Assembly: GCA_040900375.1 (NCBI GenBank)
Contig: JBBDZC010000003.1
Span: forward strand, 586-64,585
Direction: 5' to 3'
Length of the DNA: 64,000 nt
Source of the DNA: Candidatus Anderseniibacteriota bacterium
GTDB lineage: Bacteria > Patescibacteriota > Andersenbacteria > UBA10190
The notes beneath the pieces were generated by a model. It ran no database searches and was not told the DNA's origin. It saw nothing but the letters and a program-made list of their open reading frames with translations. How positions within the stretch are numbered: the first letter of the stretch is position 1; every line of letters begins with the position of its first letter. The translations under genes and the position numbers were made by a program. This document shows positions 1 through 64,000 of this stretch, piece by piece.

Positions 1-119
1 AAATACTCATGAATTTCAATCCCATTAATCTTCCGTGAGCCTGTTTCACTATTTAAAACTACTTGCGCTCGCGCTGTTTTGCGACGACCGAGACCATATT
101 GAGGAGTTTTTGATGCCAT
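1..119 (-). CDS. rpsI: 30S ribosomal protein S9, N-terminal part (gene runs off window start)
   Basis: Reverse-strand translation from ATG at 117-119 gives MASKTPQYGLGRRKTARAQVVLNSETGSRKINGIEIHEY, a canonical S9 N-terminus (YGTGRRK motif). Lies directly downstream of rplM as in the conserved rplM-rpsI pair. Confidence 0.8.
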   Translation of the reverse strand, partial: MASKTPQYGLGRRKTARAQVVLNSETGSRKINGIEIHEY

Positions 120-131
120 AGAGGATAATAG

Positions 132-569
132 TTATTTGGGAGAGGCAATTTGCGGTAGATGAGGATGAGTGGCACCCGCGTACAATTTTAGGTGACGCAT
201 GCGCTCGGCGCGTAAATTATTTTTGGGTAGCATGCCATAAATAGCTTCCTCGACAATCACGCGTGAATCACGCCGCCGTTGCTCGGCCACTGAACGTTCC
301 TTCAGGCCACCCGGGTAGCCAGTGTAGTGACGGTACATTTTTTGCGTTTCTTTATTACCCGTCAACACCACATGGTCGCAGTTTGTAATCACCACATAGA
401 CTGGCGCGACAACGTTTTTAGCAAAATCAAAACGATGTTTACCTAACAGCAAGGCAGCTGCTCTAGTCGCTAAGCGACCCAGAACTTCACCTTGGGCGTC
501 AAAATGGTGCCATTCTCCCGCATTTTCAGGAGTAGTTGGCGTATGGGTAGTAGTATCAGTTTTGGCCAT
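132..569 (-). CDS. rplM: 50S ribosomal protein L13
   Basis: 145 aa with WHHFDAQGEVLGRLATRAA...GKH motif typical of L13. Conserved position upstream of rpsI. Confidence 0.9.
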   Translation of the reverse strand: MAKTDTTTHTPTTPENAGEWHHFDAQGEVLGRLATRAAALLLGKHRFDFAKNVVAPVYVVITNCDHVVLTGNKETQKMYRHYTGYPGGLKERSVAEQRRRDSRVIVEEAIYGMLPKNNLRAERMRHLKLYAGATHPHLPQIASPK

Positions 570-574
570 CGGTA

Positions 575-943
575 TTACTTTGTGGGGAGGGCCGTCACAA
601 TGTCAACCCGCACTGTTTTTGCCCCATCAGTCCGGGTTCGGGGCAGCTTAGTTAAGCGAAGGTAGCCACCGGGGCGCGTGTATACTTGAGCGGCTATGGC
701 TTGCAGTCGTGGTAAATCTTCGGCATGCAGCAGCTGGGCTAAAAGTCGTCGGCGTCGAGCCAATGTTAATTCTTTTTTTGCTTCAGTTACAAGCGGCTCG
801 AAGAAACGCCGGAGTTCTTTACCCTTCGCTTCAGTGGTGATCAAGGAGTTATACTTAAGCAACGCACTGGTGAGGTTACTGAGCAAAGCGTGACGGTGGT
901 GAGCCCTGCGGCTCAAAATACGATTGGCGTGTTTATGCTTCAT
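575..943 (-). CDS. rplQ: 50S ribosomal protein L17
   Basis: KHKHANRILSRRAHHRHALLSNL...KGKELRRFFEPLVTEAK matches the L17 family. Follows rpoA. ORF track extends to 973, but the L17-like start MKHKHAN is at about 943. Confidence 0.85.
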   Translation of the reverse strand: MKHKHANRILSRRAHHRHALLSNLTSALLKYNSLITTEAKGKELRRFFEPLVTEAKKELTLARRRRLLAQLLHAEDLPRLQAIAAQVYTRPGGYLRLTKLPRTRTDGAKTVRVDIVTALPTK

Positions 944-1904
944 GGCCGCTAGCTTGTTCTTCAATTGTGGCAATATGAGCGGCCCGGGCTTTCATAATAT
1001 CTTCAACGGCCTTTTCGCCTAATCCGGGAATATCTTGAATTTGTTCTTCTGATAGCTCTACGACTTGCTCCACCGTGGTAATCCCAACCCGCTCGAGAGC
1101 GTTGTGGACCCGCGAGGGTAACTGCAACAAACTCAAAGTATTTTCTGGTTCGGGTGACTCGGTTTCAGTGACTAGTTCCTCTACTTCTTCAGGACGTTGC
1201 GCCGTAAGCTGCTTTTCAAAGTCGCCCTTGAGCTCTTGGAAATGGTCAGTGAGAATAGCCGCCGCTTGCTTGAGAGCATCAATTGGTTTAACGGTGCCAT
1301 CAGTCACGATCATAATGGTTAACTTATGGTAATCTGTGGCTTGGCCTACTCGTACGTTTTCTACTTTAAAGCTTACTCGCTCGACGGGAGTAAAAATAGC
1401 GTCGAGGGCAATAGTTCCAATATCTCGCTGTTCTCGTTCCCGGGCTTCAGATGGGACATAACCGCGGCCCTGCTCTACCGTGCAACGCATTTCTAATTTA
1501 GCCTTGCTGGTAGTCAGTGTCGCAATCGGCAGATCGGGATTAGCAATTATGATTTCCGGGGGAGTGGTAAAATCACCAGCGGTTATCTTCTTTTCGCCGC
1601 TAACAGTAAGCTTAATTTCAATGGGTTGATCACTAGTGGAAGACAAACGGACTCGTTTTAAGTTGAGCATAATTGTCACCATATCCTCTTTCACTCCTTC
1701 AAGAGTGGAAAATTCATGATCCACGCCATCAATTCTCATATGGGTAATGGCAGCTCCGGGTAGAGATGACAACAGCACGCGTCGTAGCGCATTTCCCACG
1801 GTCGGACCGTAACCTGGGTAATACGGGTGAATCGCAAAGGTGGTGGTATTATCCCCTTCTTCAGTGATCTCGATATGTTCGGGTAAATAAATAGGCTGGA
1901 GCAT
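933..1904 (-). CDS. rpoA: DNA-directed RNA polymerase alpha subunit
   Basis: 323 aa with N-terminal dimerisation-domain features and a C-terminal domain (VEELSEEQIQDIPGLGEKAVEDI). Conserved rpsD-rpoA-rplQ order. Confidence 0.9.
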   Translation of the reverse strand: MLQPIYLPEHIEITEEGDNTTTFAIHPYYPGYGPTVGNALRRVLLSSLPGAAITHMRIDGVDHEFSTLEGVKEDMVTIMLNLKRVRLSSTSDQPIEIKLTVSGEKKITAGDFTTPPEIIIANPDLPIATLTTSKAKLEMRCTVEQGRGYVPSEAREREQRDIGTIALDAIFTPVERVSFKVENVRVGQATDYHKLTIMIVTDGTVKPIDALKQAAAILTDHFQELKGDFEKQLTAQRPEEVEELVTETESPEPENTLSLLQLPSRVHNALERVGITTVEQVVELSEEQIQDIPGLGEKAVEDIMKARAAHIATIEEQASGHEA

Positions 1905-1932
1905 GGTAGTGCGTTAAAAAATAATAAGTAGC

Positions 1933-2508
1933 TTAGCGAGCAAAAAACTCGACTATGGCTTGAACATCAACCCCCACGTTCGCTTCCTCAATTGTTGGTA
2001 TTGCGGTCACCCGAAAACTAAAATCCTCGGCATCAATTACAATCCACGATGGCGAGTGTACATTCTGCATGCGCTTTACAAAATTAGCAAAGAGGGCCTT
2101 AGTGCGCTTACTGGAGCGGACCGATACAACATCTCCTGATTTTAAGCAGTACGAAGGGATGTCAACTGGTCGGTTATTAACGCTAAAAATTCGATGAGTG
2201 GTCAACTGTCGCGCCGCGGCCCGAGTGGGTGCAAAACCCGCACGGTAGACTGCGTTGTCAAGCCGGCGTTCAAGTAGGGCGATCAATTCCTTGCCAGTTT
2301 GTTCCTTCGCGCGCCGGGCTTGCGCATAATACTTACGTAATTGTTCTTCGCGGATGCCAAACAACTCTTTCAAGTTTTGCTTTTCTTCCATCTGGACGCC
2401 GTAGCGACTCTTAGGCTGACGCCGGGGTGCTTTCTGGCCACCGCGGGATCCTAGGCCAGGACTTTTGGGGCGCGTAGGAGCGGGAGGAGGGGGAGTTATA
2501 TCATTCAT
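1933..2508 (-). CDS. rpsD: 30S ribosomal protein S4 (Pro-rich N-terminus, no Cys zinc-finger)
   Basis: YGVQMEEKQNLKELFGIREEQLRKYY...LERRLDNAVYRAGFAPTRAAARQLTTHRIF is canonical S4. The likely start MNDITPPPP (about 2508) avoids overlap with rpsK; the ORF track extends to 2577. Confidence 0.85.
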   Translation of the reverse strand: MNDITPPPPAPTRPKSPGLGSRGGQKAPRRQPKSRYGVQMEEKQNLKELFGIREEQLRKYYAQARRAKEQTGKELIALLERRLDNAVYRAGFAPTRAAARQLTTHRIFSVNNRPVDIPSYCLKSGDVVSVRSSKRTKALFANFVKRMQNVHSPSWIVIDAEDFSFRVTAIPTIEEANVGVDVQAIVEFFAR

Positions 2509-2518
2509 AAAGTAAAAA

Positions 2519-2917
2519 TTAAACTCGCCGCCGCTTAGGTGCTCGGACGCCATTATGAGGAATAGGGGTGTTGTCACGAATCGCCGTCACACTTAACCCG
2601 GCTACTCCTAAAGACCGAATCGCTGATTCTCGGGCACTGCCGATGCCTTTAACGTATACTTTAACTTCTTCCATACCATAGGGCTTAAGTCGTTCCATGA
2701 CATCTGCCATAACCCGTTGGGCGGCAAAAGGCGTCGCCTTGCGCGCGCCGCTAAAACCCGCCCGTCCTGCACTGCTCCACACTAAGACATTGCCCGCTGC
2801 ATCGGTTACCGAAATAACTGTATTATTATATGAAGATTGAATATAAACACGCCCCTCGCGAACTTTGCGAATTTTTTTACCCTTCTTTTGTTTAGTGACA
2901 ATTGGTGTTGTAGCCAT
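2519..2917 (-). CDS. rpsK: 30S ribosomal protein S11
   Basis: RVYIQSSYNNTVISVTDAAGNVLVWSSAGRAGFSGARKATPFAAQ is an S11 signature. Confidence 0.92.
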   Translation of the reverse strand: MATTPIVTKQKKGKKIRKVREGRVYIQSSYNNTVISVTDAAGNVLVWSSAGRAGFSGARKATPFAAQRVMADVMERLKPYGMEEVKVYVKGIGSARESAIRSLGVAGLSVTAIRDNTPIPHNGVRAPKRRRV

Positions 2918-2928
2918 AAAAAAGTAGA

Positions 2929-3321
2929 TTAGGTCTTCTCCGCTGCCGCTCGTCGGCCGCTGCCAGCGGTCCGTCGAACATTGCCCCGTACCGTGCGAGA
3001 ATTAGTCTTTGTCCGCTGTCCGCGTACTGGTAGATTCTTAGCATGTCGCAAACCACGGTAGGAATTGATATCTTTGTAGTGCTTAATATGCATGACTACT
3101 TCCCGCTTTAGTTCTCCTTCAACTTTTAAGTTTTTCTCAATGTAGTCGCGCAGTGCTTGCTCTTCCTGGCTAGTTAACTCGCGAGTTTTAGTATTTTCGT
3201 CAATGCGCAACTTTTGGAGAATCTTGGGACTTAAACTACGACCGATGCCATAGATACTCGTGAGGGCCACAACAATGCGCTTTTGATCAGGTAAGTTAAC
3301 ACCACTAATACGAATCGGCAT
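2929..3321 (-). CDS. rpsM: 30S ribosomal protein S13
   Basis: MPIRISGVNLPDQKRIVVALTSIYGIGRS is an S13 signature. The start is taken at MPIRISGV, because the ORF-track start at 3360 would overlap rpmJ. Confidence 0.9.
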   Translation of the reverse strand: MPIRISGVNLPDQKRIVVALTSIYGIGRSLSPKILQKLRIDENTKTRELTSQEEQALRDYIEKNLKVEGELKREVVMHIKHYKDINSYRGLRHAKNLPVRGQRTKTNSRTVRGNVRRTAGSGRRAAAEKT

Positions 3322-3325
3322 ATCG

Positions 3326-3439
3326 TTATCCCTGTCGTTGCTTATGTTTCGGATTCTCACAAATCACATACAACCGTCCGCGGCGACGCACGACTTTACA
3401 TTTAGCACAGATTTTTTTTGTTGACGATCGTACTTTCAT
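3326..3439 (-). CDS. rpmJ: 50S ribosomal protein L36
   Basis: Not in the ORF track (<60 aa). Reverse translation gives [37 protein letters not shown], a classic L36 with its C-x2-C...C-x-H zinc ribbon, in the conserved infA-rpmJ-rpsM position. Confidence 0.9.
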
Positions 3440-3445
3440 ACGTGG

Positions 3446-3736
3446 TTATTCTAAGCGCAAAAGAATGCGTCCTTTTGTTAAATCATAAGGAGACATGGCG
3501 ACTTTGACGCGATCACCCGGCAGCACGCGAATCCGATGGACGCGCATTTTGCCACTTAAGTGAGCAATAATCTCCTGTCCCGCATCTAAGCGAACCCGAA
3601 ATTGAGTGTTCGGTAAATTTTCCGTTACCTCACCTTCAAGTTCAACCGTGTCACCTTTTGGCAGATACAGTAAATTACTAGTTAATAGAGAAAGTTGAAA
3701 AGGTTCTAGATAGATATATATCGTGGCTCTTTTCAA
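3446..3736 (-). CDS. infA: translation initiation factor IF-1; start codon uncertain
   Basis: The C-terminal 70 aa ([65 protein letters not shown]) align to the IF-1 S1-like fold. The first 25 aa of the ORF are hydrophobic and unlike IF-1, and there is no ATG/GTG/TTG at the canonical position. Confidence 0.8.
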
Positions 3737-3758
3737 CCCTTGACTCTTATTGCTTGCC

Positions 3759-3791
3759 AGAAAACAAAATCATCCTGCCATACACAGGATG
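3759..3791 (-). terminator. Rho-independent terminator candidate downstream of the 477-aa gene, upstream of infA
   Basis: Minus-strand hairpin CATCCTG-tgtatgg-CAGGATG (3771-3777 / 3785-3791), followed on the minus strand by ATTTTGTTTTCT (plus-strand A-tract 3759-3770). Confidence 0.45.
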
Positions 3792-3907
3792 GGATGCCAT
3801 AAACAGTTTCCTTCCTTGACGTCCGTCTTAAAGCAATCCCAAGTTCGTGTAGTGCGGATAGGGAGTAGCGTAGAATAGCTTTAAGACCCTGTCAAGCCCA
3901 CTAATTA

Positions 3908-5341
3908 TCAGGGTTGCCGCTCTGGCTGAAGATTGAGGATAATACGTTTTTCAATACGAGGGATGGATTGAACCCAAAAGGGCCATAAGTTCAAATCTAC
4001 CGATCGTACTCCAGGTAGGCCCTGGAGATAAGTAGTTGCCTCTTGGCGTTTACGACCTGCTAATTTTTCTCGAAGAGTTTCCAGTGATAGCTGCGGAATT
4101 GTGGTATGAGTGACTCGGACCAAGACTGTTGCTTCGGCTTGTTCCCAATTAATGTCCTCAACAGTTTTATTATAGGTAATAGGACCAGGAAAAAGCATAT
4201 ATTCTTGATCGAGGCGTTCTGTCAAAGCAATTGTCAGCTTGGCTTCAAGCGCTTGCTGCTCATAACCAATGACGCGAACAATCGAACGCGCCGTGTAGGG
4301 AATAGTTGCTTGTCGGCTATCAAGGGCCGCCTCGCTCGTAAAGGATATGATCTCGTTAGTCCAACTTTCCTCTAAAATAATCCAGTTTTGGGGTAGTTCT
4401 TGGCGAATCTCTTGCTCCACTTTGGCCCTCGCTTTGCTACCCGCATCTTGTCGCGCTGTCTCTAGGTCTTGTTCTTTAATAACCGCTACGTTCTCACCAG
4501 AACCCCCCGTTAAAGCTGTCGTCGCCTCCGCGTAGACCAAGGATTGAGCAGGTGCATCTAGGGCGGCGAAATTAAGACGTTGGGGTTCAATATTACTCTC
4601 GGCCCCCGCCTCGGCCGCTTCTACCTCTACACTGACAGTACCTGCTGGAGGAATTGTGGCGCTTTTTATCATGAAAAACAGCTTGTCATCCTGGGTTACG
4701 AGACGGCTGCGTTCTTTAATTTTTTGTTCATCAACAGTGCGATTAATGAGTTGCACTCTCCCCTGCGTCTTTGTGCCTATTACTTCAGTACTAGTCACGG
4801 TAGCCGAATCGGTGATCTCAACTTCGCGAAAAAAAGCCGAGCCGGGAATATTGCCAGAAGCTTCTGCTCCCTCGGCTTTAATGGTTAAACGTTCATCCAC
4901 CAGCAAGGGAGCCGTGCGCAACACCATTTTAACATTTGCCCGAGGAAGAAAAATAAACCCAGCGAGTAGGCTGGCCAGGATCACTAAACCAAGCAATGCG
5001 AGCACTACTTTGCGCTCACGGTGACCTAAACGGACTGACCGAGCCGGATTCTTGGTCTTAACCGCCGACGAAGGGGCTGAAGCTAGGCGGTTACCGCTCG
5101 CAGTTTTCTGCGGTGCCGCTACCTGAATATTAGTAACCGGTACCTTGGCGCCCGGAGGCAATCGCTTTGACTCCAGGGTTTTTTTATTAAAGTTGCTGGC
5201 CTGATTTTGATAAGTCGAGCGGGCATGCTCCGGAGAGCGCCCCGCCGGCACGGGCAACTTTGGCAAAGAGGAGAGCGGCGGCTTGTGATCACCAGGAAAA
5301 TCACGAGGATGCATATTGGGAGTAGGTCGTATATCACGCAT
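3908..5341 (-). CDS. hypothetical membrane-anchored protein
   Basis: 477 aa with a Pro/Ser-rich basic N-terminal ~120 aa, one TM helix (VVLALLGLVILASLLAGFIFL) and a large extracytoplasmic domain. I do not recognise a family. Confidence 0.5.
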   Translation of the reverse strand: MRDIRPTPNMHPRDFPGDHKPPLSSLPKLPVPAGRSPEHARSTYQNQASNFNKKTLESKRLPPGAKVPVTNIQVAAPQKTASGNRLASAPSSAVKTKNPARSVRLGHRERKVVLALLGLVILASLLAGFIFLPRANVKMVLRTAPLLVDERLTIKAEGAEASGNIPGSAFFREVEITDSATVTSTEVIGTKTQGRVQLINRTVDEQKIKERSRLVTQDDKLFFMIKSATIPPAGTVSVEVEAAEAGAESNIEPQRLNFAALDAPAQSLVYAEATTALTGGSGENVAVIKEQDLETARQDAGSKARAKVEQEIRQELPQNWIILEESWTNEIISFTSEAALDSRQATIPYTARSIVRVIGYEQQALEAKLTIALTERLDQEYMLFPGPITYNKTVEDINWEQAEATVLVRVTHTTIPQLSLETLREKLAGRKRQEATTYLQGLPGVRSVDLNLWPFWVQSIPRIEKRIILNLQPERQP

Positions 5342-5389
5342 ATCTAAACACTAATTATAGTCCCCTTTTATAGTTCTGCGCTACGGCCC

Positions 5390-7159
5390 TCATTCGAGGA
5401 CTGCCTTAATCCGGCGAATCCCCCCACCAGCTGATTCTTCTCTAGTAATCCGGAAGCGGCCAAGCTCCCCCGTCCGGGTAACGTGCGGCCCGCCACATAT
5501 TTCTCGGGAGAAGTCACCAATCATATAGACACTAACACGCTCGCCATATTTGTGGGCAAATAAACCCAAAGCTCCAGCGGCTGTTGCTTCCGCCACCGTC
5601 ATTTCTTCTTTGATCACAGGCAAGTCCGCCGTAATTTTTTCGTTAACCATGTGTTCTACTCGTTGCAATTGCTCGGCCGAGAGCTTCTCGGGGTGAGAGA
5701 AATCGAAACGCAAGCGCTCTTGGGTGATATTACTGCCTCGCTGCGTGACGTGGTTGCCTAAGATTACACGCAAAGCTTGGTGCAGCAGGTGGGTTGCGGT
5801 ATGGTAGTGGACTGATTCCTGCGAGTGATCAGCGAGTCCGCCAGAAAATTTACCGCGCGAGGCTTGCCGCGAGTCTGTCTGATGCTGCGCTAGCGCCTGG
5901 GTAAAGCTCGGCAGATCGACGGTCAATTGATGTTCGCGAGCAAGCTCTTGGGTTAATTCAATCGGAAAACCGTACGTCTCGTATAAGTGGAAGGCTTCAG
6001 TGCCAGAAATAGTGCGGGTATTGCGCTGCCGGAGCCGGTCAAAATGCCGCAACCCGGTCGTTATGACCGCCTCAAATTGGGTAATTTCAGCTTTCATCTT
6101 TTCTCGAGCCAAAGTCTCATGGCGTACCAATGAAGGATACGTTGAACCATATTGCTGCGTAGTAATATGGATGCCTTCATCCATAACCTCTGTCATATTA
6201 GTGATGCCCAGCACGCGCGCAGAGCGGACTGCTCGCCGAATCAGCCGGCGAGCCACATAACCCTGGCCTGTTTTTGAGGGCAGCACTGGATGTTCGTCGG
6301 CCAGAATGAAGGTCGCGGCCTTGAGGTGATCAGCCACAATCCGCTGGTGACGCTCATTGGGTTTACTGACGGCTGCCGCAATAGCCGCTACTAGTTCTTG
6401 GTAGGTATCAATTTCATAAATACTAGTCAGGCCCTGTAAGATCATCACCACTCGTTCTAAGCCCATCCCCGTATCCACATTTGGCTGCGGCAGGGTCTCA
6501 TAGCGGTCATTGGCTGTGCGAGTGTATTGCATAAAAACATCATTCCAAATTTCCACCCATCGCTTGTCCTGCGGATCAAAATGGACAGGCGCAGCCTCAT
6601 TCCCCGTCCAGAAAAACATTTCTGTATCTGGTCCTTGCGGGCCCAAGGCCTTTCCCCCTGCCGGCCACCAATTGTCTTTCTTGTCCAGGTGGGCTATGCG
6701 CTGCGGTGAGACCCCGCATTTTTCCCAGATTGTTGCTGCCTCGGTGTCACCAGGGGCATCGGCATCCCCCGCAAAGACGCTTACTGCCAGGAGGTTAGGA
6801 TCAATTTCTAACCACGCAGATGATGTTAAAAACTCCCAGCTCATCATGATTGCTTCACGCTTAAAATAGTCTCCGAGCGACCAATTACCAAGCATTTCAA
6901 AAACAGTTGCATGCGTGGCATCTCCCACCGCCTCAATATCGGTTGTCCGCAAGCATTTTTGGACACTGGTTAAACGCCGCCCAGCAGGATGAGGCTGTCC
7001 TTTAAGATAGGGTACTAAGGGATGCATACCGGCCGTGGTAAACAGCACCGAAGGATCGTTTTCGGGAATTAAAGGGGCACTGGGTATACGGCGATGCCCG
7101 TGAGCCTCAAAAAACTCGAGGTAGCGCTCGCGTAATTCATTAGAAGACAATTTTTTCAT
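5390..7159 (-). CDS. alaS: alanine--tRNA ligase, compact form (catalytic + tRNA-recognition + editing domains, no C-Ala domain)
   Basis: N-terminus FTTAGMHPLVPYLKG...TSVQKCLRTTDIEAVGD..HATVFEMLGNWSLGDYFK is class-II AlaRS. Editing-domain motifs HTATHLLHQAL and CGGPHV are present. Only 589 aa against about 870 typical. Confidence 0.85.
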   Translation of the reverse strand: MKKLSSNELRERYLEFFEAHGHRRIPSAPLIPENDPSVLFTTAGMHPLVPYLKGQPHPAGRRLTSVQKCLRTTDIEAVGDATHATVFEMLGNWSLGDYFKREAIMMSWEFLTSSAWLEIDPNLLAVSVFAGDADAPGDTEAATIWEKCGVSPQRIAHLDKKDNWWPAGGKALGPQGPDTEMFFWTGNEAAPVHFDPQDKRWVEIWNDVFMQYTRTANDRYETLPQPNVDTGMGLERVVMILQGLTSIYEIDTYQELVAAIAAAVSKPNERHQRIVADHLKAATFILADEHPVLPSKTGQGYVARRLIRRAVRSARVLGITNMTEVMDEGIHITTQQYGSTYPSLVRHETLAREKMKAEITQFEAVITTGLRHFDRLRQRNTRTISGTEAFHLYETYGFPIELTQELAREHQLTVDLPSFTQALAQHQTDSRQASRGKFSGGLADHSQESVHYHTATHLLHQALRVILGNHVTQRGSNITQERLRFDFSHPEKLSAEQLQRVEHMVNEKITADLPVIKEEMTVAEATAAGALGLFAHKYGERVSVYMIGDFSREICGGPHVTRTGELGRFRITREESAGGGIRRIKAVLE

Positions 7160-7259
7160 GACCGCTGATTATACCTATCCTGTTGGGCAGAGGCAAAAGT
7201 CGGCTGTTGTAGTTCAATGTGTCGACTCCACAAATAGGCAACGATTTTCTTAATATAAC

Positions 7260-7949
7260 TTAGAAGTATTTGCGCTCTTTTGAGTCTTTGATCAGTTCAT
7301 AAGCCGCCTCGGCAGTGTCGACAATAGAGTATAGATCCGCGTCAGGCAAAGAGATCGTCTGATATTTTTCTAAGAGGATTTGTTTAATCCACTGATCAAG
7401 CGGTGCCCAAAAATCATGACCGACACAAACCACAGGAACTGATTCCATCTTGCCTGTTTGCACTAAGGTGACCATTTCAAAAAATTCATCCATCGTGCCA
7501 AAACCGCCGGGAAAAAAGACATAGGCTTGCGCCGAGGCAGACAGCATAACTTTGCGAGTAAAAAAATAATGGAAACCAACACCTTTTTTCACATAGGCAT
7601 TTCGCCGCTGCTCCATTGGCAGTTCAATATCCAGACCGATTGATTCTCCCCCGCCCTCGTACGCTCCGCGGTTTCCCGCCTCCATAATTCCTGGCCCGCC
7701 ACCAGTAATTACTGTGAAACCGTTTTCTCCCAGAAGCCGCCCTAAAGCCTGAGCTTGTTGGTACCAGTGGGAATCTTCTTCGAGCCGGGCCGAGCCAAAG
7801 AAAGTTACTTCCCGGCGCAAGGCCGAGAGAAATTCAAAGCCCTCAATAAATTCAGCCATAATTCGGAAGACTCGCCAATTGGCATCTTCCGCAAAGTTGA
7901 AGGGTTTATCAATGCCGAATTTGTCATTCTCTTGAGCAATATCCCGCAT
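7260..7949 (-). CDS. LOG family protein (TIGR00730, cytokinin riboside 5'-monophosphate phosphoribohydrolase-like)
   Basis: VTFFGSARL...ITGGGPGIMEAGNRGA...PGGFGTMDEFFE are LOG / lysine-decarboxylase-like motifs. Confidence 0.8.
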   Translation of the reverse strand: MRDIAQENDKFGIDKPFNFAEDANWRVFRIMAEFIEGFEFLSALRREVTFFGSARLEEDSHWYQQAQALGRLLGENGFTVITGGGPGIMEAGNRGAYEGGGESIGLDIELPMEQRRNAYVKKGVGFHYFFTRKVMLSASAQAYVFFPGGFGTMDEFFEMVTLVQTGKMESVPVVCVGHDFWAPLDQWIKQILLEKYQTISLPDADLYSIVDTAEAAYELIKDSKERKYF

Positions 7950-8195
7950 GAACTACAGTATAGCATGTCTCGTGATAGTTCGTTGCCTTCTATTCTGCAA
8001 ACTAATAAGAATGCAAAAATTAACCCATGAGAGTTTTTATCTGGAGCCCGTAAGCCCGAGGATGAAGGGCTTTGTCACTGTCCCGGCGGGGAGCCGGCAC
8101 GCCACAGACAAAAGTCCCCCGATACCACGGGCATAAGCCCGTAGTGACTTTTATTGCCCTCCGCAAATATCCTGCCGCTCGCCGCGGGGGCGGCT

Positions 8196-9938
8196 TTATG
8201 GCAGGGGTGGTGGCGTGGGTCCCACAAAGGCAGCTGGTTGCGACGGCTTGGGCGAGTGTTTGTGAGAAGGAACGTCTGTTGCTGACGAGGATGCAGCCGC
8301 ACCTACCGTATGCTGCCTTTGTCGTTTTTCTTCCTTAACCTCCGCGAAGCATTCTCGACAATAGACTGCCTTCTCGGGATCAGGCATAAATGGCACTTCC
8401 GCTTGATTGCCACAGCGGTCACACGTAATGGTGTACATTGTTTTTTTCGATTTCCCCGCCTCATGAGACACTGGTTGCTCCGCGGCAGTTAAAACCGCTG
8501 CGAGATCAGTAATCTCACGCTGCTGAGCTTGAACTACCACATCTTGCAGTTCCTTTTCAATAAACTGCTGGGGAGGGCTGGGTGGCCTGGACTGTGTTCG
8601 CGCAGGCCGGGCGGCACTTGGTTGGCCTTCGTCAACAGCCGCCTTGCCCTGTAAAACAACACCGCTCCAGCGCGCGATCTTTTCTTCCACAATTTCTCGC
8701 TGTCGGCCGTAACGCTCCCGCGAAACATTAATCACTGTGTCCTTTTTGCCAAAATCCTCAATCGCGGGCGGGATTGTCTGCATACTGAATGGCTTGCTAG
8801 TTACCCCATGAATCATGAGCTTCACGTAGGCATTATATTTGTTGAGGTTAACCAGGTCAGTCTCTGTAAATGTGGGAAAGAACTCCTTTTCTAAGTACTC
8901 TGCATCAAAAGCACCAACCCGGAAAGAAATTAATGTGCCGACATTGCCAAAGACCGCATCGCGCACAGGTTCTTCCATTTGGGTAATATATTGATGGGCA
9001 ATAGTGAGGTTTAAACGATACTTGCGCGCTTCCGAGAGAATGGTGGCAAAAGATTCAGTTGCAAAATTTTGAAACTCATCAACATAGAGGTAAAAATCAC
9101 GCCGCTCTGCTTCAGGCATACTGGCTCGGTCCATGGCTGCTAACTGAATACGGTTAATTAACATTGCTCCCAACAAAGCAGAATTATCTTCGCCAATTTT
9201 TCCCTTAGAAACATTGATCAGTAAGATTTTGCCGTTATCCATAATATCTTTCATATCAATTGTGCTCTTAGGTTGAGCAACAATATTGCGAATAATGGCC
9301 GAGCTTAGAAATTGCCCTACTTTATTTTGAATAGGCGAAATCGCTTCACTACGAAAACGCTCATTATAGTTAGCAAATTCGTTAGTCCAAAAGGCTTTGA
9401 CCACCGGGTCAGAGATCTTTTCTACTACTTTCTTACGGTACTTTTGGTCAGACAGCATACGTAAAATCCCCAAAATAGTACTCGAGGGGTAATCAAGTAA
9501 TGCTAAAATGGTATTGCGTAAAATATATTCGAGTCGCGGCCCCCAGGAATCGGCCCATATTTTCTTGAGACTAGAAACTAACCCAGAGGCAACGAGGTAT
9601 TTATACGAGGGGTCAACAGCCTCGAGCACATTAAAGGCGATGGGGTAGTTAACGTCTGAAGGATCAAAGTAAATAACGTCGTTAATGCGCTCGGGAGGAA
9701 TAGCATTCAGTAACTTCTCCGCGGTATCACCATGAGGATCGACTAAACAAACCCCTTTATTATTGACAATATCTTGCGCAATCATGTTCTCTAACAGTGT
9801 GGATTTACCTACGCCGGTTTTTCCAATGACATAAATATGCCGCCGGCGATCGTCGGGATAAATACCAAATTTCCGGTGCTGACCGCGAAAATTAGTTTGA
9901 CCCACAATCGTGATATCTGGTATCTCGGTAAGTTTCAT
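8196..9938 (-). CDS. VirD4/TraG/TrwB-like coupling-type P-loop ATPase, soluble, with Pro-rich tail and C-terminal CxxC...CxxC zinc ribbon
   Basis: Walker A is IGKTGVGKST and Walker B is FYLYVDEFQNF. The conserved ARKYRLNLTIAHQ box resembles the T4SS coupling-protein / FtsK-HerA superfamily. The C-terminus carries CDRCGNQAEV...YCRECF. Confidence 0.6.
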   Translation of the reverse strand: MKLTEIPDITIVGQTNFRGQHRKFGIYPDDRRRHIYVIGKTGVGKSTLLENMIAQDIVNNKGVCLVDPHGDTAEKLLNAIPPERINDVIYFDPSDVNYPIAFNVLEAVDPSYKYLVASGLVSSLKKIWADSWGPRLEYILRNTILALLDYPSSTILGILRMLSDQKYRKKVVEKISDPVVKAFWTNEFANYNERFRSEAISPIQNKVGQFLSSAIIRNIVAQPKSTIDMKDIMDNGKILLINVSKGKIGEDNSALLGAMLINRIQLAAMDRASMPEAERRDFYLYVDEFQNFATESFATILSEARKYRLNLTIAHQYITQMEEPVRDAVFGNVGTLISFRVGAFDAEYLEKEFFPTFTETDLVNLNKYNAYVKLMIHGVTSKPFSMQTIPPAIEDFGKKDTVINVSRERYGRQREIVEEKIARWSGVVLQGKAAVDEGQPSAARPARTQSRPPSPPQQFIEKELQDVVVQAQQREITDLAAVLTAAEQPVSHEAGKSKKTMYTITCDRCGNQAEVPFMPDPEKAVYCRECFAEVKEEKRQRQHTVGAAASSSATDVPSHKHSPKPSQPAAFVGPTPPPLP

Positions 9939-9950
9939 AGAATCGGTAAC

Positions 9951-11243
9951 TTAAATATACGGCAGATTTTCCGGAGCGCTACCGAGACCGGAAGTGGCTC
10001 GCTGAATACTAGGAGAACGACCATATTTGCTGGGAAAATGAAAAAGAGTAGCGAGTTCTTCAGCCGTCATCATTGACCCACTCTTATCTCCCCAAAAATC
10101 CCGAAATTGATAATTAAGCAATATTACACGTTTACGATATCGCCGCCGCGTCTGCTTGAGAATATAATTAGGACCATTTGTTTTTGTAGCATCATCAGGC
10201 TTAAGAGAGTTAAGATGAGACGTGTTAAATTGTTTAAACACGCCAATCGCTTTACTGGCGTTGGGTTTATGAAGCTTGCCGACGGGGGCAATGTGAACGA
10301 CTCGCATTTTAGTGCGAAAACCCGAACGGCCAACTTTTTGCAAAATAGCTTTAGTAATGTCTTGTTCGGGTGGGGTCATAAAGAGCCGTTGTGGTTTAAT
10401 ATCATTCTTTGCACTCGCTTCGAGGGGACCCTTAGTCGCTGCTTGGAATAGTTCGCCAGGCAACGCCGTTAAAAACTCAAATAAGCGCGCGGTGACTCCT
10501 GGCGGCTTCTCTTTAACCCGCCCGGCAATCCTATTAATCTCTTCCTGGCCCCGTTCTGACCACGTATTAATGTCGGAGGCACTAACAGGACGGACGAGTA
10601 ACTGAAACCAAAAATGTTCACCCTCTTCAATGGTTGTAAACGCTTCAATCAGTGCTTGCAAGGGGTCAATGTAGCGCTCATCTTCGGCTAAGGCATCTTC
10701 ATAATCATGGTAGGTTCTAATCGGAAAAATATCCTCTCGGACGAGCACCATCTCTGTGCCGTAGAGATCAAAAGTTTTTTCTAGATCTCTATGAGGAAAA
10801 GCTTGGGCATAATCTTCAACCTCGCGGATTTCCGCGGTCGGATATTGACCATAAATTACTCCTTCAAAAAACTTTCTATGCACCGTCGGCACAACCATAA
10901 TAAAGCGGACTCGATTACGCGTGCATTCTAACTCACAAGTGTACCAGGCAAGCATATACCCCTCAAAGTATCGCTCCAGTAAATCAGGATTTTTATGAAT
11001 GCCGCCCCACACTTCAAAAGCTTGCTCCATCGCCTTGGGTGTTTGCGGCGTCTCTTCCGGCACAGTAATTTGGAGGTACGTGAAGTGAATCGCGGAAACA
11101 TAATCAATCTGCTTGAGACGCAGATATACTTCCCAGGCGATCCAGAGGGCAAAAAAGACAATAAATAACCAGCCCCAAGAAAGTAAGACAGTTGCAAATT
11201 CGCTTAAGAGACGAAGAATATTGGAAAAATCCCAGAATGACAC
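9951..11243 (-). CDS. hypothetical membrane protein, partner of the VirD4-like ATPase
   Basis: 430 aa with N-terminal TM helices (LLSWGWLFIVFFALWIAW). It ends 12 nt before the ATPase start. No family recognised. Confidence 0.45.
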   Translation of the reverse strand: MSFWDFSNILRLLSEFATVLLSWGWLFIVFFALWIAWEVYLRLKQIDYVSAIHFTYLQITVPEETPQTPKAMEQAFEVWGGIHKNPDLLERYFEGYMLAWYTCELECTRNRVRFIMVVPTVHRKFFEGVIYGQYPTAEIREVEDYAQAFPHRDLEKTFDLYGTEMVLVREDIFPIRTYHDYEDALAEDERYIDPLQALIEAFTTIEEGEHFWFQLLVRPVSASDINTWSERGQEEINRIAGRVKEKPPGVTARLFEFLTALPGELFQAATKGPLEASAKNDIKPQRLFMTPPEQDITKAILQKVGRSGFRTKMRVVHIAPVGKLHKPNASKAIGVFKQFNTSHLNSLKPDDATKTNGPNYILKQTRRRYRKRVILLNYQFRDFWGDKSGSMMTAEELATLFHFPSKYGRSPSIQRATSGLGSAPENLPYI

Positions 11244-11343
11244 AGAGGCAATAATTTTCCGCTGACAGTTTTAAAATATCAGGGGCGTATGCTTAACCAT
11301 ACCATAAGCCCCGCGGTTGGTGCGACTTAAGTGGGGCGGTTAA

Positions 11344-11525
11344 GAGCTTGGTGAATAATGAATTATTGTACTCGGGTGCCGCCCCCGCCTTCACCAGTAC
11401 CGCTCCGGCGGGTACACCGAGTCAAAGCCGCCTGCCCTACCGAAGCTTGCCGAAGCGAAGGCGGGTCGGACGGGGGTGCAGGTGCAGGCAGGCCCCGCTC
11501 GATACTGAAGTTATTCACCAAGCTC
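11344..11525. repeat. ~182-bp GC-rich element bounded by a perfect 15-bp terminal inverted repeat (GAGCTTGGTGAATAA / TTATTCACCAAGCTC); MITE-like
   Basis: The inverted repeat sits at 11344-11358 and 11511-11525. A homologous element with degenerate ends lies at 23590-23725 (shared AGAGCTTGGTGAAT...TTATT.TACTCGGGTG and CCGCTCGATA.T blocks). Confidence 0.55.
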
Positions 11526-11540
11526 CAGCTAAGGAAAATT

Positions 11541-11649
11541 GACTCTTCGACTCGCGCAAGCTCCACCCTGAAGGGTGGAGATAAGCGCGGCTCAGAGTCA
11601 ACCCTGAGCAAGCCACGGCCTTTAGACCGTGGAGTCGAATGGGTTGACA
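11541..11649 (+). repeat. copy 1 of a ~109-bp multi-hairpin repeat family
   Basis: GACTCTTCGACTCGCGCAAGCTCCACCCTGAAGGGTGGAG...CCACGGCCTTTAGACCGTGGAGTCGAATGGGTTGACA. Near-identical copies occur at 19324-19434 (+), 23749-23857 (-) and 30453-30563 (-). Confidence 0.85.
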
Positions 11650-11661
11650 ATGTCGAGGTCT

Positions 11662-12717
11662 TTACGACCGGAGGGTGTAGCGGTTCTCGGGCGTCTTAAT
11701 AAAACGTTTTTCGTTTTGGAGGCCGAGGAGGATAGTGTTCTTCTTAACCTGACGCTGGGCTAACACTTGCTCAATTAGCTCTTCGCGGGTCAAAGGAGTT
11801 TGGGCGCGCGCGAGTAATGACTCTAAAACATCGGCAACTGTGCCTGGGATATAACCCCACTCTGCCAGCCCGTATAAACCGCGACCGACTAGCACAAATC
11901 GATCATCTTTGATCAGTTCATTATGCACAGTTTGAGCATTGGCTTGCTTATGATCAAAAGCGGCTTCATTGATCAAATTAGTGATTCGCGTAAAGTGCTC
12001 TGGTTTGCCGTGGCGACGTAATACAGCATAGGCCTTATCACCGACTCCGCGCGGATTAGTTTCCGGCCAACCCGCCAGCCCCCATTCAAGAAAAGGAGTC
12101 TGGTTAACGTGTTTGCTTGCCTTGAGGCACGCGTCAATATAGCGAGAGGGTAATGTCTCCAGAGTTTCTTTAAGGCTGTGTAAGATCCCCTCAATCAACT
12201 CTTGCTCGGGCAGGGGATGTTGAGTTTGCTTTAAAATCTGGCGAGCGCTCTCCACCACCACCACAGCCTTATCTGTTACGACTGCCGGATAGCGCCAGTG
12301 CGGAGCAAAATACTGGTCACGAGAAACATACGTGTATGGCGGCAAAATCTCTAAGTAAAAGGTGACGACCGCCGGATGAATGTTATCCTGGCCAAGCACT
12401 TCACGCACTACTGCCACTACATGATTATCCGCCAGGATACCGCCATGATTGACGAAAATCTCTTCAAAAACCTCGGCTACTGGCTGCAAGGGGTCATGCA
12501 AAGCCGCTAAAACCTTTTTAGCTTGTGATTCGATTTGGCGCACTCGCTCGCGGGTAATACCATACTCTTTACCAATACTCTCGAGCGTCTCTACATGACC
12601 ATTGTTTAACCCAAAACGGCGACTGATAATGTCGCGAGAACGATCATCAAGCGCTTCCAAAAGTGTCTGGGTAAGTTGGTTAAGTTTTAATGCTTTAGCA
12701 GGGGCAGTCGCGGACAT
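11662..12717 (-). CDS. sigma-70 region 4-like HTH fused to two HARE-HTH-like domains; putative transcription factor
   Basis: The N-terminus (TLESIGKEYGITRERVRQIESQAKKVL) is a sigma-70 region 4.2 signature. The C-terminus (RFVLVGRGLYGLAEWGY) and an internal segment (PFLEWGLAGW) resemble the HARE-HTH (RNA polymerase delta N-terminal) motif F.RVGRGLYGL.EW. Confidence 0.55.
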   Translation of the reverse strand: MSATAPAKALKLNQLTQTLLEALDDRSRDIISRRFGLNNGHVETLESIGKEYGITRERVRQIESQAKKVLAALHDPLQPVAEVFEEIFVNHGGILADNHVVAVVREVLGQDNIHPAVVTFYLEILPPYTYVSRDQYFAPHWRYPAVVTDKAVVVVESARQILKQTQHPLPEQELIEGILHSLKETLETLPSRYIDACLKASKHVNQTPFLEWGLAGWPETNPRGVGDKAYAVLRRHGKPEHFTRITNLINEAAFDHKQANAQTVHNELIKDDRFVLVGRGLYGLAEWGYIPGTVADVLESLLARAQTPLTREELIEQVLAQRQVKKNTILLGLQNEKRFIKTPENRYTLRS

Positions 12718-12870
12718 AGTGTTGAGTAATTTTTCTTATATTGACACGGGGGTACTCCCCTAGTTCTTAATATATGATTAACCTAATCTGACTAATTGGG
12801 TTGCTAATTGACTAATTAAATCCAACATTGACTTATAGCACATACAAATAGCTATGTCAAACTAGCTTAT

Positions 12871-12899
12871 AATATAGGTCGAGATTGACTTTTAGTCAA
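12871..12899 (-). promoter_or_regulatory. putative sigma70-type promoter with overlapping palindromic operator, upstream of the sigma-r4/HARE-HTH gene
   Basis: On the minus strand: TTGACT (-35, plus coordinates 12894-12899), a 17-nt spacer, then TATATT (-10, 12871-12876). The -35 lies inside the perfect palindrome TTGACTTTTAGTCAA (12885-12899). The 327-bp AT-rich spacer also has TGACTAATT direct repeats (12789-12797, 12809-12817) and the palindrome GTCAATGTTGAC (12971-12982). Confidence 0.35.
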
Positions 12900-13044
12900 C
12901 TCTACTGCAATAAGCACCCCAACATACAGCAAGATCCCCTGGTTTGTCCAGAGTCACCTAGAGAAACAGTGTCAATGTTGACTGACACCGTCTAGTAAAG
13001 TTGTAACTCTCTTCATGAGAATATTGTTCGCAAGTTTCGCCGGT

Positions 13045-13923
13045 TTACACAATTTGGATCTCTGGTTCTAAAGAAACACCCGACTCTTTTTGGACGATTG
13101 CCTGGATATCAGTAATGAGCTGGCGGATATCTGCACTACGAGCATGGTTGCGATTAATAATGAAGTTTGCGTGCTTGTGGCTAATCTCGGCGCCTCCCTG
13201 AACGCGCCCTTTAAGCCCAGCTGCCTCAATCAATTTTCCGGCATAGACTCCCTTCTCTTTATTAGGGTTTTTAAAGATAGACCCAGCCGAAGGTGCATCA
13301 TACGGTTGACGCTCGTGCCGCTGTTTAACGTCGTGGAGAACTAGTTGCTGGCCAGCGTGAGCCTCGCCCTGCTGTAGAGAAAAGATCGCCCGCACGATAA
13401 TCCAGTTAGGTTCACGTTTAAAAATGCTATCGCGATAACCAAATTGGCACTGTGAGGCAGGTAAGGTCACAAATTCCCACTGAGATAGATTCGCTGATGG
13501 CCGTAGCACCACGACCGCTTGTAAATGGTCTTTAGTTTCTGTGGACCAGGTACCAGCATTTCCCCGCACGGCCCCGCCCACAGTACCAGGAATGCCAGCT
13601 AGTTCTTCTAGGCCGCGCAAGGAATGATCGAGCGCAAAATTTACCAATTGCCGCATAAAGACTCCACTAGCGGCCGTTAGGGTCGTTCCGGTTGCGTGTA
13701 GGCGGCGGTCTGTCATATGGATGACGACGCCCGGGTAACCTTCATCAGAAAATAAAGTATTACTCCCTTTGCCCAAGATAAAGAAAGGCAATTGTTGCTT
13801 GCCTGCCCATGACACGGCCGTCAGAATATCCTCATCACTCGTCACACGGAAAAAGTAACGAGCCGGTCCACCGACATGGAGCGACGTATATCGAGCGAGG
13901 CTGACATTCTCTTCCATGAGCAT
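13045..13923 (-). CDS. murB: UDP-N-acetylenolpyruvoylglucosamine reductase
   Basis: ARYTSLHVGGPARYF...FFILGKGSNTLFSDEGYPGVVI shows the FAD-binding MurB signature. Confidence 0.9.
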   Translation of the reverse strand: MLMEENVSLARYTSLHVGGPARYFFRVTSDEDILTAVSWAGKQQLPFFILGKGSNTLFSDEGYPGVVIHMTDRRLHATGTTLTAASGVFMRQLVNFALDHSLRGLEELAGIPGTVGGAVRGNAGTWSTETKDHLQAVVVLRPSANLSQWEFVTLPASQCQFGYRDSIFKREPNWIIVRAIFSLQQGEAHAGQQLVLHDVKQRHERQPYDAPSAGSIFKNPNKEKGVYAGKLIEAAGLKGRVQGGAEISHKHANFIINRNHARSADIRQLITDIQAIVQKESGVSLEPEIQIV

Positions 13924-13935
13924 GAGCAGAATAGT

Positions 13936-15201
13936 TTAAGAGTGATCCTTGAGCTGGCGCAAGTGCGTATCGAGGAGGCCAGCACTAAAGGCAAGAGCCA
14001 CATCGAAATCAGCCGCCAGAGTTTTCATGAGCTCCACCGCGGCTCGGTAGGTAGCAGCATACCAAATTGGCGTGCGTTTATGACGCAAAGCCTCATAGAG
14101 TTCGCGGCTACTAGTAGCGCTTTCCTTTTCGCGGCCGGGGGCGCAAAAAGTGGGGCAGATCACTAGCCCTTCAATAGGCGCCGCTGCTAGTGTCGTCACA
14201 AATTGGGTAAAAAAGGCGCTCAAGCGTTGCGTAGTGTGAGGTTCTACTAGAACCAGTAAGCGGCCTTTGGGATAGACCTCACGTGCGGCTGCAATCGTCG
14301 CTGCAATTTCAGTGGGATGATGGCCATAGTCGGAAATAACTTGGAGAGAACCGATTTTCCCTATTTTCTCAAAACGTCGTGATAATCCAGGAAAAGACGC
14401 TAGCGCCGCGCGCGCGACGTCCGTATCAATTCCCAGTTTTTGCGCGACAGCGAGGGCTAAGGCAGCATTATCTTGCATATGTTTCCCGGGCAGAGTCAGG
14501 GGGAGTAACTTATGGAGAGGAGGAACGAGAAGCGTATCATGGGGCCATGGTAGGCTTGTCTGTTCTTCATAGACACGCTGACTGGTAACTACAATCCCGT
14601 GCGGCTTAACCTGCATCAGTAACTGCGCATAACTAGCTTGGACTTCCATCAACGAATGAAAATAATCAGGGTGATCAAAATCAACTGTCGTAATCACCAG
14701 AACTTCCGGCTGGAGCGACAAAAAGTGTTGGCGGTATTCATCGGCTTCGACTACAAAGTATTCCCCCTTCCCGACCCGGGCATTATGTTTCCAGGCTAAA
14801 ACTTCTGCCCCCACAAGCACGGTTGGGTCTAGACCAGCACTAGTTAAGATATGGCCAATAAAGGCTGTCGTAGAGGATTTGCCATGAGTGCCGGCAACTG
14901 CAATCGTTCGGAAAATTTGCGCAAATTTTCCGATAGCGGTAAACAATGTCGCCTGTGCTAGGTTGTGGTTAGCCGCTAGCCGCCGCAGAGGATGCGTATC
15001 GGGCACAGCGTCGGAATAGATCATTGCATCTGCCTGGAGTAATAAATCTTCCGCCTGGTGTTCGGGAACAAGCTGATATGCTTGTAAACTAGGATCATGA
15101 GTGATTTTATCAAAGTCAAAATCAGTGCCCATGATCCGGTGGCCTTGGGCGGCCAGGAGCAAGGCCAAACCACGCATACCCGCGCCGCCAATACCCTGCA
15201 T
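13936..15201 (-). CDS. murC: UDP-N-acetylmuramate--L-alanine ligase
   Basis: MQGIGGAGMRGLALLLAAQGHRIMGTD plus the Mur ligase P-loop GTHGKSSTTAF. The ORF extends to 15285, but the MurC-type start MQGIGG is at about 15201. Confidence 0.9.
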   Translation of the reverse strand: MQGIGGAGMRGLALLLAAQGHRIMGTDFDFDKITHDPSLQAYQLVPEHQAEDLLLQADAMIYSDAVPDTHPLRRLAANHNLAQATLFTAIGKFAQIFRTIAVAGTHGKSSTTAFIGHILTSAGLDPTVLVGAEVLAWKHNARVGKGEYFVVEADEYRQHFLSLQPEVLVITTVDFDHPDYFHSLMEVQASYAQLLMQVKPHGIVVTSQRVYEEQTSLPWPHDTLLVPPLHKLLPLTLPGKHMQDNAALALAVAQKLGIDTDVARAALASFPGLSRRFEKIGKIGSLQVISDYGHHPTEIAATIAAAREVYPKGRLLVLVEPHTTQRLSAFFTQFVTTLAAAPIEGLVICPTFCAPGREKESATSSRELYEALRHKRTPIWYAATYRAAVELMKTLAADFDVALAFSAGLLDTHLRQLKDHS

Positions 15202-15220
15202 AAAAATTGTCTGTGTCTCC

Positions 15221-16405
15221 TTACCCACGCTCTTCTTGTAATACTGGCACGAGCCCCATGGCAAGTTTGAAAGTAAGCAACGCAATATCGCGGCCGGCCT
15301 GGGGGTGATCGAGCGGTGTTAAGGCGCGTGCCAGTTCATGGCGTAGATATTCGTGCTCAAGTAAATCAGTCAGGCTTCGTAAGAAAAGATTTCGACCTAA
15401 ATTTGCAGGATCCAGCACCCGCGCCGCGCCCGCCCGCTCATAAATTTGCGCATTGAGACGCTGATGATCATAAGCTGCTCCTGGCAAAGGAATAAGCAGA
15501 CTAGGTTTTCTCAACCGGGTAAGCTCGGCAAGCGTTGTCGCCCCTGCTCGCGAAACAACAATATCTGCCGCCGTCATCGCTTCAATAACCGTATCCGTTA
15601 AATAAGGATAGGCTTTGTAAAATTCCTTGCGGGATGACGATTCTAAGAGTTCATTAGCAACAGTCGTAATTTTTGTAAAATGATTATCGCCCGTGATATG
15701 AATAATGCCCGCCTGAAGAATTAACTCGGGTAAGACCTGAAGCAAGACCTCATTGAGCGCTAGTGCCCCTTGGCTTCCGCCAACTACAAGAATTACCATG
15801 TCACTTACTTTAAAGCCAAAGGCTTGTTTGGCTTCAGCTACGGAAACTCTCCCAAACTCATGGCGCACCGGTGTGCCAGTAACGAAGGTTTTATGCTGGT
15901 AACGGCTCATCTCTTCGCGCGTTGCTGCAAAGCCCACCGTGATCGCGGCTGCAAACCTCGCTGCCAAGCGGTTTGCTAAGCCAGATACGGCATCCGATTC
16001 GTGCAGGAGAAAAGGAATGCGATAGAAAGCTGCAGCTATGAGGACAGGAATACTGCCGTAACCACCCTTACTAACAATGACGTCTGGCATGATCTTCCAC
16101 ATCAGGTAGAGCGCCTTGACAATACCTACTGGTAGACGTCCGAGCATATCAAAAAAAGTTAAATGAGAGGCATAACGACGCAACTTTCCTGAAGGAACAT
16201 GATAGGCCGCCACATCATAATGTTTAAAAAAGGTCCGAGTTTTATCATCGACAATACCGATAAAGAACAGATCGAGTTTTGTCGGCTCTATTCTCTCCGG
16301 TAAAGAATCCTTTTGTTCCAGGTAGACCGTCCGCAACGATTCAATAATTGGTTCGAAGGGAATCAGGTGTCCCCCTGTTCCACCACCAGTAAGCACAATT
16401 CTCAT
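15221..16405 (-). CDS. murG: undecaprenyldiphospho-muramoylpentapeptide beta-N-acetylglucosaminyltransferase
   Basis: MRIVLTGGGTGGHLIPFEPII at the N-terminus and the GT28 C-terminal domain. Confidence 0.9.
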   Translation of the reverse strand: MRIVLTGGGTGGHLIPFEPIIESLRTVYLEQKDSLPERIEPTKLDLFFIGIVDDKTRTFFKHYDVAAYHVPSGKLRRYASHLTFFDMLGRLPVGIVKALYLMWKIMPDVIVSKGGYGSIPVLIAAAFYRIPFLLHESDAVSGLANRLAARFAAAITVGFAATREEMSRYQHKTFVTGTPVRHEFGRVSVAEAKQAFGFKVSDMVILVVGGSQGALALNEVLLQVLPELILQAGIIHITGDNHFTKITTVANELLESSSRKEFYKAYPYLTDTVIEAMTAADIVVSRAGATTLAELTRLRKPSLLIPLPGAAYDHQRLNAQIYERAGAARVLDPANLGRNLFLRSLTDLLEHEYLRHELARALTPLDHPQAGRDIALLTFKLAMGLVPVLQEERG

Positions 16406-16574
16406 ACGTTAATCATACGTTTATTTGTGCGGGAAATGAAACGGCCTTCGCATCTTACGGTAGAGTATGCAAAGGATGTAATGAAGCCTCCCCCGCGGCC
16501 AGGCCGCGGGGTATCAGGGCGGCTGCGTTGCCTAAGGAGTCGGCTCCGCCGATTCCTTTCAGAACCCCTTCCAT

Positions 16575-16616
16575 CCCCGCCGCTAGCGGCGGGGTATTCA
16601 CGGGGTGCAATAAACT
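16575..16616. repeat. 42-nt GC-rich palindromic element (CCCCGCCGCTAGCGGCGGGG + TATTCACGGGGTGCAATAAACT) in the murG-ftsW spacer
   Basis: A perfect 9-bp-stem palindrome. The same 42 nt (3 mismatches, reverse orientation) recurs at 30108-30149 inside a GT2 coding sequence. Confidence 0.7.
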
Positions 16617-16648
16617 TTTTTTACTTACCACTCTTGCCGGTCCCCGTC

Positions 16649-17773
16649 CTAGGTTTCTCGGGCGTACTTGGAAATATTCAACAGAATACCTGAAGCAAAT
16701 AACATGCTGACCAAGGAAGTGCCGCCATAACTTATAAAGGGCAAAGGAATGCCTGTGAGTGGCGTCACCGCTAAAATTGAACCAATATTAATAAATACCT
16801 GAATACTGATCCAAGAAGTAATGCCGCATGCCAGCAGTCGGCCAAAGAGATCAGGTGCCCGATGCGCAATTATATAACCCCGATAAGCAATCACTAAAAA
16901 GACAGCAATAATGAACAAAGAACGAATGAGACCGAGCTCCTCGGCAATGATCGCAAAAATTGAATCGCCTGCCGGCTCCGGCAGATAATGGTATTTTTGC
17001 CGGCTCCGGCCAAAGCCCAATCCCCACATTCCCCCAGTGCCTACAGCCAGCAGGGCCTGGTTAATCTGGTAACCAATGCCTTGCGGATCTAATTCGGGAT
17101 GAAGGTACACCAAAATGCGGGACAAGCGATATGAAGCAGTGTTAAAAAGCAAGATGAACAACGCCACAGCGGCCCCAGCAATCAATGTTAGATGCGTAAT
17201 TTTAAAACCAGCAATAAAGACCATGGCCCCGGCAATCGCCACAATACTAAAGAGAGTGCCAATGTCTGGTTGCATCACAATCAATCCAGTAATAATGCCC
17301 GTGATAATCAGAAAAGGCACAACACTCTTTCTGAAGTCATGAATATCCTCTTTTTTACGCTCAAGTAAAGCGGCCAAGTAAACAATAAAGGCTAGCTTAG
17401 TAATTTCTGTCGGTTGGATAGTTATAGGACCAAGGCTAATCCAGCGCGCGGCGCCTCCATATGCAAATTGCAGTCCCGGGATAAAGACCATCACCAAGAG
17501 GATGAGCGACAAAAGGAGTCCTGGCAAAGCCAGGAGGCGCCACTTCCTATAGGGAACATAAAAACCAAAAAGAAAGGCCACTAAACCCGAGGAACCGCCA
17601 AAAAAGAGTTGATGCTTTAAAAAAGCATAAATATCCCCACGAAAACGCTCAGCGATAACAGAGGAGGCAGACGTGATCATCATCATGCCGAAAAGCGTAA
17701 GGCCAATAATACAGAGCAATAAAAGAGTATCAGCAGACTGGCGTGAGGAGCTAGCCATAGTAAAATCCATCAT
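16649..17773 (-). CDS. ftsW: SEDS family peptidoglycan glycosyltransferase FtsW/RodA
   Basis: 374 aa, 10-TM SEDS-type protein in the conserved murD-ftsW-murG position. Confidence 0.85.
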   Translation of the reverse strand: MMDFTMASSSRQSADTLLLLCIIGLTLFGMMMITSASSVIAERFRGDIYAFLKHQLFFGGSSGLVAFLFGFYVPYRKWRLLALPGLLLSLILLVMVFIPGLQFAYGGAARWISLGPITIQPTEITKLAFIVYLAALLERKKEDIHDFRKSVVPFLIITGIITGLIVMQPDIGTLFSIVAIAGAMVFIAGFKITHLTLIAGAAVALFILLFNTASYRLSRILVYLHPELDPQGIGYQINQALLAVGTGGMWGLGFGRSRQKYHYLPEPAGDSIFAIIAEELGLIRSLFIIAVFLVIAYRGYIIAHRAPDLFGRLLACGITSWISIQVFINIGSILAVTPLTGIPLPFISYGGTSLVSMLFASGILLNISKYARET

Positions 17774-17829
17774 ACGTGATTGTCTGGTCCCCGGTAAAGC
17801 GCCGGCGTGTCTGCCCAGGGCCCTACCGA

Positions 17830-19221
17830 CTAGAGCATAGCGACACTTGCCTTAAACTGGTCGCCCCGATCGAACTCATGTTGAAATAGACCAAAGCTGG
17901 TAGCCGCCGGAGAAAGCAGAACGACGTCGCCGGGTTCTGCGACCGCCTGTGCTTGGGTGACTGCCTCGGCCATAGTGTTGACGGTGAACACGGGAGGTGG
18001 ACTAGCAAATTCACCGACAATTTGTTCCCGGAGGCGGGGTGTGGCATCGCCGGGCAAGAAAATGAGGGCGCGGATCATCACCTGACTCTCAACGCGCGCC
18101 AATTCTTCAAATCGTAGCTTCTTATCGCTCCCGCCTAAAATATGAACAATATGTTTAGTACCCAGGGCGCGGGTTGCCGCAATCGTCGCGTCTGGCATGG
18201 TTGCCGCAGAATCATTGATATAGGTTACTCTGTCCACTACCCGTACCTTTTCTAATCGATGCGCTAGTCCTTGTAAATTACTAACATTGAGTTGAATAGA
18301 AGCAATAGGAATATTACTCATAAAGCCCAAAAGGATTGCTGGTAAAACATTCCGGCGCTCGTGATCACTGGTAAGTTTAAGACTATCCAAGGGAAAGAGG
18401 GTCCCGCCGCCCCGTTTAAGCAACACGGTTACCATGCCACGATCAACACAAATTCCTTCATCCGGTATCTTGTTAGTGAGGCTGTACCAATAGACCTGCC
18501 CCAAACCATTACCCGCCCATTGGCGGAGGCGCTCATCATCTGCGTTAAGCAGGACTCGATCTTCGCGTCGTTGGTAACGAATAATAATTTTCTTAGTCTT
18601 GATATAGTCTTCAAAAGAATCGTATGTATTAAGGTGGTCGCGATAAATAGATGTCACCACCGCGGTGCGCGGACTAATATTATGGTCAGCTAAGGCTTCT
18701 AAACGCCAGCTCGAGAGCTCAAAAACAACCAGTGAATCATGCCGGATGGAAGACAAGGAACCTAACGGAGAGTGACGGTCATCACCTACAGTAATAGTTG
18801 AGGGATACTTAATCTGCAGCAAATGAGCGATCGCATGCACGGTGGTGGATTTACCCTTTGAGCCGGTCACACCAATAATATTTTTAGTGGGGCAAAATTG
18901 AAAGAAGAGGCTACTATCCATCTCGATTGGTACATTTGCTTGGCGGGCTAGTTCGAGGTATTTGGATGTGCGGGGGACACCCGGATTGCGGATAATCAGA
19001 TCAGTCGAGACAAAGTCTTCTTCTCGGTGTTCTCCTAAAACATAGCGTACGTTACGAAAATGCTGTAAAGCAGTTAACGTTGAACGTAGTTCGGCGTCTG
19101 TTTTTAGATCCGTGACGGTAATCCGGGCCTTTCTTTCCACCAGCCAGGCAATGGTGCCAGCCGCTCCGCCATGGAGTCCAAGTCCCATCACTGTTACTTT
19201 TTTCCCTTCCAGGTCTAACAT
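17830..19221 (-). CDS. murD: UDP-N-acetylmuramoylalanine--D-glutamate ligase
   Basis: KVTVMGLGLHGGAAGTIAWLVERKARITVTD and the Mur ligase core GVTGSKGKSTTV. Confidence 0.9.
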   Translation of the reverse strand: MLDLEGKKVTVMGLGLHGGAAGTIAWLVERKARITVTDLKTDAELRSTLTALQHFRNVRYVLGEHREEDFVSTDLIIRNPGVPRTSKYLELARQANVPIEMDSSLFFQFCPTKNIIGVTGSKGKSTTVHAIAHLLQIKYPSTITVGDDRHSPLGSLSSIRHDSLVVFELSSWRLEALADHNISPRTAVVTSIYRDHLNTYDSFEDYIKTKKIIIRYQRREDRVLLNADDERLRQWAGNGLGQVYWYSLTNKIPDEGICVDRGMVTVLLKRGGGTLFPLDSLKLTSDHERRNVLPAILLGFMSNIPIASIQLNVSNLQGLAHRLEKVRVVDRVTYINDSAATMPDATIAATRALGTKHIVHILGGSDKKLRFEELARVESQVMIRALIFLPGDATPRLREQIVGEFASPPPVFTVNTMAEAVTQAQAVAEPGDVVLLSPAATSFGLFQHEFDRGDQFKASVAML

Positions 19222-19323
19222 AGAAATTCATCCTTATAAGTCCCTGGTGATAACAAGACCTCCTATGTCTTATACATACCTTACAACAAAGAAGTGCCGG
19301 GACGGAAACTGTTTATCTAGTTT

Positions 19324-19434
19324 GACTCTTCGACTCGCGCAAGCTCCACCCTTCAGGGTGGAGATACGCGCGGCTTTAGAGTCAACCCTTAAGCAAGCCA
19401 CGGCCTTTAGACCGTGGAGTCGAATGGGTTGACA
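19324..19434 (+). repeat. copy 2 of the ~109-bp multi-hairpin repeat, inside the murD-mraY spacer
   Basis: About 93% identical to copy 1. The differences fall at hairpin loops (TGAA to TTCA, CTCAG to CTTTAG, TGAG to TTAAG). Confidence 0.85.
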
Positions 19435-19500
19435 GGTGATTGCCTGCTGCCAAAATCCTGACCTTGAGTTTACTAAAGACGCTGTTTGCTCATACAAGAA

Positions 19501-20577
19501 CTAGGGTACTATTTCTCCTCGGCCAATCAGGCCAATGACCAACCCGACGCCGGCGCTTACGGCTGAAACAATCCAAAACCTCATTGTTACCTTTGTCTCT
19601 GGCCAACCCAAGGCCTCAAAATGATGGTGCAAGGGGGTAGATAAAAATATTTTGCGATTGAATAGTTTTTTAGAGACAGTTTGGATAATAACCGAAGCTG
19701 ATTCCAGCACTAACGGAAAGGCAATAACCGGTAAAACTAAAACAGAATTAGTTAACATTGCAATTACCCCCAACGTAGTGCCTAAACTCATGGCGCCCGT
19801 GTCACCCATAAAGAATCGCGCGGGATAAACATTAAACCACAAAAACGCCAATAAAGATCCACTAATAGCGGCACAGAACATTGCTAACTCAATCTTACCT
19901 ATAGCAAAAGCTAGAGCAGTATAGGCAGCAAAACAGAAAGCCACAATCCCGCCCGCTAAACCATCAAGTCCATCTGCTTCATTCACCGAAAAAGCCGTTG
20001 CCACAATCACGAGCATGAATAAAGGAATATACCACCAACCAATTTCTAGATCAGTGACGCCTGGAATATGAAGAATGCTCCACTCTAGTTTGAAGAAGAA
20101 CCACCACGCGCCAAAAGCCGCGACTACCGTATACAGAATTAATCGTTGCCTCATCTGTAATCCTCCGCCCTGCGGCCCAATTTTATGGACATTAAAGTAA
20201 TCATCAATCAGACCCACAAGCGCCGATGCCACCAAGGCCCCGAGCGGGAGGAGAGTTTGCTTGCGTGTCAAGAAATTGAGCGATTCAATCAATGGGACAT
20301 TCAACACTAAAGCCAGCAGAGAAAATAAAAGAGCCAGAAATAAAACAGTCCCCCAGATGATAATGCCACCACCTACGGGCGTGCCTGCTTTACGAGCATG
20401 GAGCGTGGAGTAAATTGGTGTATCGCCATCGTTTCGAATGCTTTTACCGAAACGATACTTATAGAGGTAATGAGTCAGAAACGGTGTTAAAGCCACCGCT
20501 GTCAGGAAAGTAATGGTGGCGATACTAATAACTCGGGTGACATTGAGCACTAAAAGAGGGTCGGAAAACCTGATCAT
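19501..20577 (-). CDS. mraY: phospho-N-acetylmuramoyl-pentapeptide transferase
   Basis: GLIDDYFNVHKIGPQGGGLQMRQRL shows the MraY family DDxxN / aspartate-rich motifs. Confidence 0.9.
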   Translation of the reverse strand: MIRFSDPLLVLNVTRVISIATITFLTAVALTPFLTHYLYKYRFGKSIRNDGDTPIYSTLHARKAGTPVGGGIIIWGTVLFLALLFSLLALVLNVPLIESLNFLTRKQTLLPLGALVASALVGLIDDYFNVHKIGPQGGGLQMRQRLILYTVVAAFGAWWFFFKLEWSILHIPGVTDLEIGWWYIPLFMLVIVATAFSVNEADGLDGLAGGIVAFCFAAYTALAFAIGKIELAMFCAAISGSLLAFLWFNVYPARFFMGDTGAMSLGTTLGVIAMLTNSVLVLPVIAFPLVLESASVIIQTVSKKLFNRKIFLSTPLHHHFEALGWPETKVTMRFWIVSAVSAGVGLVIGLIGRGEIVP

Positions 20578-20648
20578 AGTCGATAAGTGATAGTTTGTTC
20601 ATCTAGCATACGGCAAAAAAATGTTGCTTTACAGAGTACTCTTTGACT

Positions 20649-21590
20649 TCAGAGCCAGGCATAGTTGCGCCAAATCCATTCCACCAGCGTCTTCATGTCT
20701 TGAAACCGTGCTTCACTACCCAGGATAACTGCCCCAATTCTCTGACCTTCGGGACCAGATGTAAACAGCGCTAGATTTTCCCCAGCTTCAACAGTATAGC
20801 CCGTTTTAGCAGCAATAATCGGTAAATAAGTACCGAGCAGTTGATTAGTAGTCTTATAGGTACGCCGCCCCCCTTCTTGGGTCGCTAGTTGCCCTTGCTT
20901 TTGGGAGAGCAAGGGCTGCAAAAGTGGATCGGCAAAAACCAAAGTAAGTAGTCGCCGAATATCTTGCGCCGTAGAATATTGTTCACCACCAGAAAGACCA
21001 GTAGCATTAGCTAATTTTGTATTGAGAAGTCCTTGGGCAAGCGCGTACTGGTTAGCATAATGAACAAAATTTTCTTCCGAGCCAAAACCCGCTACCGCTA
21101 AGCTCACCATCGCATCATTCGCTGAAGCAATTAACCCCGCCGCCAATAACTCTTGCACACTGGCATGTTCACCCGGCAGGAGACGAATATGTGCCCCTGA
21201 ACGCTGGATCGCTTGCGCCTCGGGAGGAATAAGAATCATTGATTCAGCCGATAGCTGGTCGCGGATCACCAAAACCGAGAGTAGCTTACTTAAAGAAGCC
21301 ACCGGTCGCCTGGTATCTACCTCCTTAGCATAAAGTTCTTTACCGGTCGCCACATCCCAAACCAAAGCTGCCTCCGCCGATAACACCACATCTACTGCCT
21401 CCCCTTCCCGAACTGGCTCATGTAAGCTCCTGTCCGGACCTGTTTCCTCATTTGCCCTAACTACACCTTGCTTATCTATCCCCGCTATCCGGGGCACAGG
21501 GGGGGCCATCAGTAATTCCCGACAAGAAAGGGCTGGGTATTGGGTTATAGCGCAGCTAATAGCCAGGAGAGTGATCTCAATAAATGTCAT
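20649..21590 (-). CDS. D-alanyl-D-alanine carboxypeptidase (peptidase S11, PBP5-like)
   Basis: The SxxK (SLSK), SxN (SAN) and KTG (AKTGYT) motifs are present in the correct order. Confidence 0.8.
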   Translation of the reverse strand: MTFIEITLLAISCAITQYPALSCRELLMAPPVPRIAGIDKQGVVRANEETGPDRSLHEPVREGEAVDVVLSAEAALVWDVATGKELYAKEVDTRRPVASLSKLLSVLVIRDQLSAESMILIPPEAQAIQRSGAHIRLLPGEHASVQELLAAGLIASANDAMVSLAVAGFGSEENFVHYANQYALAQGLLNTKLANATGLSGGEQYSTAQDIRRLLTLVFADPLLQPLLSQKQGQLATQEGGRRTYKTTNQLLGTYLPIIAAKTGYTVEAGENLALFTSGPEGQRIGAVILGSEARFQDMKTLVEWIWRNYAWL

Positions 21591-21660
21591 GTCCTATGAT
21601 AATTAGTTGACTGGTGGTGAGGCTAGTAATTGGGTAATTTTATCGTGACTTTGCCGCGAG

Positions 21661-22494
21661 TCAAAATGCCTGCCGTGAGGTACCTGATAGTTGGGCACTA
21701 TGCGGCAACGGCGCACCGCGGTATTTCCAGAAATACTTAAATGCTGAGCGAATATGTTCGCGCGTGGCCCAGTTAGTGATAATACCCATAAGTGTGCCCT
21801 GACTCGTGCGCTGATGAAAATGGGAAAAACGAGCTTGCGGTACATAAGTTACGCGCCATCCGCCTTGCCAGAAGCGGCGACACCAATCCACATCCTCAAA
21901 GTAAAGAAAGAAACGTTCATCCATGCCACCTATTACTTTAACCGCGGCTGCCCGCAGCGCCAGACAAGATCCCATGAGCCAGTCTACGTCTTGCACTTGT
22001 CGGTGATCAAAGTCTTTCATCAGAAAATGATTAATTTCTTTCTTGCCTAAACGAGTTTGCCCTAGCCACGTGCGCCGGTAAAGAATGGTGAGGAGTTTAT
22101 AAAAATGGTAACAAGAGTATTGCACTTTGCCACTCGGCGAGAGTAACTGTCCCCCTGCCACCCCCACATCCGGATGCGCCTGAAGAAACTGTGTGAGAAT
22201 CATAACAGAACCCGGTAGAGCAATAACATCGGGATTCAGCACTAAGTAGAACTGACCTTGGGCCTGGGCTAGCGCCTTATTAACTCCCGCCGCCAATCCC
22301 ATATTTTTAATATTATCAATCACCATAATTTCTGGGAAATCGGCACGGAGGAACGAGACGCTAGTGTCAGATGATCCATTATCAACCACGATAATTTCCG
22401 TGCGAGGAGGTAGTTTTTGTGTGAGCAATGACTCAATACAGGCTTGCGTGAGCGCTCCGGTATTATAGTTAACAATGATAATAGATAGCTTCAT
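21661..22494 (-). CDS. glycosyltransferase family 2
   Basis: MKLSIIIVNYNTGALTQACIESLL...VVDNGSSDTS...LNPD are classic GT2-A motifs. Confidence 0.8.
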   Translation of the reverse strand: MKLSIIIVNYNTGALTQACIESLLTQKLPPRTEIIVVDNGSSDTSVSFLRADFPEIMVIDNIKNMGLAAGVNKALAQAQGQFYLVLNPDVIALPGSVMILTQFLQAHPDVGVAGGQLLSPSGKVQYSCYHFYKLLTILYRRTWLGQTRLGKKEINHFLMKDFDHRQVQDVDWLMGSCLALRAAAVKVIGGMDERFFLYFEDVDWCRRFWQGGWRVTYVPQARFSHFHQRTSQGTLMGIITNWATREHIRSAFKYFWKYRGAPLPHSAQLSGTSRQAF

Positions 22495-22577
22495 GGGTAT
22501 TAGTTAGTTATACCAAGGACGCGGGCGTAAGTAGTAAAACCCCCCTAGCCTATACTCGTTTTGCTCGTGACACAAGC

Positions 22578-23588
22578 TTAGATTTGTTTGAGCACTCCCT
22601 CTCGGCGCTTTCTGTTCATCCGCGGTAAACCAGAAATTACTTCCGGCCATATCTTAAATAGAGAAGGATACAAGAGACTAAGCCCTAAAAAAACTAGACC
22701 ACGCCCGATGATCGCGGGGGAATATTGAAAGATCGTCATGGGGGTGGCATTTTTAGCAATCATCCAGATCCAGTTACGCAGACTGTACCGCGTGCGCGGA
22801 CTCTGAAGACGACGATAAATCAGACGAGGACGTGATCCCCAGTTAAATATTCCGCGCCGACCAAGGGTCCGAGCGTGATGACCAATCAAGACAGGAACAT
22901 AGTGCACTTTCCATCCTGCACGTTGCAGGCGCCAGCCCAAGTCAACATCTTCTTTATACGCGAAGAAGTCTCTGTCATAAAATTCATTACGACCATGTGC
23001 TACTTGTTTAAGCGCCTGCAAGCGATACAGACTGCAAGCGCCAGTTGTAGCAGTTATGGTTGCTCTTGTCGCAAACTGTCCTTTATCTTCCTCGAAGGCC
23101 CCGCGCTCTTTACCATTCAAAGCATAGGTTAAAACAATGCCGGCGGAATCAATCATGGACTTATTATTGATTATCTCCTGCCGCAGTAACTTACCCTGCA
23201 CGGCTCCTAAAGTGGGATCACCTTCCAAAGCTTGAATGAGCACTTGTACCCCTGGCCAGTGTAGGGTGACATCAGGGTCACACGTTAATACATACGGTGT
23301 GGTGCAGCGAATAAATCCTTCATTATGCCCCTGGGCAAATCCAAGATTACGCGGTAAGGCCACAACCTGGGCCCGGGGGAGAAGCTTGCGCACCGTAGCA
23401 ATTGAGTCATCAGTTGAGTGATTATCAATATATCTAATGATGACGTCCGCCAGCGGAACAACGTGTAAAGCGGGCAACGTCTGGGCCAAGACAGAAGAGC
23501 TGTTCCAGCCCACAATTTGAATAGTGAGTTGCGCTGTCATAGTGAAAGTATTGCTTACGTTATACCAGACTACCGTGTCAAGCTCCAT
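22578..23588 (-). CDS. glycosyltransferase family 2
   Basis: LTIQIVGWNSS...IDNHSTDDS...NLGFAQGHNEG...CDPD are GT2 motifs. The true start is possibly MTAQLTIQ at about 23540. Confidence 0.75.
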   Translation of the reverse strand: MELDTVVWYNVSNTFTMTAQLTIQIVGWNSSSVLAQTLPALHVVPLADVIIRYIDNHSTDDSIATVRKLLPRAQVVALPRNLGFAQGHNEGFIRCTTPYVLTCDPDVTLHWPGVQVLIQALEGDPTLGAVQGKLLRQEIINNKSMIDSAGIVLTYALNGKERGAFEEDKGQFATRATITATTGACSLYRLQALKQVAHGRNEFYDRDFFAYKEDVDLGWRLQRAGWKVHYVPVLIGHHARTLGRRGIFNWGSRPRLIYRRLQSPRTRYSLRNWIWMIAKNATPMTIFQYSPAIIGRGLVFLGLSLLYPSLFKIWPEVISGLPRMNRKRREGVLKQI

Positions 23589-23589
23589 C

Positions 23590-23725
23590 TTTAGAGCTTG
23601 GTGAATGAGGAGTTATTATACTCGGGTGACACCGGGGGGAGGACCCGCCCTTAAGCAGCACCAAGCCTTGCGACTGCGGCCGCAGGGGCGGGGCAGCCGC
23701 TCGATATTTATATTCGCCAAAATCT
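23590..23725. repeat. second copy (degenerate ends) of the ~180-bp TIR element seen at 11344-11525
   Basis: Shares AGAGCTTGGTGAAT.A.GA.TTATT.TACTCGGGTG at one end and CCGCTCGATA.T at the other, with a different GC-rich core. Confidence 0.5.
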
Positions 23726-23748
23726 CTAAAGCTAAGACAAGCGCCTAA

Positions 23749-23857
23749 GTCAACCCATTCGACTCCACGGTCTAAAGACCGTGGCTTGTTCAGGGTTGAC
23801 TCTAAAGCCGCGCTTATCTCCACCCTGAAGGGTGGAGCTTGCGCGAGTCGAAGAGTC
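23749..23857 (-). repeat. copy 3 (inverted orientation) of the ~109-bp multi-hairpin repeat
   Basis: The reverse complement matches copies 1 and 2 over the full length. Lies in the divergent GT2 / murF intergenic region. Confidence 0.85.
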
Positions 23858-23921
23858 AATGAAAGCCAGCAATGGCTGCGCGGCGCTTTTCGTGGATAAG
23901 GAAAAGATGTAGCCTTAGAGT

Positions 23922-25541
23922 ATGTCCTTCGCCATTTATTTGCCCTGTACGGTGGGCGCCATTCTTGTTTCTTTGCGGATCCTAGCGCAAATTGAGCTAT
24001 GGCAGCGCAAAGAATACCGCTGGGATCGATTACGCTCCCTGCTCTTTAGTGAGGAAAATCGTGTCTTGTTTCCATCCGGATTACTTGTCGGCATGATTCT
24101 TTTGGATATCGGCTGGCTGGCCTCAATCATGGGTCAAGACGCCGGCGCCAATATGTTAGGCTGGAGTAGTTTATTTTTGTTTCTCGGACAAGACATCGTA
24201 CGCATTCGCGCCCGCGGTCTCTATCGGCCCGAGTTTACCCTTAGGGCTCTCCTTATTCTTGGGTTAGCTGCGCTGTTGACCCTTCTCTACATTCTGACTG
24301 TCTTTATTCCTGAAACACAATTAGCCCTCCAGTGGGCCACGCTTGTAGTTTTTATGCCGGTGATCACTGCCAGCAGTGTCATCGGTGTTAATATTCCCGC
24401 TAAACTACGCCAGCGAAGTATTATTGCCCGCGCCGCTAGCTGGAGAGCTCGCCTAACAAAACTTACTGTCCTTGGCATCACCGGCAGTTTTGGTAAAACA
24501 TCTACCAAATATTTTCTCTCGCAATTGTTTAGTAATCGTTATGACGTTGCGACCACCACTGACCACCGTAATTCAGCCCTCGCTGTGGCTTATGACATGC
24601 TTGCTCAACTGACACCTAAAACTAAGATATATATTGCCGAAATGGGTGCCTATCGTCGCGGCGAGATCAAGGAACTAGCTGAACTTACTCGTCCCAAAAT
24701 TGGTCTAATTACCAACATTGGCAATCAACATGCTGCGCTCTTTGGTTCCTCAACCCAGATACTGCGCACCAAGTGGGAATTAATTGAGACTCTACCCGTC
24801 GGCGGTACTGCGGTTCTCAATGCCAATGATGAGCGGCAAGTTGAACAAGCCAAAGGTATCAGTCAAAAAATAATCTGGTTTTCCACTCGCCCCGAGAGAA
24901 AGGCTAATCTTTCCCAGCCGGTGACAGTTTTTGTTGACCAAGTAAAAATTGCTCCCCGCTCACTTGCCTGTATACTGCACCTTCATAAAATAAAAAAACC
25001 TATCACCGTTAACTTACTAAGTGATGCTATGCTGACAAGTTTAGTAGCCGCTGCCGCAGGCGCTCTCGCCCTTGGCCTGCCACCAAAAGAAATTTTTGCT
25101 CGCATTCCTACTCTGCATTCCTATGCTCGGACAATGGAACTAAGAAACAATAGATTTGGGGCCACGATTATTGATGACAGCTACTCGGCCAATGAGCCAG
25201 GCGCGCAGAATGCTATCGAGCACCTCGCTCGTTTTGCCGAAAATAAAAAGATTATCATCTTGGCGCCCCTAATCGAATTAGGTCCCGAGGCAGCGGCTGT
25301 CCATCACCGTCTGGGAGCTATCTTAGCCGCCAGTCGGGCGCAAGTGTATATTACGGCTAAAACTTATCTTAATTCTATTATTGAGGGTGGTCGCCAAGTA
25401 AATAAAGATTTTAAGCCCCACGTCTATAGTCAGCCCCGTTTATTAGCCCAGGTGTTACGGCAACGGGTTACGGCTGACTCGGTAGTTTTAATTGAAGGGA
25501 GAGTACCCGAGATTGTGCGCATGAGCGTGCTTAACCCCTAA
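23922..25541 (+). CDS. murF: MurF-like Mur ligase with N-terminal 4-TM membrane domain replacing the usual N-terminal domain
   Basis: P-loop LGITGSFGKTSTKYF and the MurF-type C-terminal IIDDSYSANEPGAQNA. The first ~170 aa are four predicted TM helices, with only ~25 aa between the last TM and the P-loop. Confidence 0.7.
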   Translation: MSFAIYLPCTVGAILVSLRILAQIELWQRKEYRWDRLRSLLFSEENRVLFPSGLLVGMILLDIGWLASIMGQDAGANMLGWSSLFLFLGQDIVRIRARGLYRPEFTLRALLILGLAALLTLLYILTVFIPETQLALQWATLVVFMPVITASSVIGVNIPAKLRQRSIIARAASWRARLTKLTVLGITGSFGKTSTKYFLSQLFSNRYDVATTTDHRNSALAVAYDMLAQLTPKTKIYIAEMGAYRRGEIKELAELTRPKIGLITNIGNQHAALFGSSTQILRTKWELIETLPVGGTAVLNANDERQVEQAKGISQKIIWFSTRPERKANLSQPVTVFVDQVKIAPRSLACILHLHKIKKPITVNLLSDAMLTSLVAAAAGALALGLPPKEIFARIPTLHSYARTMELRNNRFGATIIDDSYSANEPGAQNAIEHLARFAENKKIIILAPLIELGPEAAAVHHRLGAILAASRAQVYITAKTYLNSIIEGGRQVNKDFKPHVYSQPRLLAQVLRQRVTADSVVLIEGRVPEIVRMSVLNP

Positions 25542-25649
25542 TGAACCAGGGACTTTACCCTTCTCGCCTCATTAGCATTGTCGGCAGCCAGAGCAGAGTA
25601 AATAAGACCCAAGCTTGCAAGTTGAGCCTAAACATGTATAAAGCGCTGT

Positions 25650-26897
25650 ATGCCTCGTCATGAAAATATGTCGCCTATTCTCACCGCTCTCTCGCCCAAT
25701 ACTGAATCAGATGACCGAGTCCGAGCCTGGCAAATACTACAGCGCCCTTGGCGCTGGCATGATGCAAACCAGGTAGCGTCAGTGGAAAAGAAAATATCAG
25801 CATTATTTAATCATCTACCAGCCGTCACCGTCAGCTCGGGACGCCGGGCAATGAGCTATGTCCTTGAAGCTTTCGATATTGGCCAAGGTGATGAAGTAAT
25901 AATCCAAGCCTTTACATGCCTAGCCGTACCGGCAGCCGTGATGTGGACAGGGGCTAAGCCAATATACGCCGATATTGAAGAAACAACTTTCAATTTCGAT
26001 GTAGTTGACATTAGTCGCAAGCTTACCCCTCGCACCAAAGCAATTATTATTCAGCACACGTTTGGTATTCCTGGTCCCCTGGCCACACTCCAAGTTCTCG
26101 CCGCCAAAAATAATATTATTCTAATTGAGGATTGTGCTCATGCTTTGGGCGCTACCTATAACACTGCCCCTGTAGGTACCCAAAGTGATGCTGCCATCTT
26201 AAGCTTCGGCCGCGATAAAGCTTTATCCTCCGTCTTTGGCGGAGCCGTCGTCAGCCGCCACCCACATATTATCGCCCGCATCCGCACTATCCAGACCGCC
26301 TTACCCTATCCGCCTGCTTGGTGGATAATTCAACAATTACTGCACCCTCTCTTCCTGGCAGTGATTAAGCCGCTATATTTCTCCGCCAGCATAGGAAAAA
26401 TTATTTTGGTAATCCTCCAGCGCTTAAGTATCCTTAGTCTGGCAGTTACCCGCTCCGAGAGAGTCGGCGCCCAACCCAATCATGCACGCTGGCGTTATTC
26501 ACCGGCCCTCGCTTATCTTCTCGCGCAACAACTCGATAAACTGGAACGCTTCACTGCTCATCGTCGTAAGATTGCGGCTACCTACGCGAGAGCCCTATCA
26601 TATTCCCCTTCGTTTCCGCCTGCAGCTCAACCAAGTTGGTTGCGCTTTCCCGTCGTCGTTACAGATCGGGCAGCCGCCGTCGCCGCCGCCCGGGCAGCCC
26701 ATATCATGTTAGGTGACTGGTATCAAGATGTTATCATGCCCACAGTTGAAAAGTCGCAAATCAATTATCATCCAGGTTCATGCCCACGCGCCGAAAGTAT
26801 CGCTACCAAAATTATTAATTTACCAACATATCCCGCCTTAACTACTAACCAAGCCGAATGGATTAGTAAAATTGTTGCTCCATATGTCCGACATTGA
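25650..26897 (+). CDS. DegT/DnrJ/EryC1/StrS family PLP-dependent sugar aminotransferase
   Basis: VTVSSGRRAMSYVLEAFDIGQGDEVIIQAFTCLAVPAAVMWTGAKPIYADIEETTFNFD and SFGRDKAL (PLP-lysine region). Confidence 0.8.
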   Translation: MPRHENMSPILTALSPNTESDDRVRAWQILQRPWRWHDANQVASVEKKISALFNHLPAVTVSSGRRAMSYVLEAFDIGQGDEVIIQAFTCLAVPAAVMWTGAKPIYADIEETTFNFDVVDISRKLTPRTKAIIIQHTFGIPGPLATLQVLAAKNNIILIEDCAHALGATYNTAPVGTQSDAAILSFGRDKALSSVFGGAVVSRHPHIIARIRTIQTALPYPPAWWIIQQLLHPLFLAVIKPLYFSASIGKIILVILQRLSILSLAVTRSERVGAQPNHARWRYSPALAYLLAQQLDKLERFTAHRRKIAATYARALSYSPSFPPAAQPSWLRFPVVVTDRAAAVAAARAAHIMLGDWYQDVIMPTVEKSQINYHPGSCPRAESIATKIINLPTYPALTTNQAEWISKIVAPYVRH

Positions 26898-27912
26898 GGT
26901 TAAACTTATCGTCAGTCAGACAGCATGGGACGCTTTTGTGCTAAGACTCCTGCCGAATACCTTCCTTCAAAGTTGGCAATGGGGACAATTCCAGGAGCAA
27001 CAGGGCGAAATAGCACTCTATCTCGGACTATATCGCGGGCCAGAGCAAATTGGAGCCGCCCTCGTGATCTTAGTCAAGGCCCGCCGCGGTTATCACTACA
27101 TTATTCCTCACGGCCCCCTTTGGCTCTCCCCAGCTGATGTTCGCGGTAGTATTCAAGTAATTGCGACTTTTTTGCGCGCCCATGCCACCACTACTGGGGC
27201 AGTGGGGCTACGAATTGCCCCACTCCTATTGGCTACTCCTGCCCACTACGGCATATTTCGGGAACTTGGTTTTCGGGCAGCGCCACTGCATATTCATACC
27301 GAACTTACCTGGGTACTTGATATTAACGAGTCGCTTGCCCTGCTGCTTAAAGCAATGCGTAAAACTACTCGTCAGGCTATTGCCAAAGCGGCGGCCGCCG
27401 GCGTCACAACAGAAATCATTACCGATGTGATTGGCATAAACCGATTTTGGCCACTCTATGAACAAACCCGTCAACGTCATAAATTTGTTCCTTTTAGTCA
27501 GGAATTTCTTCGGCAACAATTCACAGTTTTCGCTTCCACCGGTAATGCCTATCTAGTCATGGCCCGTTATCGGGGCAGGGATATCGCCGGCGCTATCCTA
27601 ATACAGTACGGCAACACCGTCTTTTATCATCATGGCGCGTCAGTTAATCTCGCCGCTTCGGTATCTGGTGCCCAGTTCACCCAATGGCAGGCGATCCAGG
27701 AAGCCCAGCGGCGGGGGGCTACCCGTTATAACTTTTGGGGGATTGCTCCTGCCGAGCAACCAGACCATCCCTTTACCGGTATTACCGTCTTTAAGAAAGG
27801 TTTTGGTGGCTTTGCTCTTGACTATCTGCATGCCCAAGACTTGCCGCTGACACGAGCTTACTGGAAGTTGTGGGCAGTCGATCATTGGCGTAAATACCGC
27901 CGAGGATTTTAG
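26872..27912 (+). CDS. FemAB-family aminoacyl/peptidyl transferase (GNAT-fold, FemX-like)
   Basis: AWDAFVLRLLPNTFLQSWQWGQFQEQQGEIALYLGLY...ILIQYGNTVFYHHGAS...NFWGIA is a Fem/FemX-type architecture. Overlaps DegT by 26 nt; the likely start is MSDIEVK at about 26884. Confidence 0.7.
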   Translation: MLLHMSDIEVKLIVSQTAWDAFVLRLLPNTFLQSWQWGQFQEQQGEIALYLGLYRGPEQIGAALVILVKARRGYHYIIPHGPLWLSPADVRGSIQVIATFLRAHATTTGAVGLRIAPLLLATPAHYGIFRELGFRAAPLHIHTELTWVLDINESLALLLKAMRKTTRQAIAKAAAAGVTTEIITDVIGINRFWPLYEQTRQRHKFVPFSQEFLRQQFTVFASTGNAYLVMARYRGRDIAGAILIQYGNTVFYHHGASVNLAASVSGAQFTQWQAIQEAQRRGATRYNFWGIAPAEQPDHPFTGITVFKKGFGGFALDYLHAQDLPLTRAYWKLWAVDHWRKYRRGF

Positions 27913-29381
27913 GCAGCCACCTTGTTATTCCCACTAGTAGCTGACACTAATCCGGCCATAATCCAAAAAAGGGCGTTAGTGGGATAAATATCCCACGTAT
28001 CAATAAAAATTGCCTGGAGCATAAAAGAGATTAACCAACCAAGCGCGCTCAAGGCAATAATACGCGGCACGCCCGTCCGCAAAAAGATGGTAGTTACCCC
28101 GGTTCGTAGTAGCCGCCAATAAATCCAGGCGTACAACAAGAGGCCGATGAGTCCCAATTCAATGAGTGTTTTAAGATACTGATTATCGACGAGGGTAGTA
28201 TTTTTCGCTAGCTGCACGTTGCGCGCTGCACCCGTAGCAATATCATATGAGGTTAGGGTTACTTCGCGGAAGTTCTGCGCGAGCACATCACCTAGACCTC
28301 GGCCAATAATTGCTTCGTGATTAGACAGCGGTGCCAACAGTCGGGCGAGGAATTCCAACCGTTCCTGATTACTACGATACCCTGAATCAAAACTCGAGGA
28401 AATAAAAACTCCCACGCGGGTAAATTGAGCCACAGCCACCGTTACCATCACCAATAGTAAGCAGCAAATTGCCAGCTTTCGCCAAGGAAAAGCCGCCACA
28501 GAATACTTCTTAAAAGACGCTGTCGCCACCAGCCCAATAATAGTGATAAGCAAGCTAGCAAATCCCAGCCACACGGCCCGAGAATACGTCAGATAAATTA
28601 AGAGTGTAGCCGCTAGTAACAAAAAACCTGCACCAGCCCGCACTCTACGCGAAGTTTTTACCAGAACAGCCGCCAGACAAATACCGGCAATAAGAATAAG
28701 ATAGTGGCCGAAAACACTAGGATGACCAAAAGTGCTCGACACCCGAGGAATCCATAATTTAACAGCTGGTTCAAAGCGCAACACCGCACTATCAATCGCG
28801 AACCACCATTGATAAGCACTAGCTACGACAGTGATCGCAAAGGAAAAAAATAACCACATGAGCAGTTCGTAGTAAAATTTCTTTGTCCGCGGCAAATAGA
28901 GAACAATAAAATAGAGCAAGATATATAGTAATATTTCTCTGGTTCGCAGGATACCTAGCAGGCGAGAATCAGCGCGCAGGAGAGCGACGCTTACCCATAG
29001 ACTAAGTCCGATGACTGGTCCGATTAATACCATGCGGCGGTAGGTCAGCTTTTTTTGAAGCAGAGGCCATAAGAACAGATGAACAAAAAGCGTGACAATA
29101 ATAACATCCTTGATCAGGGTGGCAATACTAATGGTCTGCGTCACCTTAAGGAGTGGCAGCAGTGGGCTGATAATCACGAGCATAAAGAAACCAAGCACAG
29201 GCTGTTGCCACACCCACCAGGCGACAATTACAAAGAGGAGGCTTAAAACTCCCGCTTGAAAGCTAACAGTCAGGCTAATGACCGCAACACTCATTGCGGC
29301 AATCAGCGCCCAGGCGTAGCCGGGAGGAAAACTCACAGAAGAGAGTCGCTCAAGATTATACATGGGACTTAATTTTCTCAT
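27909..29381 (-). CDS. O-antigen ligase/polymerase (Wzy/WaaL-like) family membrane protein
   Basis: 490 aa with about 12 TM helices and a large periplasmic loop, sitting between GT genes. Confidence 0.55.
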   Translation of the reverse strand: MRKLSPMYNLERLSSVSFPPGYAWALIAAMSVAVISLTVSFQAGVLSLLFVIVAWWVWQQPVLGFFMLVIISPLLPLLKVTQTISIATLIKDVIIVTLFVHLFLWPLLQKKLTYRRMVLIGPVIGLSLWVSVALLRADSRLLGILRTREILLYILLYFIVLYLPRTKKFYYELLMWLFFSFAITVVASAYQWWFAIDSAVLRFEPAVKLWIPRVSSTFGHPSVFGHYLILIAGICLAAVLVKTSRRVRAGAGFLLLAATLLIYLTYSRAVWLGFASLLITIIGLVATASFKKYSVAAFPWRKLAICCLLLVMVTVAVAQFTRVGVFISSSFDSGYRSNQERLEFLARLLAPLSNHEAIIGRGLGDVLAQNFREVTLTSYDIATGAARNVQLAKNTTLVDNQYLKTLIELGLIGLLLYAWIYWRLLRTGVTTIFLRTGVPRIIALSALGWLISFMLQAIFIDTWDIYPTNALFWIMAGLVSATSGNNKVAA

Positions 29382-30342
29382 TATTATTTCTCCACCCCAA
29401 ATGAAAAAGTATTGCCGGAATTGTAAGGACTAGGGCCAGAGGCAGCAAGAGGATAAGCAGAACGTATGCCCCCGTCCCCAAATGTTTTCGGGTGTAATGA
29501 AGACAACTCTTAAAGAAGGGCCATGAACGTTGCCAGCCAATAAGTTGATTAAAACTGATTCCTCCATAGTGCAATACGACTGCCGCTGGCACATAGAGAA
29601 TTTTCCAACCAGCCGCGCTCGCCCGCCGACAATAATCAACCTCTTCTAACCACACCCAAAAACGCTCATCAAGATACCCAATAGTAGTAAGCAACTCTTG
29701 GTGAATTAAGAAAGCCGCACCCATCACCTGTTCCACTATCTGTTCTTGCTCGTAATTAAAATCAGTCCAGAGGTATTCCCGCCAGCGGCGGGTGCGGCCC
29801 GCTACTCGACTTAATTTAAGAAACCACCCTATAAAGATAGGCAGAGTGGGTAATCGTCGAACTGATAATTGTTGTGTCCGATCAGCGTTGAGTAATTTAG
29901 GCCCCACAATGCCAACGCCGGGATGATGATCAAGTGCCATCACCATCTGCTCTAACGCCCCCGACTGCACCTTGGTGTCCGGATTAAGCAAGAGAATATG
30001 AGTCCGGCTCGCTCGCGTTCGGTGTATATAATGAATGCCCAAGTTATTAGCACGTGCAAAGCCTACGTTCTGCGCTTGCTTAAGTAAGTGGACGGGTAGT
30101 TTATTGCCCCCCGTAAATGCCCCGCCGCTAGCGGCGGGGACGGCTTCATCATTCGCTAGTACGACCGATTCGAGTCGAATTATCGAGTCATCCGTCGAAG
30201 CATTATCAATAACGACAATCGCTTCGATAAGGTTTTTTTCTGGCAATCGCAGCAGCGACTGCACACATTGGACTAGCAACTCTCCAGTATTCCAATTAAC
30301 AATTATGACGCTTACTTTTGTCATTAGTATTAAAATAGTCAA
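29356..30342 (-). CDS. glycosyltransferase family 2 carrying an in-frame 14-aa insertion encoded by the 42-nt palindromic element
   Basis: VSVIIVNWNTGELLVQCVQSLL...VIDNASTDDS...NVGFARANNLG...LNPD are GT2 motifs. The DxS-to-NxGFA spacing is 42 aa here against 22 aa in the two sibling GT2s. The extra segment PAASGGAFTGGNKL is encoded by 30108-30149. Confidence 0.8.
   Translation of the reverse strand: MTILILMTKVSVIIVNWNTGELLVQCVQSLLRLPEKNLIEAIVVIDNASTDDSIIRLESVVLANDEAVPAASGGAFTGGNKLPVHLLKQAQNVGFARANNLGIHYIHRTRASRTHILLLNPDTKVQSGALEQMVMALDHHPGVGIVGPKLLNADRTQQLSVRRLPTLPIFIGWFLKLSRVAGRTRRWREYLWTDFNYEQEQIVEQVMGAAFLIHQELLTTIGYLDERFWVWLEEVDYCRRASAAGWKILYVPAAVVLHYGGISFNQLIGWQRSWPFFKSCLHYTRKHLGTGAYVLLILLLPLALVLTIPAILFHLGWRNNNEKIKSHV
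30108..30149. repeat. second copy of the 42-nt GC palindromic element, inside the GT2 CDS
   Basis: The reverse complement differs from 16575-16616 at only 3 positions. Includes the perfect 20-nt palindrome CCCCGCCGCTAGCGGCGGGG. Confidence 0.7.
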
Positions 30343-30452
30343 ATATTAAGCCGGGTGCTTCAAGATCTAATAAGTCTGCCTCGATAGTGCATGGACATAC
30401 CCAGGCTGTCAAAAACTCCAATGCCTACCGACGCTTACATTATTACTCTCTC

Positions 30453-30563
30453 TGTCAACCCATTCGACTCCACGGTCTAAAGGCCGTGGCTTGCTTAAGG
30501 GTTGACTCTAAAGCCGCGCGTATCTCCACCCTGAAGGGTGGAACTTGCGCGAGTCGAAGAGTC
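30453..30563 (-). repeat. copy 4 (inverted orientation) of the ~109-bp multi-hairpin repeat
   Basis: The reverse complement is about 97% identical to copy 2. Lies between a GT2 start and a truncated NIF3 fragment. Confidence 0.85.
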
Positions 30564-30601
30564 AAGTGCATTACTATACGAACATGCTACCACTGACCTA
30601 A

Positions 30602-30844
30602 GTCTCGAATTATCTAGATCAATATCTGGCAATTACCGACATTGAAGACGATTGTTGGAATGGACTACAATTTGCCGGTAAGTCAGAAGTTGGTAAAATT
30701 GCTTTCGCCGTTGATGCGGGTCTCAACGTCATCTTTGCTGGCCACTATGCCACTGAAACTCTCGGCCTGCGCGCTTTAGCAGATCATATGCACCAGAAGT
30801 TTTCTCTGCCAGTGGAGTTTCTCGATCTGCCAACGGGGCTTTAG
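30602..30844 (+). pseudogene. 3' remnant (80 codons) of a NIF3/YbgI-family (dinuclear metal centre) gene, no start codon
   Basis: Frame translation gives ...CWNGLQFAGKSEVGKIAFAVDAGLNVIFAGHYATETLGLRALADHMHQKFSLPVEFLDLPTGL*, which matches the NIF3 C-terminus (AGHHATE...FIDIPNP). An in-frame stop lies immediately upstream at 30599-30601, right after repeat copy 4. The N-terminal ~180 aa are absent. Confidence 0.65.
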
Positions 30845-30856
30845 ACCCTCTATTTT

Positions 30857-31966
30857 TTAAGAACCCGCTAAATGCAGCACTTGAAGAGTGGCCGATGTAG
30901 TTGCTTCCCAAGATAATAGTTGGACTCGTTTGAGTCCGCGGTCTACCAGTTCTGATCGTTGTGTTAAAGCCGTGGTAATACCATCTGCAATACTCTCGGC
31001 AGACTCTGGCTCTACGAGAATTGCCGCCCCGCCTGCCACTTCAGGCAGCGCCGAAACGTTCGCGACCACTACCGGGCAACCACATGCCATCGCCTCGAGA
31101 ACCGGCATGCCAAAACCCTCATAGAGACTCGGCAGCACAAAGACTTCCGCGTGCCAATACAATACGGGCAGTAGATCATCCGGCACTGGTCCAGTGAGTA
31201 AGATTCGTTCTTTAATAGGTGAGGCCTGTACTCTTCTAAGAATCGGTCGCTGGAGCCAGCCATGGCCACCCGCAATCACTAATTGCAATTCAGGCCTGGC
31301 AGGGTTGATAATTTCAAAAGCCTCAATTAACCGTTCGAGGTTTTTACGCGGTTGAATCTGACCAACATATAGAATATAGGGGCGGTGCAATTGACTATAG
31401 TGCGCTGTGAGAGCGGCCAAATGACGCTCTCGTTCATCTGGCGTCGGCACAGAGAATTTTTCTTGGTCAACACCATGGTGAATGATATGGACCCCTGCAG
31501 TCCGGCCGTAGTATCGCTCAATGTCATCGGCGGTGGCTTGCGATACGGCGATAATCGCCGTGGCCTCACGGGCCACATACGCGCTAAAGGTGTGGAGCAA
31601 AGCCCAATCTTTATAGCGAAACTGCTGCGGATAGCGATGAACGGCCAAATCATGAATAACAGCAACAGTTCTCATTTTTTTCGGGCGCAGATAGGGAATT
31701 TGCTGAATAGGCATGAATAAAACATCTGGTTGGTGCTTATATAACTCGCCCGGCAGGCGCAGTTGCGTCCAATATTTCGGCCACGGTGATATATGAAGAT
31801 GAACATGGGGCGCTGGCTGATATTGGGCTACAGGTGCAGGTGTAAAAAAATGCCACTCATCATGCGCAGCCGCTGTCGGCAATCTCTCGGCCAGCTCGCG
31901 GGTATAACGCGTCGTACCATCCGCTCGGTTAGTGGCTAAATCAGAAATATCAAATCCAATCCGCAT
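30857..31966 (-). CDS. glycosyltransferase family 4 (GT-B, group 1)
   Basis: C-terminal motif PSLYEGFGMPVLEAMACGCPVVVANVSALPEV. Confidence 0.8.
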   Translation of the reverse strand: MRIGFDISDLATNRADGTTRYTRELAERLPTAAAHDEWHFFTPAPVAQYQPAPHVHLHISPWPKYWTQLRLPGELYKHQPDVLFMPIQQIPYLRPKKMRTVAVIHDLAVHRYPQQFRYKDWALLHTFSAYVAREATAIIAVSQATADDIERYYGRTAGVHIIHHGVDQEKFSVPTPDERERHLAALTAHYSQLHRPYILYVGQIQPRKNLERLIEAFEIINPARPELQLVIAGGHGWLQRPILRRVQASPIKERILLTGPVPDDLLPVLYWHAEVFVLPSLYEGFGMPVLEAMACGCPVVVANVSALPEVAGGAAILVEPESAESIADGITTALTQRSELVDRGLKRVQLLSWEATTSATLQVLHLAGS

Positions 31967-32004
31967 AGAACAGTGTTAGAGTTTTAGATAGGGACATATA
32001 TGCT

Positions 32005-34659
32005 TTAGTTCCAAAGATTATTAATCAAAGTAAGAATGCGCTCCACTCGATCTTCCCAGCTATGATGATGTGCTTGGGCAATTCGTTCTACTTTCCGGTG
32101 TTGCGGGTTCTTTAAAAATTGTTCTCCCTGCTGGATAAACTCCTCTGGATTAGTAGCATAGCCAATATCTTGGCTATATTCCTTGAGCTCGGGCAAGCCG
32201 GTTACCAGTAGCGGTTTGCCAGTCGCCATAAATTCCCAAAATTTAAGCGGAAAACTGGCTTCATTATAGCGGCTTAACCGATATGGAATAATACATATAT
32301 CAAAGTTTGCCACATAGCTAGGCACGACTTGCCGTTTCACCGGGCCGATTAAATGAATATTAGGCAATGACTTTATTTTTGCTAAAATTTCGGGACTGCG
32401 GTCAACAATTGGTTCGCCAATAAAGATAAACTGCCAAGCCGCCCGGCGAGTTGCCACCGTATACAAAAGATCAAAATCAATCTTATAGGAGTCAAGCGCT
32501 CCCACTGAGCCAAAAATAGGGTGGGGTATCGTTGCCAGGCGAGCCTGTATCGGGGCGGGTGCAGTCGCGGCAGAAAGGTTAAAAAACGCCTTCACATCAC
32601 CGGCGTTAAGGACTAGATGAATGTTAGTATGCTGTTGTTGTTTGAGCGTTAAAAGTTTTTTGGAAGTGACGGTTACTAAATCAGCACGCTGGATAATAGC
32701 GTGCTCTTCCTCGACCACCCGTTTAGGGTTACGATCCACCCCCGCTTGGGCCGCATGATCATCAACACAATCATAAATAACTTTAGCGGTTCTAAATGCT
32801 GATAAATATTCAGCTGCTTCTGTATCGTAAATCCAGACGAGCGTGGCCGCCTTCTTGAAGTGCAGTAAGCGCAGACACAGCAACACACTCGGTCGGTTAA
32901 GCCAATGGTTAATGGTAGCAATCCATTTTATTTCCCGTGAGCCGGGTAGTAAATTCCATTGCGACTTTATATAAAGATAGTTGCTTTTCTTTTCTAACCA
33001 GAAGATTCTCGTTAGTAGCTTGAAAATGCTGTGTGGTTGTCGCCAATTATTTAACAAGAAACGAAGAATCCAAATTCGCGGTTCTACATATAAAACAGGA
33101 TAACGTTGCGCTACGCGCGACATCATGTGCTGGCGATTAGTCCACGAAGGCTGATCATATGCCGCCCCGGCAAAACACACCACCTGAAAACTATTTTTTA
33201 CTAGCACCGCTGTCCGTGATCGTCTTGTAAAAGCTGCCGGGAGAAGATTACTGCGCCTCACTTCCCGGATACTATATAACAGAAGCAATACCAATACTCC
33301 TATCCTTATACCCAAACCCGGCCCACTTAAGAGCCAGATAACCGCGATCCCCAAGATGCCTAACAGCAAAGCTAATTTATTGGTTAGTAACCTAATACCA
33401 TAATACCGCCGGGCAATAACAACCATGGCGAGGTAGGCTACGGCTGCACCACTGAACACAGCGACCGCGGCCCAGAGCGGATCAGGATAGACAAGATATA
33501 GCCAACCCATGGTCGCAGCCGAGACAGCGGTCAGCAGTCCATAAATCCCGGCTCGTACATGTGGCTTATCAGCGGCGACAAAAACGCTACTAGTGCCAAT
33601 ATCGAGTAGCGAATACAAGAAGAAGGCGAGGGTCATAATATAAATCAGCGGTTCCGCAGGCAGGTAGTTTACGCCAATAATATAAGTCAATATTTCTGGT
33701 GTAAAAAATAGGAGCAGGAGTGTTAGAGTGGTCATAAGCATGAAAACGCGACGCATGTTACGGGTGACGACATGCTTAAACTGCTCTATTTGACCTGCAT
33801 ATAGAGAGCTCATCCATGATAAATTTACTTCCGACAGTGCCATTGCAATAATCGTCAGTCGCGCGCCAAAAGTTAAAGAGACATTCAAGTAACCTAACTG
33901 GTCAGACGCCAATACTCCACCCAAGGCTAAAAGCGGCAGGCGTTGCCAGACCACAAAAAATATGCGGGCGAGATACATAAAGGCGCCAATCTTCATTACT
34001 CGCCGGCTATAACGTAAAAGCTCTGACCAGGACGGAAAAGCTAACGCCTGACGTAAATTGCGCCGGACAATAATACCCAGCAAAACCACCATGATTACTG
34101 TCGTGACAATCACGGCATAGAAGAATCCTTGGGTTCCCAGAAATAAAATAAAAAGACCAAAAACAACAATGTTAATGGCCGCGGTCAGGATTTGCACCAA
34201 GTACAAACTATAAAACTTCTTCATACCCGTGAGTGTTGCCCCGAGCACGTCTTGGAGGCCCTGGAGAACTAACACGGCAGCAAAAAGCTGCAAATAGGGG
34301 GTGATTTCTGGCTTGCCGTATATGGAGACGGCAATCAGATTGGCTAAGGCTAGTAATCCAAGAGACAGGGGAACTGTGACAAGCTGGCGGGTGATTTGTG
34401 ATGCCCAAAAGATCTTACCAATTTCTTGCTTACTCTTGAGAATAGCAATTTCACGAATGGCGCCATCAACAATCCCTAAGTGTTGGGAAACACCAATCAC
34501 TCCCCCAATCGACATGACCAGTCCTACCAGACCAAACTGTTCTGGTGAAAGCAGGCGGACGATGATAATGCTCTGGCCAATGCCCAGCGCCGTGGTAATG
34601 GCCTTGGTAAAAAGAGACAAAAATTGGATGCGGGCAAGGCTCATACCACAAGTAAGCAA
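32005..34659 (-). CDS. fusion protein: Wzx-like oligosaccharide flippase (about 14 TM) + C-terminal GT-B glycosyltransferase domain
   Basis: The N-terminal ~480 aa are polytopic, with a polysaccharide-biosynthesis / MOP flippase-like start (LFTKAITTALGIGQSIIIVRLLSPEQFGLVGLV). The C-terminal ~400 aa are a soluble GT-B-like domain. Confidence 0.6.
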   Translation of the reverse strand: MLTCGMSLARIQFLSLFTKAITTALGIGQSIIIVRLLSPEQFGLVGLVMSIGGVIGVSQHLGIVDGAIREIAILKSKQEIGKIFWASQITRQLVTVPLSLGLLALANLIAVSIYGKPEITPYLQLFAAVLVLQGLQDVLGATLTGMKKFYSLYLVQILTAAINIVVFGLFILFLGTQGFFYAVIVTTVIMVVLLGIIVRRNLRQALAFPSWSELLRYSRRVMKIGAFMYLARIFFVVWQRLPLLALGGVLASDQLGYLNVSLTFGARLTIIAMALSEVNLSWMSSLYAGQIEQFKHVVTRNMRRVFMLMTTLTLLLLFFTPEILTYIIGVNYLPAEPLIYIMTLAFFLYSLLDIGTSSVFVAADKPHVRAGIYGLLTAVSAATMGWLYLVYPDPLWAAVAVFSGAAVAYLAMVVIARRYYGIRLLTNKLALLLGILGIAVIWLLSGPGLGIRIGVLVLLLLYSIREVRRSNLLPAAFTRRSRTAVLVKNSFQVVCFAGAAYDQPSWTNRQHMMSRVAQRYPVLYVEPRIWILRFLLNNWRQPHSIFKLLTRIFWLEKKSNYLYIKSQWNLLPGSREIKWIATINHWLNRPSVLLCLRLLHFKKAATLVWIYDTEAAEYLSAFRTAKVIYDCVDDHAAQAGVDRNPKRVVEEEHAIIQRADLVTVTSKKLLTLKQQQHTNIHLVLNAGDVKAFFNLSAATAPAPIQARLATIPHPIFGSVGALDSYKIDFDLLYTVATRRAAWQFIFIGEPIVDRSPEILAKIKSLPNIHLIGPVKRQVVPSYVANFDICIIPYRLSRYNEASFPLKFWEFMATGKPLLVTGLPELKEYSQDIGYATNPEEFIQQGEQFLKNPQHRKVERIAQAHHHSWEDRVERILTLINNLWN

Positions 34660-34676
34660 ACCATGATACTAGAATT

Positions 34677-35870
34677 TCATATCTTGGCAAGCGCGCGGGA
34701 ACGCGTTGCCACAACAGCATCAATAACACCTTTTACTAACAAGATCCGCTTTGCCCAGCGAAATTGCTCCCAGGCACGAGTGCGAGCCGCTTGGGCCAGT
34801 TTATCGCGTTGATGAGGTTGATTAAGTAACTGCACAATTGCCTCTCGCACCCCTGTTACATCATTTGGCCTGACAATCAGGCCCGTTATCTGGTGTTGGA
34901 CTGCTTCGCGAGCGCCGCCACTGTTAGTCGCAATGGCCGGTGTGCCGGCGGCCGCTGCCTCAAGATAAACAATGCCAAACCCCTCTTCATCCTTGACTAT
35001 CGGGCGAGGAGTGAGTAGGAAAATTTCTGCGCCAGCGTATAAAGACGGCAAATCATAAACTGAAACGTGGCCTAAAAACCGGACGCTCGTTTGCATAAAG
35101 TGTTGCGTTGCCAGCCGTACTAATTTATCTTTTTCCGGCCCTTCACCAACAATCACAAGCTGAAGCTCACTGAACTTGGTCTGATCAAGCTTAACAAATG
35201 CTTCAATCAAGACATCAATACCCTTACGTTCAATGAGCCGCCCTACTGTAAGAAGATAGGGTTTTTTTAAACCATACTTAGTTAAGATCGCTTGTTGTGC
35301 TACCGGTACTGGCTTAACAAAATATTGCTCGTCAACCCCGGGCCAAATTTTAACGAGCTGCTCCGCCCGAGCACCGAGTGCTAATAACTTTTGCTTAGTG
35401 ACTTCATTAATATAGATAATCCGATCAGCATACTGAAGCACTCGCTCTAATTTTCGCCGCTCCTTAGCCTTACCTGCCCAAGTTTCAATTTCCATCGCAT
35501 AGGTGAATACAACGTACGGGATACCCAAATACTTTTTTAAGTAGTAACCAATTAAGCCTTCGCACAAAGCCTTACCACACAGGACAATATCAACATTTTC
35601 TCGCCGTAGCTGGCGGTACGTTGCAATAAATAAGGGTAACCATGCGGGTTTAATAAATGACCAGTACCAGCGCCTAGCAATGACAGCCCGTATACCATTA
35701 TCCTTGCCGTCAATCTTAGTATCTGCCCACGGAGGCACCACCACCGTCACACTTTGAGTGGGTAAATTTCCCGCGATATGCGTTAAGTAGTTTTCAATAC
35801 CACCAATCCGGGGTGGCCAATTTTCTGTCAGCAAAAAAACATGCATACGATGACGGTATGATCGTGACAT
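34677..35870 (-). CDS. glycosyltransferase family 4
   Basis: MHVFLLTENWPPRIGGIENYL...EGFGIVYLEAAAAGTPAIATNSGGAREAV. Confidence 0.8.
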   Translation of the reverse strand: MSRSYRHRMHVFLLTENWPPRIGGIENYLTHIAGNLPTQSVTVVVPPWADTKIDGKDNGIRAVIARRWYWSFIKPAWLPLFIATYRQLRRENVDIVLCGKALCEGLIGYYLKKYLGIPYVVFTYAMEIETWAGKAKERRKLERVLQYADRIIYINEVTKQKLLALGARAEQLVKIWPGVDEQYFVKPVPVAQQAILTKYGLKKPYLLTVGRLIERKGIDVLIEAFVKLDQTKFSELQLVIVGEGPEKDKLVRLATQHFMQTSVRFLGHVSVYDLPSLYAGAEIFLLTPRPIVKDEEGFGIVYLEAAAAGTPAIATNSGGAREAVQHQITGLIVRPNDVTGVREAIVQLLNQPHQRDKLAQAARTRAWEQFRWAKRILLVKGVIDAVVATRSRALAKI

Positions 35871-35914
35871 ATTTACTACGCAAATGCTACTAAGCGCGTG
35901 CGCAAGCGACTATT

Positions 35915-37375
35915 TTAGTAAGCCTTAACGAGGCTAACTCCTTTATAGAAATATTTGAGAATCTTTTGAAAACTCCATTTATCCTGCCCGGCTAAGCCAT
36001 ACGCACCTTGCGCACTCATACCGACACAGTGGCCCCTACAGGTAGAGGAAGCATGGCGCGGATCCTTGACTGATTGCAGGTGAGGAAAACGGCTGCTATT
36101 CCACTGTTCTTGCGCGCTCCGTGTTCGCCCATCAGAATCAGAGAAATAAACCGTTACCACAGGTTTATCACCCTCCCCATTAGTCACAATCACTCCCTTA
36201 GTTTTATTAAAAATACTTGCCATGCGCGATGTAATGAGCTCATATTCATACCCTCGGTAGAGTTGGTCATTGGCAGTGTTATCAATATCAAAACGCTGCC
36301 TCACAAATCGTCCGCCAGTAATAACCTTGTGGTAAAGTACGTAAGTACGGGCAACCGTGCCTAGCGCCTTAATGTACTCTTCTGGTCCTTGGCCCGATGT
36401 TTCTGCTAAACCTCGCAAATAATATTCCGTTCGTAACTCATTAATTGCCCATAATTCATTACAGCCATTGCACTTGCGAATCTCAATCACCCCTCGAAAA
36501 CGATTATAGTTCTTGCCGGTGATCGTGGGCGAAGGATCGGAGTAACTCGTAATCTGCATAATCGCCCCTGCCAGGGGCACGAGACGGACTTCACTGACGG
36601 GATCAAGATTAAGGCCGGAACCGCGAACATGATACTTCTCATCGGACCAACTGACTTGCACGACATCATCTTTATCCACTGTCGCCAAAATCTTCGTTCG
36701 GCCTTCCCGCACCTGGAATGAGCCGTTAGCCGTAACATGGATGGCTCGTCCGTCAGTCTTAAAAATACCAATACGCACCTCGTCACCCATTGGGTGAGTA
36801 CTAATGCCCGCCACTGTCCGACGGCTAACCCCGCCTGGAGAGCTCGCGACCGCGGCGGCCTTAACGCCACAAATACTGTCACTACCCTTGCGCACATTTT
36901 TTGCCTTATGGTACTGCATTGAGGATACCAAGTTTTTGTACTTAGTAATGTCACCGCAGCTAATACGCTTTCGCCACCAGACTTTTTCCGCCGCGGTCGG
37001 ATCATTGCCATAAATATTCACAAACAAAGGCAGGACAGCCTTGATCATTGTTTGTTTATCATCAGCTATCCCCGCCGGCAGGCCGCCGGCTAGAGGAGAG
37101 CTCCCGGCGTGTTCCCGCTGGTAGGCCATCGCGCCCACAAGGGCTTGGTAGGTCGTCTTTTCCTGACGGTCTACGCGACCTTCCCACCAGGCTTTTTCCG
37201 CGGCTGTAGGCTGACGACCATACACACTGACAAAAGCTGGCACAACCTGCTCGTGCAAGGTGGCGCCATCAGCCACAGTGACGATCGTTAAGCTGCCAAC
37301 AATAATAAAAAGGATAGAAAAGGCTTTTTTCATATAATCTTCATCAACAACAATACCCCTAGAATGATATACCAA
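35915..37375 (-). CDS. SpoIID/LytB domain protein with a duplicated N-terminal ~40-aa repeat
   Basis: C-terminal SpoIID-like region (ELWAINELRTEYYLRGLAE...ALGTVARTYVLYH...NDQLYRGYEY). The N-terminus has a signal/TM peptide and a tandem repeat (VPAFVSVYGRQPTAAEKAWWEGRV / VLPLFVNIYGNDPTAAEKVWWRKRI). Confidence 0.65.
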   Translation of the reverse strand: MVYHSRGIVVDEDYMKKAFSILFIIVGSLTIVTVADGATLHEQVVPAFVSVYGRQPTAAEKAWWEGRVDRQEKTTYQALVGAMAYQREHAGSSPLAGGLPAGIADDKQTMIKAVLPLFVNIYGNDPTAAEKVWWRKRISCGDITKYKNLVSSMQYHKAKNVRKGSDSICGVKAAAVASSPGGVSRRTVAGISTHPMGDEVRIGIFKTDGRAIHVTANGSFQVREGRTKILATVDKDDVVQVSWSDEKYHVRGSGLNLDPVSEVRLVPLAGAIMQITSYSDPSPTITGKNYNRFRGVIEIRKCNGCNELWAINELRTEYYLRGLAETSGQGPEEYIKALGTVARTYVLYHKVITGGRFVRQRFDIDNTANDQLYRGYEYELITSRMASIFNKTKGVIVTNGEGDKPVVTVYFSDSDGRTRSAQEQWNSSRFPHLQSVKDPRHASSTCRGHCVGMSAQGAYGLAGQDKWSFQKILKYFYKGVSLVKAY

Positions 37376-37389
37376 TATGATAGCACACT

Positions 37390-37776
37390 CTAGACAGGGA
37401 TAGCGAGTCGAGCACGAGCCTTGCGGACAATATCTTCTAATTCCCAGTCTGCCTTAACAATATAATCATGGACGCCACTATCAAATGATTCATCAATTTT
37501 TGCCGCATCACTAATATTAGTTAGGATAATGACTGGCACTTTACTCCCCCAAGAATTTTTCCGAAGTTTTTTGAGCATTGTTATACCATCCATTTCTGGC
37601 ATGACGATATCAACAAGGATCAGGTCCGGGTGCTCGGTCAAAGCAATGTGTAACCCCTCGCGGCCATTACTTGCAGTCGAGACAGTGAAACCGTGGTCAC
37701 GCAACTCTTCAGCTAAAACTCGTACCAGGGGTAATTCATCTTCAATGATTAAAACATGGTTACTATGGGCAGGCAT
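37390..37776 (-). CDS. single-domain response regulator (CheY-like receiver)
   Basis: VLIIEDELPLVRVLAEEL...DLILVDIVMPEMDGITMLKKLRKN. No output domain (128 aa). Confidence 0.85.
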   Translation of the reverse strand: MPAHSNHVLIIEDELPLVRVLAEELRDHGFTVSTASNGREGLHIALTEHPDLILVDIVMPEMDGITMLKKLRKNSWGSKVPVIILTNISDAAKIDESFDSGVHDYIVKADWELEDIVRKARARLAIPV

Positions 37777-37788
37777 AATGCAGTAAAT

Positions 37789-39207
37789 TCATGATAACAT
37801 AGTCTCTGTCTCTGCCAGCGCGACGGCTGAATATTTTGTCAAAGGCAGCGTGACAAAAAAATGAGAACCATTGCCTTCTTGTGACTCAAACCAAATTTTA
37901 CCGCTGGCATATTCCAGCAACGTCTTGACTAAGTATAACCCCAAACCCATGCCATCATTATGATAATTCTTGACATTACTAGCCCGGAACAGCTTTTCAA
38001 AAATTTTTGCCTGATCTTTTTGCGGAATTCCGCAACCGCTATCAGTAACTTCAATCTGCAAGATAGTTTCTGCTTTGCTGGTTGCCGAGGGTTGCAACGC
38101 TATTTTGAGAAAAACGCCTGTCTCGCGATCAGTATATTTAATAGCGTTACTAAGCAAAGTCTGTAAAATAATCCGGAGGAGCTTAGGATTAACGTAGACC
38201 TGTTCTTGGATGGTCGCTACTTGCTTTTCTAATCGTAAATTTTTTTCGGTAATCTGTGGCTGTAACTCTTTGACCACACTTTCTACTAGTTCTGGTACAT
38301 CACATGTAACTGGTTTAAGATTAAAAGTTTTCAACTGCACCCGCGAAACATTCAATAAGGCCTGCACTAACTGGGCCATTCGTTTACTACTCTCATGCAC
38401 CGTTGCTAAATATTTTTCTTGTAGCGGTGTGATCCTGCCTGTCTTGCCATGCAATATTCTTTCGACATACCAGTTAATAGTCGTGAGCGGAGTTCGGAGT
38501 TGGTGGGAAGCCAGAGAAATAAAATCAGTTTTTGCCTGCTCCAATTCTTGTTCACGACTGACGTCGCGGATAACTTGAATCGCCCCAATAATTTCCTGTC
38601 CCTGCAAAACTGGTGTGGCAGTAATCATTAAGGGAATACGACTGCCATCCTGGTGCTGACAATAAACTGCTGTTTGTGATACTTTTTTACCTATTATCAG
38701 CGCCCGATAAAGCGCTTGAGCTGTAAAAGGAATAAGACGATCATGGGCATCAAAAAGTTGTACAACCTCGGCAGTCTTCTGGCCAACGATGGTCGATACC
38801 GCCCGACCAAGGATAGCGGCCGCCACCCGATTAACAATGACCACGTACTGATTAACATCAATAACCATTAAACCCTCACCCGCACTTTGTAACACTGCCT
38901 CAATGTTTAATTTAGCTTCTGCTAGATTATTTTTTTCCTGGGTAAGTGCATCGAGGACAATATTTTTTTCCTGCACCCGGCGATCAAGAGTTGCATTGGC
39001 AGCTTCCAGCTGGGCTATCTTTTCTCGAAGAGCTTCGAGCATGACCTGAATGCCGACATACAATTCAGTAAATTCATCTTTCTCCCCGGGAATAGGGATA
39101 TCTTCAGAAAAATTACCAACAGAAGCCTGGGTAAAGACATGATTAAGATAGGCTAAACGCTGCTTAATAACCCTCTGATTTAAAGGTGATGAGCGCTTAC
39201 GGGACAT
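37789..39207 (-). CDS. soluble sensor histidine kinase (coiled-coil + PAS + HisKA + HATPase_c)
   Basis: H-box FISLASHQLRTPLTTI and G-box DGMGLGLYLVKTLLE. No TM helices. Confidence 0.85.
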   Translation of the reverse strand: MSRKRSSPLNQRVIKQRLAYLNHVFTQASVGNFSEDIPIPGEKDEFTELYVGIQVMLEALREKIAQLEAANATLDRRVQEKNIVLDALTQEKNNLAEAKLNIEAVLQSAGEGLMVIDVNQYVVIVNRVAAAILGRAVSTIVGQKTAEVVQLFDAHDRLIPFTAQALYRALIIGKKVSQTAVYCQHQDGSRIPLMITATPVLQGQEIIGAIQVIRDVSREQELEQAKTDFISLASHQLRTPLTTINWYVERILHGKTGRITPLQEKYLATVHESSKRMAQLVQALLNVSRVQLKTFNLKPVTCDVPELVESVVKELQPQITEKNLRLEKQVATIQEQVYVNPKLLRIILQTLLSNAIKYTDRETGVFLKIALQPSATSKAETILQIEVTDSGCGIPQKDQAKIFEKLFRASNVKNYHNDGMGLGLYLVKTLLEYASGKIWFESQEGNGSHFFVTLPLTKYSAVALAETETMLS

Positions 39208-39386
39208 TCCTTAGTAGTAACAGGACTACGACCGCCTTAGGGTCATGCGCCTCTAATTTTGTTGACAAAATTAATATTAATGGTAACATGCGCTAACCCT
39301 CCTTATGCCTGCATTCCTTACCTAGCCATAGCCAAGATATAAAATCTCCTTTACCTTCAGAGTACAAAACTAGCCCCCTTATCACA

Positions 39387-40415
39387 ATGAGAAAGAATAA
39401 TCATTCCCCTCTCAACCAAGCCCTGTTGCCCAACAATTACCCCACCAAACCGCTTCAAAAGCTAGTGGTCATTATTCCTGCCTTAAATGAAGCGGTCACC
39501 ATTAGCGCAGTTATTAACGGTATTCCTCACACCATTCAAGGCATATCAACCATTGAAGTAGTAGTGATTGATGATGGCTCAGTCGACCAAACTTCAACTC
39601 TGGCGCGCACGGCAGGCGCCGAGGTCATTCGCCATAAGCGTAATTTAGGCCTTGGTGCCGCTTTTCGTACCGGGATTAACGAAGCGCTGCGCCGCGGCGC
39701 GGATATTATTGTGAACATGGATAGTGACGGACAATTTGACCCTCGGGATATTCCCCGCCTAATCACCTTGATTCAAAATGGCATGGCTGACTTTGTCACC
39801 ACCACTCGCTTTGCTAAGCCAGAATACTTGCCCGATATGCCGGCCATCAAACTTTTTGGCAATCGCTGGATGACCAGAATTGTTAATTTTCTCACCGCCA
39901 AAAAATTTACTGATGTCTCGTGTGGCTTCCGAGCTTACTCTCGCGAGGCAGCTCTGAAGCTAACCCTCTTCGGCCGATTTACCTACACGCAAGAAACTTT
40001 CATTGATTTAGCTTACAAAGATATCAGTATGGCCGAAGTGCCGCTCCGCGTCCGCGGGCAACGGCAGCATGGTCGCTCACGTATTGCTGGTAGCCTCTGG
40101 CGGTATGGTATTAAGTCCGCTTCAATCATTTTCCGCGCGGCGCGTGACTATCAACCTCTTTACTTCTTTGGTATCCCGGGCGTGCTGATTTTTTTCTGCG
40201 GCATTATCGCCGGAATTTTTCTTGTTATTCACTATGTCCAAACTGGGCAGACTCATCCGTATCGTTCGCTGGTCCAGATCTCCGGCATCTTAATTATTGT
40301 GGGTTTCCTTCTCCTTTTTATTTCTCTGCTCGCCGACATGCTCCACCGTAACCGTGTTTTAATGGATGAATCTTTATACTACAACCGCAAAAAGGCCTTT
40401 GATCGGCATGAGTAA
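39387..40415 (+). CDS. GT2 polyprenyl-phosphate sugar synthase (GtrB/DPM1/ArnC-like) with 2 C-terminal TM helices
   Basis: LVVIIPALNEAVTI...VVVIDDGSVDQTSTLAR...DSDGQFDP and C-terminal TM helices (IPGVLIFFCGIIAGIFLVI, ILIIVGFLLLFISLLA). Confidence 0.75.
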   Translation: MRKNNHSPLNQALLPNNYPTKPLQKLVVIIPALNEAVTISAVINGIPHTIQGISTIEVVVIDDGSVDQTSTLARTAGAEVIRHKRNLGLGAAFRTGINEALRRGADIIVNMDSDGQFDPRDIPRLITLIQNGMADFVTTTRFAKPEYLPDMPAIKLFGNRWMTRIVNFLTAKKFTDVSCGFRAYSREAALKLTLFGRFTYTQETFIDLAYKDISMAEVPLRVRGQRQHGRSRIAGSLWRYGIKSASIIFRAARDYQPLYFFGIPGVLIFFCGIIAGIFLVIHYVQTGQTHPYRSLVQISGILIIVGFLLLFISLLADMLHRNRVLMDESLYYNRKKAFDRHE

Positions 40416-41499
40416 GGATGTTGTCTCTCGTGTTTTATTTGTCACCCGGGCAAAAAACAACCAGGCGGGCGGGATGGAACGGCTAAGCCATGAGTTAATT
40501 AAGGCTATAACGCATACTAATTTAGCTGTTGACGTAATCGCTCACTACGGCCGCCGTTACACTGCTCCCCTCTTCGTTATCACCTGCCTGCCCCGGGTTT
40601 GGCGCCAGGCAAAAAAAGCCGACGTGGTGCATATCGGCGATCCCTTGTTAGCACTTGTTGGTTGGGTCGTAAAGAAATTTCTCCACAAGCCGGTCGTTAT
40701 GACTGTGCACGGCCTCGATGTTACCTATCCTCATCCTCTCTATCAATTATATTTACAAATCTTTCTGCCATCAGCCGATCAGTATATTGCCATCAGCCGT
40801 CATGTGAAAAGTCTGCTGCGCCGCCGCGGTTTAGGTCAGCGTGTCACCGTGATACCACCCGGCATAACTGACAAGCTTTATAACCCTCACTATACTCGCC
40901 AAGATTTAAGTCATGTACTCGGCAGTAACCTCGCCAACAAAGTAGTGCTGCTCACTACCGGTCGCTTGGTACCGCGCAAGGGACACGCGTGGTTTATTAC
41001 CCACGTTCTCCCCACTCTTCCCTCTCATGTAGTCTATGTGATTGCAGGTGAAGGACAAGAGAAAGATCATATTATCAGGGTCAGTAAGCGCGCCGGCCTC
41101 CACGAACGCGTGCATGTCCTCGGCCGAGTAACCGATGAAGCCCTGGCGATCCTGACTAATACTAGTGATGCTTTTGTTCAACCTAATATTGCTATCGAGG
41201 GTGATACGGAAGGCTTTGGCCTCGTTTTACTTGAGGCGGCCATCTGCGCCCGGCCTGTCTTTGCCGCTAATCTTGAAGGCATTCCCGATGCAATTACCCC
41301 CGGTAAAAACGGCGTCCTCCTGCCAAGTGGTAACAAGCAGGCCTGGATAGTCGCCTTGGAAAAGTTTATTGCTACGCCTCACCAACATGTGCCCACCGGC
41401 ATGGAGGCACGGCAATACACCTATAACTATTTTGCCTGGCAAAAAATAGTCGAGCAATATCGTACGGTCTTTAGTACCGTCACGATGCCCGTCTCATAA
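40408..41499 (+). CDS. glycosyltransferase family 4
   Basis: EGFGLVLLEAAICARPVFAANLEGIPDAI. The ORF track starts at 40366; MSKDVVSRVLFV at about 40408 avoids the overlap. Confidence 0.75.
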   Translation: MSKDVVSRVLFVTRAKNNQAGGMERLSHELIKAITHTNLAVDVIAHYGRRYTAPLFVITCLPRVWRQAKKADVVHIGDPLLALVGWVVKKFLHKPVVMTVHGLDVTYPHPLYQLYLQIFLPSADQYIAISRHVKSLLRRRGLGQRVTVIPPGITDKLYNPHYTRQDLSHVLGSNLANKVVLLTTGRLVPRKGHAWFITHVLPTLPSHVVYVIAGEGQEKDHIIRVSKRAGLHERVHVLGRVTDEALAILTNTSDAFVQPNIAIEGDTEGFGLVLLEAAICARPVFAANLEGIPDAITPGKNGVLLPSGNKQAWIVALEKFIATPHQHVPTGMEARQYTYNYFAWQKIVEQYRTVFSTVTMPVS

Positions 41500-41541
41500 T
41501 CCAGTTGTCTTCTCTTGGGCAGCGGACCAAGCTCGCTGGCT

Positions 41542-42156
41542 CTACCGCCGCTGGGCACATGTAATGTTATATGACAATGGCATAGTAGTATTTTTTTCTC
41601 GCCACCGGCGATAAGAATATAGGCTAACATTTTCGTAAGTACACCGCGGATCGGAAAAAATTATTTTTGGCGCTACCTGCCATTGCTTTAGATAGTGCAT
41701 TACTACTTTCTGGAGGGAAATACGAACACAGTCAGTCTGTTCCCATGCATAGGGAAAAAGCTGGTGAAATTTTTCTATCTCCTCTCCTAGGTTCTGAAAA
41801 GTAAAATGCTGCGCACATATATGAGGACCAATAAACACTCCGGTAATAGTGGTCGGTGGAAGAAATTGCACTACTCTTTCCAGCTGTTCTACTATCAGCG
41901 ACTTGCGACTAACGTGCAGGGCTAAGACACCCATCGGCGACGCCAGTATTAAGGGCAAACAATCAGCCGATAGAATACCAACTACAACATTGGTTGTTGG
42001 AATCCACGCTCCATCTGCAACCGGTCGCATTACCGAGTAACTTTTAATGGTAGCAATTTTTGCGCCGTGAACCTGTCGTAAGAAAACCGTGTTCACTGGC
42101 AGTCCTTCCAAAGTCCCGATGTTCACGCGCACATCACTGAGTTCAACTGACGTCAT
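41542..42156 (-). CDS. YfiH/PgeF (DUF152, laccase-domain, peptidoglycan editing factor) family protein
   Basis: LSADCLPLILASPMGVLALHVSRKSL and GPHICAQHFTF resemble the ADC.P... / GP.I.. motifs of the family. Confidence 0.5.
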   Translation of the reverse strand: MTSVELSDVRVNIGTLEGLPVNTVFLRQVHGAKIATIKSYSVMRPVADGAWIPTTNVVVGILSADCLPLILASPMGVLALHVSRKSLIVEQLERVVQFLPPTTITGVFIGPHICAQHFTFQNLGEEIEKFHQLFPYAWEQTDCVRISLQKVVMHYLKQWQVAPKIIFSDPRCTYENVSLYSYRRWREKNTTMPLSYNITCAQRR

Positions 42157-43940
42157 TTAAGCGAATAAATTGTCAGTTCGGGTGAATGGTATGCCGGCTC
42201 GAGCGGCGGAAGCGCCCACAACTCTTGCTGCGCAGCAGTCAGGACTAGATAATCAGCGTGCGACAGCGCTACGGCCTGGGCCCCTCGATCCCCCGAAAAA
42301 GCTGCTTCCACCGTCCTCCCTAGTTCATCTTCAGGAGACAACCAATACGCTGTCCGCAGCAGCGTCCGACCAGTAAAAATTGGGATTGACCAGGGTGGTT
42401 GAGGTGAACTTAAGAAAATCGCATCTGCTGCAGTATGATCTTGTATCCATTCGAGTGCAAGGCGGTCCGTTAAAGTAATAGCTTGCTGATCTTTAAACAG
42501 TAAATGGTCAAAGGCACTTAAGACACTGCTCCCCGCCGGTAAAGAAAAAATGGCAAACAACACTACCACACTACCAATCCCTATGAACCACTCGCTCGGT
42601 GAACGCGTACTCAACAGAAGCAAGCGGCGGCATAGAAACCAGCCTCGTACTATGAGCAAAAGAAGAAGAGGAAAGCCAGCCAGCAAGGCATGGTACATAA
42701 AGCGAGAGGCATTTTCGACAATAATATTTCTGGTAGAGAAAAGGAAAGTAAAAACTGCCGCTAAACACAGCGCGACACTTACTACCGCCAGGTAGTGGTG
42801 CCGGCCAAGTTGTAACCAGATGCCTGCCAGGAGAAGCAACACTACCGGCGCTAAGCGGAGCATATCAAGCGCTGCCGTATAAGAAAAATGCGGCAAGCCA
42901 AAGGCTGCATTACCAGGCATCACCACTACAAATAAAATTCCTGTTAACACAGCGGCCCCTAAATATCGGCTGCGGGTGGCCACTGTCTGACGGCGGTCAA
43001 TAATATACCCACCACAGAATACTAGCCAGGCGATTGTGGCGGCGGTACCAGTGACCGCATTAGCAAGCAGCAGCACTAAAGTAGTTACCCCGGCGATAGC
43101 TACTGCCAACCTGGCTTGGAGCAGTGAAAATTTATTAGCCGCTACAAGTAGGCATATCTGCCAGAGAAACAAATTTGTCAGGAAAAAATGACTTTGGGGA
43201 TAAATGTAGTTATCCCAAGCCAACATCAGAATATACAAGACGATACCGGCTTCAAGCGCCAATATAATTCCGCGGTTAGAGACACCCAGCCAGGTATTAG
43301 CCGGGAGTGATTTAGGCAAAAAGAGATCTCCCAGTAAAAAGAAAAGGGGGATAGTAATAACTAGTTGGGCTAATGTTATAAACGGCAAAAAATGAACCCA
43401 ATCAAAAATGATACCAGCTTGGGTGAACCAGTCCGCGACTGCTCCATGGAGTAAGGTGGGGTATTCTAAATCACCATTACCAGCAAAAGGATTTTGCTTA
43501 AGCAAACCATCGGTTATCTGTGAGCGTTGGACTAAACTAATGAAAGTTGCTGTGTCTCCATTATAAAACCCATGAGTAACCCAGTTTGATCCGATAAAAC
43601 CATTGACGCTACCCACAACCCACGCGCTACCCAAGACAGCCACGAGAACTACCAAAACTGCTAACTCGGCGCCGGCCTGTTTAGTAACTACCCCGGGCCC
43701 TCGCCACTTTCTTATTTGTGTCAGCCAAAGACTCAAGAAAAATAATGCGCCAATAAAGAAAACTAATTGAATGCTCGCCCCAATAAAAAACTCCCGATGA
43801 ACGAGCGCTATAAGTAACCAATGAACTTCAAATAGAGCCCCCGTAGCGGCGATAAATGTCACCAGCCGCTCCGATCGCATAATACTGCCGGCTGCTATCC
43901 CCGAGGCTAATAGTATCACTACCGCAGTCAATAAAAGCAT
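42153..43940 (-). CDS. large polytopic membrane protein; possible GT-C-type glycosyltransferase partnered with GtrB-like GT2
   Basis: 595 aa, more than 12 TM helices. Sits near a polyprenyl-P-sugar synthase gene. Confidence 0.4.
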   Translation of the reverse strand: MLLLTAVVILLASGIAAGSIMRSERLVTFIAATGALFEVHWLLIALVHREFFIGASIQLVFFIGALFFLSLWLTQIRKWRGPGVVTKQAGAELAVLVVLVAVLGSAWVVGSVNGFIGSNWVTHGFYNGDTATFISLVQRSQITDGLLKQNPFAGNGDLEYPTLLHGAVADWFTQAGIIFDWVHFLPFITLAQLVITIPLFFLLGDLFLPKSLPANTWLGVSNRGIILALEAGIVLYILMLAWDNYIYPQSHFFLTNLFLWQICLLVAANKFSLLQARLAVAIAGVTTLVLLLANAVTGTAATIAWLVFCGGYIIDRRQTVATRSRYLGAAVLTGILFVVVMPGNAAFGLPHFSYTAALDMLRLAPVVLLLLAGIWLQLGRHHYLAVVSVALCLAAVFTFLFSTRNIIVENASRFMYHALLAGFPLLLLLIVRGWFLCRRLLLLSTRSPSEWFIGIGSVVVLFAIFSLPAGSSVLSAFDHLLFKDQQAITLTDRLALEWIQDHTAADAIFLSSPQPPWSIPIFTGRTLLRTAYWLSPEDELGRTVEAAFSGDRGAQAVALSHADYLVLTAAQQELWALPPLEPAYHSPELTIYSLK

Positions 43941-44043
43941 AAGCTAAATATACATGAAAAAAGGGGCAAATATAGAACTAGTCCCTCTGATAATGCAAAT
44001 AGGGACTAGTCCAAGGAGCGGGGTAATTTTTAGAGTGGGTGTA

Positions 44044-44301
44044 TTATGTTCTCCGTACTAAGCTAATAAGAAAGAGGAGAATAATGGCACCAATGGTAGC
44101 CACAATAATTTGACCAATTACACTCTCACCGCCCCCGACTCCCAATTGACCAAACAAGAAGCTACCCAGTAGAGCACCGAGGATACCGACAATAACGTTA
44201 CCTATCACTCCAAATCCTCTACCTTTCATGATCAAGCCCGCTAACCAGCCGGCAATTGCACCGATAATAAGTGCCCAGATAAGAGCTGGCATATTCATCA
44301 C
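44044..44301 (-). CDS. GlsB/YeaQ/YmgE family small membrane protein
   Basis: ALIIGAIAGWLAGLIMKGRGFGVIGNVIVGILGALLGSFLFGQLG is the family signature. Confidence 0.75.
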   Translation of the reverse strand: MMNMPALIWALIIGAIAGWLAGLIMKGRGFGVIGNVIVGILGALLGSFLFGQLGVGGGESVIGQIIVATIGAIILLFLISLVRRT

Positions 44302-44474
44302 CTCCTTAGCTTGGTTTCTATAATGAAGTTCAACACAGCATTCTCTCTTTTTAGTTTTCCTGTAGATTATTAAAAGCGCTAGGTCTTTACAAACTAACTG
44401 ATTCTTTATTTGTTATCAGTTATACGCTAGCCTGGAGGCATACCTAATTGCCACTTTCCTATGCAAGAGTCTCC

Positions 44475-45206
44475 ATGAAAACATCACTTATTATTCCGGC
44501 GTATAATGAGGAACACCGCTTAGAACCATTCTTAGAATCTATCCGAATCTATCTGCAACATCACCGCTCTGATATTTATGAGATTATTATTATTGATGAT
44601 GGTAGCACCGACGCTACCGCTAATATTGCCAAAAAATACCAACGATCATTGCCAATGCTCCGCCTCCTACAACATCCTACTAACCAAGGCAAAGGTGCCG
44701 CCGTGCAAACAGGTGTGTTAACGGCCCGCGGCGACTACCTCATTTTTATTGACGCTGATGGGGCCACTGATATTTCCGAGCTGCCGAAAATGTTAGCGGC
44801 TCTAGCCACTGCTCCCATTGCTATTGGTAATCGTTGGTTACCCGGCGCTCAAACTATTCGCCATACATGGCTGCGCCGATTAGCTGGTTGGGTTTACCGC
44901 ACCTACATGCGGCTCTACGGTCTAGGCCGCATTGATACTATGTGTGGTTTCAAAGGTTATCACCGCCCAGTTGCGCGTGAATTATTCACTGCTCTACAAG
45001 AAAAAAGATGGTTATTTGACACCGAGATTGCCTACCGAGCTGTCCATCAAGGTTACCTGATTAAAAATTTTCCTATCCGTTGGGAATCTAAAGATGGCAG
45101 TAAACTAGCCAGCAGCGCTTTACTGAAAACAGCGTTTAGGATCTGGCCTCTCATCAGGCGCCTCAAGAAAAAGAAGCACAAGGCAGCGCCAGCTTCAACA
45201 ACTTGA
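44475..45206 (+). CDS. GT2 dolichyl/polyprenyl-phosphate beta-glycosyltransferase-like (soluble)
   Basis: MKTSLIIPAYNEEHRL...EIIIIDDGSTDATANIAKKY...IFIDADGATD. Confidence 0.75.
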   Translation: MKTSLIIPAYNEEHRLEPFLESIRIYLQHHRSDIYEIIIIDDGSTDATANIAKKYQRSLPMLRLLQHPTNQGKGAAVQTGVLTARGDYLIFIDADGATDISELPKMLAALATAPIAIGNRWLPGAQTIRHTWLRRLAGWVYRTYMRLYGLGRIDTMCGFKGYHRPVARELFTALQEKRWLFDTEIAYRAVHQGYLIKNFPIRWESKDGSKLASSALLKTAFRIWPLIRRLKKKKHKAAPASTT

Positions 45207-45260
45207 TCTTTCTCGAGCTTTAGGGTACCAATCATAATTTCGCGCATAATAGAGCTACCT

Positions 45261-46412
45261 ATGCGAATTACTTTTGTTACCACCCAAAGTACCGCTGGCT
45301 CCACGATCATTGGCCGCATTTTCCCTCTCGCCCGCTCTTTGAGTACCACACATGATATTCATCTCCTAGGGTTAGGGAAGGCTGATCGAATAGATCCTGG
45401 GCTTGCCTGGCACACTGTCGGACGTGAGCCGTGGAGACGCAGCCCTCATGGCAAAATACGATATCGAGGAGTGCGTCTTATCTTGAATATGATGCTCACC
45501 GCGTGTCGGATTGCTTATAAACTCCATCAGTTGCAGCCCGACACCATTATCATCGTCAAACCCCTGCCCGCTAATGTTCTTGGCGTGAAGATGTACCACA
45601 TCATTCATTCCCACACGCCCATTATTTTAGATACCGACGATTTTGAATTACTAAGTAACCATCTGACTTCGCTCATGCAACGGGCAAGTATTCACTGGTC
45701 TGAGCGAACCAGCGTCGCCTTAGCTCGTGTTACTATTGCGGCAACGCCTTTCTTAGTCGACCACTTTTGTGCACTTGATCCCTCTAATCATTCTGTAGTT
45801 CTCATCCCCACCGGCTACACGCCAGTGCGCACCACTCTCCCCTCTCCATCAACCTCGACACCAACCCTGCTCTACTTGGGCAGTATTTCGCTTGGCTCGG
45901 GCCACCGCGTTGATCTCCTGCCAGAAATTCTTACTCTCGTTAAACAACAAGAGCCGGATATCCGATTAATCATCGCCGGTACGGGCGATGATGTGGAAGA
46001 ATTAAAGGCTCTATTCGCGTCCGCCAATCTCCTGCCGATAGTAGAGTGGTTCGGCCGCTTTACGTCTGACAACGTTCCTACCCTGATTGCCCGGGCCCAC
46101 GTTCTTGTTGATCCCGTGGGCGGAAGTATTACTGAACGCGCTAAAAGCAGTTTTCGGGTCGCCGCCGCGGCCGCTTATGGTATACCCATCGTTACCAGCA
46201 ACATCGGCATCCGTCCCTATTTTCTGCCCCCCGCTCTCGCGGAGCAGTGCTTCGCAGAACCCAACCAGGCGCACGATTACGCCACAAAAATAGTCAGCCT
46301 CTTACGCCAGCCACTTTCGGCCCAGCAAAAACAAGGCCTGCAACAAAAATCTGCCTCGTATGAGTGGTCTGTCCTTGCCGCCCAGTATAATAAATATATT
46401 ACCTCGCCCTAA
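45261..46412 (+). CDS. glycosyltransferase family 4
   Basis: GT-B fold with C-terminal ...VLVDPVGGSITERAKSSFRVAAAAAYGIPIVTSNIG. Confidence 0.65.
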   Translation: MRITFVTTQSTAGSTIIGRIFPLARSLSTTHDIHLLGLGKADRIDPGLAWHTVGREPWRRSPHGKIRYRGVRLILNMMLTACRIAYKLHQLQPDTIIIVKPLPANVLGVKMYHIIHSHTPIILDTDDFELLSNHLTSLMQRASIHWSERTSVALARVTIAATPFLVDHFCALDPSNHSVVLIPTGYTPVRTTLPSPSTSTPTLLYLGSISLGSGHRVDLLPEILTLVKQQEPDIRLIIAGTGDDVEELKALFASANLLPIVEWFGRFTSDNVPTLIARAHVLVDPVGGSITERAKSSFRVAAAAAYGIPIVTSNIGIRPYFLPPALAEQCFAEPNQAHDYATKIVSLLRQPLSAQQKQGLQQKSASYEWSVLAAQYNKYITSP

Positions 46413-48721
46413 TGTTTACCGCTGCTGCCATTACTGTTTTCCTGCCCCTTCTCCTGTTCATTATTCCCGGTCTTAGCATGGTGCGCCCCGTTGCTCTCTC
46501 ACCCCTTTCTCTCTTGACCCAAACAGTGCTGTGGAGTGTCAGCCTCTGGATTATTATCTTATTTGCGACCGCCCTCATCGGCCTCCCTAACACCTGGACC
46601 ATTGCCCTAGTAACCGCGACGGCCGGGATCATCGTGGGACAGAACCGTCATGCTTGGCAGGGGCTTTTGTGGCCCAGGCCGCTCTTGCTCATAATTATTG
46701 GTGTAACCATCTATGCCCTCTTTGGCACAATGTATGTCGCTAATCACGACGCCTTACCCTCGGGTGATAGTCAAAAAGCCATCCTGTGGGCGACAGAAAT
46801 TAATACCACGAGCCGACTGCCCGACTACAGTGTCGCACCTGCCCTCCTCAATCGCGATCCGGTTGACTTCTACACACCCGGCCTTCATGTCTTAATCGCC
46901 GCTCTCCTTCAACTAGCTCCCCACCCCGTCATTGCCGTCGGCTTTTTTAGTATTGCTGCCAGCCTGGCAGTTGTTCTCATTGCCACCGCCAGTGCCATTA
47001 AACTTTTTCCCGAACTACCACGATGGTCACTCGCCATCACCTGTGCTCTACTCATCCTTACCAATTTTCGTTTTCTCCGCTACCTACGCGAACCGGGGTA
47101 TCACTTACAGAATATAGTTGGAGAATTATTGCTCTTTGGTCTCCTCTATATCGGTATCCTGCTCTGGCAAGAATGGCGCTGGCGTAACATAGTTTTAGCC
47201 GCCCTCTTGAGTATCGCGCTCGTTATCTCGCATCAATTTTCCGCCTTTCTGGCTATCTTTATTTTACTCCCGCTTACCGTAGCCATGGGCTTACGATATT
47301 TGAGCTTCCATCAGTGGCATCGACATCTAAAACATTCTCGGGGCCTAGTAGCTTTACTCCTCCTGTTGATTATCATGTGGGTTAGCCTCGCCCTCAACCT
47401 TCATCAGAAAATTCCTCACATTTTTACTTTTGATGCTCACTTACGCGGACTAGTCCCCGCCGTAGCGGAATACCCCCGCATCATTGGTGAGGTATGGCTG
47501 TATGCGGGCATTGCCGGTTTAGTCCATATGCTACTGGTGATTAGTAACTGGCACCGCGGCGGCGACCGCCTGCTCTTTGCTATCAGTACCTTTATTATCC
47601 TGCTTATGTCCCGTGGTCCGTATATTGGAATTGATATCCCCCCGGTGCGAGCGCTATTCTATGCAGTTGTGCCCCTTAGTCTAGCCGCGGCATACTTTTT
47701 CGAAACCTTGCGGGCGGCGGTTCGACAATTCCTACCCGCCGCCGCGGTCGCTGCATCCGCTATTATTTTTAGTCTCATCTTGATCAATGGTGCCGTCACC
47801 GCCACCCAAGCTTTTCAGATCGTGCCAATTCGGACTACTTCAACCTTGACTCCCGCACAACAAGCCTTAATTACTTACTTAGAGAGCCAGCCGGAACAAG
47901 CAGCGATCTTAATTGACGATTATAATCAACGAGCAAACTCCTGGTTATTATTAGCCCAAAAACCTCTCTACGCGCGCCTGGCAGCTGAACTTGCCATCCA
48001 AATGGATGAGGCCGAGCAATCCTCGCTCCGCTCGGCACTCTATTTAGCGCAGTTAAATTTTGAAAAAATATTTGCGCTCGGAAGTCTCCCGGAAATCCTG
48101 CCGCTCCTGCACCAGTATAATATCAACTGGGTAACTGGCATTAATAAAAGTAGTAATTCTAGCTTTGCTCACAATCCTATCCTGGCACCTGTTTATCAGG
48201 CTGGTGACACAGTGCTGTACACTATTCGCCCGCCGGAGGCGGCTAAGGCTACCTCGACTAGCCCGCACACTGATTGGCTACTGAAAACGAGTACCCTGGC
48301 TAATGATATCGGTGATAATGAAGACACCTTTGCTCATCTGCCGGCCAGTCTGCACACGTCACGCCTCTCTGCCCCGCGTTTCAATGGTCAGCGAACATAT
48401 CGTGTAACGAGTGCTCCGCGGATTGCGCTCCGTTTTAATATTGGTGATTTTGCTACTCGCCTGTGGGACCAAGATCACACCAATCAAGCTGACACTACCG
48501 TTGAATTGCTGCTGGAGTTTTTACAACCCGTGCCTGATCTGGTACTGGAAACTACTACTGGCCATCAGGAAGCGGTGACTGCTGCCACGCAGATCCTGCG
48601 TCTGTCGCCAGCGCAAGTTCCGTTTGCGCCCGATGGCTTTATTACCGTGTATCTTCTTAACCCCCATCAGCGGCTAGTAGAAATAGATCTGATTGCCTTA
48701 GGATTATCACGAGTCCCCTAA
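46412..48721 (+). CDS. large membrane protein (N-terminal polytopic domain + ~350-aa C-terminal soluble domain); possible GT-C glycosyltransferase
   Basis: 769 aa, about 13 TM helices. Follows GT2 (44475) and GT4 (45261) in the same operon. Confidence 0.4.
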   Translation: MFTAAAITVFLPLLLFIIPGLSMVRPVALSPLSLLTQTVLWSVSLWIIILFATALIGLPNTWTIALVTATAGIIVGQNRHAWQGLLWPRPLLLIIIGVTIYALFGTMYVANHDALPSGDSQKAILWATEINTTSRLPDYSVAPALLNRDPVDFYTPGLHVLIAALLQLAPHPVIAVGFFSIAASLAVVLIATASAIKLFPELPRWSLAITCALLILTNFRFLRYLREPGYHLQNIVGELLLFGLLYIGILLWQEWRWRNIVLAALLSIALVISHQFSAFLAIFILLPLTVAMGLRYLSFHQWHRHLKHSRGLVALLLLLIIMWVSLALNLHQKIPHIFTFDAHLRGLVPAVAEYPRIIGEVWLYAGIAGLVHMLLVISNWHRGGDRLLFAISTFIILLMSRGPYIGIDIPPVRALFYAVVPLSLAAAYFFETLRAAVRQFLPAAAVAASAIIFSLILINGAVTATQAFQIVPIRTTSTLTPAQQALITYLESQPEQAAILIDDYNQRANSWLLLAQKPLYARLAAELAIQMDEAEQSSLRSALYLAQLNFEKIFALGSLPEILPLLHQYNINWVTGINKSSNSSFAHNPILAPVYQAGDTVLYTIRPPEAAKATSTSPHTDWLLKTSTLANDIGDNEDTFAHLPASLHTSRLSAPRFNGQRTYRVTSAPRIALRFNIGDFATRLWDQDHTNQADTTVELLLEFLQPVPDLVLETTTGHQEAVTAATQILRLSPAQVPFAPDGFITVYLLNPHQRLVEIDLIALGLSRVP

Positions 48722-48727
48722 TACACT

Positions 48728-50197
48728 ATGTCCTCTCCTAAACAATCACGTCTGGCAGGAGCCTTATCATTAGTGATTGCCCAAGCTGTTGTCTTGGTCT
48801 TGGGCTACGTTACTCATTTATGGATTGGCCGGGTGCTCGGCCCCGCTCCCTACGGCATTTACGGCGTAGTTTTAGCGCTGCAATCAATTATAGGATTACT
48901 GCTCACCTTAGGCGTGCCGGTCGCTATCTCGCGATTTGTGGCTCGCGATGAAGCTCACGCTCATAGCATTCTAGCCCAAGGCATTCGTATCCAGACAGTT
49001 ATTGCGTTGCTCGTAGCTCTGACCACGTTGATCTTAAGCCCCCTATTTGCCTCATTGCTCGGTGATGCCTCTCTTACCAATTACATTCGTTTTATTGCTC
49101 TCATTATCTTTTTACAGGCTTATTATCCCATTTTTGTCCAATTCTTAAGCGGTATGCATCGCTTTAATCGCCAAGCCCTCCTCACTATATGCTATGCTGC
49201 CGCCAAGCTTATAGGTGCCCTTTCGTTGATCTATATATTTGGAGTCTATGGAGCATTTGCCGGCTTTGCTGTCGGGGGAGTGGTTGCGGCAGTAGTTGGT
49301 TGGTTATGGACATGGCCCAGCAGTGAACAAGCTCATCGCCAGCTGCCATATAAAGCTTTTCTCCAATTTGCCGGAACCTATGTGCTCATTCTTGTCGGTC
49401 TCCAACTTTTAATTAGCCTCGACTTATTCATGGTTAAGGCTCTCCTTAAAAACGACGTGCTGGCCGGTTACTACAATGCTGCCGTTACCCTTTCTCGTAT
49501 TTCCTACATGCTACTGCAAGCATTAGCCTTTATTCTCCTCCCCAGTGTTTCCGCTCTCACCCGACCCGGTAAATCTCATACTGATGCGGCTCAATTCATT
49601 GCGGAAGCAATCCGCTATCTTATAGCGTTAATTGTCCCTAGTGTCGTTCTTGCCGCTACCACAAGCCGAGCCCTCGTAACATTGTTTTACTCGCACTCGT
49701 ATTTGCCCGCAGCCCCCGTCCTGACTGTTCTCATAGTTGGTATTGGCAGTTTAGCCTTCTACCTTCTTCTCACTAATATTGTTGCTGGCGCTGGTAAGGC
49801 GCGGGTAGGACTCATTCTGACGGTGGGGTTACTGATCGCAAGCGCTGGACTGGGATTCATCTTAATTCCCCAGTATGGACTAATGGGTGCCGCCTGGCAG
49901 ACAACGAGCGTCGGTCTGCTCGGACTTGCTATCTTAGGCGCTTATACCTTTAAAGCATTCGCTATCCATTTCCCTTTACGCAGTACTATCAACATCCTGA
50001 TTGCCACTGCTGTGAGTGCGGTGCCTACCTCTCTCTGGCAAACTGAACCTCTGACACTGCTGCCCCAGTACATTCTCGCCGGTGCGCTATACGTCGCCGT
50101 CTTACTTGTTCTCCAAGAAATTTCTCCCACTGACCGCCAGCGTCTTTCCTCCTTACACCCGCGATTGCATTGGCTCGCTGCTAAAATCTCCTCATGA
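48728..50197 (+). CDS. Wzx-like polysaccharide/oligosaccharide flippase (MOP superfamily)
   Basis: 489 aa, about 14 TM helices. N-terminus SLVIAQAVVLVLGYVTHLWIGRVLGPAPYGIYGVV is typical of polysaccharide-biosynthesis proteins. Confidence 0.7.
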   Translation: MSSPKQSRLAGALSLVIAQAVVLVLGYVTHLWIGRVLGPAPYGIYGVVLALQSIIGLLLTLGVPVAISRFVARDEAHAHSILAQGIRIQTVIALLVALTTLILSPLFASLLGDASLTNYIRFIALIIFLQAYYPIFVQFLSGMHRFNRQALLTICYAAAKLIGALSLIYIFGVYGAFAGFAVGGVVAAVVGWLWTWPSSEQAHRQLPYKAFLQFAGTYVLILVGLQLLISLDLFMVKALLKNDVLAGYYNAAVTLSRISYMLLQALAFILLPSVSALTRPGKSHTDAAQFIAEAIRYLIALIVPSVVLAATTSRALVTLFYSHSYLPAAPVLTVLIVGIGSLAFYLLLTNIVAGAGKARVGLILTVGLLIASAGLGFILIPQYGLMGAAWQTTSVGLLGLAILGAYTFKAFAIHFPLRSTINILIATAVSAVPTSLWQTEPLTLLPQYILAGALYVAVLLVLQEISPTDRQRLSSLHPRLHWLAAKISS

Positions 50198-50784
50198 AAA
50201 CTTGGCACCAAGGCGTGAGTATAATCGCGGCCTCACTCGCCGCCATTGCTCTTATTATTGGCAGTAGCGTCTTGCCTTACGGCCAGCGGGCGGTCAGCCA
50301 AATAGAAAATATTCACGGCGTCTCTTATCCCGTCGAGGATGATTTAATTACCGTGACTGAAGCCTTAGCCCATTTCGATGTTTATTTACAAGAACCTGTT
50401 ATTGCGAAAAAACTCCACTTGACGTTTGACTTTATTCCGTTTGCCGAAGACCATTTGGGCGTGGGCGTCCGGGAGAACTCATTTTGGTTAAGCTATGAGC
50501 CCCAGCTATTCTATCAAGCTGGCTCATCTGATAAAAAAACAACGGCGCTGCATTCAGCCTCTCTCACCATCCCCCTCTCCGACAAAATTCAGGAACGTGA
50601 CCGCTCAATTGACGTTATGTTCATGGCGGCCCCTGCCAACCATCTGCCACTGCCTGACCCTTTGACCGATACGACATACTGGCAGATCAAAAACTTACAT
50701 GCGACGGTTGAGTATGACAAGCCAAGTACATCAGCTTGGCGTGATTTTATTCGCAGTATTATTCGTCGCGAACGAGTCCTATGA
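50194..50784 (+). CDS. hypothetical exported/membrane-anchored protein
   Basis: 196 aa with an N-terminal TM helix. Stop/start overlap with the flanking genes suggests translational coupling. Confidence 0.5.
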   Translation: MKTWHQGVSIIAASLAAIALIIGSSVLPYGQRAVSQIENIHGVSYPVEDDLITVTEALAHFDVYLQEPVIAKKLHLTFDFIPFAEDHLGVGVRENSFWLSYEPQLFYQAGSSDKKTTALHSASLTIPLSDKIQERDRSIDVMFMAAPANHLPLPDPLTDTTYWQIKNLHATVEYDKPSTSAWRDFIRSIIRRERVL

Positions 50785-50954
50785 ATATCACTTATCAGTT
50801 GTGGTTCATAAGCCTTACCCTGATAGTGGCCTGCGGCTTGCTGACCGCTCTGCAGTGGTTCCACCCAGCCCTTGTATCACGAGAGATTATTTCGGCTACT
50901 CTCGGTGTAGCTATCGGCAGTGCGCTACTGTCATTAATCTTGACCAAGAAATAG
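50781..50954 (+). CDS. small 2-TM membrane protein (57 aa)
   Basis: MNITYQLWFISLTLIVACGLLTALQWFHPALVSREIISATLGVAIGSALLSLILTKK. ATGA overlap with the upstream stop. Ends 3 nt before the murJ start. Not in the ORF track (<60 aa). Confidence 0.45.
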   Translation: MNITYQLWFISLTLIVACGLLTALQWFHPALVSREIISATLGVAIGSALLSLILTKK

Positions 50955-50957
50955 GGT

Positions 50958-52523
50958 ATGTCGGAAGAAAATAAACAAACACTAGGTTCAGCGAGCCTTA
51001 TTGGCATCACCGCCTTTGGTGGGGCCCTCGTGGGATTCGTCCTGCAACTGTTAGTTGCGTACTATTTTGGCGCCTCCGCGAGCACCGATGCTTTCTTCAT
51101 GGCTGCCTCTACTTCTGAATTACTCGGTAAACTCTTACTGGGCGGTTCTATTACCGCAGTTTTTCTGCCGCTCTTTGTTCAGCGCTTGAGTACTGGGCAA
51201 AAAACTGCTGCCTGGAATCTAGCCCTCAATATTCTTCACGTCTTTGCCGCTCTCTTTCTTGTGCTCATTATTACAGTCGCGTTGTTTACACCCGCCTTTG
51301 TCCGCTTTATTGCTCCCGGTTTTTCACCGGCTACAGCCGCCCTGACAACTACTCTACTCCGCGTGCTTTTGCCCTCCTTTCTCTTCTTATTTTTAGTGGA
51401 TATTGCCGTCGCCATGTTGCATGCGCTCAAACAATTCGCCCTGCCAGCGACGCTGCGCCTAATTGCTCCCACGATCTCCATTATGACGATTGTTGTGCTT
51501 GGTAAAATGATAGGCATTTATGCTCTGGCGCTCGGGGCACTCATTGGCTCTGGCGTCCAACTAATATACGTCGCCTGGGCGCTGCGCCGGCAAGGCTTTA
51601 TCTATCGACCTATTTTCCAGCCATTCAATACCGACATTAAAAAATTACTTTATTTGGTATACCCCTTTATCTTTTCCATGATAGCGACGCAAGCAGCGGG
51701 AATCGTCTATCGTATCCTCGTCTCAGATTTGTCCCCTGGTAGTCTTTCTGCCTTAAAATACGCAGAAAAAATTACCCAGCTTTGTACAATCATCTTTTTA
51801 AACTCTGTTACGATCGTGATCTATCCGCTGTTATCAGAAAAGGCGAGTCACGCTGATACTAATGGCATGCGCACCACCATTGCTTCGGCTATTCGCTTAA
51901 CTACTTTTATTACTATTCCCCTGATTGTCGGCATAGTGGTTTTGCGTGAGCCGCTCATCGCGTTTATCTACCAACGGGGGTCATTCGACACGGAAGCTGC
52001 TCTGTTGACCAGTACTGCCTTACTGTTTCTAATTTTAGGCTTCACCGTTAATGCTGCCAGTTCTATCTTAGGCCATGCTGTCTTGGCATTGCAGCAAACC
52101 CGCGCGGCCGTCGCCGTCACAGTAGCCTCACACGCTGTTGCCATTATGCTTTTTATAACTCTCGTGCCTCGCTTGGCGCACGCTGGCCTAGCCCTGGCTT
52201 CTTCCCTTGTACCGCTTAGTTCCTGTCTGCTGTACTTTTTATACCTTCACCGCCGTATTCCTCATCTCCAGCAAATATTTTGGCAGGGCATATACATCAA
52301 AATTGTCGTGCTGGCCGGGCTTCTCTTTATTGTCTTGCAAGGTATGCTCGCCTTGAGCATGGCTTTCCCGATACCCGTCGGCGTTAATGTCTTATTGCAA
52401 CTAGTCGTGCCGACAATAGTCGGTAGTCTCGTATTTTTTGGGGGAGCTTACCTGTGGCGTATTCCCGAGATGCATGATGTCGTGAGTATCCTTCACAAAA
52501 AGTTGCGTGGCCTAAGGCCTTAA
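50958..52523 (+). CDS. murJ: lipid II flippase MurJ/MviN
   Basis: LIGITAFGGALVGFVLQLLVAYYFGASASTDAFFMAASTSELLGKLLLGGSITAVFLPLF is the MurJ N-terminal signature; 14 TM helices. Confidence 0.8.
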   Translation: MSEENKQTLGSASLIGITAFGGALVGFVLQLLVAYYFGASASTDAFFMAASTSELLGKLLLGGSITAVFLPLFVQRLSTGQKTAAWNLALNILHVFAALFLVLIITVALFTPAFVRFIAPGFSPATAALTTTLLRVLLPSFLFLFLVDIAVAMLHALKQFALPATLRLIAPTISIMTIVVLGKMIGIYALALGALIGSGVQLIYVAWALRRQGFIYRPIFQPFNTDIKKLLYLVYPFIFSMIATQAAGIVYRILVSDLSPGSLSALKYAEKITQLCTIIFLNSVTIVIYPLLSEKASHADTNGMRTTIASAIRLTTFITIPLIVGIVVLREPLIAFIYQRGSFDTEAALLTSTALLFLILGFTVNAASSILGHAVLALQQTRAAVAVTVASHAVAIMLFITLVPRLAHAGLALASSLVPLSSCLLYFLYLHRRIPHLQQIFWQGIYIKIVVLAGLLFIVLQGMLALSMAFPIPVGVNVLLQLVVPTIVGSLVFFGGAYLWRIPEMHDVVSILHKKLRGLRP

Positions 52524-52535
52524 TCAAGAATCGTT

Positions 52536-53648
52536 ATGCAATTCGCCGTTATTGAATACAGTAGTAAAACCGGTCGTATTTGGAAGCACACCCCAGCCCG
52601 GCCAAATTACCTGTCTGATCCGCAGCGAGAAATTGATCCGACTAGTTTTGGTTGTTACGTCTCGGCGCTGGCAGGCGAACATGTTCCTCTCATCGGCATG
52701 ATTACTGGCGATATTAACCCCGTAAGCTCCCTGACGCGCTTCACTCGCCGGGTCATTAAAAAACTCACGGGTGCCTGGCCACAGACCTATGACATTTCCT
52801 ATCTAAAAAAGTTCGATACAATCATGCTCGTCCACCAACTAAGTGATGCCCACGAGATTGCCGCCTTCGCCAAGCGACTGCGGCAACTATATCCTCATAT
52901 TTTTATTCTCGGCGTTCCCACTCAACCGTACGGTATATTGAAAGCCCATTTAGAAAACCAGCCGCATGAGCGGCAAACCTTCATTGAATATATGAATGCC
53001 TGTGATCTTTTTTTAACAGTGGTCAAAGACACACAAGCCTGGTATGAATCAATGGCGCGTAAGCCTGTCGTATACTTACCGCAAATTTACCCCGCTCATT
53101 ACGCCTCCCAATTCTTTAAGCCCCGCTCCCACAAACAAAAAGCCTTATTTGTGGCTGGCGTGACCGAGCGTGATAATATTGCCGAGGGTCAGCGGTTAAC
53201 AGCGGCCTTACAACGGCAGTTCCCTGAATACATAATCCGCGTCACCAAAATTCCGGGCCTGAAGCTTGATCTATCGGCGCTGGCGGGGGCGCGATATGAA
53301 GTAGTGGAATTTGCCCAGTGGCGAGAACATCTGCCTTTCCTTGCAGAGCAAATGCTGGTGATCAATACTGACTACTTATTTACCCGTGGCCGCGTCCAAG
53401 TTGATTGCGCCGCCGTTGGCACACCAAGCCTCGGCGCCAACTCTGATGGGCAGACCGATCTATTCCCCGCGCTGGCCGGCGGACCGCACCTGCCCATCGA
53501 AAAGCTGGAGCCACTCGCCCGAAAATTGCTGACGGATAAAGTTTATTACCAGCAAATTACGGATCAAGCTCGTGATAAACTGCAGAAATATGATTATGAG
53601 GAGTCTGCCGTGCGGCTCCAGCTGCTTGTTAAACAATATCGCTCATGA
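52536..53648 (+). CDS. divergent GT-B fold glycosyltransferase-like protein
   Basis: C-terminus NTDYLFTRGRVQVDCAAVGTPSLGANSDGQTDLF resembles the GT4 E..A.G.P....GG motif. Confidence 0.4.
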   Translation: MQFAVIEYSSKTGRIWKHTPARPNYLSDPQREIDPTSFGCYVSALAGEHVPLIGMITGDINPVSSLTRFTRRVIKKLTGAWPQTYDISYLKKFDTIMLVHQLSDAHEIAAFAKRLRQLYPHIFILGVPTQPYGILKAHLENQPHERQTFIEYMNACDLFLTVVKDTQAWYESMARKPVVYLPQIYPAHYASQFFKPRSHKQKALFVAGVTERDNIAEGQRLTAALQRQFPEYIIRVTKIPGLKLDLSALAGARYEVVEFAQWREHLPFLAEQMLVINTDYLFTRGRVQVDCAAVGTPSLGANSDGQTDLFPALAGGPHLPIEKLEPLARKLLTDKVYYQQITDQARDKLQKYDYEESAVRLQLLVKQYRS

Positions 53649-54709
53649 AACGTTTTCTACTGAAACACGTGGGCAACATGGGTGATCTGACTTTTTTTAT
53701 CCCGCCTGTTCTCGCCACATTAAAACGCCATTACCCTGATTGCCATATTACTTTGATTACGGCTTGGGGCTTTAAAGATCGCCGCGGGCGATGGGGAAAA
53801 CGCAATCAAGATGGATTCTGTCTTAATCTTATGATGACTAACCCGCACCTTGACCAACTAGTGCACTGGCATGATACCAAGCTCTCGCTGGCAGCCAAAA
53901 TCTGTGAAGAAGAAGGCCAACGATTTCCCACGTGGAACAAGGAGTACTTTACCCAACAAAAAGAAGCGGGGGGGTACGACGGCGTCTATGAGTTAGATTT
54001 TGGCCTAAAAATTACTGATAATCCAATCCAGAAAATGTATGAAAAGGTTGGCCTGCCGCAAGAAACCTACACCGACTACAAACTATATTTTACTCCCCGT
54101 GACCGAGAAGTAGCCGAGCATGTCACCCGCAAACTGCCGCAACCACGCATAGTCTTGCTTGAAGGCTTGGAAAGTACTACGACGCGAGGCTGGGATCCGG
54201 GAAAAATCACCGGATTAGAACAAGTAATTAAGCAAGTGTATGGGGTACGCCCACTTTGGTTCGGCGCCCGCCACGTACCCTACTTTGAAGGACGCCCGTT
54301 AACACTCCGCGAGAATATTGCTACTTTAACCCTCTGTGATGTGGCTATTGGCGTCCTCTCGGGGCCGCTTCACTTTGCCGCCGCCGCGGGTACACCAACT
54401 CTTACCCTCTACTGTGATCACTCCCTGCAGCGCGCCGCGCCCGCTTACTTCTTAAACCACTACATGCCCGCCGCGGCTCCACGCCACCAGACCCTGCTTG
54501 GTCCTGACAACCCCATCATGAAAACTTTGAAAAATGACACCCCCGCTCTTAATCTCACGCCCCAGGAAGCCCAAACCCAAGGCACTCAAGATTGGCTGCG
54601 ACCTGGCCGGCAAAGTACCAAAACATGTTTAGCGGTAATTACTATCGAGGAAATTATGACAGTCCTAGGGGACATCTTACCTCACCCAGAAGACACTGGT
54701 CATTTCTAG
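53645..54709 (+). CDS. glycosyltransferase family 9 (heptosyltransferase-like)
   Basis: MKRFLLKHVGNMGDLTFFIPPVLATLKRHYPDCHITLIT matches the GT9 N-terminal LGD...P...LK..YP motif. Confidence 0.65.
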   Translation: MKRFLLKHVGNMGDLTFFIPPVLATLKRHYPDCHITLITAWGFKDRRGRWGKRNQDGFCLNLMMTNPHLDQLVHWHDTKLSLAAKICEEEGQRFPTWNKEYFTQQKEAGGYDGVYELDFGLKITDNPIQKMYEKVGLPQETYTDYKLYFTPRDREVAEHVTRKLPQPRIVLLEGLESTTTRGWDPGKITGLEQVIKQVYGVRPLWFGARHVPYFEGRPLTLRENIATLTLCDVAIGVLSGPLHFAAAAGTPTLTLYCDHSLQRAAPAYFLNHYMPAAAPRHQTLLGPDNPIMKTLKNDTPALNLTPQEAQTQGTQDWLRPGRQSTKTCLAVITIEEIMTVLGDILPHPEDTGHF

Positions 54710-54741
54710 CTTAAATATACGAGAGCATATATTGTAACGAT

Positions 54742-55452
54742 ATGCACAGTCGTACGCCGTGGGTCCTTATCCCTACGTACAATGAACGGTTGAATATTGA
54801 GCGCATGATTATTGCTTTATTTGCGCTGAATATTCCTCATCTAACCGTCCTCATAGTTGATGATAATTCCCCGGACGGGACCGCTGGTGTCGTGCGTAAT
54901 TTACAAAAAAAATATGATCGCTTAAAACTTGTGGTGCGGGAACATAAAGCGGGGCTTGGACGTGCGTACATTCATGGCTTTGAGTATGCCCTTGCAGCAG
55001 GAGCCAGTGCGGTGGTTCAAATGGACGCAGATTTTTCTCACGACCCCGCCGATGTGCCCCGTCTCCTGGAAAAACTTACTACACATGCGCTTGTCCTAGG
55101 TTCCCGTTACGCTCATGGCATTAGTGTGATTAACTGGCCCCTTCGACGCCTCCTCATCAGCATTATTGGTAATACCTACGCGCGCCTGATTACCGGTATA
55201 CCCTATAAAGACTTAACAGGGGGTTTTAAGGCCTGGCGCGCCCAAGCCCTCCAGGCAATTGCTCTTGAGCAAATTGTAGCTGATGGTTACGGTTTTCAAA
55301 TTGTGGCCACGTACCGTGCTTGGAAAAAAGGTTTATCTATTATCGAGATACCAATTGTCTTCACGGAGCGCCGCGAAGGACAATCAAAAATGAGCAAAGC
55401 AATTATTATTGAGGCGCTGTGGGTAGTCTGGCGACTGCGACTCTTTGGCTAG
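54742..55452 (+). CDS. GT2 polyprenyl-phosphate sugar synthase (DPM1/CsbB/GtrB-like, soluble)
   Basis: WVLIPTYNERLNIERMI...VLIVDDNSPDGTAGVVR...QMDADFSHDP. Confidence 0.8.
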   Translation: MHSRTPWVLIPTYNERLNIERMIIALFALNIPHLTVLIVDDNSPDGTAGVVRNLQKKYDRLKLVVREHKAGLGRAYIHGFEYALAAGASAVVQMDADFSHDPADVPRLLEKLTTHALVLGSRYAHGISVINWPLRRLLISIIGNTYARLITGIPYKDLTGGFKAWRAQALQAIALEQIVADGYGFQIVATYRAWKKGLSIIEIPIVFTERREGQSKMSKAIIIEALWVVWRLRLFG

Positions 55453-55459
55453 AATTTAA

Positions 55460-57751
55460 TTGTCACCAGTTTTTTGGACCGTGGCCGATATTTCTCTTCT
55501 TAATAAACATCGCCCTCTATTTTTTCTGGCAATAGTGTTAGCTCTTGCCTTCTATCCGCTGTGGCTCGGCAGGTTTTATGCCATCGGTGACATGCGTGAT
55601 GTCTTTATTCCCCTAGAATTGTTTTTTCAACAACAGCTCCGCATCGGAAATCTTCCGGCATGGCATCCCGATGTAGCGTGGGGGTTTCCGGCAATTGCCG
55701 CCGCCCAGATTGGATTTTTTTACCCCCCGCTTCTCCTCGGCCGCCTCCTCCCCCTCTGGTTCTATCTCCCCCTTATTCTTGTCCTCCATTTTTTTGCCCT
55801 CGCTTGGGGCACATTCTTATTTCTGAAGAAACTTTCATGTACTTCCCAGGCTGCGGTTTTGGGCAGCATCTCGTTGAGCCTCTCGGCGTTCCTGTGGCAG
55901 CATCTCACCCATCTCAATATTACTCTCATCCTCGCTTGGCTACCCTGGCAGCTTTTAGTTGCCCACCGGCTGGCAGAGAAACCTACTCGTTGGCAATATC
56001 TTCTGGGAGCGGTTGTGACTATTGCTCTACCCTTTCTTGCCGGCCAACTCCAACTTCCCCTAATAATGGCCGCCTTTACAACAATCTACTTTTTTAGGCA
56101 ATCGAGAGCCCATTCCCATTTCTTCCGGAATACAGCATGTATCTGGATAATTATCACTCTGGCCGTCATCGCTGTCAGCGCCGTTCAACTTTTACCTACC
56201 TTGGAACTACTCCTTCATTCCTCGCGCGGTAGCGGAGGCGCATGGGACAGCGGGCGAGCTAATCAACATAGTTTTCCGCTATACCATCTTCCTACGCTGC
56301 TTTTTCCCCGTTTCTTTGGAACTGATAGTACCTATTGGGGAAAACGTCTAGAGATTGAGTACGGTATTTTTATTGGCACCATACCGCTTCTCTTGAGTCT
56401 CTGGGCTATCTGGCGCTTTAGGCCAAGCCACAGATTCTGGGTAGCTACTGCCACTATTTCGTTCTTGCTTGCCTTAGGCAGCGCCTCTCCCTTTCGTCTC
56501 GTGGGGCTAGAACCTTCCCTATGGTACTTTTCCGCCCCTGCCCGCTGGCTGGTGTTGACGACGTTGAGCTTAAGCATCCTGGCTGCTTTTGGCTATGACT
56601 ACCTGCGCCAGCATGCTGCCTCTTTTCGCAAGTTTTCCGCGCGCGCCAGTTGGCTTCTGGCAACAGTGGTAGCTGTAGCCAATATTGCCATCTACATTGC
56701 GCCACATTTTCTTGAGCGTCTTCTTAATTATGTTCAGTCAAACATTCCCTCTCTTTTGACCGGCCGGCCGGTCAATTACTACGAGGAGAAAGTGCGGCAG
56801 CTTTTAACCAGCATTCAGGACACCAGCGTAAGCCTCGCCTCGCCTTTCACGTGGCTGACACTCATGATGCTACTACTTACTCCTTGGCTTGTTAGTTCTA
56901 AGCGGTGGTACAAACTTCTGATCGCGGCGGCTGCCCTAGAGCTGATTCTGATTGCGGCGACCAGTACTCCCACAATTTCGTGGCGCAATATTTTAACTCC
57001 TCCCCAATCACTGTCTGTCCTGCCAGCTGCCGTGCAAGAAAAGCAAGCGCGGTTATTATCTCGACGTGAGGGGGGAGACACCGGCGCTTATTTCACCAAT
57101 CCTGCCTCACGAGCTGACACAGCCCTGCGCGCGCAGCAACGCCAGTTACTCCTGCCCCTCATGCATGCCCAATACCAAATAGCGGGGATCGAGTGGCCTG
57201 CTTCACTTGACCTACAGAGCCACGCTCATTACCGCGAGCGCTTGCAGGATGAGAGCGGCAATATTAACACGCCGTTGGCTGAATATCTTAACATTGGTGC
57301 GGTCTTAGTTCCGCCTGACTTGTCTCAACCAGAGAGCCTCTCTCTCTACCGCGAGACTGACGCCGTTAAGGTATACCAGATAGCGGCTCGCCCTCGCGCC
57401 GAGGTAGTAACCGTGACGGGTGAACCCATTGCCGATACACAAGCTTCGTATCGAGAAACAAGTGCCAGTACGGCAGAGATCCAAATAGATACTTCACAAC
57501 CCAGCCTGCTTCTGATCCGCAATACGTGGTACCCCGGCTGGCGAGCAACAATTGATGATAAGCCAGAGGCAGTTAAGCCAGTGAGCGAAATATTTCAGGG
57601 AGTAACCATACCGTCAGGTCGCTACGTAGTTAAGTTAAATTACCAGCCAACCTGGCTCTACGTAGGCCTTAGTGTCTCGTTAGTAGCCAGTTTACTGCTG
57701 GGACTCGGAGTAGTATATGCCAGGCTTTTCAAGCCCGTTTCTAGGGCTTGA
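55460..57751 (+). CDS. YfhO-like large membrane protein (GT-C fold glycosyltransferase using polyprenyl-P-sugar donors)
   Basis: 763 aa. The N-terminal polytopic domain (FYAIGDMRDVFIPLELFFQQQLRIGNLPAWHPDVAWGFP) is YfhO-like, with a C-terminal extracytoplasmic domain and a final TM helix. Sits 8 nt after the DPM1-like GT2. Confidence 0.55.
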   Translation: MSPVFWTVADISLLNKHRPLFFLAIVLALAFYPLWLGRFYAIGDMRDVFIPLELFFQQQLRIGNLPAWHPDVAWGFPAIAAAQIGFFYPPLLLGRLLPLWFYLPLILVLHFFALAWGTFLFLKKLSCTSQAAVLGSISLSLSAFLWQHLTHLNITLILAWLPWQLLVAHRLAEKPTRWQYLLGAVVTIALPFLAGQLQLPLIMAAFTTIYFFRQSRAHSHFFRNTACIWIIITLAVIAVSAVQLLPTLELLLHSSRGSGGAWDSGRANQHSFPLYHLPTLLFPRFFGTDSTYWGKRLEIEYGIFIGTIPLLLSLWAIWRFRPSHRFWVATATISFLLALGSASPFRLVGLEPSLWYFSAPARWLVLTTLSLSILAAFGYDYLRQHAASFRKFSARASWLLATVVAVANIAIYIAPHFLERLLNYVQSNIPSLLTGRPVNYYEEKVRQLLTSIQDTSVSLASPFTWLTLMMLLLTPWLVSSKRWYKLLIAAAALELILIAATSTPTISWRNILTPPQSLSVLPAAVQEKQARLLSRREGGDTGAYFTNPASRADTALRAQQRQLLLPLMHAQYQIAGIEWPASLDLQSHAHYRERLQDESGNINTPLAEYLNIGAVLVPPDLSQPESLSLYRETDAVKVYQIAARPRAEVVTVTGEPIADTQASYRETSASTAEIQIDTSQPSLLLIRNTWYPGWRATIDDKPEAVKPVSEIFQGVTIPSGRYVVKLNYQPTWLYVGLSVSLVASLLLGLGVVYARLFKPVSRA

Positions 57752-57776
57752 AGACATGTTACTCTAACTACTAACT

Positions 57777-58985
57777 ATGCCGCGCCCACTCACTCTCTTA
57801 TTCTCTGTACCCACTGGCTACAATGCTCGGGAGTTGCTAACCCCCCTGCAAGAGCATTTGGAACGAGATGAAGCTGTGGGCTCCGTTATTTGCCTCACGC
57901 CGGCTGCCGCCGCTCATCAAGAAATCTTTCCCTCGTTTACTAAGAAATTCCGTTTTATTGCCAATCCTGCGCGCCAGACGCTCCATCATAAACTTTTACA
58001 ACAACTGGCTCCTGACATAGTCGTTACGCCCACCGCGGGCCTCGATCATCACGACACGCCGATTCTTCGCGCCAGCCAGCAGCTAAACATCCCCAGCCTT
58101 ACTTTTATCTCAAGTTGGGACAATGTTTATAAAATGGAGCGCTTCCAAAAATATGGGAAGGCTTACGAGCTCGCTGACCACCTCGTGGTCTGGAATCAAA
58201 TGATGCATGATCACCTCCGTAAAATCTTCCCCCATCTAAAATCTGAAGCAATTTCCATTATCGGTGCGCCGCGTCTCGACTTCTTTACCCACACCGATCG
58301 CCTCCCGTCAAAAAAGACTCTCTTGCAGCATCTTGGCCTTCCCTATGACCGAGGTAAAATCATCCACCTAGCTACCACCGAACTCTATCCTATGGGGTAC
58401 ATTGTCCAGACCATAAGAGAAGCAGAAACTAGCGGAAAAATTCCCCATCAGCTCCATATATATGCTTCTGTTCATCCGGGCGGCGACCTCTCCAAGCACC
58501 GGGCCTATGCCCGCCAATACGGTGTGGTCTTGGGCTATTCGTTTGGGCGCCGCGAATCTTCATCCCATCCTAATTTTCTCTATAATCCTACCCGTGAAGA
58601 AATTTATTTGCTCGTCGCCTTATTTAAGCACGCAGATGTACTGGTTAACCACAGCTCCACGGTCGCAATTGAATCACTTTTCGCAAATGTCCCCGTTATC
58701 AATGTTAAATATGGTCAACCTCTCGATTGGTGGCGTTGGTATCGGTCTATGGTTTATCGAGACTTTCAACAACACTACGCTGACATCACGGCGGGACAGG
58801 CAACCACTATTGTCCATAGTAAGCGAGAGCTCATCCAAGCTTTAAACAAGGATCTTGCCGATCCAGGGCATCTGGCGGCCGCGCGGCAGCAAACCCTTAA
58901 AAGGATAATCACAACAATTGATGGCACGGCTGGCAGGCAACTCCTTGACAAAATTAAACAAATCGCCGTACAACGAAAGACTTAA
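57777..58985 (+). CDS. hypothetical GT-B-like transferase (TagB/TagF / capsule-synthesis-like), low confidence
   Basis: 402 aa, soluble, with Rossmann-like halves. No firm motif recognised. Confidence 0.3.
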   Translation: MPRPLTLLFSVPTGYNARELLTPLQEHLERDEAVGSVICLTPAAAAHQEIFPSFTKKFRFIANPARQTLHHKLLQQLAPDIVVTPTAGLDHHDTPILRASQQLNIPSLTFISSWDNVYKMERFQKYGKAYELADHLVVWNQMMHDHLRKIFPHLKSEAISIIGAPRLDFFTHTDRLPSKKTLLQHLGLPYDRGKIIHLATTELYPMGYIVQTIREAETSGKIPHQLHIYASVHPGGDLSKHRAYARQYGVVLGYSFGRRESSSHPNFLYNPTREEIYLLVALFKHADVLVNHSSTVAIESLFANVPVINVKYGQPLDWWRWYRSMVYRDFQQHYADITAGQATTIVHSKRELIQALNKDLADPGHLAAARQQTLKRIITTIDGTAGRQLLDKIKQIAVQRKT

Positions 58986-59004
58986 AAGCATTGCTCTAAA
59001 GGCT

Positions 59005-59655
59005 ATGAAAACCCGAGGTGCCATTACTTTTGTGTTTGATGACGGCTACCAAGTAATCCATGAGGTGGTCGTGCCTTTACTTGATCGCCTGGCCCTCCCC
59101 GGCGTTTTTGCTATCCCGTTGACTACCAAGACTGTCGCCCAAACTGAAGACCGGCCAGTAACACCCTGGCAGCAGTGGCAGCACATTCATGCTCGTCATG
59201 AAATCGCTGCTCACTCAATTGACCATCTCAACTTAACAACCTGTGATTCGACGCAATTAGCCCATCAACTACAGGAACCCCAACAAACACTTCATGCTAC
59301 TACTTTGGTGTACCCTGGCGGGGCCTTTAACCAAACTGTGCAGCAGGCAGCGAGCAGCTACTATACCGCTGCCCGCACGGTCCAGCGCGGGTTGTCTACT
59401 TTGCCTCCCCGTCAACCGTTGCAGTTACCGACGTATAATTTTACCCGTCATAATTTTTCCGTTAGCCGCGCTAATTATCTGGCCACTGTCGCCTGGGTAA
59501 CAAACCGCTGGTTGATTGAAACGTATCACCTCATTGATAATAACGAACATGAGAAATTACACGCGGTGAAATTAGATGACTTCACGCGGCACCTGCAATT
59601 CGTGAAATATCTCCCGGTGCGTGTGAGTACCATCCGCGATATTATGAGCGCTTAA
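59005..59655 (+). CDS. polysaccharide deacetylase (NodB/CE4-like)
   Basis: ITFVFDDGYQ (the TFDDG motif) and HEIAAHSIDHLNLT (an H..H.DH metal/His motif). The start is taken at MKTRGA because the ORF-track start overlaps the upstream gene. Confidence 0.65.
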   Translation: MKTRGAITFVFDDGYQVIHEVVVPLLDRLALPGVFAIPLTTKTVAQTEDRPVTPWQQWQHIHARHEIAAHSIDHLNLTTCDSTQLAHQLQEPQQTLHATTLVYPGGAFNQTVQQAASSYYTAARTVQRGLSTLPPRQPLQLPTYNFTRHNFSVSRANYLATVAWVTNRWLIETYHLIDNNEHEKLHAVKLDDFTRHLQFVKYLPVRVSTIRDIMSA

Positions 59656-59659
59656 CCCT

Positions 59660-60460
59660 ATGAAACTCTCCGCCATTGTTATCACTAAAAATGAGTCAAC
59701 AACCATTGCTCGCTGTCTTAAGAGCCTAAGTTTTGCTGACGAGACGATTGTCGTTGATGCTCATAGTGATGATGATACCGTCGCCCGGGCAGAGCATTGT
59801 GGCGGCCGCGTCTTTACCCGAACATGGGCAGGCTATGGTCAACAGAAAAATTTCGGGGCGGCGCAGGCCCGAGGCGAGTGGTTACTATTTATTGATGCGG
59901 ACGAAGAAGTAACCCCGGCACTACGGGAAGTGATCCAAGCTACGCTGGTGGCACCTAAGGCTGATTTTTATTGGCTACGGACCGTCAATATTTTTTTGGG
60001 TCAACCCCTTTATCATCTCTATGGCCATAATCCTCGTCTTTTTAAAAAAGGCAGGGGACAGTGGAGTGCCCGCTATGTTCATGAACAGGTTGAACGCTTT
60101 GCTACCCCTACCACCGAGAAGATAGTCATTACCCTAGGCGACCCTTATTCTCGTCTTCTCTCTGAACCACTCTTACACCATTCACACCCCTCAATCCACT
60201 CTTACCTTGAGAAAATGCATCGGTACACTTCACTCGATGCTCAATACATGCTCACCACTCACCGCCATCGTTCTGGCCGAGTTATCACTCCTTCAGTGAT
60301 GCTGCCGTGGACCCTCGCCGTGCGCCAATTTATTAAATTATTACTGTATCGCCGCGGCCTCCTCGATGGCTGGCCAGGAATATTGTGGTGCAGTTTATCA
60401 GCCTACTACGAGTGGGAAATGGGTAAAAAATACCTTGCCCTTAAGCAACAGCGTCCATGA
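59660..60460 (+). CDS. glycosyltransferase family 2
   Basis: MKLSAIVITKNESTTIARCLKSL...VVDAHSDDDT...FIDADEE. Confidence 0.8.
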   Translation: MKLSAIVITKNESTTIARCLKSLSFADETIVVDAHSDDDTVARAEHCGGRVFTRTWAGYGQQKNFGAAQARGEWLLFIDADEEVTPALREVIQATLVAPKADFYWLRTVNIFLGQPLYHLYGHNPRLFKKGRGQWSARYVHEQVERFATPTTEKIVITLGDPYSRLLSEPLLHHSHPSIHSYLEKMHRYTSLDAQYMLTTHRHRSGRVITPSVMLPWTLAVRQFIKLLLYRRGLLDGWPGILWCSLSAYYEWEMGKKYLALKQQRP

Positions 60461-61605
60461 GAATAGTCCATACCTGTCTGCGGTATCCGCCCGCCAGTGG
60501 CGGAGTCGAGACATACGTGCAGCAAATTGTTGAAGGGACAAGGGATATTGATAACATGCGCGACGTGCGGGTGCTCACGAGCAAGCTGCGTACTCATGGC
60601 CCCCTCTCTCTGCTTAATCCCGAAGAACTTCTGGATGATCCGCCATACGTGCAGCGTATCCACCATCTGGCCACGCCAGGAATTTCTTATCCCCGCCTCC
60701 AGGCGCTGCGTTACTACTTAGGCCACCACCAGCCCGACGTAATTCATGGCTATAGTTTTTGGTATCAACCAGCCGATATCGCCGCCCGTTTTGCCCAGCA
60801 GCATCGTATCCCCTTCATCTTTCACCCCCTGTACTATACCAATGAAGTTCGTCGCAAACTTATCTGGCGACTCTATAAAAAACTCTACGGCATCCATACC
60901 TTTGCCGCCGCTGACGTGGTGGTTGTTATCTCACCCTACGAACAATCACTACTAGCACACGAAGGCTTTCCCTTGAAGCGCTGTGTTCTCATTCCGCCGG
61001 GAATTGATACTGGCGCCTACACTCGTTCCCGCTCTAACCCCTATCAATTTGATCCCACCCACCCTGTTCTTCTGGCCGTCAGCCGACTAGCGCCCGGCAA
61101 GGGCCTCGATGAACTGATCCGAGTTATGCCATTGGTCCAACGAGAACATCAGACAGTACAATTAGTGATCATCGGCGAAGATTTTGGTGCGCGCCGTAGC
61201 CTGATGGCGCTTGCTACGAGCCTTGACCTAACAGCCACGGTCCACTTTTGGGGCAAGGTTACCCAAGAAAAATTAATTGCGGCATACCAACATGCGACTC
61301 TCTTTATCCATCCCTCGCACTATGAAGCCTTTGGTATCGCGGTCGCCGAAGCCGAGGCGTGTCGCACACCAGTTATCGCCCGCAATAGCACTGCCTTGCC
61401 TTTCGTGGCTCCCCATCAGCAAGTAGGCTTGCTCTACTCCCAGCCATCCGATTTAGTCCAAGCGATTCTCACACTCCTGTCACGGCCCACCCTGCGCCGC
61501 CAATATGGTGAAGCAGGCCTACGACACATCCAGCATAACTTTTCACTGGGCACGACTATAAAAAAAATGACCAACCTCTATGATGAGCTTAGTCAATCCT
61601 CATGA
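60457..61605 (+). CDS. glycosyltransferase family 4
   Basis: PSHYEAFGIAVAEAEACRTPVIARNSTALPFV. Confidence 0.75.
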   Translation: MRIVHTCLRYPPASGGVETYVQQIVEGTRDIDNMRDVRVLTSKLRTHGPLSLLNPEELLDDPPYVQRIHHLATPGISYPRLQALRYYLGHHQPDVIHGYSFWYQPADIAARFAQQHRIPFIFHPLYYTNEVRRKLIWRLYKKLYGIHTFAAADVVVVISPYEQSLLAHEGFPLKRCVLIPPGIDTGAYTRSRSNPYQFDPTHPVLLAVSRLAPGKGLDELIRVMPLVQREHQTVQLVIIGEDFGARRSLMALATSLDLTATVHFWGKVTQEKLIAAYQHATLFIHPSHYEAFGIAVAEAEACRTPVIARNSTALPFVAPHQQVGLLYSQPSDLVQAILTLLSRPTLRRQYGEAGLRHIQHNFSLGTTIKKMTNLYDELSQSS

Positions 61606-62657
61606 CTACCAATCAATCATCCCCCAAAAAAGTTCTTCTACTCGCTTTGTCTGGCATCGGTAATTTTCTTATGCAATCGCCTGTTTTTCAAGCGATCAAA
61701 CAAGCCCATCCCGGCTGGCACATAACCGCCTGGGTCGCTCCTCGCGGCACTAAGACCCTAGCTCACAATAACGCCTATATTGATGAGGTCATTGAAGAAC
61801 CAATCAAACGTAGCCTTGAACAACACTTGTCCTTAACCAGGCGACTACGTCAGTCACACTTTGATATTGGCATCGTCTTATCTCCGGGGCAATTAATCAA
61901 AAGCAGTTTATACCTTTTTGCTAGTAGCATTCCCGTCCGTGTCGGCCACTACTACCCTCTGGGTCACAATCCTCATAGTCACCTTTTCTTGACTCACGCT
62001 ATTCCTGAACAAGATAATTTGCATGACATTGAACAAAACTTATCATTGCTCAATCTCCTTGGTATCCCCCCCGCCTCGACTCCCGTCCAGTACAGCCTCG
62101 TTATTCCCATTACTGCGCAAAAACAAGCCGAAGTGATGCTGGCCCAACTCCAGCTCCCCCTTAGTAAAAAAATTATTGGTTTCCACGTCGGCTCCGCTCC
62201 GCAATTTCACTGGAAGCGCTGGCCGCTCGAATACTTTGCCGCAATAGGCCGTCAGCTGATTGAGCGAAATGCTCACATTCTCCTCCTGGGCTCGCTTGAT
62301 GAAATAGGCCCGATGAAAAAAATGAGGCGGCTGCTGGGTAGTGATACCACAATCATTACCGCTGACCTTTTAACCACTGCGGCTATTATGCAACATTGCC
62401 GTGTGCTTGTATCAAACGATTCAGGACTTATGCATGTGGGCGCGGCGACCGGGGTTAAAACCTTAGGATTATTCGGCCCAACTGACGAGAAAAAAACCGG
62501 CCCACGCGGGCCAAAAAGCTATGTTGTCCGCGCCCCCGGTACGAGCCCGGTGTACCATACAGAGAAGAACTTTAGCCTAGGCATACGACCGCACGAGAGT
62601 CTCGTGGCGCTTAAACCCGCCCAGGTTATAAGAACTATCACAGACTTGCTGTCGTAG
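61602..62657 (+). CDS. glycosyltransferase family 9 (heptosyltransferase-like)
   Basis: KVLLLALSGIGNFLMQSPVFQAIKQAHPGWHITAWV and C-terminal ...VSNDSGLMHVGAATGVKTLGLFGPT (the GT9 DSG.MH motif). Confidence 0.7.
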   Translation: MTTNQSSPKKVLLLALSGIGNFLMQSPVFQAIKQAHPGWHITAWVAPRGTKTLAHNNAYIDEVIEEPIKRSLEQHLSLTRRLRQSHFDIGIVLSPGQLIKSSLYLFASSIPVRVGHYYPLGHNPHSHLFLTHAIPEQDNLHDIEQNLSLLNLLGIPPASTPVQYSLVIPITAQKQAEVMLAQLQLPLSKKIIGFHVGSAPQFHWKRWPLEYFAAIGRQLIERNAHILLLGSLDEIGPMKKMRRLLGSDTTIITADLLTTAAIMQHCRVLVSNDSGLMHVGAATGVKTLGLFGPTDEKKTGPRGPKSYVVRAPGTSPVYHTEKNFSLGIRPHESLVALKPAQVIRTITDLLS

Positions 62658-63891
62658 AGGCACGGCGAGCTGCTGCTTGATAAACAGTCTCATGTTGCCG
62701 AGCAATAAGATCGGGATCCAGATGTGTTATAACCCAGCGCTGGGCCGCTTCTTGGATCTTCTTCCGGTCAGAAGCTCCAAGGTTAAGCGCCGTCACTAAC
62801 TGCTCTTGCAGAGAGGCCACCGATCCTGCCTGACACAGTAACCCGGTAACACCATGATCTACAATTTCTCCTGGGCCACCCCTATTACTGGTGACCACCA
62901 CCCGTCCCCGCGCCATTGCTTCCACCACTGTTCGGCCAAAAGGTTCTATCCAGATATGAGGCGCCACTACCACCAGGGCTTTATCATAAAAGGCGTGAAT
63001 TTTATCCCACGCCACACGCCCCGAAAAAATAACACGCTGTTGTAAACCCTTACTGGTAACAAAATGTTGGTATTGTTTCTTTTGCGCTCCTTCGCCGACA
63101 ATTTTTAACTTAACATCGGCAAACTCGGCCGCGATATTGGCAAAAGCCTCAAGCAATACCCCTACTCCTTTATACATTTCGACTGTGCCGACATAGAGGA
63201 TTTCTTTTGTGGGCGGCGTAACTGCCGGCACGGTCAGATATTCCCTCGGCACCGGATTATAGATTACGTGCGTGACCTGGCCACGTAAATCTTGTTGTTG
63301 CTGGATCTCACTCCGGTGCGTGCGGGAAATAAAAATCTGGTGAGGAAATTTCTGAAAGGCGAGGCGGCGGTAATTAATATTGTATTTGTACTGCCACACG
63401 CGAAATGGTTTGCGCCACCAAGGGGCTTCCCTCACTCGATGATTGCGGACCACGTCTGGCCATGAGCAGTGACAGCGACGGCCATCAGACAAAATATTGT
63501 TAGTTGAGCCGCAGACTTGCGCATAATCACGAGCCGTAACCACAGCGTGAGGGTACTCTAATTCACTTAACGCCAGAGCACTACGAAAATCGTGCGCGTG
63601 AATAATGTCATATTGGCTGGCGTCACCAATCACGCGGGCTAAAACCCGCGCCATTTTGCGCGCGTGGGCGCGTTCAAAAAGAGGTTTAGCATCAAGCGAC
63701 AACGGCAAGCGGTGAACTACTACTCCCTGCAAATTATATTCTTCGTCTGCCCCGCCAGCAGTAATGACACGCACTTGGTGGCCTCGTTGTTGCAGGCTGG
63801 CCGCAATATAATGAGTTGATAATTCGCCCCCACCCTTACTCACTGGTGGGTAAAGCGCCGAAAGAAAAAGAAGCTTCATATTATCCTTCAT
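62638..63891 (-). CDS. glycosyltransferase family 4
   Basis: MKLLFLSALYPPVSKGGGELSTHYIAASLQQRGHQV...EPFGRTVVEAMARGRVVVTSNRGGPGEIV. Confidence 0.8.
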   Translation of the reverse strand: MKDNMKLLFLSALYPPVSKGGGELSTHYIAASLQQRGHQVRVITAGGADEEYNLQGVVVHRLPLSLDAKPLFERAHARKMARVLARVIGDASQYDIIHAHDFRSALALSELEYPHAVVTARDYAQVCGSTNNILSDGRRCHCSWPDVVRNHRVREAPWWRKPFRVWQYKYNINYRRLAFQKFPHQIFISRTHRSEIQQQQDLRGQVTHVIYNPVPREYLTVPAVTPPTKEILYVGTVEMYKGVGVLLEAFANIAAEFADVKLKIVGEGAQKKQYQHFVTSKGLQQRVIFSGRVAWDKIHAFYDKALVVVAPHIWIEPFGRTVVEAMARGRVVVTSNRGGPGEIVDHGVTGLLCQAGSVASLQEQLVTALNLGASDRKKIQEAAQRWVITHLDPDLIARQHETVYQAAARRASTTASL

Positions 63892-64000
63892 CTACCACCT
63901 GACGATAAACATCAAGCTCCTGTTGGGCAGCCGCTTTCCAGGAAAATTGACGAGCTCGCGCAAGCCCCCGCGTACGCAATTCACGCGCCAAGGCCGGTTG
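63881..64000 (-). CDS. C-terminal end of another GT4 glycosyltransferase (gene continues beyond window)
   Basis: The reverse frame ends ...ALARELRTRGLARARQFSWKAAAQQELDVYRQVVDEG*, a typical GT4 C-terminal helix. 11-nt overlap with the downstream GT4 start. Confidence 0.5.
   Translation of the reverse strand, partial: QPALARELRTRGLARARQFSWKAAAQQELDVYRQVVDEG

Follow-up and report, generated by a model that had tools for sequence, protein, structure and literature searches.

A MurF-type ligase with a membrane domain in place of its N-terminal domain, encoded together with DegT-family and FemX-fold proteins in an Andersenbacterium

The window (the whole 64-kb stretch of Candidatus Anderseniibacteriota DNA analyzed here) carries three consecutive genes on the forward strand, encoding a MurF-type ligase, a DegT-family enzyme and a FemAB-family protein (Table 1). 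The open reading frame list and the domain scan agree on this with the preliminary description. The ligase, called TM-MurF below, is 100% identical to a protein from a Candidatus Andersenbacteria MAG (P0001). The third protein, called Fem, is identical to a 342-residue database protein (P0121) when translated from the ATG at 26884, and its longest form (26872-27912) contains FemAB and Acetyltransf_6 domains. The true start of the DegT protein may be M7, at position 25668. All three genes had been thought to overlap. With the ATG at 26884 the DegT and Fem genes do so by 14 nt, but the MurF and DegT genes are 108 nt apart in this genome; the trio is tightly packed in relatives, where the junctions are all overlaps of 4-20 nt or gaps of a few bases.

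The TM-murF gene is transcribed divergently from the dcw operon, as had been noted. The genes murB, murC, murG, ftsW, murD and mraY span positions 13045-20577 on the opposite strand, with the S11 DD-carboxypeptidase and the two GT2 genes occupying the stretch from mraY to the divergent intergenic region. About 29 related genomes share this gene order. The domain scan found no murE, murF or ddl in the operon. The intergenic region has a single weak sigma-70-like match, at 23590-23619.

Table 1. Features of the TM-murF locus, in coordinates of the window
Feature	Position	Strand	Evidence and remarks
dcw operon: murB, murC, murG, ftsW, murD, mraY, S11 DD-carboxypeptidase, two GT2	13045..23588	-	domain scan
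Divergent intergenic region, GT2 (22578-23588, -) to TM-murF	23589..23921	.	sequence inspection
Genome-specific structured repeat, about 112 nt, one copy	23749-23859	.	inside the divergent intergenic region
TM-MurF gene	23922..25541	+	539 aa; five-helix membrane domain, MurF-type central and C-terminal ligase domains
Polytopic N-terminal membrane domain, residues 1-158	23922..24395	+	hydropathy, AlphaFold2 helices; N-terminus outside, C-terminus inside
TM helices of the membrane domain	residues about 3-27, 52-69, 73-95, 107-127, 134-158	+	hydropathy and model
Motif W27-Q-R-K-E-Y-R-x-D-R36, cytoplasmic end of TM1	24000..24029	+	invariant in 33 sequences
Motif G99-x-x-R102-P103-x-x-T106, cytoplasmic TM3-TM4 loop	24216..24239	+	R102 and P103 invariant, G99 and T106 nearly so
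Basic linker helix, residues 159-180, 7 K+R	24396..24461	+	continuous with TM5; equivalent to the linker between domains 1 and 2 of canonical MurF
P-loop GITGSFGKTST, residues 185-195	24474-24506	+	motif coordinates in TM-MurF
Mur ligase central (ATP-binding) domain	24477..25052	+	PF08245, 93.9 bits
Mur ligase C-terminal domain	25134..25499	+	PF02875, 38.6 bits
MurF-type motif DDSYSANE, residues 418-425	25173-25196	+	aligns with DDSYNAN of P. aeruginosa/E. coli MurF
DegT/DnrJ/EryC1-family PLP enzyme, 415 aa	25650..26897	+	PF01041, 217.7 bits, two stretches
Lysine motif SFGRDK of DegT	26202-26219	+	lysine conserved in CPR orthologues
Hydrophobic insertion in DegT, about 48 extra residues	26319-26447	+	conserved in CPR orthologues
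FemX-fold aminoacyl-tRNA-dependent transferase (predicted), 342 aa from ATG 26884	26884..27912	+	PF02388, 104.1 bits
Invariant F303-K304 within FKKGFGG of Fem	27790-27810	+	orthologue alignment

TM-MurF is a MurF-type ligase in which the canonical N-domain has been swapped for a conserved membrane domain, confirming the earlier reading of the sequence. The Pfam scan places Mur_ligase_M at residues 186-377 and Mur_ligase_C at residues 405-526. The top NCBIfam model is that of murF, TIGR01143, at 209.8 bits, compared with 63 for murD and 38 for murE, and the match begins only at profile position 60, which corresponds to residue 167. Among PDB sequences, exclusively MurF proteins were matched down to an E value of 1e-20. 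The best solved structures found by Foldseek with the AlphaFold2 model (pLDDT 93.6, pTM 0.90) are likewise MurF (E values of 1e-24 to 1e-20), followed by MurE and MurC at about 1e-15.

Canonical MurF is the UDP-MurNAc-tripeptide:D-Ala-D-Ala ligase. Its structures (E. coli 1GG4, P. aeruginosa 4CVK/4CVM, A. baumannii 4QF5, T. maritima 3ZL8) have in common with TM-MurF the central domain with its P-loop, the C-terminal domain with the DDSY(N/S)AN motif and the linker helix. TM-MurF aligns from residue 165 onward with the E. coli and P. aeruginosa enzymes from residue 84-86 onward. Domain 1 of canonical MurF, a soluble domain of about 80 residues that binds UDP, is absent, and a five-helix domain of about 160 residues stands in its place. 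Two C-terminal motifs also differ in the alignments, TM-MurF having PL(I/L)ELG for GDMxELG and EGRxP for KGSR.

The hydropathy profile is that of a hydrophobic stretch covering residues 1-160. The membrane domain proposed earlier is present, but it has five helices rather than four in the AlphaFold2 model (residues 3-29, 52-69, 73-98, 107-127 and 134-177). The last of these is a single unbroken helix that joins the membrane domain to the ligase. The loops rich in lysine and arginine are all on one side (6, 3 and 7 K+R, against 0, 0 and 0 opposite). The invariance of the two cytoplasmic motifs was judged on 33 sequences with overall identities of 35-48%; the segments LQLNSYR and KKPLVYT of Clostridial proteins align with the first and the second motif, respectively.

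The unusual architecture, together with a weak Shine-Dalgarno-like sequence upstream of the ATG at 23922, could suggest an upstream membrane-protein reading frame joined in frame to a truncated murF, with a missed start at about 24430. The only in-frame start codons past codon 119 are M145 and V147, which would still leave the protein without a canonical N-domain. The motifs are invariant, the model is highly confident in the linking helix, and the same fusion recurs in hundreds of assemblies made independently from members of several phyla. Because of this conservation an annotation or assembly artefact was rejected, its probability being negligible.

A comparable loss is found in MurT of the MurT/GatD lipid II amidotransferase, which, like TM-MurF, is a Mur-ligase homologue lacking the UDP-binding N-domain; it acts on a membrane-bound precursor, and its closest structures are those of MurF (PMC6113224). 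Unlike TM-MurF, MurT is a soluble protein that depends on GatD and contains a zinc ribbon as well as a DUF1727-type C-terminal domain. No GatD gene accompanies TM-MurF, and the MurT model matches it weakly (17 bits; E about 7e-4 in the PDB comparison).

The 120 best homologues of TM-MurF are 496-580 residues long and cover 94-100% of the query. A profile of the N-domain detects 769 clusters at 50% identity, in which the domain is always N-terminal and always fused to a MurF-like ligase, in proteins of about 500-570 residues. The Clostridial N-domain is homologous to that of TM-MurF (hhalign probability 87%, E value 3.9e-6). It is this homologous form that goes by the name MurF in Oscillospiraceae, Ruminococcus and Faecalibacterium, where it occurs in the arrangement hydrolase–TM-MurF–Ddl. 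The ddl gene is directly downstream of TM-murF in 18 loci of Clostridia and related taxa, some of which have murA and a canonical murE within 10 kb. The ddl neighborhood links the family to D-Ala-D-Ala supply. As for canonical MurF, the genes of TM-MurF relatives are linked to ddl, mraY and other mur genes.

The trio reported for this operon is itself conserved, occurring at 59 loci in two distant CPR groups. One CPR contig (L115) has the order ruvAB-murE-pgeF-murC-murB-murA-glmU-hydrolase-TM-murF-degT-fem-dgkA-mraY-murD-ftsW-murG-(unknown ORF)-ftsA. Its cluster spans the pathway steps from glmU through murG, and no MurF-like gene other than TM-murF is present on the contig. Two further loci, L138 and L140, resemble it, with fem situated between TM-murF and mraY in the absence of DegT; a shorter locus, L130, has the same order. 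L115 and L140 also encode a short MurE that has neither an N-domain nor a membrane anchor. In Roizmanbacteria a four-gene module stands alone, with no glycan genes around it. The partnership of DegT and Fem is CPR-specific and deeply conserved, and it follows murF rather than glycan genes.

We consider, with a probability of roughly 70%, that TM-MurF is the D-Ala-D-Ala-adding MurF of this organism in a membrane-embedded form, with DegT and Fem as CPR-specific partners in wall-precursor synthesis. TM-MurF most likely performs the ordinary housekeeping D-Ala-D-Ala-adding step, because it is the sole MurF-like gene in the otherwise complete mur/dcw cluster of L115. The unusual stem-peptide or cross-bridge chemistry suggested earlier thus probably does not extend to the ligase, and fits best as branch chemistry of Fem, judging from L138 and L140. 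The window and the fetched flanks of about 10 kb contain no second murF, and about 100 relatives have none at up to 10 kb from TM-murF; we infer that TM-MurF is the only MurF of this genome. Against this assignment, all members of the family score below the curated TIGR01143 cut-off (189-246 bits compared with 288.6), a domain that defines MurF is absent, and neither ddl, murE nor an alanine racemase was found in the window or the fetched flanks.

In the proposed mechanism, the five-helix domain replaces the soluble N-domain that holds the UDP end of the substrate. Its two invariant basic/aromatic motifs face the cytoplasm and its last helix runs directly into the ATP-binding domain, which would put the site receiving the pyrophosphate-MurNAc group at the membrane surface beside MraY.

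The predicted structure of Fem (pLDDT 93.5) has the same two-lobed GNAT-like fold as Weissella viridescens FemX and S. aureus FemX and FemA. Fem has the size of Weissella FemX and lacks the coiled coil of FemA. Foldseek ranks S. aureus FemX (TMq 0.83) and Weissella FemX (TM 0.80) highest. After FemX and FemA, the nearest structures are the tRNA-dependent streptothricin enzymes Sba18 and Sbb17, which have an amino-sugar acceptor. Fem scores above the Pfam FemAB cut-off; its sequence identity to the FemX and FemA structures is 16-18%, and the curated FemX model gives the Fem proteins 33-55 bits, the cut-off being 500. The residue preceding the conserved GAS is an invariant histidine in Fem and a tyrosine in S. 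aureus FemX. The Phe-Lys pair near residue 304 presumably matches the one with which Weissella FemX engages the end of the tRNA. Weissella FemX uses the UDP precursor, whereas S. aureus FemX acts on lipid II. Fem would most likely take a branch amino acid from aminoacyl-tRNA and attach it to the product of MurF, either before the lipid stage or during it; this order of steps is a prediction.

A lipid-linked acceptor for the ligase is conceivable, though considerably less probable than the preferred reading. TM-MurF would then add D-Ala-D-Ala to undecaprenyl-pyrophosphate-MurNAc-tripeptide (lipid I or II minus the last two residues), MraY would transfer the tripeptide, and Fem and DegT would act on the same membrane-bound intermediate. 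The exchange of the UDP-binding domain for a membrane domain with invariant motifs at its cytoplasmic face is consistent with such a pathway, as are the hydrophobic insertion in DegT and the closest structural resemblance of Fem being to the FemX of S. aureus, which acts on lipid II. A published argument for MurT, another enzyme acting on lipid II, is that an N-domain would collide with the membrane, and the substrate pyrophosphate in MurE and P. aeruginosa MurF sits where the N-domain meets the middle domain (PMC6113224). In TM-MurF this junction is the membrane surface. However, the conserved motifs might just as well stand in for UDP binding, because the UDP and lipid substrates share the pyrophosphate-MurNAc group, and plain anchoring beside MraY explains the architecture equally well. 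The short, unanchored MurE proteins of L115 and L140 also show that loss of the N-domain is not specific to lipid substrates. Moreover, the murF-fem-mraY order in L115, L138 and L140 mirrors the classical soluble steps, as with Weissella FemX and its UDP precursor.

DegT resembles the sugar aminotransferases PseC, ArnB, QdtB and perosamine synthase in its PLP-binding large domain and in the Schiff-base lysine within SFxxxK. It differs from them in the conserved hydrophobic insertion between its two domains, where the hydropathy peaks at residues 248-266 and the alignment with QdtB from the PDB is interrupted between residues 215 and 290, and in its divergent C-terminal domain. PseC is the best curated model, at 141.9 bits compared with a cut-off of 423.5. 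The partner enzyme making the keto-sugar is also missing, as no dehydratase or oxidoreductase that could supply it is found in the DegT module, which counts against the preferred assignment. DegT may be an accessory partner in wall-precursor synthesis.

Amino sugars are the usual products of DegT enzymes, and the trio of the Andersenbacteria has two GT2 genes on one side and a block with Wzy_C, GT2, GT4 and a Wzx-GT4 fusion on the other, surroundings in which a function in a second polymer would make sense too. The three proteins might accordingly put an amino sugar and amino acids on a separate lipid-linked glycan made by these GT2, GT4, Wzx and Wzy-like proteins. The sub-threshold MurF score and the missing N-domain are compatible with such a paralogue, and the aminoacylation of an amino sugar by Sba18 and Sbb17 lends something to the earlier proposal of 4-amino-sugar aminoacylation. 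That proposal is weakened by the Roizmanbacteria module with its surroundings free of glycan genes, and by the lack of a keto-sugar-forming enzyme. Furthermore, Clostridial family members adjoin ddl, TM-murF takes the murF position in the full cluster of L115, and the dcw operon of the window has no murF at its usual place. A role outside peptidoglycan is thus improbable, more so than a lipid-linked acceptor. Branching of the stem peptide is favored over decoration of an O-antigen-like polymer, because the module travels with murF and because Fem keeps its place between murF and mraY even in loci that lack DegT.

The architecture had been taken for an oddity of one operon. It belongs instead to a very large family, widespread in CPR (candidate-phyla) bacteria and, beside ddl, in abundant gut Clostridia, whose members the databases already name MurF. 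This membrane-embedded form of MurF seems never to have been studied before.

The Mur ligase with an N-terminal membrane domain (TM-MurF) is encoded by the first of three plus-strand genes, the others being those of a DegT-family PLP enzyme (DegT) and a FemAB-family protein (Fem). Its 539-residue product is identical to an NCBI protein encoded on a 191,595-bp contig of a Candidatus Andersenbacteria MAG. The dcw operon (murB, murC, murG, ftsW, murD and mraY), with an S11 DD-carboxypeptidase gene and two GT2 genes ahead of it, is situated on the minus strand across a 333-bp spacer, in agreement with the divergent transcription noted in the preliminary description. Convergent genes 3' of the trio encode a Wzy_C-like protein, further glycosyltransferases and a fusion of a GT4 glycosyltransferase with a Wzx-type flippase (recognised in relatives as Polysacc_synt). 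This fusion is kept 3' of the trio in Andersenbacteria genomes. The S11 carboxypeptidase gene is located directly upstream of mraY, the usual place of murF, both in the window and in two related loci (L001 and L002). Several relatives have scpA and scpB between the S11 gene and the GT2 genes; the window lacks both.

Coordinates of the genes and elements discussed. Positions are those of the window unless a locus or contig of a relative (L-number) is named.
Feature	Location	Strand	Remarks
TM-murF, Mur ligase	23922-25541	+	539 aa
degT, DegT-family PLP enzyme	25650-26897	+	
DegT hydrophobic insertion	26319-26447		residues 224-266; QQLLHP motif; hydropathy peak at residues 248-266
fem, FemAB-family protein	26884-27912	+	
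Intergenic element of about 112 nt	11539-11648	-	four copies 91-97% identical
Intergenic element of about 112 nt	19322-19433	-	
Intergenic element of about 112 nt	23749-23859	+	
Intergenic element of about 112 nt	30454-30565	+	
S11 DD-carboxypeptidase	20649-21590	-	
S11 DD-carboxypeptidase, relatives	L001:6148-7379, L002:6939-8190		
Wzx-GT4 fusion	32005-34659	-	884 aa
pgeF	41542-42156	-	
ORF upstream of pgeF	42153-43940	-	595 aa
VirD4/TraD-like ATPase	8196-9938	-	
Protein with sigma-70 region-4-like N-terminus	11662-12717	-	351 aa
Alpha/beta-hydrolase, examples in relatives	L036:4698-5435, L041:8955-9680, L050:9180-9920, L043:8898-9614, L057:8604-9485, L115:9189-9923		
murE, CPR cluster	L115:2186-3442, L140:1450-2700		about 417 aa
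Porin_4 gene	L071:11604-12734		follows TM-murF

Residues 165-539 of TM-MurF are MurF-like by every measure. The PF08245 (93.9 bits) and PF02875 (38.6 bits) matches both exceed their cut-offs, the P-loop reads GITGSFGKTST, and the MurF-type motif DDSY(S/N)AN is present as DDSYSANE. The curated murF model TIGR01143 scores 209.8 bits, followed by murD (63), cyanophycin synthetase (50-52), murC (40), murE (38) and MurT (17). MurF chains are the only strong sequence matches in the PDB, and the PDB and Foldseek rankings agree with the HMM scores. The AlphaFold2 model (pLDDT 93.6, pTM 0.90) matches MurF structures with E values of 1e-24 to 1e-20, versus about 1e-15 for MurE and MurC. The TIGR01143 score is below the cut-off of 288.6 bits, as are those of all family members (189-246 bits), and part of this deficit is due to the absent N-terminal domain. 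Profile positions 1-59 are unmatched and the match begins at position 60, indicating that the soluble N-terminal domain is absent; PF01225 has no match in TM-MurF. The enzyme resembles MurT in lacking the UDP-binding domain, but its C-terminal domain is PF02875 and not DUF1727, and the MurT model gives only the 17 bits stated above. No gene for a GatD-type glutaminase adjoins TM-murF in the window.

Residues 1-158 form five membrane helices in place of domain 1. The long helices of the model span residues 3-29, 52-69, 73-98, 107-127 and 134-177, one more than the four originally described. The last of them continues without a break into the region aligned with the domain-1/domain-2 linker of the E. 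coli and P. aeruginosa MurF. All K/R-rich loops face the same side, with 6, 3 and 7 basic residues, whereas the loops opposite have none, and the predicted topology is therefore N-out, C-in, with the ligase in the cytoplasm. The best 120 homologues are 496-580 residues long and cover 94-100% of the query. In 33 aligned homologues, 35-48% identical overall, W27-Q-x-K-E-Y-R-x-D-R36 and R102-P103 are invariant and T106 is nearly so; the two invariant motifs are situated in cytoplasmic loops and rank with the most conserved residues anywhere in the protein. A profile of the N-terminal domain alone, compared with 1.84 billion representatives, found 769 clusters with E values of 1e-3 or lower and, obvious fragments aside, the domain was always N-terminal in proteins of about 500-570 residues. 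Because the placement is the same in all of these clusters, the membrane domain appears, as judged from sequence, to occur solely in fusion with this enzyme. A mis-joined upstream ORF or a missed internal start, named earlier, together with a separate canonical murF, as what would overturn the description, is ruled out by the conservation, the invariant motifs and the continuous helix of the model. The original observation, a MurF-type ligase in which membrane helices stand in for the canonical N-terminal domain, is upheld with small corrections.

In a scan of one genome per species, the same architecture was found in Roizmanbacteria, Levyibacteriota and Dojkabacteria; many Clostridia (Christensenellaceae, Ruminococcus, Oscillospiraceae) also matched, by the ligase pattern only. 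The Clostridial N-terminal domains have LQLNSYR and KKPLVYT(A)R instead of WQRKEYR and RPxxT. Upon comparison, the profiles of this domain from the candidate-phyla bacteria (CPR, Patescibacteria) and from Clostridia align end to end with their motifs in register (probability 87%, E 3.9e-6). A search seeded with a Ruminococcus sequence gave at least 7,993 matches at E 1e-20 or better among the best 8,000 candidates, and nearly all of the matches listed are about 505-540 residues long. In some clusters the members number in the hundreds or thousands, and contigs of 1.5-2.0 Mb encode some of the proteins. The family is already in the databases as MurF, since its named members (from Oscillospiraceae, Faecalibacterium sp., Ruminococcus sp. 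and Acutalibacteraceae) are called 'UDP-N-acetylmuramoyl-tripeptide--D-alanyl-D-alanine ligase'. No paper on membrane-bound or transmembrane MurF or on CPR Mur ligases that mentions the membrane domain was found in the open-access literature, and the architecture is apparently a widespread yet undescribed MurF variant. In a very abundant species (the cluster of database protein P0440, with contigs of up to 2.04 Mb), a Porin_4 gene follows TM-murF at locus L071, which suggests that a diderm lineage, possibly the Negativicutes, has this architecture too. Synteny of the Andersenbacteria type was also observed under the doubtful labels Candidatus Saccharibacteria, Woesearchaeota archaeon and, in one case, Bathyarchaeia (loci L022, L007-L010 and others, and protein P0343). 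These labels are probably placeholder or mis-binned taxonomy.

Synteny provides good, though indirect, evidence that TM-MurF is the housekeeping MurF. In 18 loci of Clostridia and related taxa, ddl is directly 3' of TM-murF, with an alpha/beta-hydrolase gene directly 5' in 17 of them and, in some, murA or a canonical full-length murE within 10 kb. In another abundant species ddl is divergent and just upstream. The metagenome contig L115 has the gene order ruvA-ruvB-murE-pgeF-murC-murB-murA-glmU-hydrolase-TM-murF-degT-fem-dgkA-mraY-murD-ftsW-murG-(unknown ORF)-ftsA. It carries every step from glmU to murG, and its sole MurF-like gene is TM-murF, in the usual position upstream of mraY. Contigs L140, L138 and L130 resemble L115. 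Neither murE, ddl nor a second murF was found among ORFs of at least 150 aa in the 64-kb window or in about 10 kb of added flank, and phmmer searches of the window and flanks gave no match when Clostridial Ddl, MurE and hydrolase sequences served as queries. TM-murF is thus the only murF-like gene in the inspected share of the window's own genome, about 75 kb (the 64-kb window plus flanks), and we infer that it is the sole murF copy of the whole genome.

The hydrolase, about 240-290 residues long, is encoded directly upstream of TM-murF in 44 of the counted loci, usually with an overlap of 1-4 nt. It is found in Clostridia and in CPR other than Andersenbacteria, and the window lacks it; even the best hits among curated models, to esterases and lipases, are weak and generic. 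The MurE proteins of L115 and L140 exceed the murE cut-off (367 and 403 bits versus 257). Their match begins near profile position 87-101 and the P-loop is at about residue 50, showing that they are without the N-terminal UDP-binding domain; they have no membrane anchor. The place upstream of pgeF, held by murE in L115, is occupied in the window by the 595-residue ORF, which shares 4 nt with the start of pgeF. This ORF has no Pfam or NCBIfam match and is not detectable as a Mur ligase.

When only loci with enough downstream sequence are counted, TM-murF is followed by degT and fem in 59, of which 29 are of the Andersenbacteria type with no hydrolase gene upstream, 22 have the hydrolase gene upstream and 8 are cut upstream. 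The junctions within the trio are mostly overlaps of 4-20 nt. Three loci (L103, L138 and L140) have fem with degT undetected, L103 having an 830-bp unannotated gap at that position; L130, too short for the count, has the same fem-only order. degT is dispensable in some lineages that retain fem. The four-gene module of a Roizmanbacteria genome is located amid unrelated genes (helicase, ZIP transporter, DsbA), indicating that the module travels with murF and not with glycan genes. The MurF-DegT-FemX operon, specific to CPR, is conserved and extends the pathway of wall precursors in an uncharacterised way.

Fem matches PF02388 with 104.1 bits (cut-off 24), and its model (pLDDT 93.5) has a two-lobed GNAT-like fold whose best PDB matches are FemX and FemA (TM 0.77-0.83). 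The closest is S. aureus FemX (TMq 0.83). Weissella FemX gives a TM of about 0.80 on both normalisations, showing that Fem has the size of this protein, without a coiled coil. The next-best structures are the streptothricin peptide synthases, tRNA-dependent enzymes that use an amino sugar as acceptor. Fem is conserved more than the ligase (50-58% identity), and its F303-K304 are invariant in 31 sequences; going by the numbering, these residues may correspond to the Phe-Lys pair with which Weissella FemX handles the tRNA end. The FemX model aligns residues of about 15-299 of the relatives' proteins to profile positions 13-305, and the curated FemX equivalog gives 33-55 bits, far under its cut-off of 500. 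Weissella FemX modifies the UDP-pentapeptide, and the gene order murF-fem-mraY is the order in which it acts biochemically. The location of fem between TM-murF and mraY suggests that the acceptor is a peptidoglycan precursor, either UDP-MurNAc-pentapeptide or lipid II. Nothing relevant on FemAB proteins in Patescibacteria was found in the open-access literature.

DegT matches PF01041 with 217.7 bits (cut-off 19.8), and its PLP-binding lysine, K190 of the SFGRDK segment, aligns with the QdtB lysine and is kept in CPR orthologues. The protein belongs to none of the curated subfamilies PseC, LegC, ArnB, DesI, WecE and RfbH; the best score is that of PseC (141.9 versus 423.5 bits), to which the N-terminal half alone matches. 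Between the two domains there are about 48 extra residues, hydrophobic, conserved and present in all aligned CPR orthologues, which may be a membrane-association element. The C-terminal domain is divergent. No dehydratase or oxidoreductase that makes a keto sugar was found in the module of Andersenbacteria, Roizmanbacteria or the L115 cluster; a gene of the epimerase/dehydratase family is located several kb past the 64-kb end of the window, about 40 kb from the trio. DegT and Fem hold the gene place of ddl in Clostridia, and a replacement of Ddl by the pair was considered and judged unlikely. The two cannot build a C-terminal D-Ala-D-Ala, because Fem enzymes acylate amines with L-aminoacyl groups, and the S11 DD-carboxypeptidase in the operon implies D-Ala-D-Ala termini.

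The intergenic element of about 112 nt is very stably folded into nested hairpins (MFE about -55 kcal/mol). It belongs to no Rfam family, and related genomes lack it. That it serves murD and TM-murF as a common regulatory leader was rejected in view of the four window copies, their mixed orientations and the lack of copies in other genomes. Since its orientation to the flanking genes varies, the element resembles a REP- or MITE-like repeat specific to this genome more than it does a leader. The window also encodes a VirD4/TraD-like coupling-protein ATPase whose C-terminal domain has the pattern CxxC-x17-CxxC, and a protein in which a sigma-70 region-4-like N-terminus is accompanied by an RNA polymerase delta/HARE-HTH match.

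In the best-supported reading, TM-MurF would be embedded in the membrane and would make the pentapeptide precursor beside MraY, after which the FemX-like enzyme would add a branch residue; the DegT-like enzyme would accompany both. The earlier interpretation, which proposed non-canonical stem-peptide or cross-bridge chemistry or aminoacylation of an amino sugar in a wall polymer, survives in part: FemX-like branching falls within this reading, whereas the architecture is not a local one and belongs to a widespread MurF variant. Alternatively, TM-MurF might add D-Ala-D-Ala to a lipid-linked MurNAc-tripeptide, the five-helix domain recognising the undecaprenyl-pyrophosphate end, and the FemX- and DegT-like enzymes of CPR would then modify the same intermediate. 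We consider this unlikely. According to the argument made for MurT, the pyrophosphate of Mur substrates is situated at the boundary between the N-terminal and middle domains, and with a lipid substrate this boundary is the surface of the membrane (PMC6113224); the argument transfers to TM-MurF, where that boundary literally is the membrane surface. However, the pyrophosphate-MurNAc group is common to UDP and lipid substrates, the gene order suits the classical UDP route, and MurE of L115 and L140 is also without the N-terminal domain yet is not membrane-anchored. If the acceptor were lipid-linked after all, the textbook order, in which MraY acts after MurF, would be changed for CPR and for a large share of gut Clostridia.

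Textbooks describe the Mur ligases as soluble enzymes of the cytoplasm, and they have long been targets of antibiotics. In this MurF the UDP-binding domain is swapped for a conserved integral-membrane domain, and in many candidate-phyla bacteria and in abundant Clostridia of the gut, some of them labelled as Faecalibacterium or Ruminococcus, TM-MurF seems to be the standard form of the enzyme. The pairing of TM-MurF with a FemX-fold enzyme and an unusual DegT suggests that wall precursors are branched, or modified in some other way, in CPR, organisms whose walls, to our knowledge, have never been chemically analysed. The TM-MurF question is approachable at the bench, because cultivable Clostridia have the same architecture. 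The enzyme bears on how wall synthesis couples its soluble stage to its membrane stage, raises the possibility of a lipid-linked acceptor and offers a lineage-specific target surface.

Follow-up and report, generated by a model that had tools for sequence, protein, structure and literature searches.

The hairpin repeat and its three loci

The window, which is the whole 64-kb stretch of Andersenbacteria DNA analysed here, carries a GT2-family glycosyltransferase gene that belongs to a conserved GT4-GT2-Wzy arrangement. Its product is 100% identical to NCBI MEX1997085.1, for which NCBI places the start at M7 to give 322 aa. Within this gene lies a perfect 20-nt palindrome, CCCCGCCGCTAGCGGCGGGG (30120-30139), which recurs at 16575-16594 in the 243-nt spacer between MurG (15221-16405) and FtsW (16649-17773) and had no occurrence in 100 dinucleotide shuffles. 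An earlier reading of the letters alone (the sequence-only reading) had reported the palindrome at two sites and assigned one to the murG-ftsW spacer, both correctly. The palindrome is part of a longer repeat, 16571-16616(+) versus 30098-30143(-), with 91-93% identity (E=2e-12, blastn-short within the window). The reported 42-nt match with three mismatches (T/C, C/T, T/G) is also real and joins 16575-16616 to 30098-30139 on the minus strand, but the interval given for it in the GT2 gene, 30108-30149, was shifted by 10 nt. Position 30149 coincides by chance with the true outer end of the element as defined here.

A scan with nhmmer and a covariance model identified four hairpin modules at three loci in the window and no others (Table 1). 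Logan contigs extended the window to the right by 10 kb and to the left by about 0.45 kb, and the same scan found no hairpin copies in the extra 10 kb (contig L082). The GT2 copy, c3, has the layout TGCCCCCCGTAAATG-[palindrome 30120-30139]-ACGGCTTCAT; its length is divisible by three, and no stop interrupts four of the six frames. The intergenic palindrome proved to be the right half of a two-hairpin element, in which it forms the LE-like hairpin (this arm is termed c2) and an RE-like hairpin follows at 16491-16511 in direct orientation. The termini of this long element are ...GGCTTCAT at 16481 and TGCACCCC... at 16609. The third copy, c1, retains only a palindrome remnant (8170-8189) whose self-complementarity is lost, and it sits on the stop codon (8196-8198) of a TrwB/VirD4-like ATPase ORF, 8196-9938(-), so that the TAA stop is regenerated by the element end. 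The decayed copy, the second spacer hairpin and the shared 5' flank ATGAAGCC had escaped the sequence-only reading.

Table 1 Positions of the elements, their target motifs and the host gene in the window
Feature	Position	Strand	Description
GT2-family glycosyltransferase gene carrying c3	29356..30342	-	328-aa ORF; Pfam PF00535/PF13641
Short element c3	30105..30149	+ (putative top strand)	45 nt, single hairpin, inside the GT2 coding sequence
TTTAT, putative target and left cleavage motif of c3	30100..30104	+	directly 5' of c3
Excised allele at the GT2 locus, in silico			...AATGATAAACTA...
Long two-hairpin element	16481..16609	- (top strand is -)	129 nt, ftsW-murG spacer
TTTAT target motif of the long element	16610..16614	-	ATAAA on the + strand
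Short element c1, decayed	8155..8199	+	45 nt, 36/45 identical to c3
TTTAT target motif of c1	8150..8154	+	

All three elements share both termini, ATGAAGCC... on the 5' flank and ...GCAATAAA at the other end, which demonstrates a repeat family with defined ends. TTTAT adjoins the left side of every window copy (3/3) and ends 15 nt 5' of the hairpin, while TTCAT or TTTAT ends 10 nt 3' of it. The ends of the window copies (TGCC.../...TTCAT) are not inverted repeats of each other, and no direct duplication is shared between the flanks at the three sites; CCGT, considered as a target-site duplication around c3, was discarded because the other copies do not show it. Between c2 and c3 the stem is identical while the flanks differ: c3 matches the long element's far (RE) end on its 5' side and the LE end on its 3' side. 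The bases adjoining the stems are AATG/AATA/GATA and ACGG/ATGG/GAGG. GC skew is negative throughout the window.

A second repeat family of about 107-114 nt is also present in the window, in four copies with the same architecture, a TTGAC target and CAAG guides.

The GT2 copy is an in-frame insertion in a loop

Across the insert, the GT2 coding sequence reads ...NDEAVPAASGGAFTGGNKLPVH..., and on this minus strand c3 adds 15 codons, E66-N80. The TTTAT of c3 appears on the coding strand as ATAAA, within the codons GAT AAA. Excision of the 45 nt in silico kept the frame, gave ...SVVLANDKLPVHLL... (...ANDKLPVH...) and restored the loop length of the orthologues. The in-frame insertion encoding PAASGGAFTGGNKL (residues 69-82) was described correctly before, but its size was not: the inserted unit is most likely 45 nt and 15 aa (30105-30149), not 42 nt and 14 aa. 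Measurement confirmed that the linker between the DNxS and NxGF motifs is 42 aa in this protein and 22 aa in the two paralogues of the window (22578-23588 and 21661-22494).

The segment is absent from all 37 aligned GT2 orthologues, syntenic ones included, from four syntenic GT4-GT2-Wzy loci and from both window paralogues, which demonstrates an insertion relative to the orthologues. A scan of GT2 loci elsewhere with nhmmer and the covariance model (1.26 Mb, 80 other genomes) found no member of the element; the set covered three Andersenbacteria and a syntenic contig that carries the label Saccharibacteria. The host protein has a GT-A fold with Pfam GT2 domains and is conserved across orthologues; its AlphaFold2 model is confident overall (pLDDT 91.4), and the insert within it is coil with a pLDDT of 52-65. 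Both the orthologue alignment and the structure model therefore support the earlier suggestion that a small palindromic repeat has been accommodated in a tolerant GT2 loop in the manner of Rickettsia palindromic elements (RPEs).

The opposite polarity would make the 14-15 aa an original part of the GT2 protein and the intergenic copies the remains of pseudogenised GT2 paralogues; it might draw on the presence of several GT2 paralogues in the window and on one frame of the intergenic copy that reads IPAASGGVFTGCNKL. It is already contradicted and of negligible probability, given that the segment occurs in 0/37 orthologues and 0/2 paralogues and has a GC content of 71% in a gene that is otherwise 46% GC. 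Furthermore, similarity between the copies stops exactly at the element ends, and the intergenic copies are thus not gene fragments.

We also considered whether the hairpins are selected host elements, such as an mRNA stabiliser, an RNase- or terminator-like structure or a site for a dimeric protein, with the GT2 copy acting as an internal regulatory hairpin. The predicted folds are stable (-27 to -44 kcal/mol, most z-scores -2.2 to -3.1), the copies lie between dcw operon genes and after a stop codon, and the c2 and c3 stems are perfectly conserved between differing flanks. Against this, orientation relative to transcription differs among copies, no Rfam family was detected at any repeat (gathering threshold and E<=1), the coding-strand fold of the GT2 copy is no better than that of shuffles (z=-0.34), and the element is absent from all orthologous loci examined. 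An intrinsic terminator can be rejected, as neither strand has a T-run after the stem. A selected host element is accordingly a poor candidate, although a host function may have arisen by exaptation after insertion.

Two other assignments were discarded. A recurrent TGA/TAA 7-8 nt before the hairpin is not the stop codon of a conserved upstream gene, since the ORFs found there are either short or without relation to one another; it belongs to the element as its end motif. A CRISPR repeat was ruled out by the single copy per contig.

Empty and filled sites and covariation of the ends

The long element aligns over ~135 nt, with compensatory stem changes, with an element that lies downstream of gatB on the Patescibacteria contig L151 and abuts TTCTAA there. 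In contig L209, whose gatB is 88% identical to that of L151 at the nucleotide level, the corresponding site is empty, lies 7 nt from the next gene and reads TTCTAA|ATAAA...; three further relatives are also empty at this site. By this sequence comparison, the filled and empty alleles place the insertion junction exactly 3' of TTTAT, which demonstrates the insertion point in a related element. TTTAT also adjoins the metagenome elements L160 and L164, and its role as the target is based on three window loci and a few metagenome cases.

Two pairs of positions, each consisting of a base flanking the hairpin and a distal motif, covary among contigs. The first pair is G-C in 21, A-T in 51 and discordant in 4 cases (p=2e-14), and the second is G-C in 42, A-T in 20 and discordant in 9 (p=9e-11), in counts that treat contigs as independent and ignore phylogenetic relatedness. 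Both patterns are as would be expected if guides pair with cleavage sites. The c1 and long elements obey both covariations; c3 breaks both (ATGAA...CATT), and it may therefore be unable to move or have arisen by recombination between LE and RE flanks.

These data bear on a scenario without any transposase, in which about 45 nt of an intergenic hairpin were copied into the GT2 gene by a single accident of repair or replication (template switching at a stalling hairpin, or gene conversion). GC-rich palindromes provoke template switching, only the c2 arm and c3 are nearly identical (93%), and no transposase is nearby. However, the mixed origin of its flanks means that c3 does not correspond to any uninterrupted part of the spacer. 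The same pair of ends recurs at an unrelated site in a third, older copy, TTTAT abuts all copies, and a homologous element is cleanly polymorphic, filled or empty, in a different lineage of the CPR. We regard such copying as improbable.

Related hairpins are associated with IS200 transposases

A metagenome scan for the hairpin yielded at least 120 contigs of 30-77% GC. In 15 of these, an ORF of ~150 aa lies no more than 33 nt from the hairpin and is assigned to Y1_Tnp by Pfam. With NCBIfam models, these transposases score 150 bits for the IS200/IS605 TnpA model NF033573 (cutoff 55) and 24-41 bits for the RAYT model NF047646, below its cutoff of 80. The TnpA-encoding insertion sequences have a hairpin of the window type at both LE and RE. 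Against the 15 hairpin contigs with a TnpA, a control set of 1.26 Mb of unrelated loci contained one. The association between hairpin and IS200 TnpA is thereby demonstrated in the TnpA-bearing contigs, which come from organisms other than the Andersenbacteria source genome. Non-autonomous metagenome elements with two hairpins have identical ends in different flanks; short single-hairpin forms were not recognisable among the at least 120 matches.

No TnpA/Y1 gene is present in the 74 kb made up of the window and the 10 kb beyond it. An exact pattern for the full element returned no matches in 185,579 species-representative genomes, JGI metagenomes and IMG/VR, and the source genome itself is therefore not in those collections. 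A protein search with the concatenated six-frame element peptides, which are too short to reach significance, returned nothing at E<=10.

The transposase scores also bear on the choice between an IS200-derived MITE and a classical REP that depends on a domesticated RAYT present in single copy. A REP would suit the form of the repeat (one short GC-rich hairpin, 20-45 nt), its location largely between genes or at their 3' ends, and the stop codon that it provides for a neighbouring ORF; RAYTs are Y1 transposases of the same superfamily, and intragenic REPs have been documented (PMC3733652). On the other hand, the GTAG or CGTC tag that adjoins the stem and defines the two REP superfamilies (PMC3733652) is missing at the stem feet, the hairpins of the long form are direct and not inverted as in REPINs, and the hairpin-adjacent transposases classify as IS200 TnpA and not as RAYT. 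A RAYT-maintained REP is therefore an improbable description of the repeat, on a par with copying by repair.

Discussion

The repeat is probably a non-autonomous, PATE/REP-like miniature derivative of an IS200/IS605-family insertion sequence. As proposed, each element would present a subterminal hairpin that a Y1 (HUH) transposase, TnpA, recognises on single-stranded DNA, with guide and cleavage motifs in the short hairpin flanks. The 129-nt form, with its left-end and right-end hairpins, would amount to LE plus RE without tnpA, and in the two 45-nt forms one hairpin would bear both the left and the right flank. The element would be excised and pasted as a single strand 3' of a short target, TTTAT, without duplication. 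One 45-nt copy would have entered the codons GAT|AAA in the GT2 loop between helix 2 and strand 3; as 45 nt are 15 codons and the reading frame stays open, the enzyme would have been extended by 15 residues within a disordered loop, and the insertion would have persisted.

No transposase lies within the 74 kb, and mobilisation by a TnpA acting in trans in this genome is thus an inference; the 45-nt form would itself have moved rather than arisen by deletion. IS608-type elements show strand bias, and the mixed orientation of the window copies relative to the replication direction deduced from the skew is therefore weak evidence against an IS200/IS605 origin (n=3).

It is doubtful that the 45-nt single-hairpin unit is a complete and currently mobile Y1 transposase substrate, in which one guide serves both the left TTTAT and the right TTTAT/TTCAT. 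We know of no experimental precedent for such a form as a transposable unit in the IS200/IS605 family. If it were one, it would be about the smallest transposable unit described and, given its length and open frames, would repeatedly supply CPR bacteria with in-frame loop insertions in their cell-envelope enzymes.

CPR/Patescibacteria genomes are small and usually described as repeat-poor. Nevertheless, this one 64-kb stretch contains two families of hairpin mini-elements with IS200/IS605 architecture, and one copy has been absorbed into a glycosyltransferase gene as 15 extra residues. The ends and the target could be defined at the nucleotide level for a hairpin class that is widespread and apparently unnamed. 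Such elements cross CPR lineages, being found in Andersenbacteria and in a Buchananbacteria-like genome. They offer a simple model of how single-strand transposons may lengthen protein loops without breaking genes, and they break short-read assemblies, with Logan contigs ending at or near them.

Comparison with known systems

In IS608, the left cleavage site CL lies 19 nt 5' of the LE hairpin, outside the insertion sequence, and CR lies 10 nt 3' of the RE hairpin, inside it; the guides are 5' of the hairpin foot, and the element inserts on the 3' side of its target, where no DNA is added or lost (PMC3201880). The geometry of the window copies matches this arrangement: the target motif is external to the element and precedes the left hairpin by 15-20 nt, and the end motif is internal, 10 nt 3' of the right hairpin. 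The hairpin is of the type that borders IS200 TnpA genes, terminal inverted repeats and target-site duplications are both absent, and the putative guide and cleavage positions covary across the family, with c3 as an exception. The window copies differ in that the available sequence around them contains no transposase, the target is TTTAT and not TTAC or TTGAT, and one copy is an in-frame part of a gene. Two hairpins are required in the IS608 substrates that have been described, whereas the 45-nt form has one for both ends. Miniatures of IS200/IS605 elements that lack TnpA are named palindrome-associated transposable elements (PATEs).

The likeness to REPs and REPINs lies in a short palindromic unit, mostly extragenic and near gene 3' ends, that can donate a stop codon and would be mobilised by a Y1 HUH enzyme; the differences are the untagged stem feet, the direct doublet and transposases that classify as IS200 instead of RAYT. 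Intragenic in-frame REPs are known in Opitutus, Rickettsia and others, across several phyla (PMC3733652). The novelty that had been claimed for this kind of genome holds to the extent that we found no report for CPR bacteria, but the phenomenon is less novel than supposed, as in-gene elements are known from other bacteria, and the present case adds a well-resolved example without establishing a new principle.

RPEs are palindromic repeats found in frame in functional genes, where they add a peptide to a tolerant region (PMC10969869, PMC3733652), as c3 does. They differ in being about 100-150 bp long and Rickettsia-specific, whereas the window units are 45 or 129 nt in a CPR host; there is no sequence similarity, and no IS200-type end geometry has been described for RPEs. 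RPE-4/6 are CGTC-tagged REPs.

Yeast mitochondrial GC clusters, for example the optional cluster in var1, are likewise GC-rich, palindromic and about 30-50 bp long in an AT-richer genome, and a protein-coding gene can tolerate them in frame. They differ in being organellar, with another proposed mechanism and no link to a Y1 transposase.

Correia elements (CREE), like other MITEs of the terminal-inverted-repeat type, are small non-autonomous repeats within or beside genes, and the sequence-only reading had likened the insertion to them. They have terminal inverted repeats of about 26 bp and duplicate a TA target. The window elements have neither feature, which sets that comparison aside, and the ends of IS200/IS605 elements and their miniatures (PATE, REP) are consequently the closest systems in mechanism.

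Hairpin elements in the window

The perfect 20-nt palindrome CCCCGCCGCTAGCGGCGGGG occurs at exactly two sites in the window, 16575-16594 and 30120-30139, both of which had been recognised by the sequence-only reading, and dinucleotide-preserving shuffles gave no match to it even with up to three mismatches. The repeat is longer than the palindrome (16571-16616(+) versus 30098-30143(-), 91-93% identical, E=2e-12). The 42-nt repeat that had been proposed does carry three mismatches, with its second interval at 30098-30139 and not at 30108-30149. As that reading had placed them, one copy falls between FtsW (16649-17773) and MurG (15221-16405), in a spacer of 243 nt, and the other lies in a GT2 glycosyltransferase gene (29356-30342(-)); this gene encodes a protein with 100% identity to NCBI MEX1997085.1, which belongs to a Candidatus Andersenbacteria MAG.

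Three methods (repeat scan, nhmmer profile and covariance model) concordantly picked out three loci that together hold four related hairpin modules, with no others in the 64 kb; no copy was found in the extra 10 kb past the right end of the window. The stem of h differs from those of the other modules by compensatory changes. The 5' flank AT(G/A)AAGCC is common to c1, c3 and h, and the 3' flank YATTYRCGGRGKGCAATAAA to c1, c2 and c3; because of this flank sharing, h and c2, which lie in direct orientation 84 nt apart, are the arms of a single element of 129 nt (16481-16609), the long form. Both of its outer ends are retained in c1 and c3, which are 45-nt single-hairpin versions. Against a GC skew that is negative throughout, the three loci are of mixed orientation, which at n=3 says little and does not help the reading.

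Repeat modules and other features of the window
Feature	Position	Strand	Description
c1	8150-8199	-	decayed, 36/45 identical to c3, palindrome broken
h	16478-16535	+	different, equally perfect 10-bp stem CCCCGCGGCC-A-GGCCGCGGGG
c2	16562-16618	+	hairpin module, ftsW-murG spacer
c3	30096-30152	-	hairpin module inside GT2 CDS
Second family, copy 1	11539-11648	+	
Second family, copy 2	19322-19433	+	
Second family, copy 3	23750-23860	-	
Second family, copy 4	30454-30565	-	
477-aa protein	3908-5341	-	weak Baseplate_J match (E=7e-5); neighbours IF-1/ribosomal protein genes and alanyl-tRNA synthetase
TrwB/VirD4/HerA-like ATPase	8196-9938	-	C-terminal treble-clef zinc finger
430-aa protein	9951-11243	-	adjacent to the ATPase, no Pfam match; the pair lies between ribosomal/LOG genes and the cell-wall cluster
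Sigma-70 region 4 + HARE-HTH protein	11662-12717		after the ATPase/430-aa pair
Palindrome TTGACCGGCCGGCCGGTCAA	56756-56775		perfect, 20 nt, within YfhO-like ORF 55460-57751(+); similar CGACCGGCCGGCCGGTCG at position 15029 of a Buchananbacteria locus (L037)

In tnpA sense (the top strand of the element), c3 reads GGGTAG TTTAT / TGCCCCCCGTAAATG-[hairpin]-ACGGCTTCAT / CATT and c1 reads GTGACT TTTAT / TGCCCTCCGCAAATA-[hairpin remnant]-GCGGCTTTAT / GGCA. The long form begins AAAAAG TTTAT / TGCACCCCGTGAATA-[hairpin]-ATGGAAGG and, after 62 nt, continues CCCTGATA-[hairpin]-GAGGCTTCAT / TACA. Throughout the window copies TTTAT ends 15 nt 5' of the stem and TT(C/T)AT exactly 10 nt 3' of it, and the ends show no terminal inverted repeats and no duplication of the target.

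The independent Logan assembly of SRR27977660 stops at window position 8060, ~90 nt from c1 (contig ends L083/L001), and breaks again at ~30500, within the ~110-nt repeat of the second family and 157 nt before the GT2 gene starts; these broken contigs suggest that the c1-side and ~110-nt repeat sequences recur elsewhere in the genome or sample. Further hairpins, for example ACGGGCATAAGCCCGT, lie at 8060-8150.

Insertion into the GT2 gene and at other sites

The segment is missing in all 37 aligned orthologues of the GT2 protein (44-54% identity, mostly ~300 aa), and the loops are shorter by 14-19 residues at four loci (L002-L005) that share the GT4-GT2-Wzy gene order. The DNxS-to-NxGF linker is 42 aa here and 22 aa in both paralogues, and the peptide PAASGGAFTGGNKL corresponds to residues 69-82, both as previously read. 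Similarity between the gene and intergenic copies stops at the element borders, and the inserted segment has a G+C content of 71% versus 46% for the gene. An origin of the intergenic copy as a fragment of the GT2 gene is contradicted, since the segment is missing in the aligned orthologues and the similarity is confined to the element.

The earlier proposal of an in-frame insertion thus stands in view of the orthologues, with its size revised from 14 residues to most likely 45 nt and 15 residues (EAVPAASGGAFTGGN; 30105-30149 by the defined ends). On the coding strand the junctions are AAT G/AT GAA GCC ... GGC A/AT AAA; in-silico removal gives AAT GAT AAA CTA and a protein reading ...SVVLANDKLPVHLLKQAQNVGFA, with a loop equal in length to that of L005 (...IVGSLGNKPPVRFVMMNKNLGFA), and the insertion junctions recreate both D65 and N80. 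By direct reading of the sequence, four of the six reading frames are open through the element. In an AlphaFold2 model based on the orthologue alignment (pLDDT 91.4, pTM 0.90; GT-A fold by Foldseek), residues 65-83 are modelled as coil (block pLDDT 65 and 52) between helix 53-64 and strand 84-88, which places the insert in a predicted loop; the sequence-only reading had suggested a surface loop.

At the second single-hairpin site, c1 sits where the TrwB-like ORF ends: the target ATAAA included the TAA stop codon of this ORF, which the element end ATAAAG restores, and the protein is therefore unchanged.

The surrounding 20-64 kb and the 10 kb beyond the window (L082) form an unusually dense envelope-polysaccharide region with more than 15 glycosyltransferase genes (GT2, GT4, GT9), two Wzx-type flippases, MurJ, Wzy, YfhO, FemAB and DegT, mixed with dcw genes and a two-component system. 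A sub-threshold Rfam match to the mir-509 precursor inside a GT2 paralogue CDS (23122-23201(-), 36.7 bits, gathering 64.5, E=1e-4) is in all probability a hairpin formed by chance.

Relation to IS200/IS605 ends

Exact-pattern scans for the whole element gave no match in 185,579 representative genomes, JGI metagenomes and IMG/VR, and no whole element was found in 1.26 Mb of GT2 loci from 80 other genomes. A looser metagenome scan for the hairpin alone plus YAT matched at least 120 contigs (30-77% G+C), nearly all at a single site. Among the listed contigs the flanks are clearly non-random, several downstream sequences recur, an (A/G)T(G/A)AA motif begins 8 nt before the stem and the loop is mostly GCAAGC. 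This motif was rejected as a gene stop, as ORFs ending there are short or unrelated. In 15 of the 120 listed contigs the opposite strand carries a ~150-aa ORF whose end is 3-33 nt away from the hairpin; Pfam assigns it to Y1_Tnp, and NCBIfam scores it at 140-154 bits as IS200/IS605 TnpA (cutoff 55) and at only 24-41 bits as RAYT (cutoff 80). The same hairpin stands at both ends of these TnpA-carrying insertion sequences: in tnpA sense the left end reads TT(T/C)A(C/T) + 15-20 nt + hairpin + ATGAATGC..., and the right end AT(G/A) + hairpin + 3-5 nt + TT(T/C)A(C/T). An IS200-type end of this kind, CCCCGCSGC-loop-GCSGCGGGG with RTRAA 8 nt upstream, is widespread, occurring on at least 120 contigs.

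TnpA-less elements with two hairpins occur on other contigs; their ends are identical and their flanks unrelated, as in L160 and L164, which start ATGAAGCT and finish GCGAATAAA; several distinct families of this kind (groups B-F) occur among the listed contigs. The 1.26-Mb control set holds a single TnpA, between two CTTG-loop hairpins. This copy (L049, 4459-5013; ORF 4536-4985, identical hairpins CCGAGGGGCTTGCCCCTCGG on both sides) is a textbook autonomous element with another stem but the same CTTG loop.

An empty and filled site pair was obtained for a counterpart of the long form that follows gatB in contig L151; the two can be aligned over ~135 nt. L151 comes from a Patescibacteria MAG, and its GatB shares 80% identity with Buchananbacteria proteins. 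The L151 element reads AATGAAG-hairpin-TATCAGGGCRRCTGCRTTG...GAGTCGGCTCCGCCGA...CAT-hairpin-TATTC, and both stems show compensatory differences from the long form. The empty relative L209 (gatB 88% identical in nucleotides) reads TTCTAA/ATAAAATATTTATG, only 7 nt separating the stop from the following gene, and the filled site reads TTCTAA/ATGAAGTTGA-hairpin...; comparison of these junctions, covering one side as the far junction lies past the contig end, shows in tnpA sense that the ...CTTCAT element end joins the base after TTTAT of the empty site. In L151 the element's own TGA takes the place of the gatB TAA, so that here, as at c1, the element supplies the stop codon. The site is likewise empty in three further relatives (GatB 80-82%).

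In the metagenome hits, two bases next to the hairpin covary with two positions of the distal motif, which lies on its other side (pair 1: G-C 21, A-T 51, discordant 4, Fisher p=2e-14, or 19/49/4 with duplicates removed; pair 2: G-C 42, A-T 20, discordant 9, p=9e-11), with contigs counted individually and relatedness ignored. The covarying pairs are not a simple stem extension; in IS608 the same rule for two positions holds for TTAC/AAAG and TCAA/GAAT. The rule is kept by c1 and both ends of the long form and violated at both positions by c3 (ATGAA...CATT), which fits an RE-type outer flank joined to an LE-type guide and suggests that c3 may no longer be excisable.

A second repeat family

Four copies of a second repeat (~107-114 nt, 93-99% identical) are all intergenic and in both orientations, one of them 110 nt upstream of the insertion-carrying GT2 gene. 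Identity runs from TTGAC to GGGTTGAC and encloses a pair of hairpins in direct orientation, both with CAAG in front of them. The left TTGAC stands 17 nt 5' of hairpin 1, and the last base of the right TTGAC is 16 nt 3' of hairpin 2. No Rfam match was found. Because TGAC/CAAG pairs in the same pattern as IS608 TTAC/AAAG, the family looks like an IS200/IS605-type miniature element with the target TTGAC.

Comparison with known systems

Neither Pfam on all large ORFs nor a TnpA profile on six-frame ORFs detected a Y1 transposase in the window or the extra 10 kb, and the element may be mobilised in trans by a TnpA in this genome. The 45-nt unit may itself transpose with its one hairpin, or may arise by hairpin-hairpin recombination in the long form followed by transposition or conversion. 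The findings are of value chiefly because they define the ends at nucleotide level, document the 45-nt single-hairpin form and place the element in two CPR lineages; our literature search found no report of such in-frame insertions for CPR bacteria.

In-frame palindromic insertions are well documented for RPEs and intragenic REPs (PMC3733652, PMC10969869), and to that extent the likeness to RPEs drawn by the sequence-only reading is apt. However, the window element is unrelated to RPEs in sequence and size, has neither the TIRs nor the TA duplication of Correia elements, and lacks the GTAG/CGTC tag that defines classical REPs (PMC3733652); the enzymes near the hairpin class are not RAYTs, the REP partner enzymes. 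The element instead behaves like IS200/IS605 ends and their miniature derivatives. IS608 is cleaved on the left 19 nt 5' of the left hairpin, outside the IS, and on the right 10 nt 3' of the right hairpin, within it; each site is read by a 4-nt guide that sits at the 5' hairpin foot (AAAG, TTAC and TCAA are attested), and insertion occurs 3' of the target with DNA neither gained nor lost (PMC3201880). The window copies are alike in the placement of both sites and in the absence of target duplication, and differ in a left distance of 15 rather than 19 nt.

Follow-up and report, generated by a model that had tools for sequence, protein, structure and literature searches.

Did the structured repeat that lies beside a damaged NIF3-family gene in this Andersenbacteria genome cause the damage? 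Both are located in the 514-nt gap between two glycosyltransferase genes (GT2 and GT4) of a cell-envelope polysaccharide cluster. The initial annotation, made from the sequence by itself, had read the fragment as the last 80 residues of a NIF3 protein that had lost its start codon and its N-terminal ~180 codons, and had taken this as evidence that the repeat, or a rearrangement mediated by it, had destroyed the gene. We examined the locus within the window (the whole 64-kb stretch of DNA analysed here) and compared it with the same locus in relatives. The fragment is very probably a young NIF3/DUF34 pseudogene, the gene being ancestral to the position between GT2 and GT4 in this Andersenbacteria lineage. 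The features discussed are collected in Table 1.

Table 1. Features of the window, and content of the slot between GT4 and GT2 in relatives (positions in relatives are those of their own contigs)
Feature	Position	Strand	Evidence or remark
Repeat copy 1	11539-11648	-	covariance model and repeat comparison
Repeat copy 2	19322-19433	-	99% complementary to copy 4
Repeat copy 3	23749-23859	+	62 nt upstream of intact Mur ligase gene 23922-25541 (Pfam match)
GT2, family-2 glycosyltransferase, divergent neighbour	29356-30342	-	Pfam PF13641/PF00535; flanks NIF3 in relatives; alignment A4
Ancestral GT2/NIF3 divergent promoter region	30343-30453	.	holds TGTCAAAAAC
Conserved 10-mer TGTCAAAAAC	30407-30416	.	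once in 64-kb window; reverse complement carries perfect TTGACA -35 hexamer for GT2
Repeat copy 4	30454-30565	+	between conserved promoter motif and NIF3 ATG
18-nt stretch, repeat end to NIF3 ATG	30566-30583	+	read directly from sequence
NIF3/DUF34 pseudogene (very probable)	30584-30844	+	in GT2-GT4 gap 30343-30856
NIF3 N-terminal block, native ATG and codons 1-46	30584-30721	+	tblastn; alignment A2; PDB 2yyb residues 7-49
Premature stop TAA, codon 6	30599-30601	+	translation; alignment A2; ortholog DNA
In-frame deletion junction G46/L47	30721..30722	+	alignment A2; tblastn segments overlap at 30707-30721
NIF3 C-terminal block, last 40 codons and native TAG	30722-30844	+	tblastn; PF01784; 2yyb 199-242
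GT4, family-1/4 glycosyltransferase, convergent neighbour	30857-31966	-	Pfam; orthologs served to retrieve syntenic loci
Slot in L084			empty; GT4 and GT2 overlap
Slot in L087			empty; 10-nt gap
Slot in L085	6221-6691		small unannotated ORF, 156 aa
Slot in L088	5192-5545		small unannotated ORF, 117 aa
Slot in L089			intact 252-aa NIF3, opposite strand, divergent from GT2; P-type ATPase
Slot in L091			intact NIF3 divergent from cut-off 201-aa ORF (presumed GT2); DksA/TraR zinc-finger protein; small ORFs
Slot in JGI contig			GT2, NIF3, GT4: order as in window
Slot in L092			intact NIF3; 186-aa ORF between NIF3 and GT2; far-side glycosyltransferase is a different group-1 enzyme

Identity and lesions of the NIF3 remnant

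The plus-strand frame that closes at the TAG at 30842-30844 translates as MLPLT*VSNYLDQYLAITDIEDDCWNGLQFAGKSEVGKIAFAVDAGLNVIFAGHYATETLGLRALADHMHQKFSLPVEFLDLPTGL*. That this frame encodes NIF3-family sequence is borne out by Pfam: the 80 residues past the TAA match PF01784 in two stretches (E = 8.3e-10; 39.1 bits against a curated cut-off of 23.4), so the relic is real and far beyond chance. The best stretch covers profile positions 212-251 of 256; a full-length domain of ~250 residues is not present. In a phmmer search against the PDB, the remnant matches TTHA1606 (2yyb, 242 aa; E = 1.4e-19), with remnant residues 8-50 corresponding to residues 7-49 of TTHA1606 and remnant residues 43-86 to residues 199-242. 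With the intact NIF3 of L089 as the tblastn query, residues 1-46 map to 30584-30721 and residues 208-252 to 30707-30841 (64% identity).

Aligned with eight orthologs that are each exactly 252 aa long (alignment A2), the remnant occupies columns 1-46 and 213-252, leaving 86 of 252 codons. The stretch from AGHYATE to LPVEFLDLPTGL had correctly been recognised as the true NIF3 C-terminus, but it makes up only the last ~40 of the 80 residues that had been assigned to the C-terminal end; both phmmer and tblastn place the first ~40 at the N-terminus of NIF3. The start codon, which had been thought absent, is present as an in-frame ATG at 30584 and aligns with the start codon of all eight orthologs; we therefore take it to be native. 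The loss is internal rather than N-terminal and comprises 166 central codons (498 nt; columns 47-212) in frame, with endpoints as alignment A2 places them. The missing part is indeed absent and not frameshifted nearby, as no further piece of NIF3 was detected by tblastn anywhere in the 64-kb window.

A search of a set of 5.8 billion proteins with the 80-aa remnant returned no close intact allele; its matches were C-terminal fragments of unrelated NIF3 proteins at no more than 67% identity. All 80 loci retrieved in a scan of genome contigs with the remnant belong to unrelated phyla and match via the word NVIFAGHY only, and a scan of metagenome contigs with the intact L089 protein gave a single distant and uninformative match. 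Two loci first taken for short contiguous NIF3 genes (L039 and L056) proved to be normal genes of 250-260 aa in which the tblastn segment had been spuriously extended. No close relative (>70% identity) was found for reconstructing the ancestral NIF3 sequence. The 252-aa subtype is unusually uniform across distant phyla: proteins labelled Nanoarchaeota, Dadabacteria and Thermodesulfobacteriota, each likewise 252 aa long, share 54-60% identity with those of Andersenbacteria.

At codon 6 the ortholog residue is E or K (R in P0138), and the GAA of L089 is one substitution from the TAA of the window. As read from the frame, this nonsense codon and the internal deletion are two independent lesions, and the destruction of a NIF3-family gene stands as originally proposed. 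After the TAA the next in-frame ATG is at 30788 and would give 18 residues. The deleted block takes in the motif columns of HHG (64-66) and HLPLDAH (98-104), where, going by the YbgI structure, most ligands of the dinuclear metal site presumably lie. We considered and rejected a functional mini-protein, or readthrough, because there is no usable start past the TAA and the columns that presumably carry most of the metal site have been deleted. Seven conserved residues make up the dinuclear metal site of NIF3/DUF34 proteins: five are His, and Asp and Glu contribute one each (PMC8469502). The remnant retains only the motif AGH(H>Y)ATE, whose second His is changed to Tyr. Judged by its coding content, no functional NIF3 protein can be made from it.

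The retained codons are otherwise well preserved. Among residues invariant in the eight orthologs, 31 of the 33 in the retained columns are kept and there is no frameshift, which indicates that the pseudogene is young. A 6-bp hairpin (CGTTGA-N8-TCAACG) spans the deletion junction, and its GTTGA/TCAAC arms vaguely resemble the GTCAAC/GTTGAC of the repeat. A scan for this pattern gives one site against 0.9 expected, and the hairpin is therefore treated as chance.

The sequence comes from a MAG, and the region adjoins a repeat that breaks short-read assemblies; both would fit an assembly or sequencing artefact, with NIF3 intact in the true genome and both the deletion and the stop erroneous. In the Logan assembly of run SRR27977660, a contig of 69,875 nt does end at 30513, inside the repeat. 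This contig is nevertheless identical to the window over 30513-37966 (7.4 kb), both lesions included. Its end lies exactly 30 nt before 30543, the sole copy-specific base of copy 4 (A, with G in the other copies), which would be expected of a k=31 graph breaking in a genuine multi-copy repeat. The sequence at the deletion junction is unique and offers no repeated DNA on which an assembly could collapse. The Logan contig and the MAG may share reads and are not fully independent assemblies; their agreement rules out an assembler quirk, although not a sequencing bias. An artefact is, in our judgement, extremely improbable.

The slot between GT4 and GT2 in relatives

Loci for comparison were contigs encoding GT4 homologs with 62-64% identity to the GT4 of the window. 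The gene order common to the relatives is SpoIID, GT4, a polysaccharide-synthesis/GT1 fusion, GT4, the slot, GT2, Wzy, FemAB, DegT and Mur ligase. The comparison with the orthologous locus proposed in the initial annotation gives an intact 252-aa NIF3 in the slot of four relatives (L089, L091, the JGI contig and L092) and an empty slot in two. Loss of a flanking gene at the NIF3 locus was considered and rejected, since the JGI relative has the same order of GT2, NIF3 and GT4. The remnant has the position, strand and divergent partner (GT2) of the intact genes and keeps the upstream 10-mer, and we therefore regard it as their positional ortholog, decayed in place. Its stop codon lies 12 nt from that of GT4.

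The motif (T)TGTCAAAAAC occurs in L089 and L091, between NIF3 and GT2, and in L092, just upstream of NIF3. From the motif to the NIF3 ATG there are 24 nt in both L089 and L091. The GT2-NIF3 spacer measures 63-84 nt in the relatives versus 241 nt in the window, where 112 nt are the repeat. On the minus strand upstream of GT2, TTGACA-N17-CACTAT is a plausible candidate for the GT2 promoter, the assignment being scored on consensus hexamers only.

The content of the slot varies (P-type ATPase, DksA/TraR zinc-finger protein, hypothetical ORFs or nothing), and a neighbour-joining tree of GT4 places the NIF3-bearing relatives in one clade that is separate from the window and not its sister. Both observations would suit a NIF3 fragment that came by horizontal transfer in a cassette to a variable slot, either already damaged or trimmed later. 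Against this, position, orientation and the divergent partner GT2 are as in the relatives, the upstream 10-mer is conserved, and the divergence of NIF3 (52-61%) is comparable to, and of the same order as, that of the flanking GT2 (49-52%) and GT4 (62-64%) by BLASTP. We consider such a transfer improbable. Since the clade of NIF3-bearing relatives is not sister to the window, a NIF3 ancestral at the slot needs several independent losses (L084, L087, L085 and L088); a variable slot that gained NIF3 more than once is a minor alternative.

Besides NIF3, extra genes are found in the slot at L089:4698-6602, L091:1620-2951 and L092:7324-7884 and 8854-9258, as well as in L085 and L088. They encode a P-type ATPase or a DksA/TraR zinc-finger protein, or are small ORFs. 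Pfam gave no match for these small hypothetical ORFs of the relatives' slots or for the ORFs that overlap the repeats, and tblastn found no P-type ATPase remnant in the 64-kb window.

Decay in place of an ancestral gene, the reading we prefer, would imply that NIF3 is dispensable in the genome of the window. The slot is intact, eroded or empty in relatives, so NIF3 is dispensable in at least some Andersenbacteria, and of the bacteria for which there are data, the overwhelming majority can do without DUF34/NIF3 (PMC8469502). The remnant is a textbook young pseudogene of a widespread, usually non-essential gene and carries little weight alone.

The 112-nt repeat and the order of events

The four copies of the repeat have sharp borders (GTCAACCCATTCGACTCC...GAGTCGAAGAGTCAA) and unrelated flanks, and all are intergenic. 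The predicted fold has an MFE of -51.9 kcal/mol (z -4.9; the two strands give z -4.9 and -4.4). Differences between copies are almost all in loops or linkers of the model structure, with one at a stem edge; in copy 1 the tetraloop changes from TGAA to TTCA. The only inverted repeat is an 8-nt subterminal one (TTCGACTC/GAGTCGAA). Rfam gave no match in the window at gathering thresholds and only a chance miRNA match at E<=1 over 11000-31000, and pattern scans of JGI metagenome contigs and IMG/VR gave none. A covariance model built from the four copies found only these four in the window and no copy in ten syntenic loci from relatives. The longer spacer upstream of NIF3 and the absence of a copy in relatives together make copy 4 a lineage-specific insertion, and its 99% complementarity to copy 2 makes it recent.

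No significant target-site duplication was found in the flanks of the four copies (best matches p=0.1 to 1.0 versus shuffles). The CATTAYTA likeness on either side of copy 4 was rejected as such a duplication (p about 0.1, absent at the other copies). A reading of the four repeats as attC-like sites of integron cassettes was also rejected, because the intervening genes are syntenic with repeat-free relatives and several genes lie between copies; nor do the repeat ends fit the attC core-site consensus. A 19-kb section of the cell-envelope gene cluster holds all four copies, and the other 45 kb hold none.

The remnant had been described as directly abutting the repeat, with a stop 1 nt after it. 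The repeat common to the four copies ends earlier, and from its end there are 18 nt to the ATG, 33 nt to the TAA and 156 nt to the deletion junction. Neither end of the deletion falls on a border of the repeat, and the data therefore lend no support to a deletion mediated by it. That the repeat and the damaged gene share one 514-nt intergenic gap is what suggested that the repeat, or recombination via the repeat, removed the 5' ~180 codons of NIF3 and left its 3' end against the repeat. The alignments refute this as stated: the native start and 46 collinear codons lie between the repeat and the deletion, which is internal, and the TAA is a second and independent lesion. Recombination between two copies would have taken the N-terminal block too, and none of the four copies shows a significant flank duplication or footprint. 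A deletion made by the repeat is scarcely credible, and with the anatomy corrected the locus no longer counts as evidence for one.

A different role for the repeat is conceivable, in which its insertion came first and either uncoupled NIF3 from its promoter or gave it a leader of stable structure, the nonsense codon and the deletion then being neutral. The repeat is strongly structured; it starts 37 nt past the end of the conserved motif and leaves 18 nt to the ATG, where L089 and L091 have only 24 nt from motif to ATG. A recent copy 4 and a young pseudogene are also compatible in time, within loose limits. Such insertions are tolerated elsewhere, however, as copy 3 shows by its place upstream of a Mur ligase gene that is intact; proximity of the repeat to a start codon is thus not in itself enough to destroy a gene. 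The promoter, too, is assigned from consensus hexamers only. We hold this order of events to be possible but on balance unlikely.

In the account that we favour, NIF3 would have lost its function recently by nonsense mutation, by deletion or by disruption of its promoter or leader through insertion of the repeat, in any order. The deletion would be an ordinary spontaneous internal event not made by the repeat. The repeat itself is a lineage-specific and separate insertion within the divergent GT2/NIF3 promoter region. A bolder proposal makes the repeat a previously undescribed, recently active non-autonomous CPR element that inserts by promoters or gene starts and whose insertion silenced NIF3. 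This seems doubtful, with a chance clearly below that of the insertion having merely come first. If true, small palindromic elements would drive gene loss in a lineage usually held to be streamlined and repeat-poor.

Other repeats occur in the window. A 46-nt GC-rich palindromic element (core CCCCGCCGCTAGCGGCGGGG) is present at 30098-30143 and, inverted, at 16571-16616 (91% identity). One copy is intergenic; the other is inside the GT2 gene and coincides with an insertion of ~15 aa, NDEAVPAASGGAFTGG, that is absent from five orthologs. By analogy with the Rickettsia palindromic elements, the latter would seem to be a palindrome inserted in frame into coding sequence. The intergenic region at 16440-16560 has further GC-rich palindromes, CCCCCGCGGCCAGGCCGCGGGG and GGAGTCGGCTCCGCCGATTCC, beside the 46-nt element. 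A second repeat family, D5, is located at 11340-11525 and 23590-23700, at a distance of ~110-160 nt from copies 1 and 3 of the 112-nt repeat; its two members are 84% identical over 44 nt and remain similar out to ~70 nt. A long stem, GAGCTTGGTGAATAA...TTATTCACCAAGCTC, closes the first of them (MFE -89 kcal/mol, z -3.4). D5 has no Rfam match. On its minus strand TACAAT/TATAAT occurs just upstream of gene starts, and from these motifs D5 may be a duplicated promoter or leader. Between a GT2 paralog and the Mur ligase gene, the divergent spacer measures 41 nt in L092 (598-638) versus 333 nt in the window (23589-23921), where it is filled by repeat copy 3 and D5. Intergenic expansion by repeats appears to be general in the genome of the window. 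Several small palindromic repeat families in a CPR genome, with spacers grown from a few tens to several hundred nt, are a more noteworthy by-product than the NIF3 pseudogene itself.

Comparison with known systems

The N-terminal block of the remnant is like that of TTHA1606 (Thermus thermophilus, PDB 2YYB) and E. coli YbgI (PDB 1NMO), with the pattern YLDxYLxI...NGLQ...K(I/V)xxAVDA, and so is the C-terminal block, (N/H)VIFAGH(H/Y)ATExxG...F(I/L)D(I/L)PTGL. With 252 aa, the NIF3 orthologs of Andersenbacteria belong to the short YbgI type, which lacks the PII-like insert. Unlike functional PF01784 members, the remnant lacks the centre of the protein and is stopped at codon 6, which marks it as a pseudogene.

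In reduced or host-associated bacterial genomes, such as those of Rickettsia and Mycobacterium leprae, nonsense mutations and deletions erode dispensable genes. The decay in place seen here, by a point nonsense mutation and an internal deletion, with the gene intact, partly gone or wholly gone in relatives, is like that of such pseudogenes. Nothing about it is unusual by comparison; the genome in which it is seen here is simply that of a CPR bacterium (Andersenbacteria).

The 112-nt repeat presumably belongs beside REP/BIME, ERIC, the Correia elements of Neisseria (MITEs) and the Rickettsia palindromic elements. It differs from them in having no detectable target-site duplication and only the 8-nt subterminal inverted repeat, and it thus lacks the terminal inverted repeats and target-site duplications that define a MITE. 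With REP/BIME sequences it has in common that it is multi-copy and intergenic and forms stable hairpins. With all these small-repeat classes it presumably shares a length of ~110 nt and its non-coding, multi-copy and intergenic nature, together with strong self-complementarity, insertion next to promoters and gene starts, and lineage-specificity.
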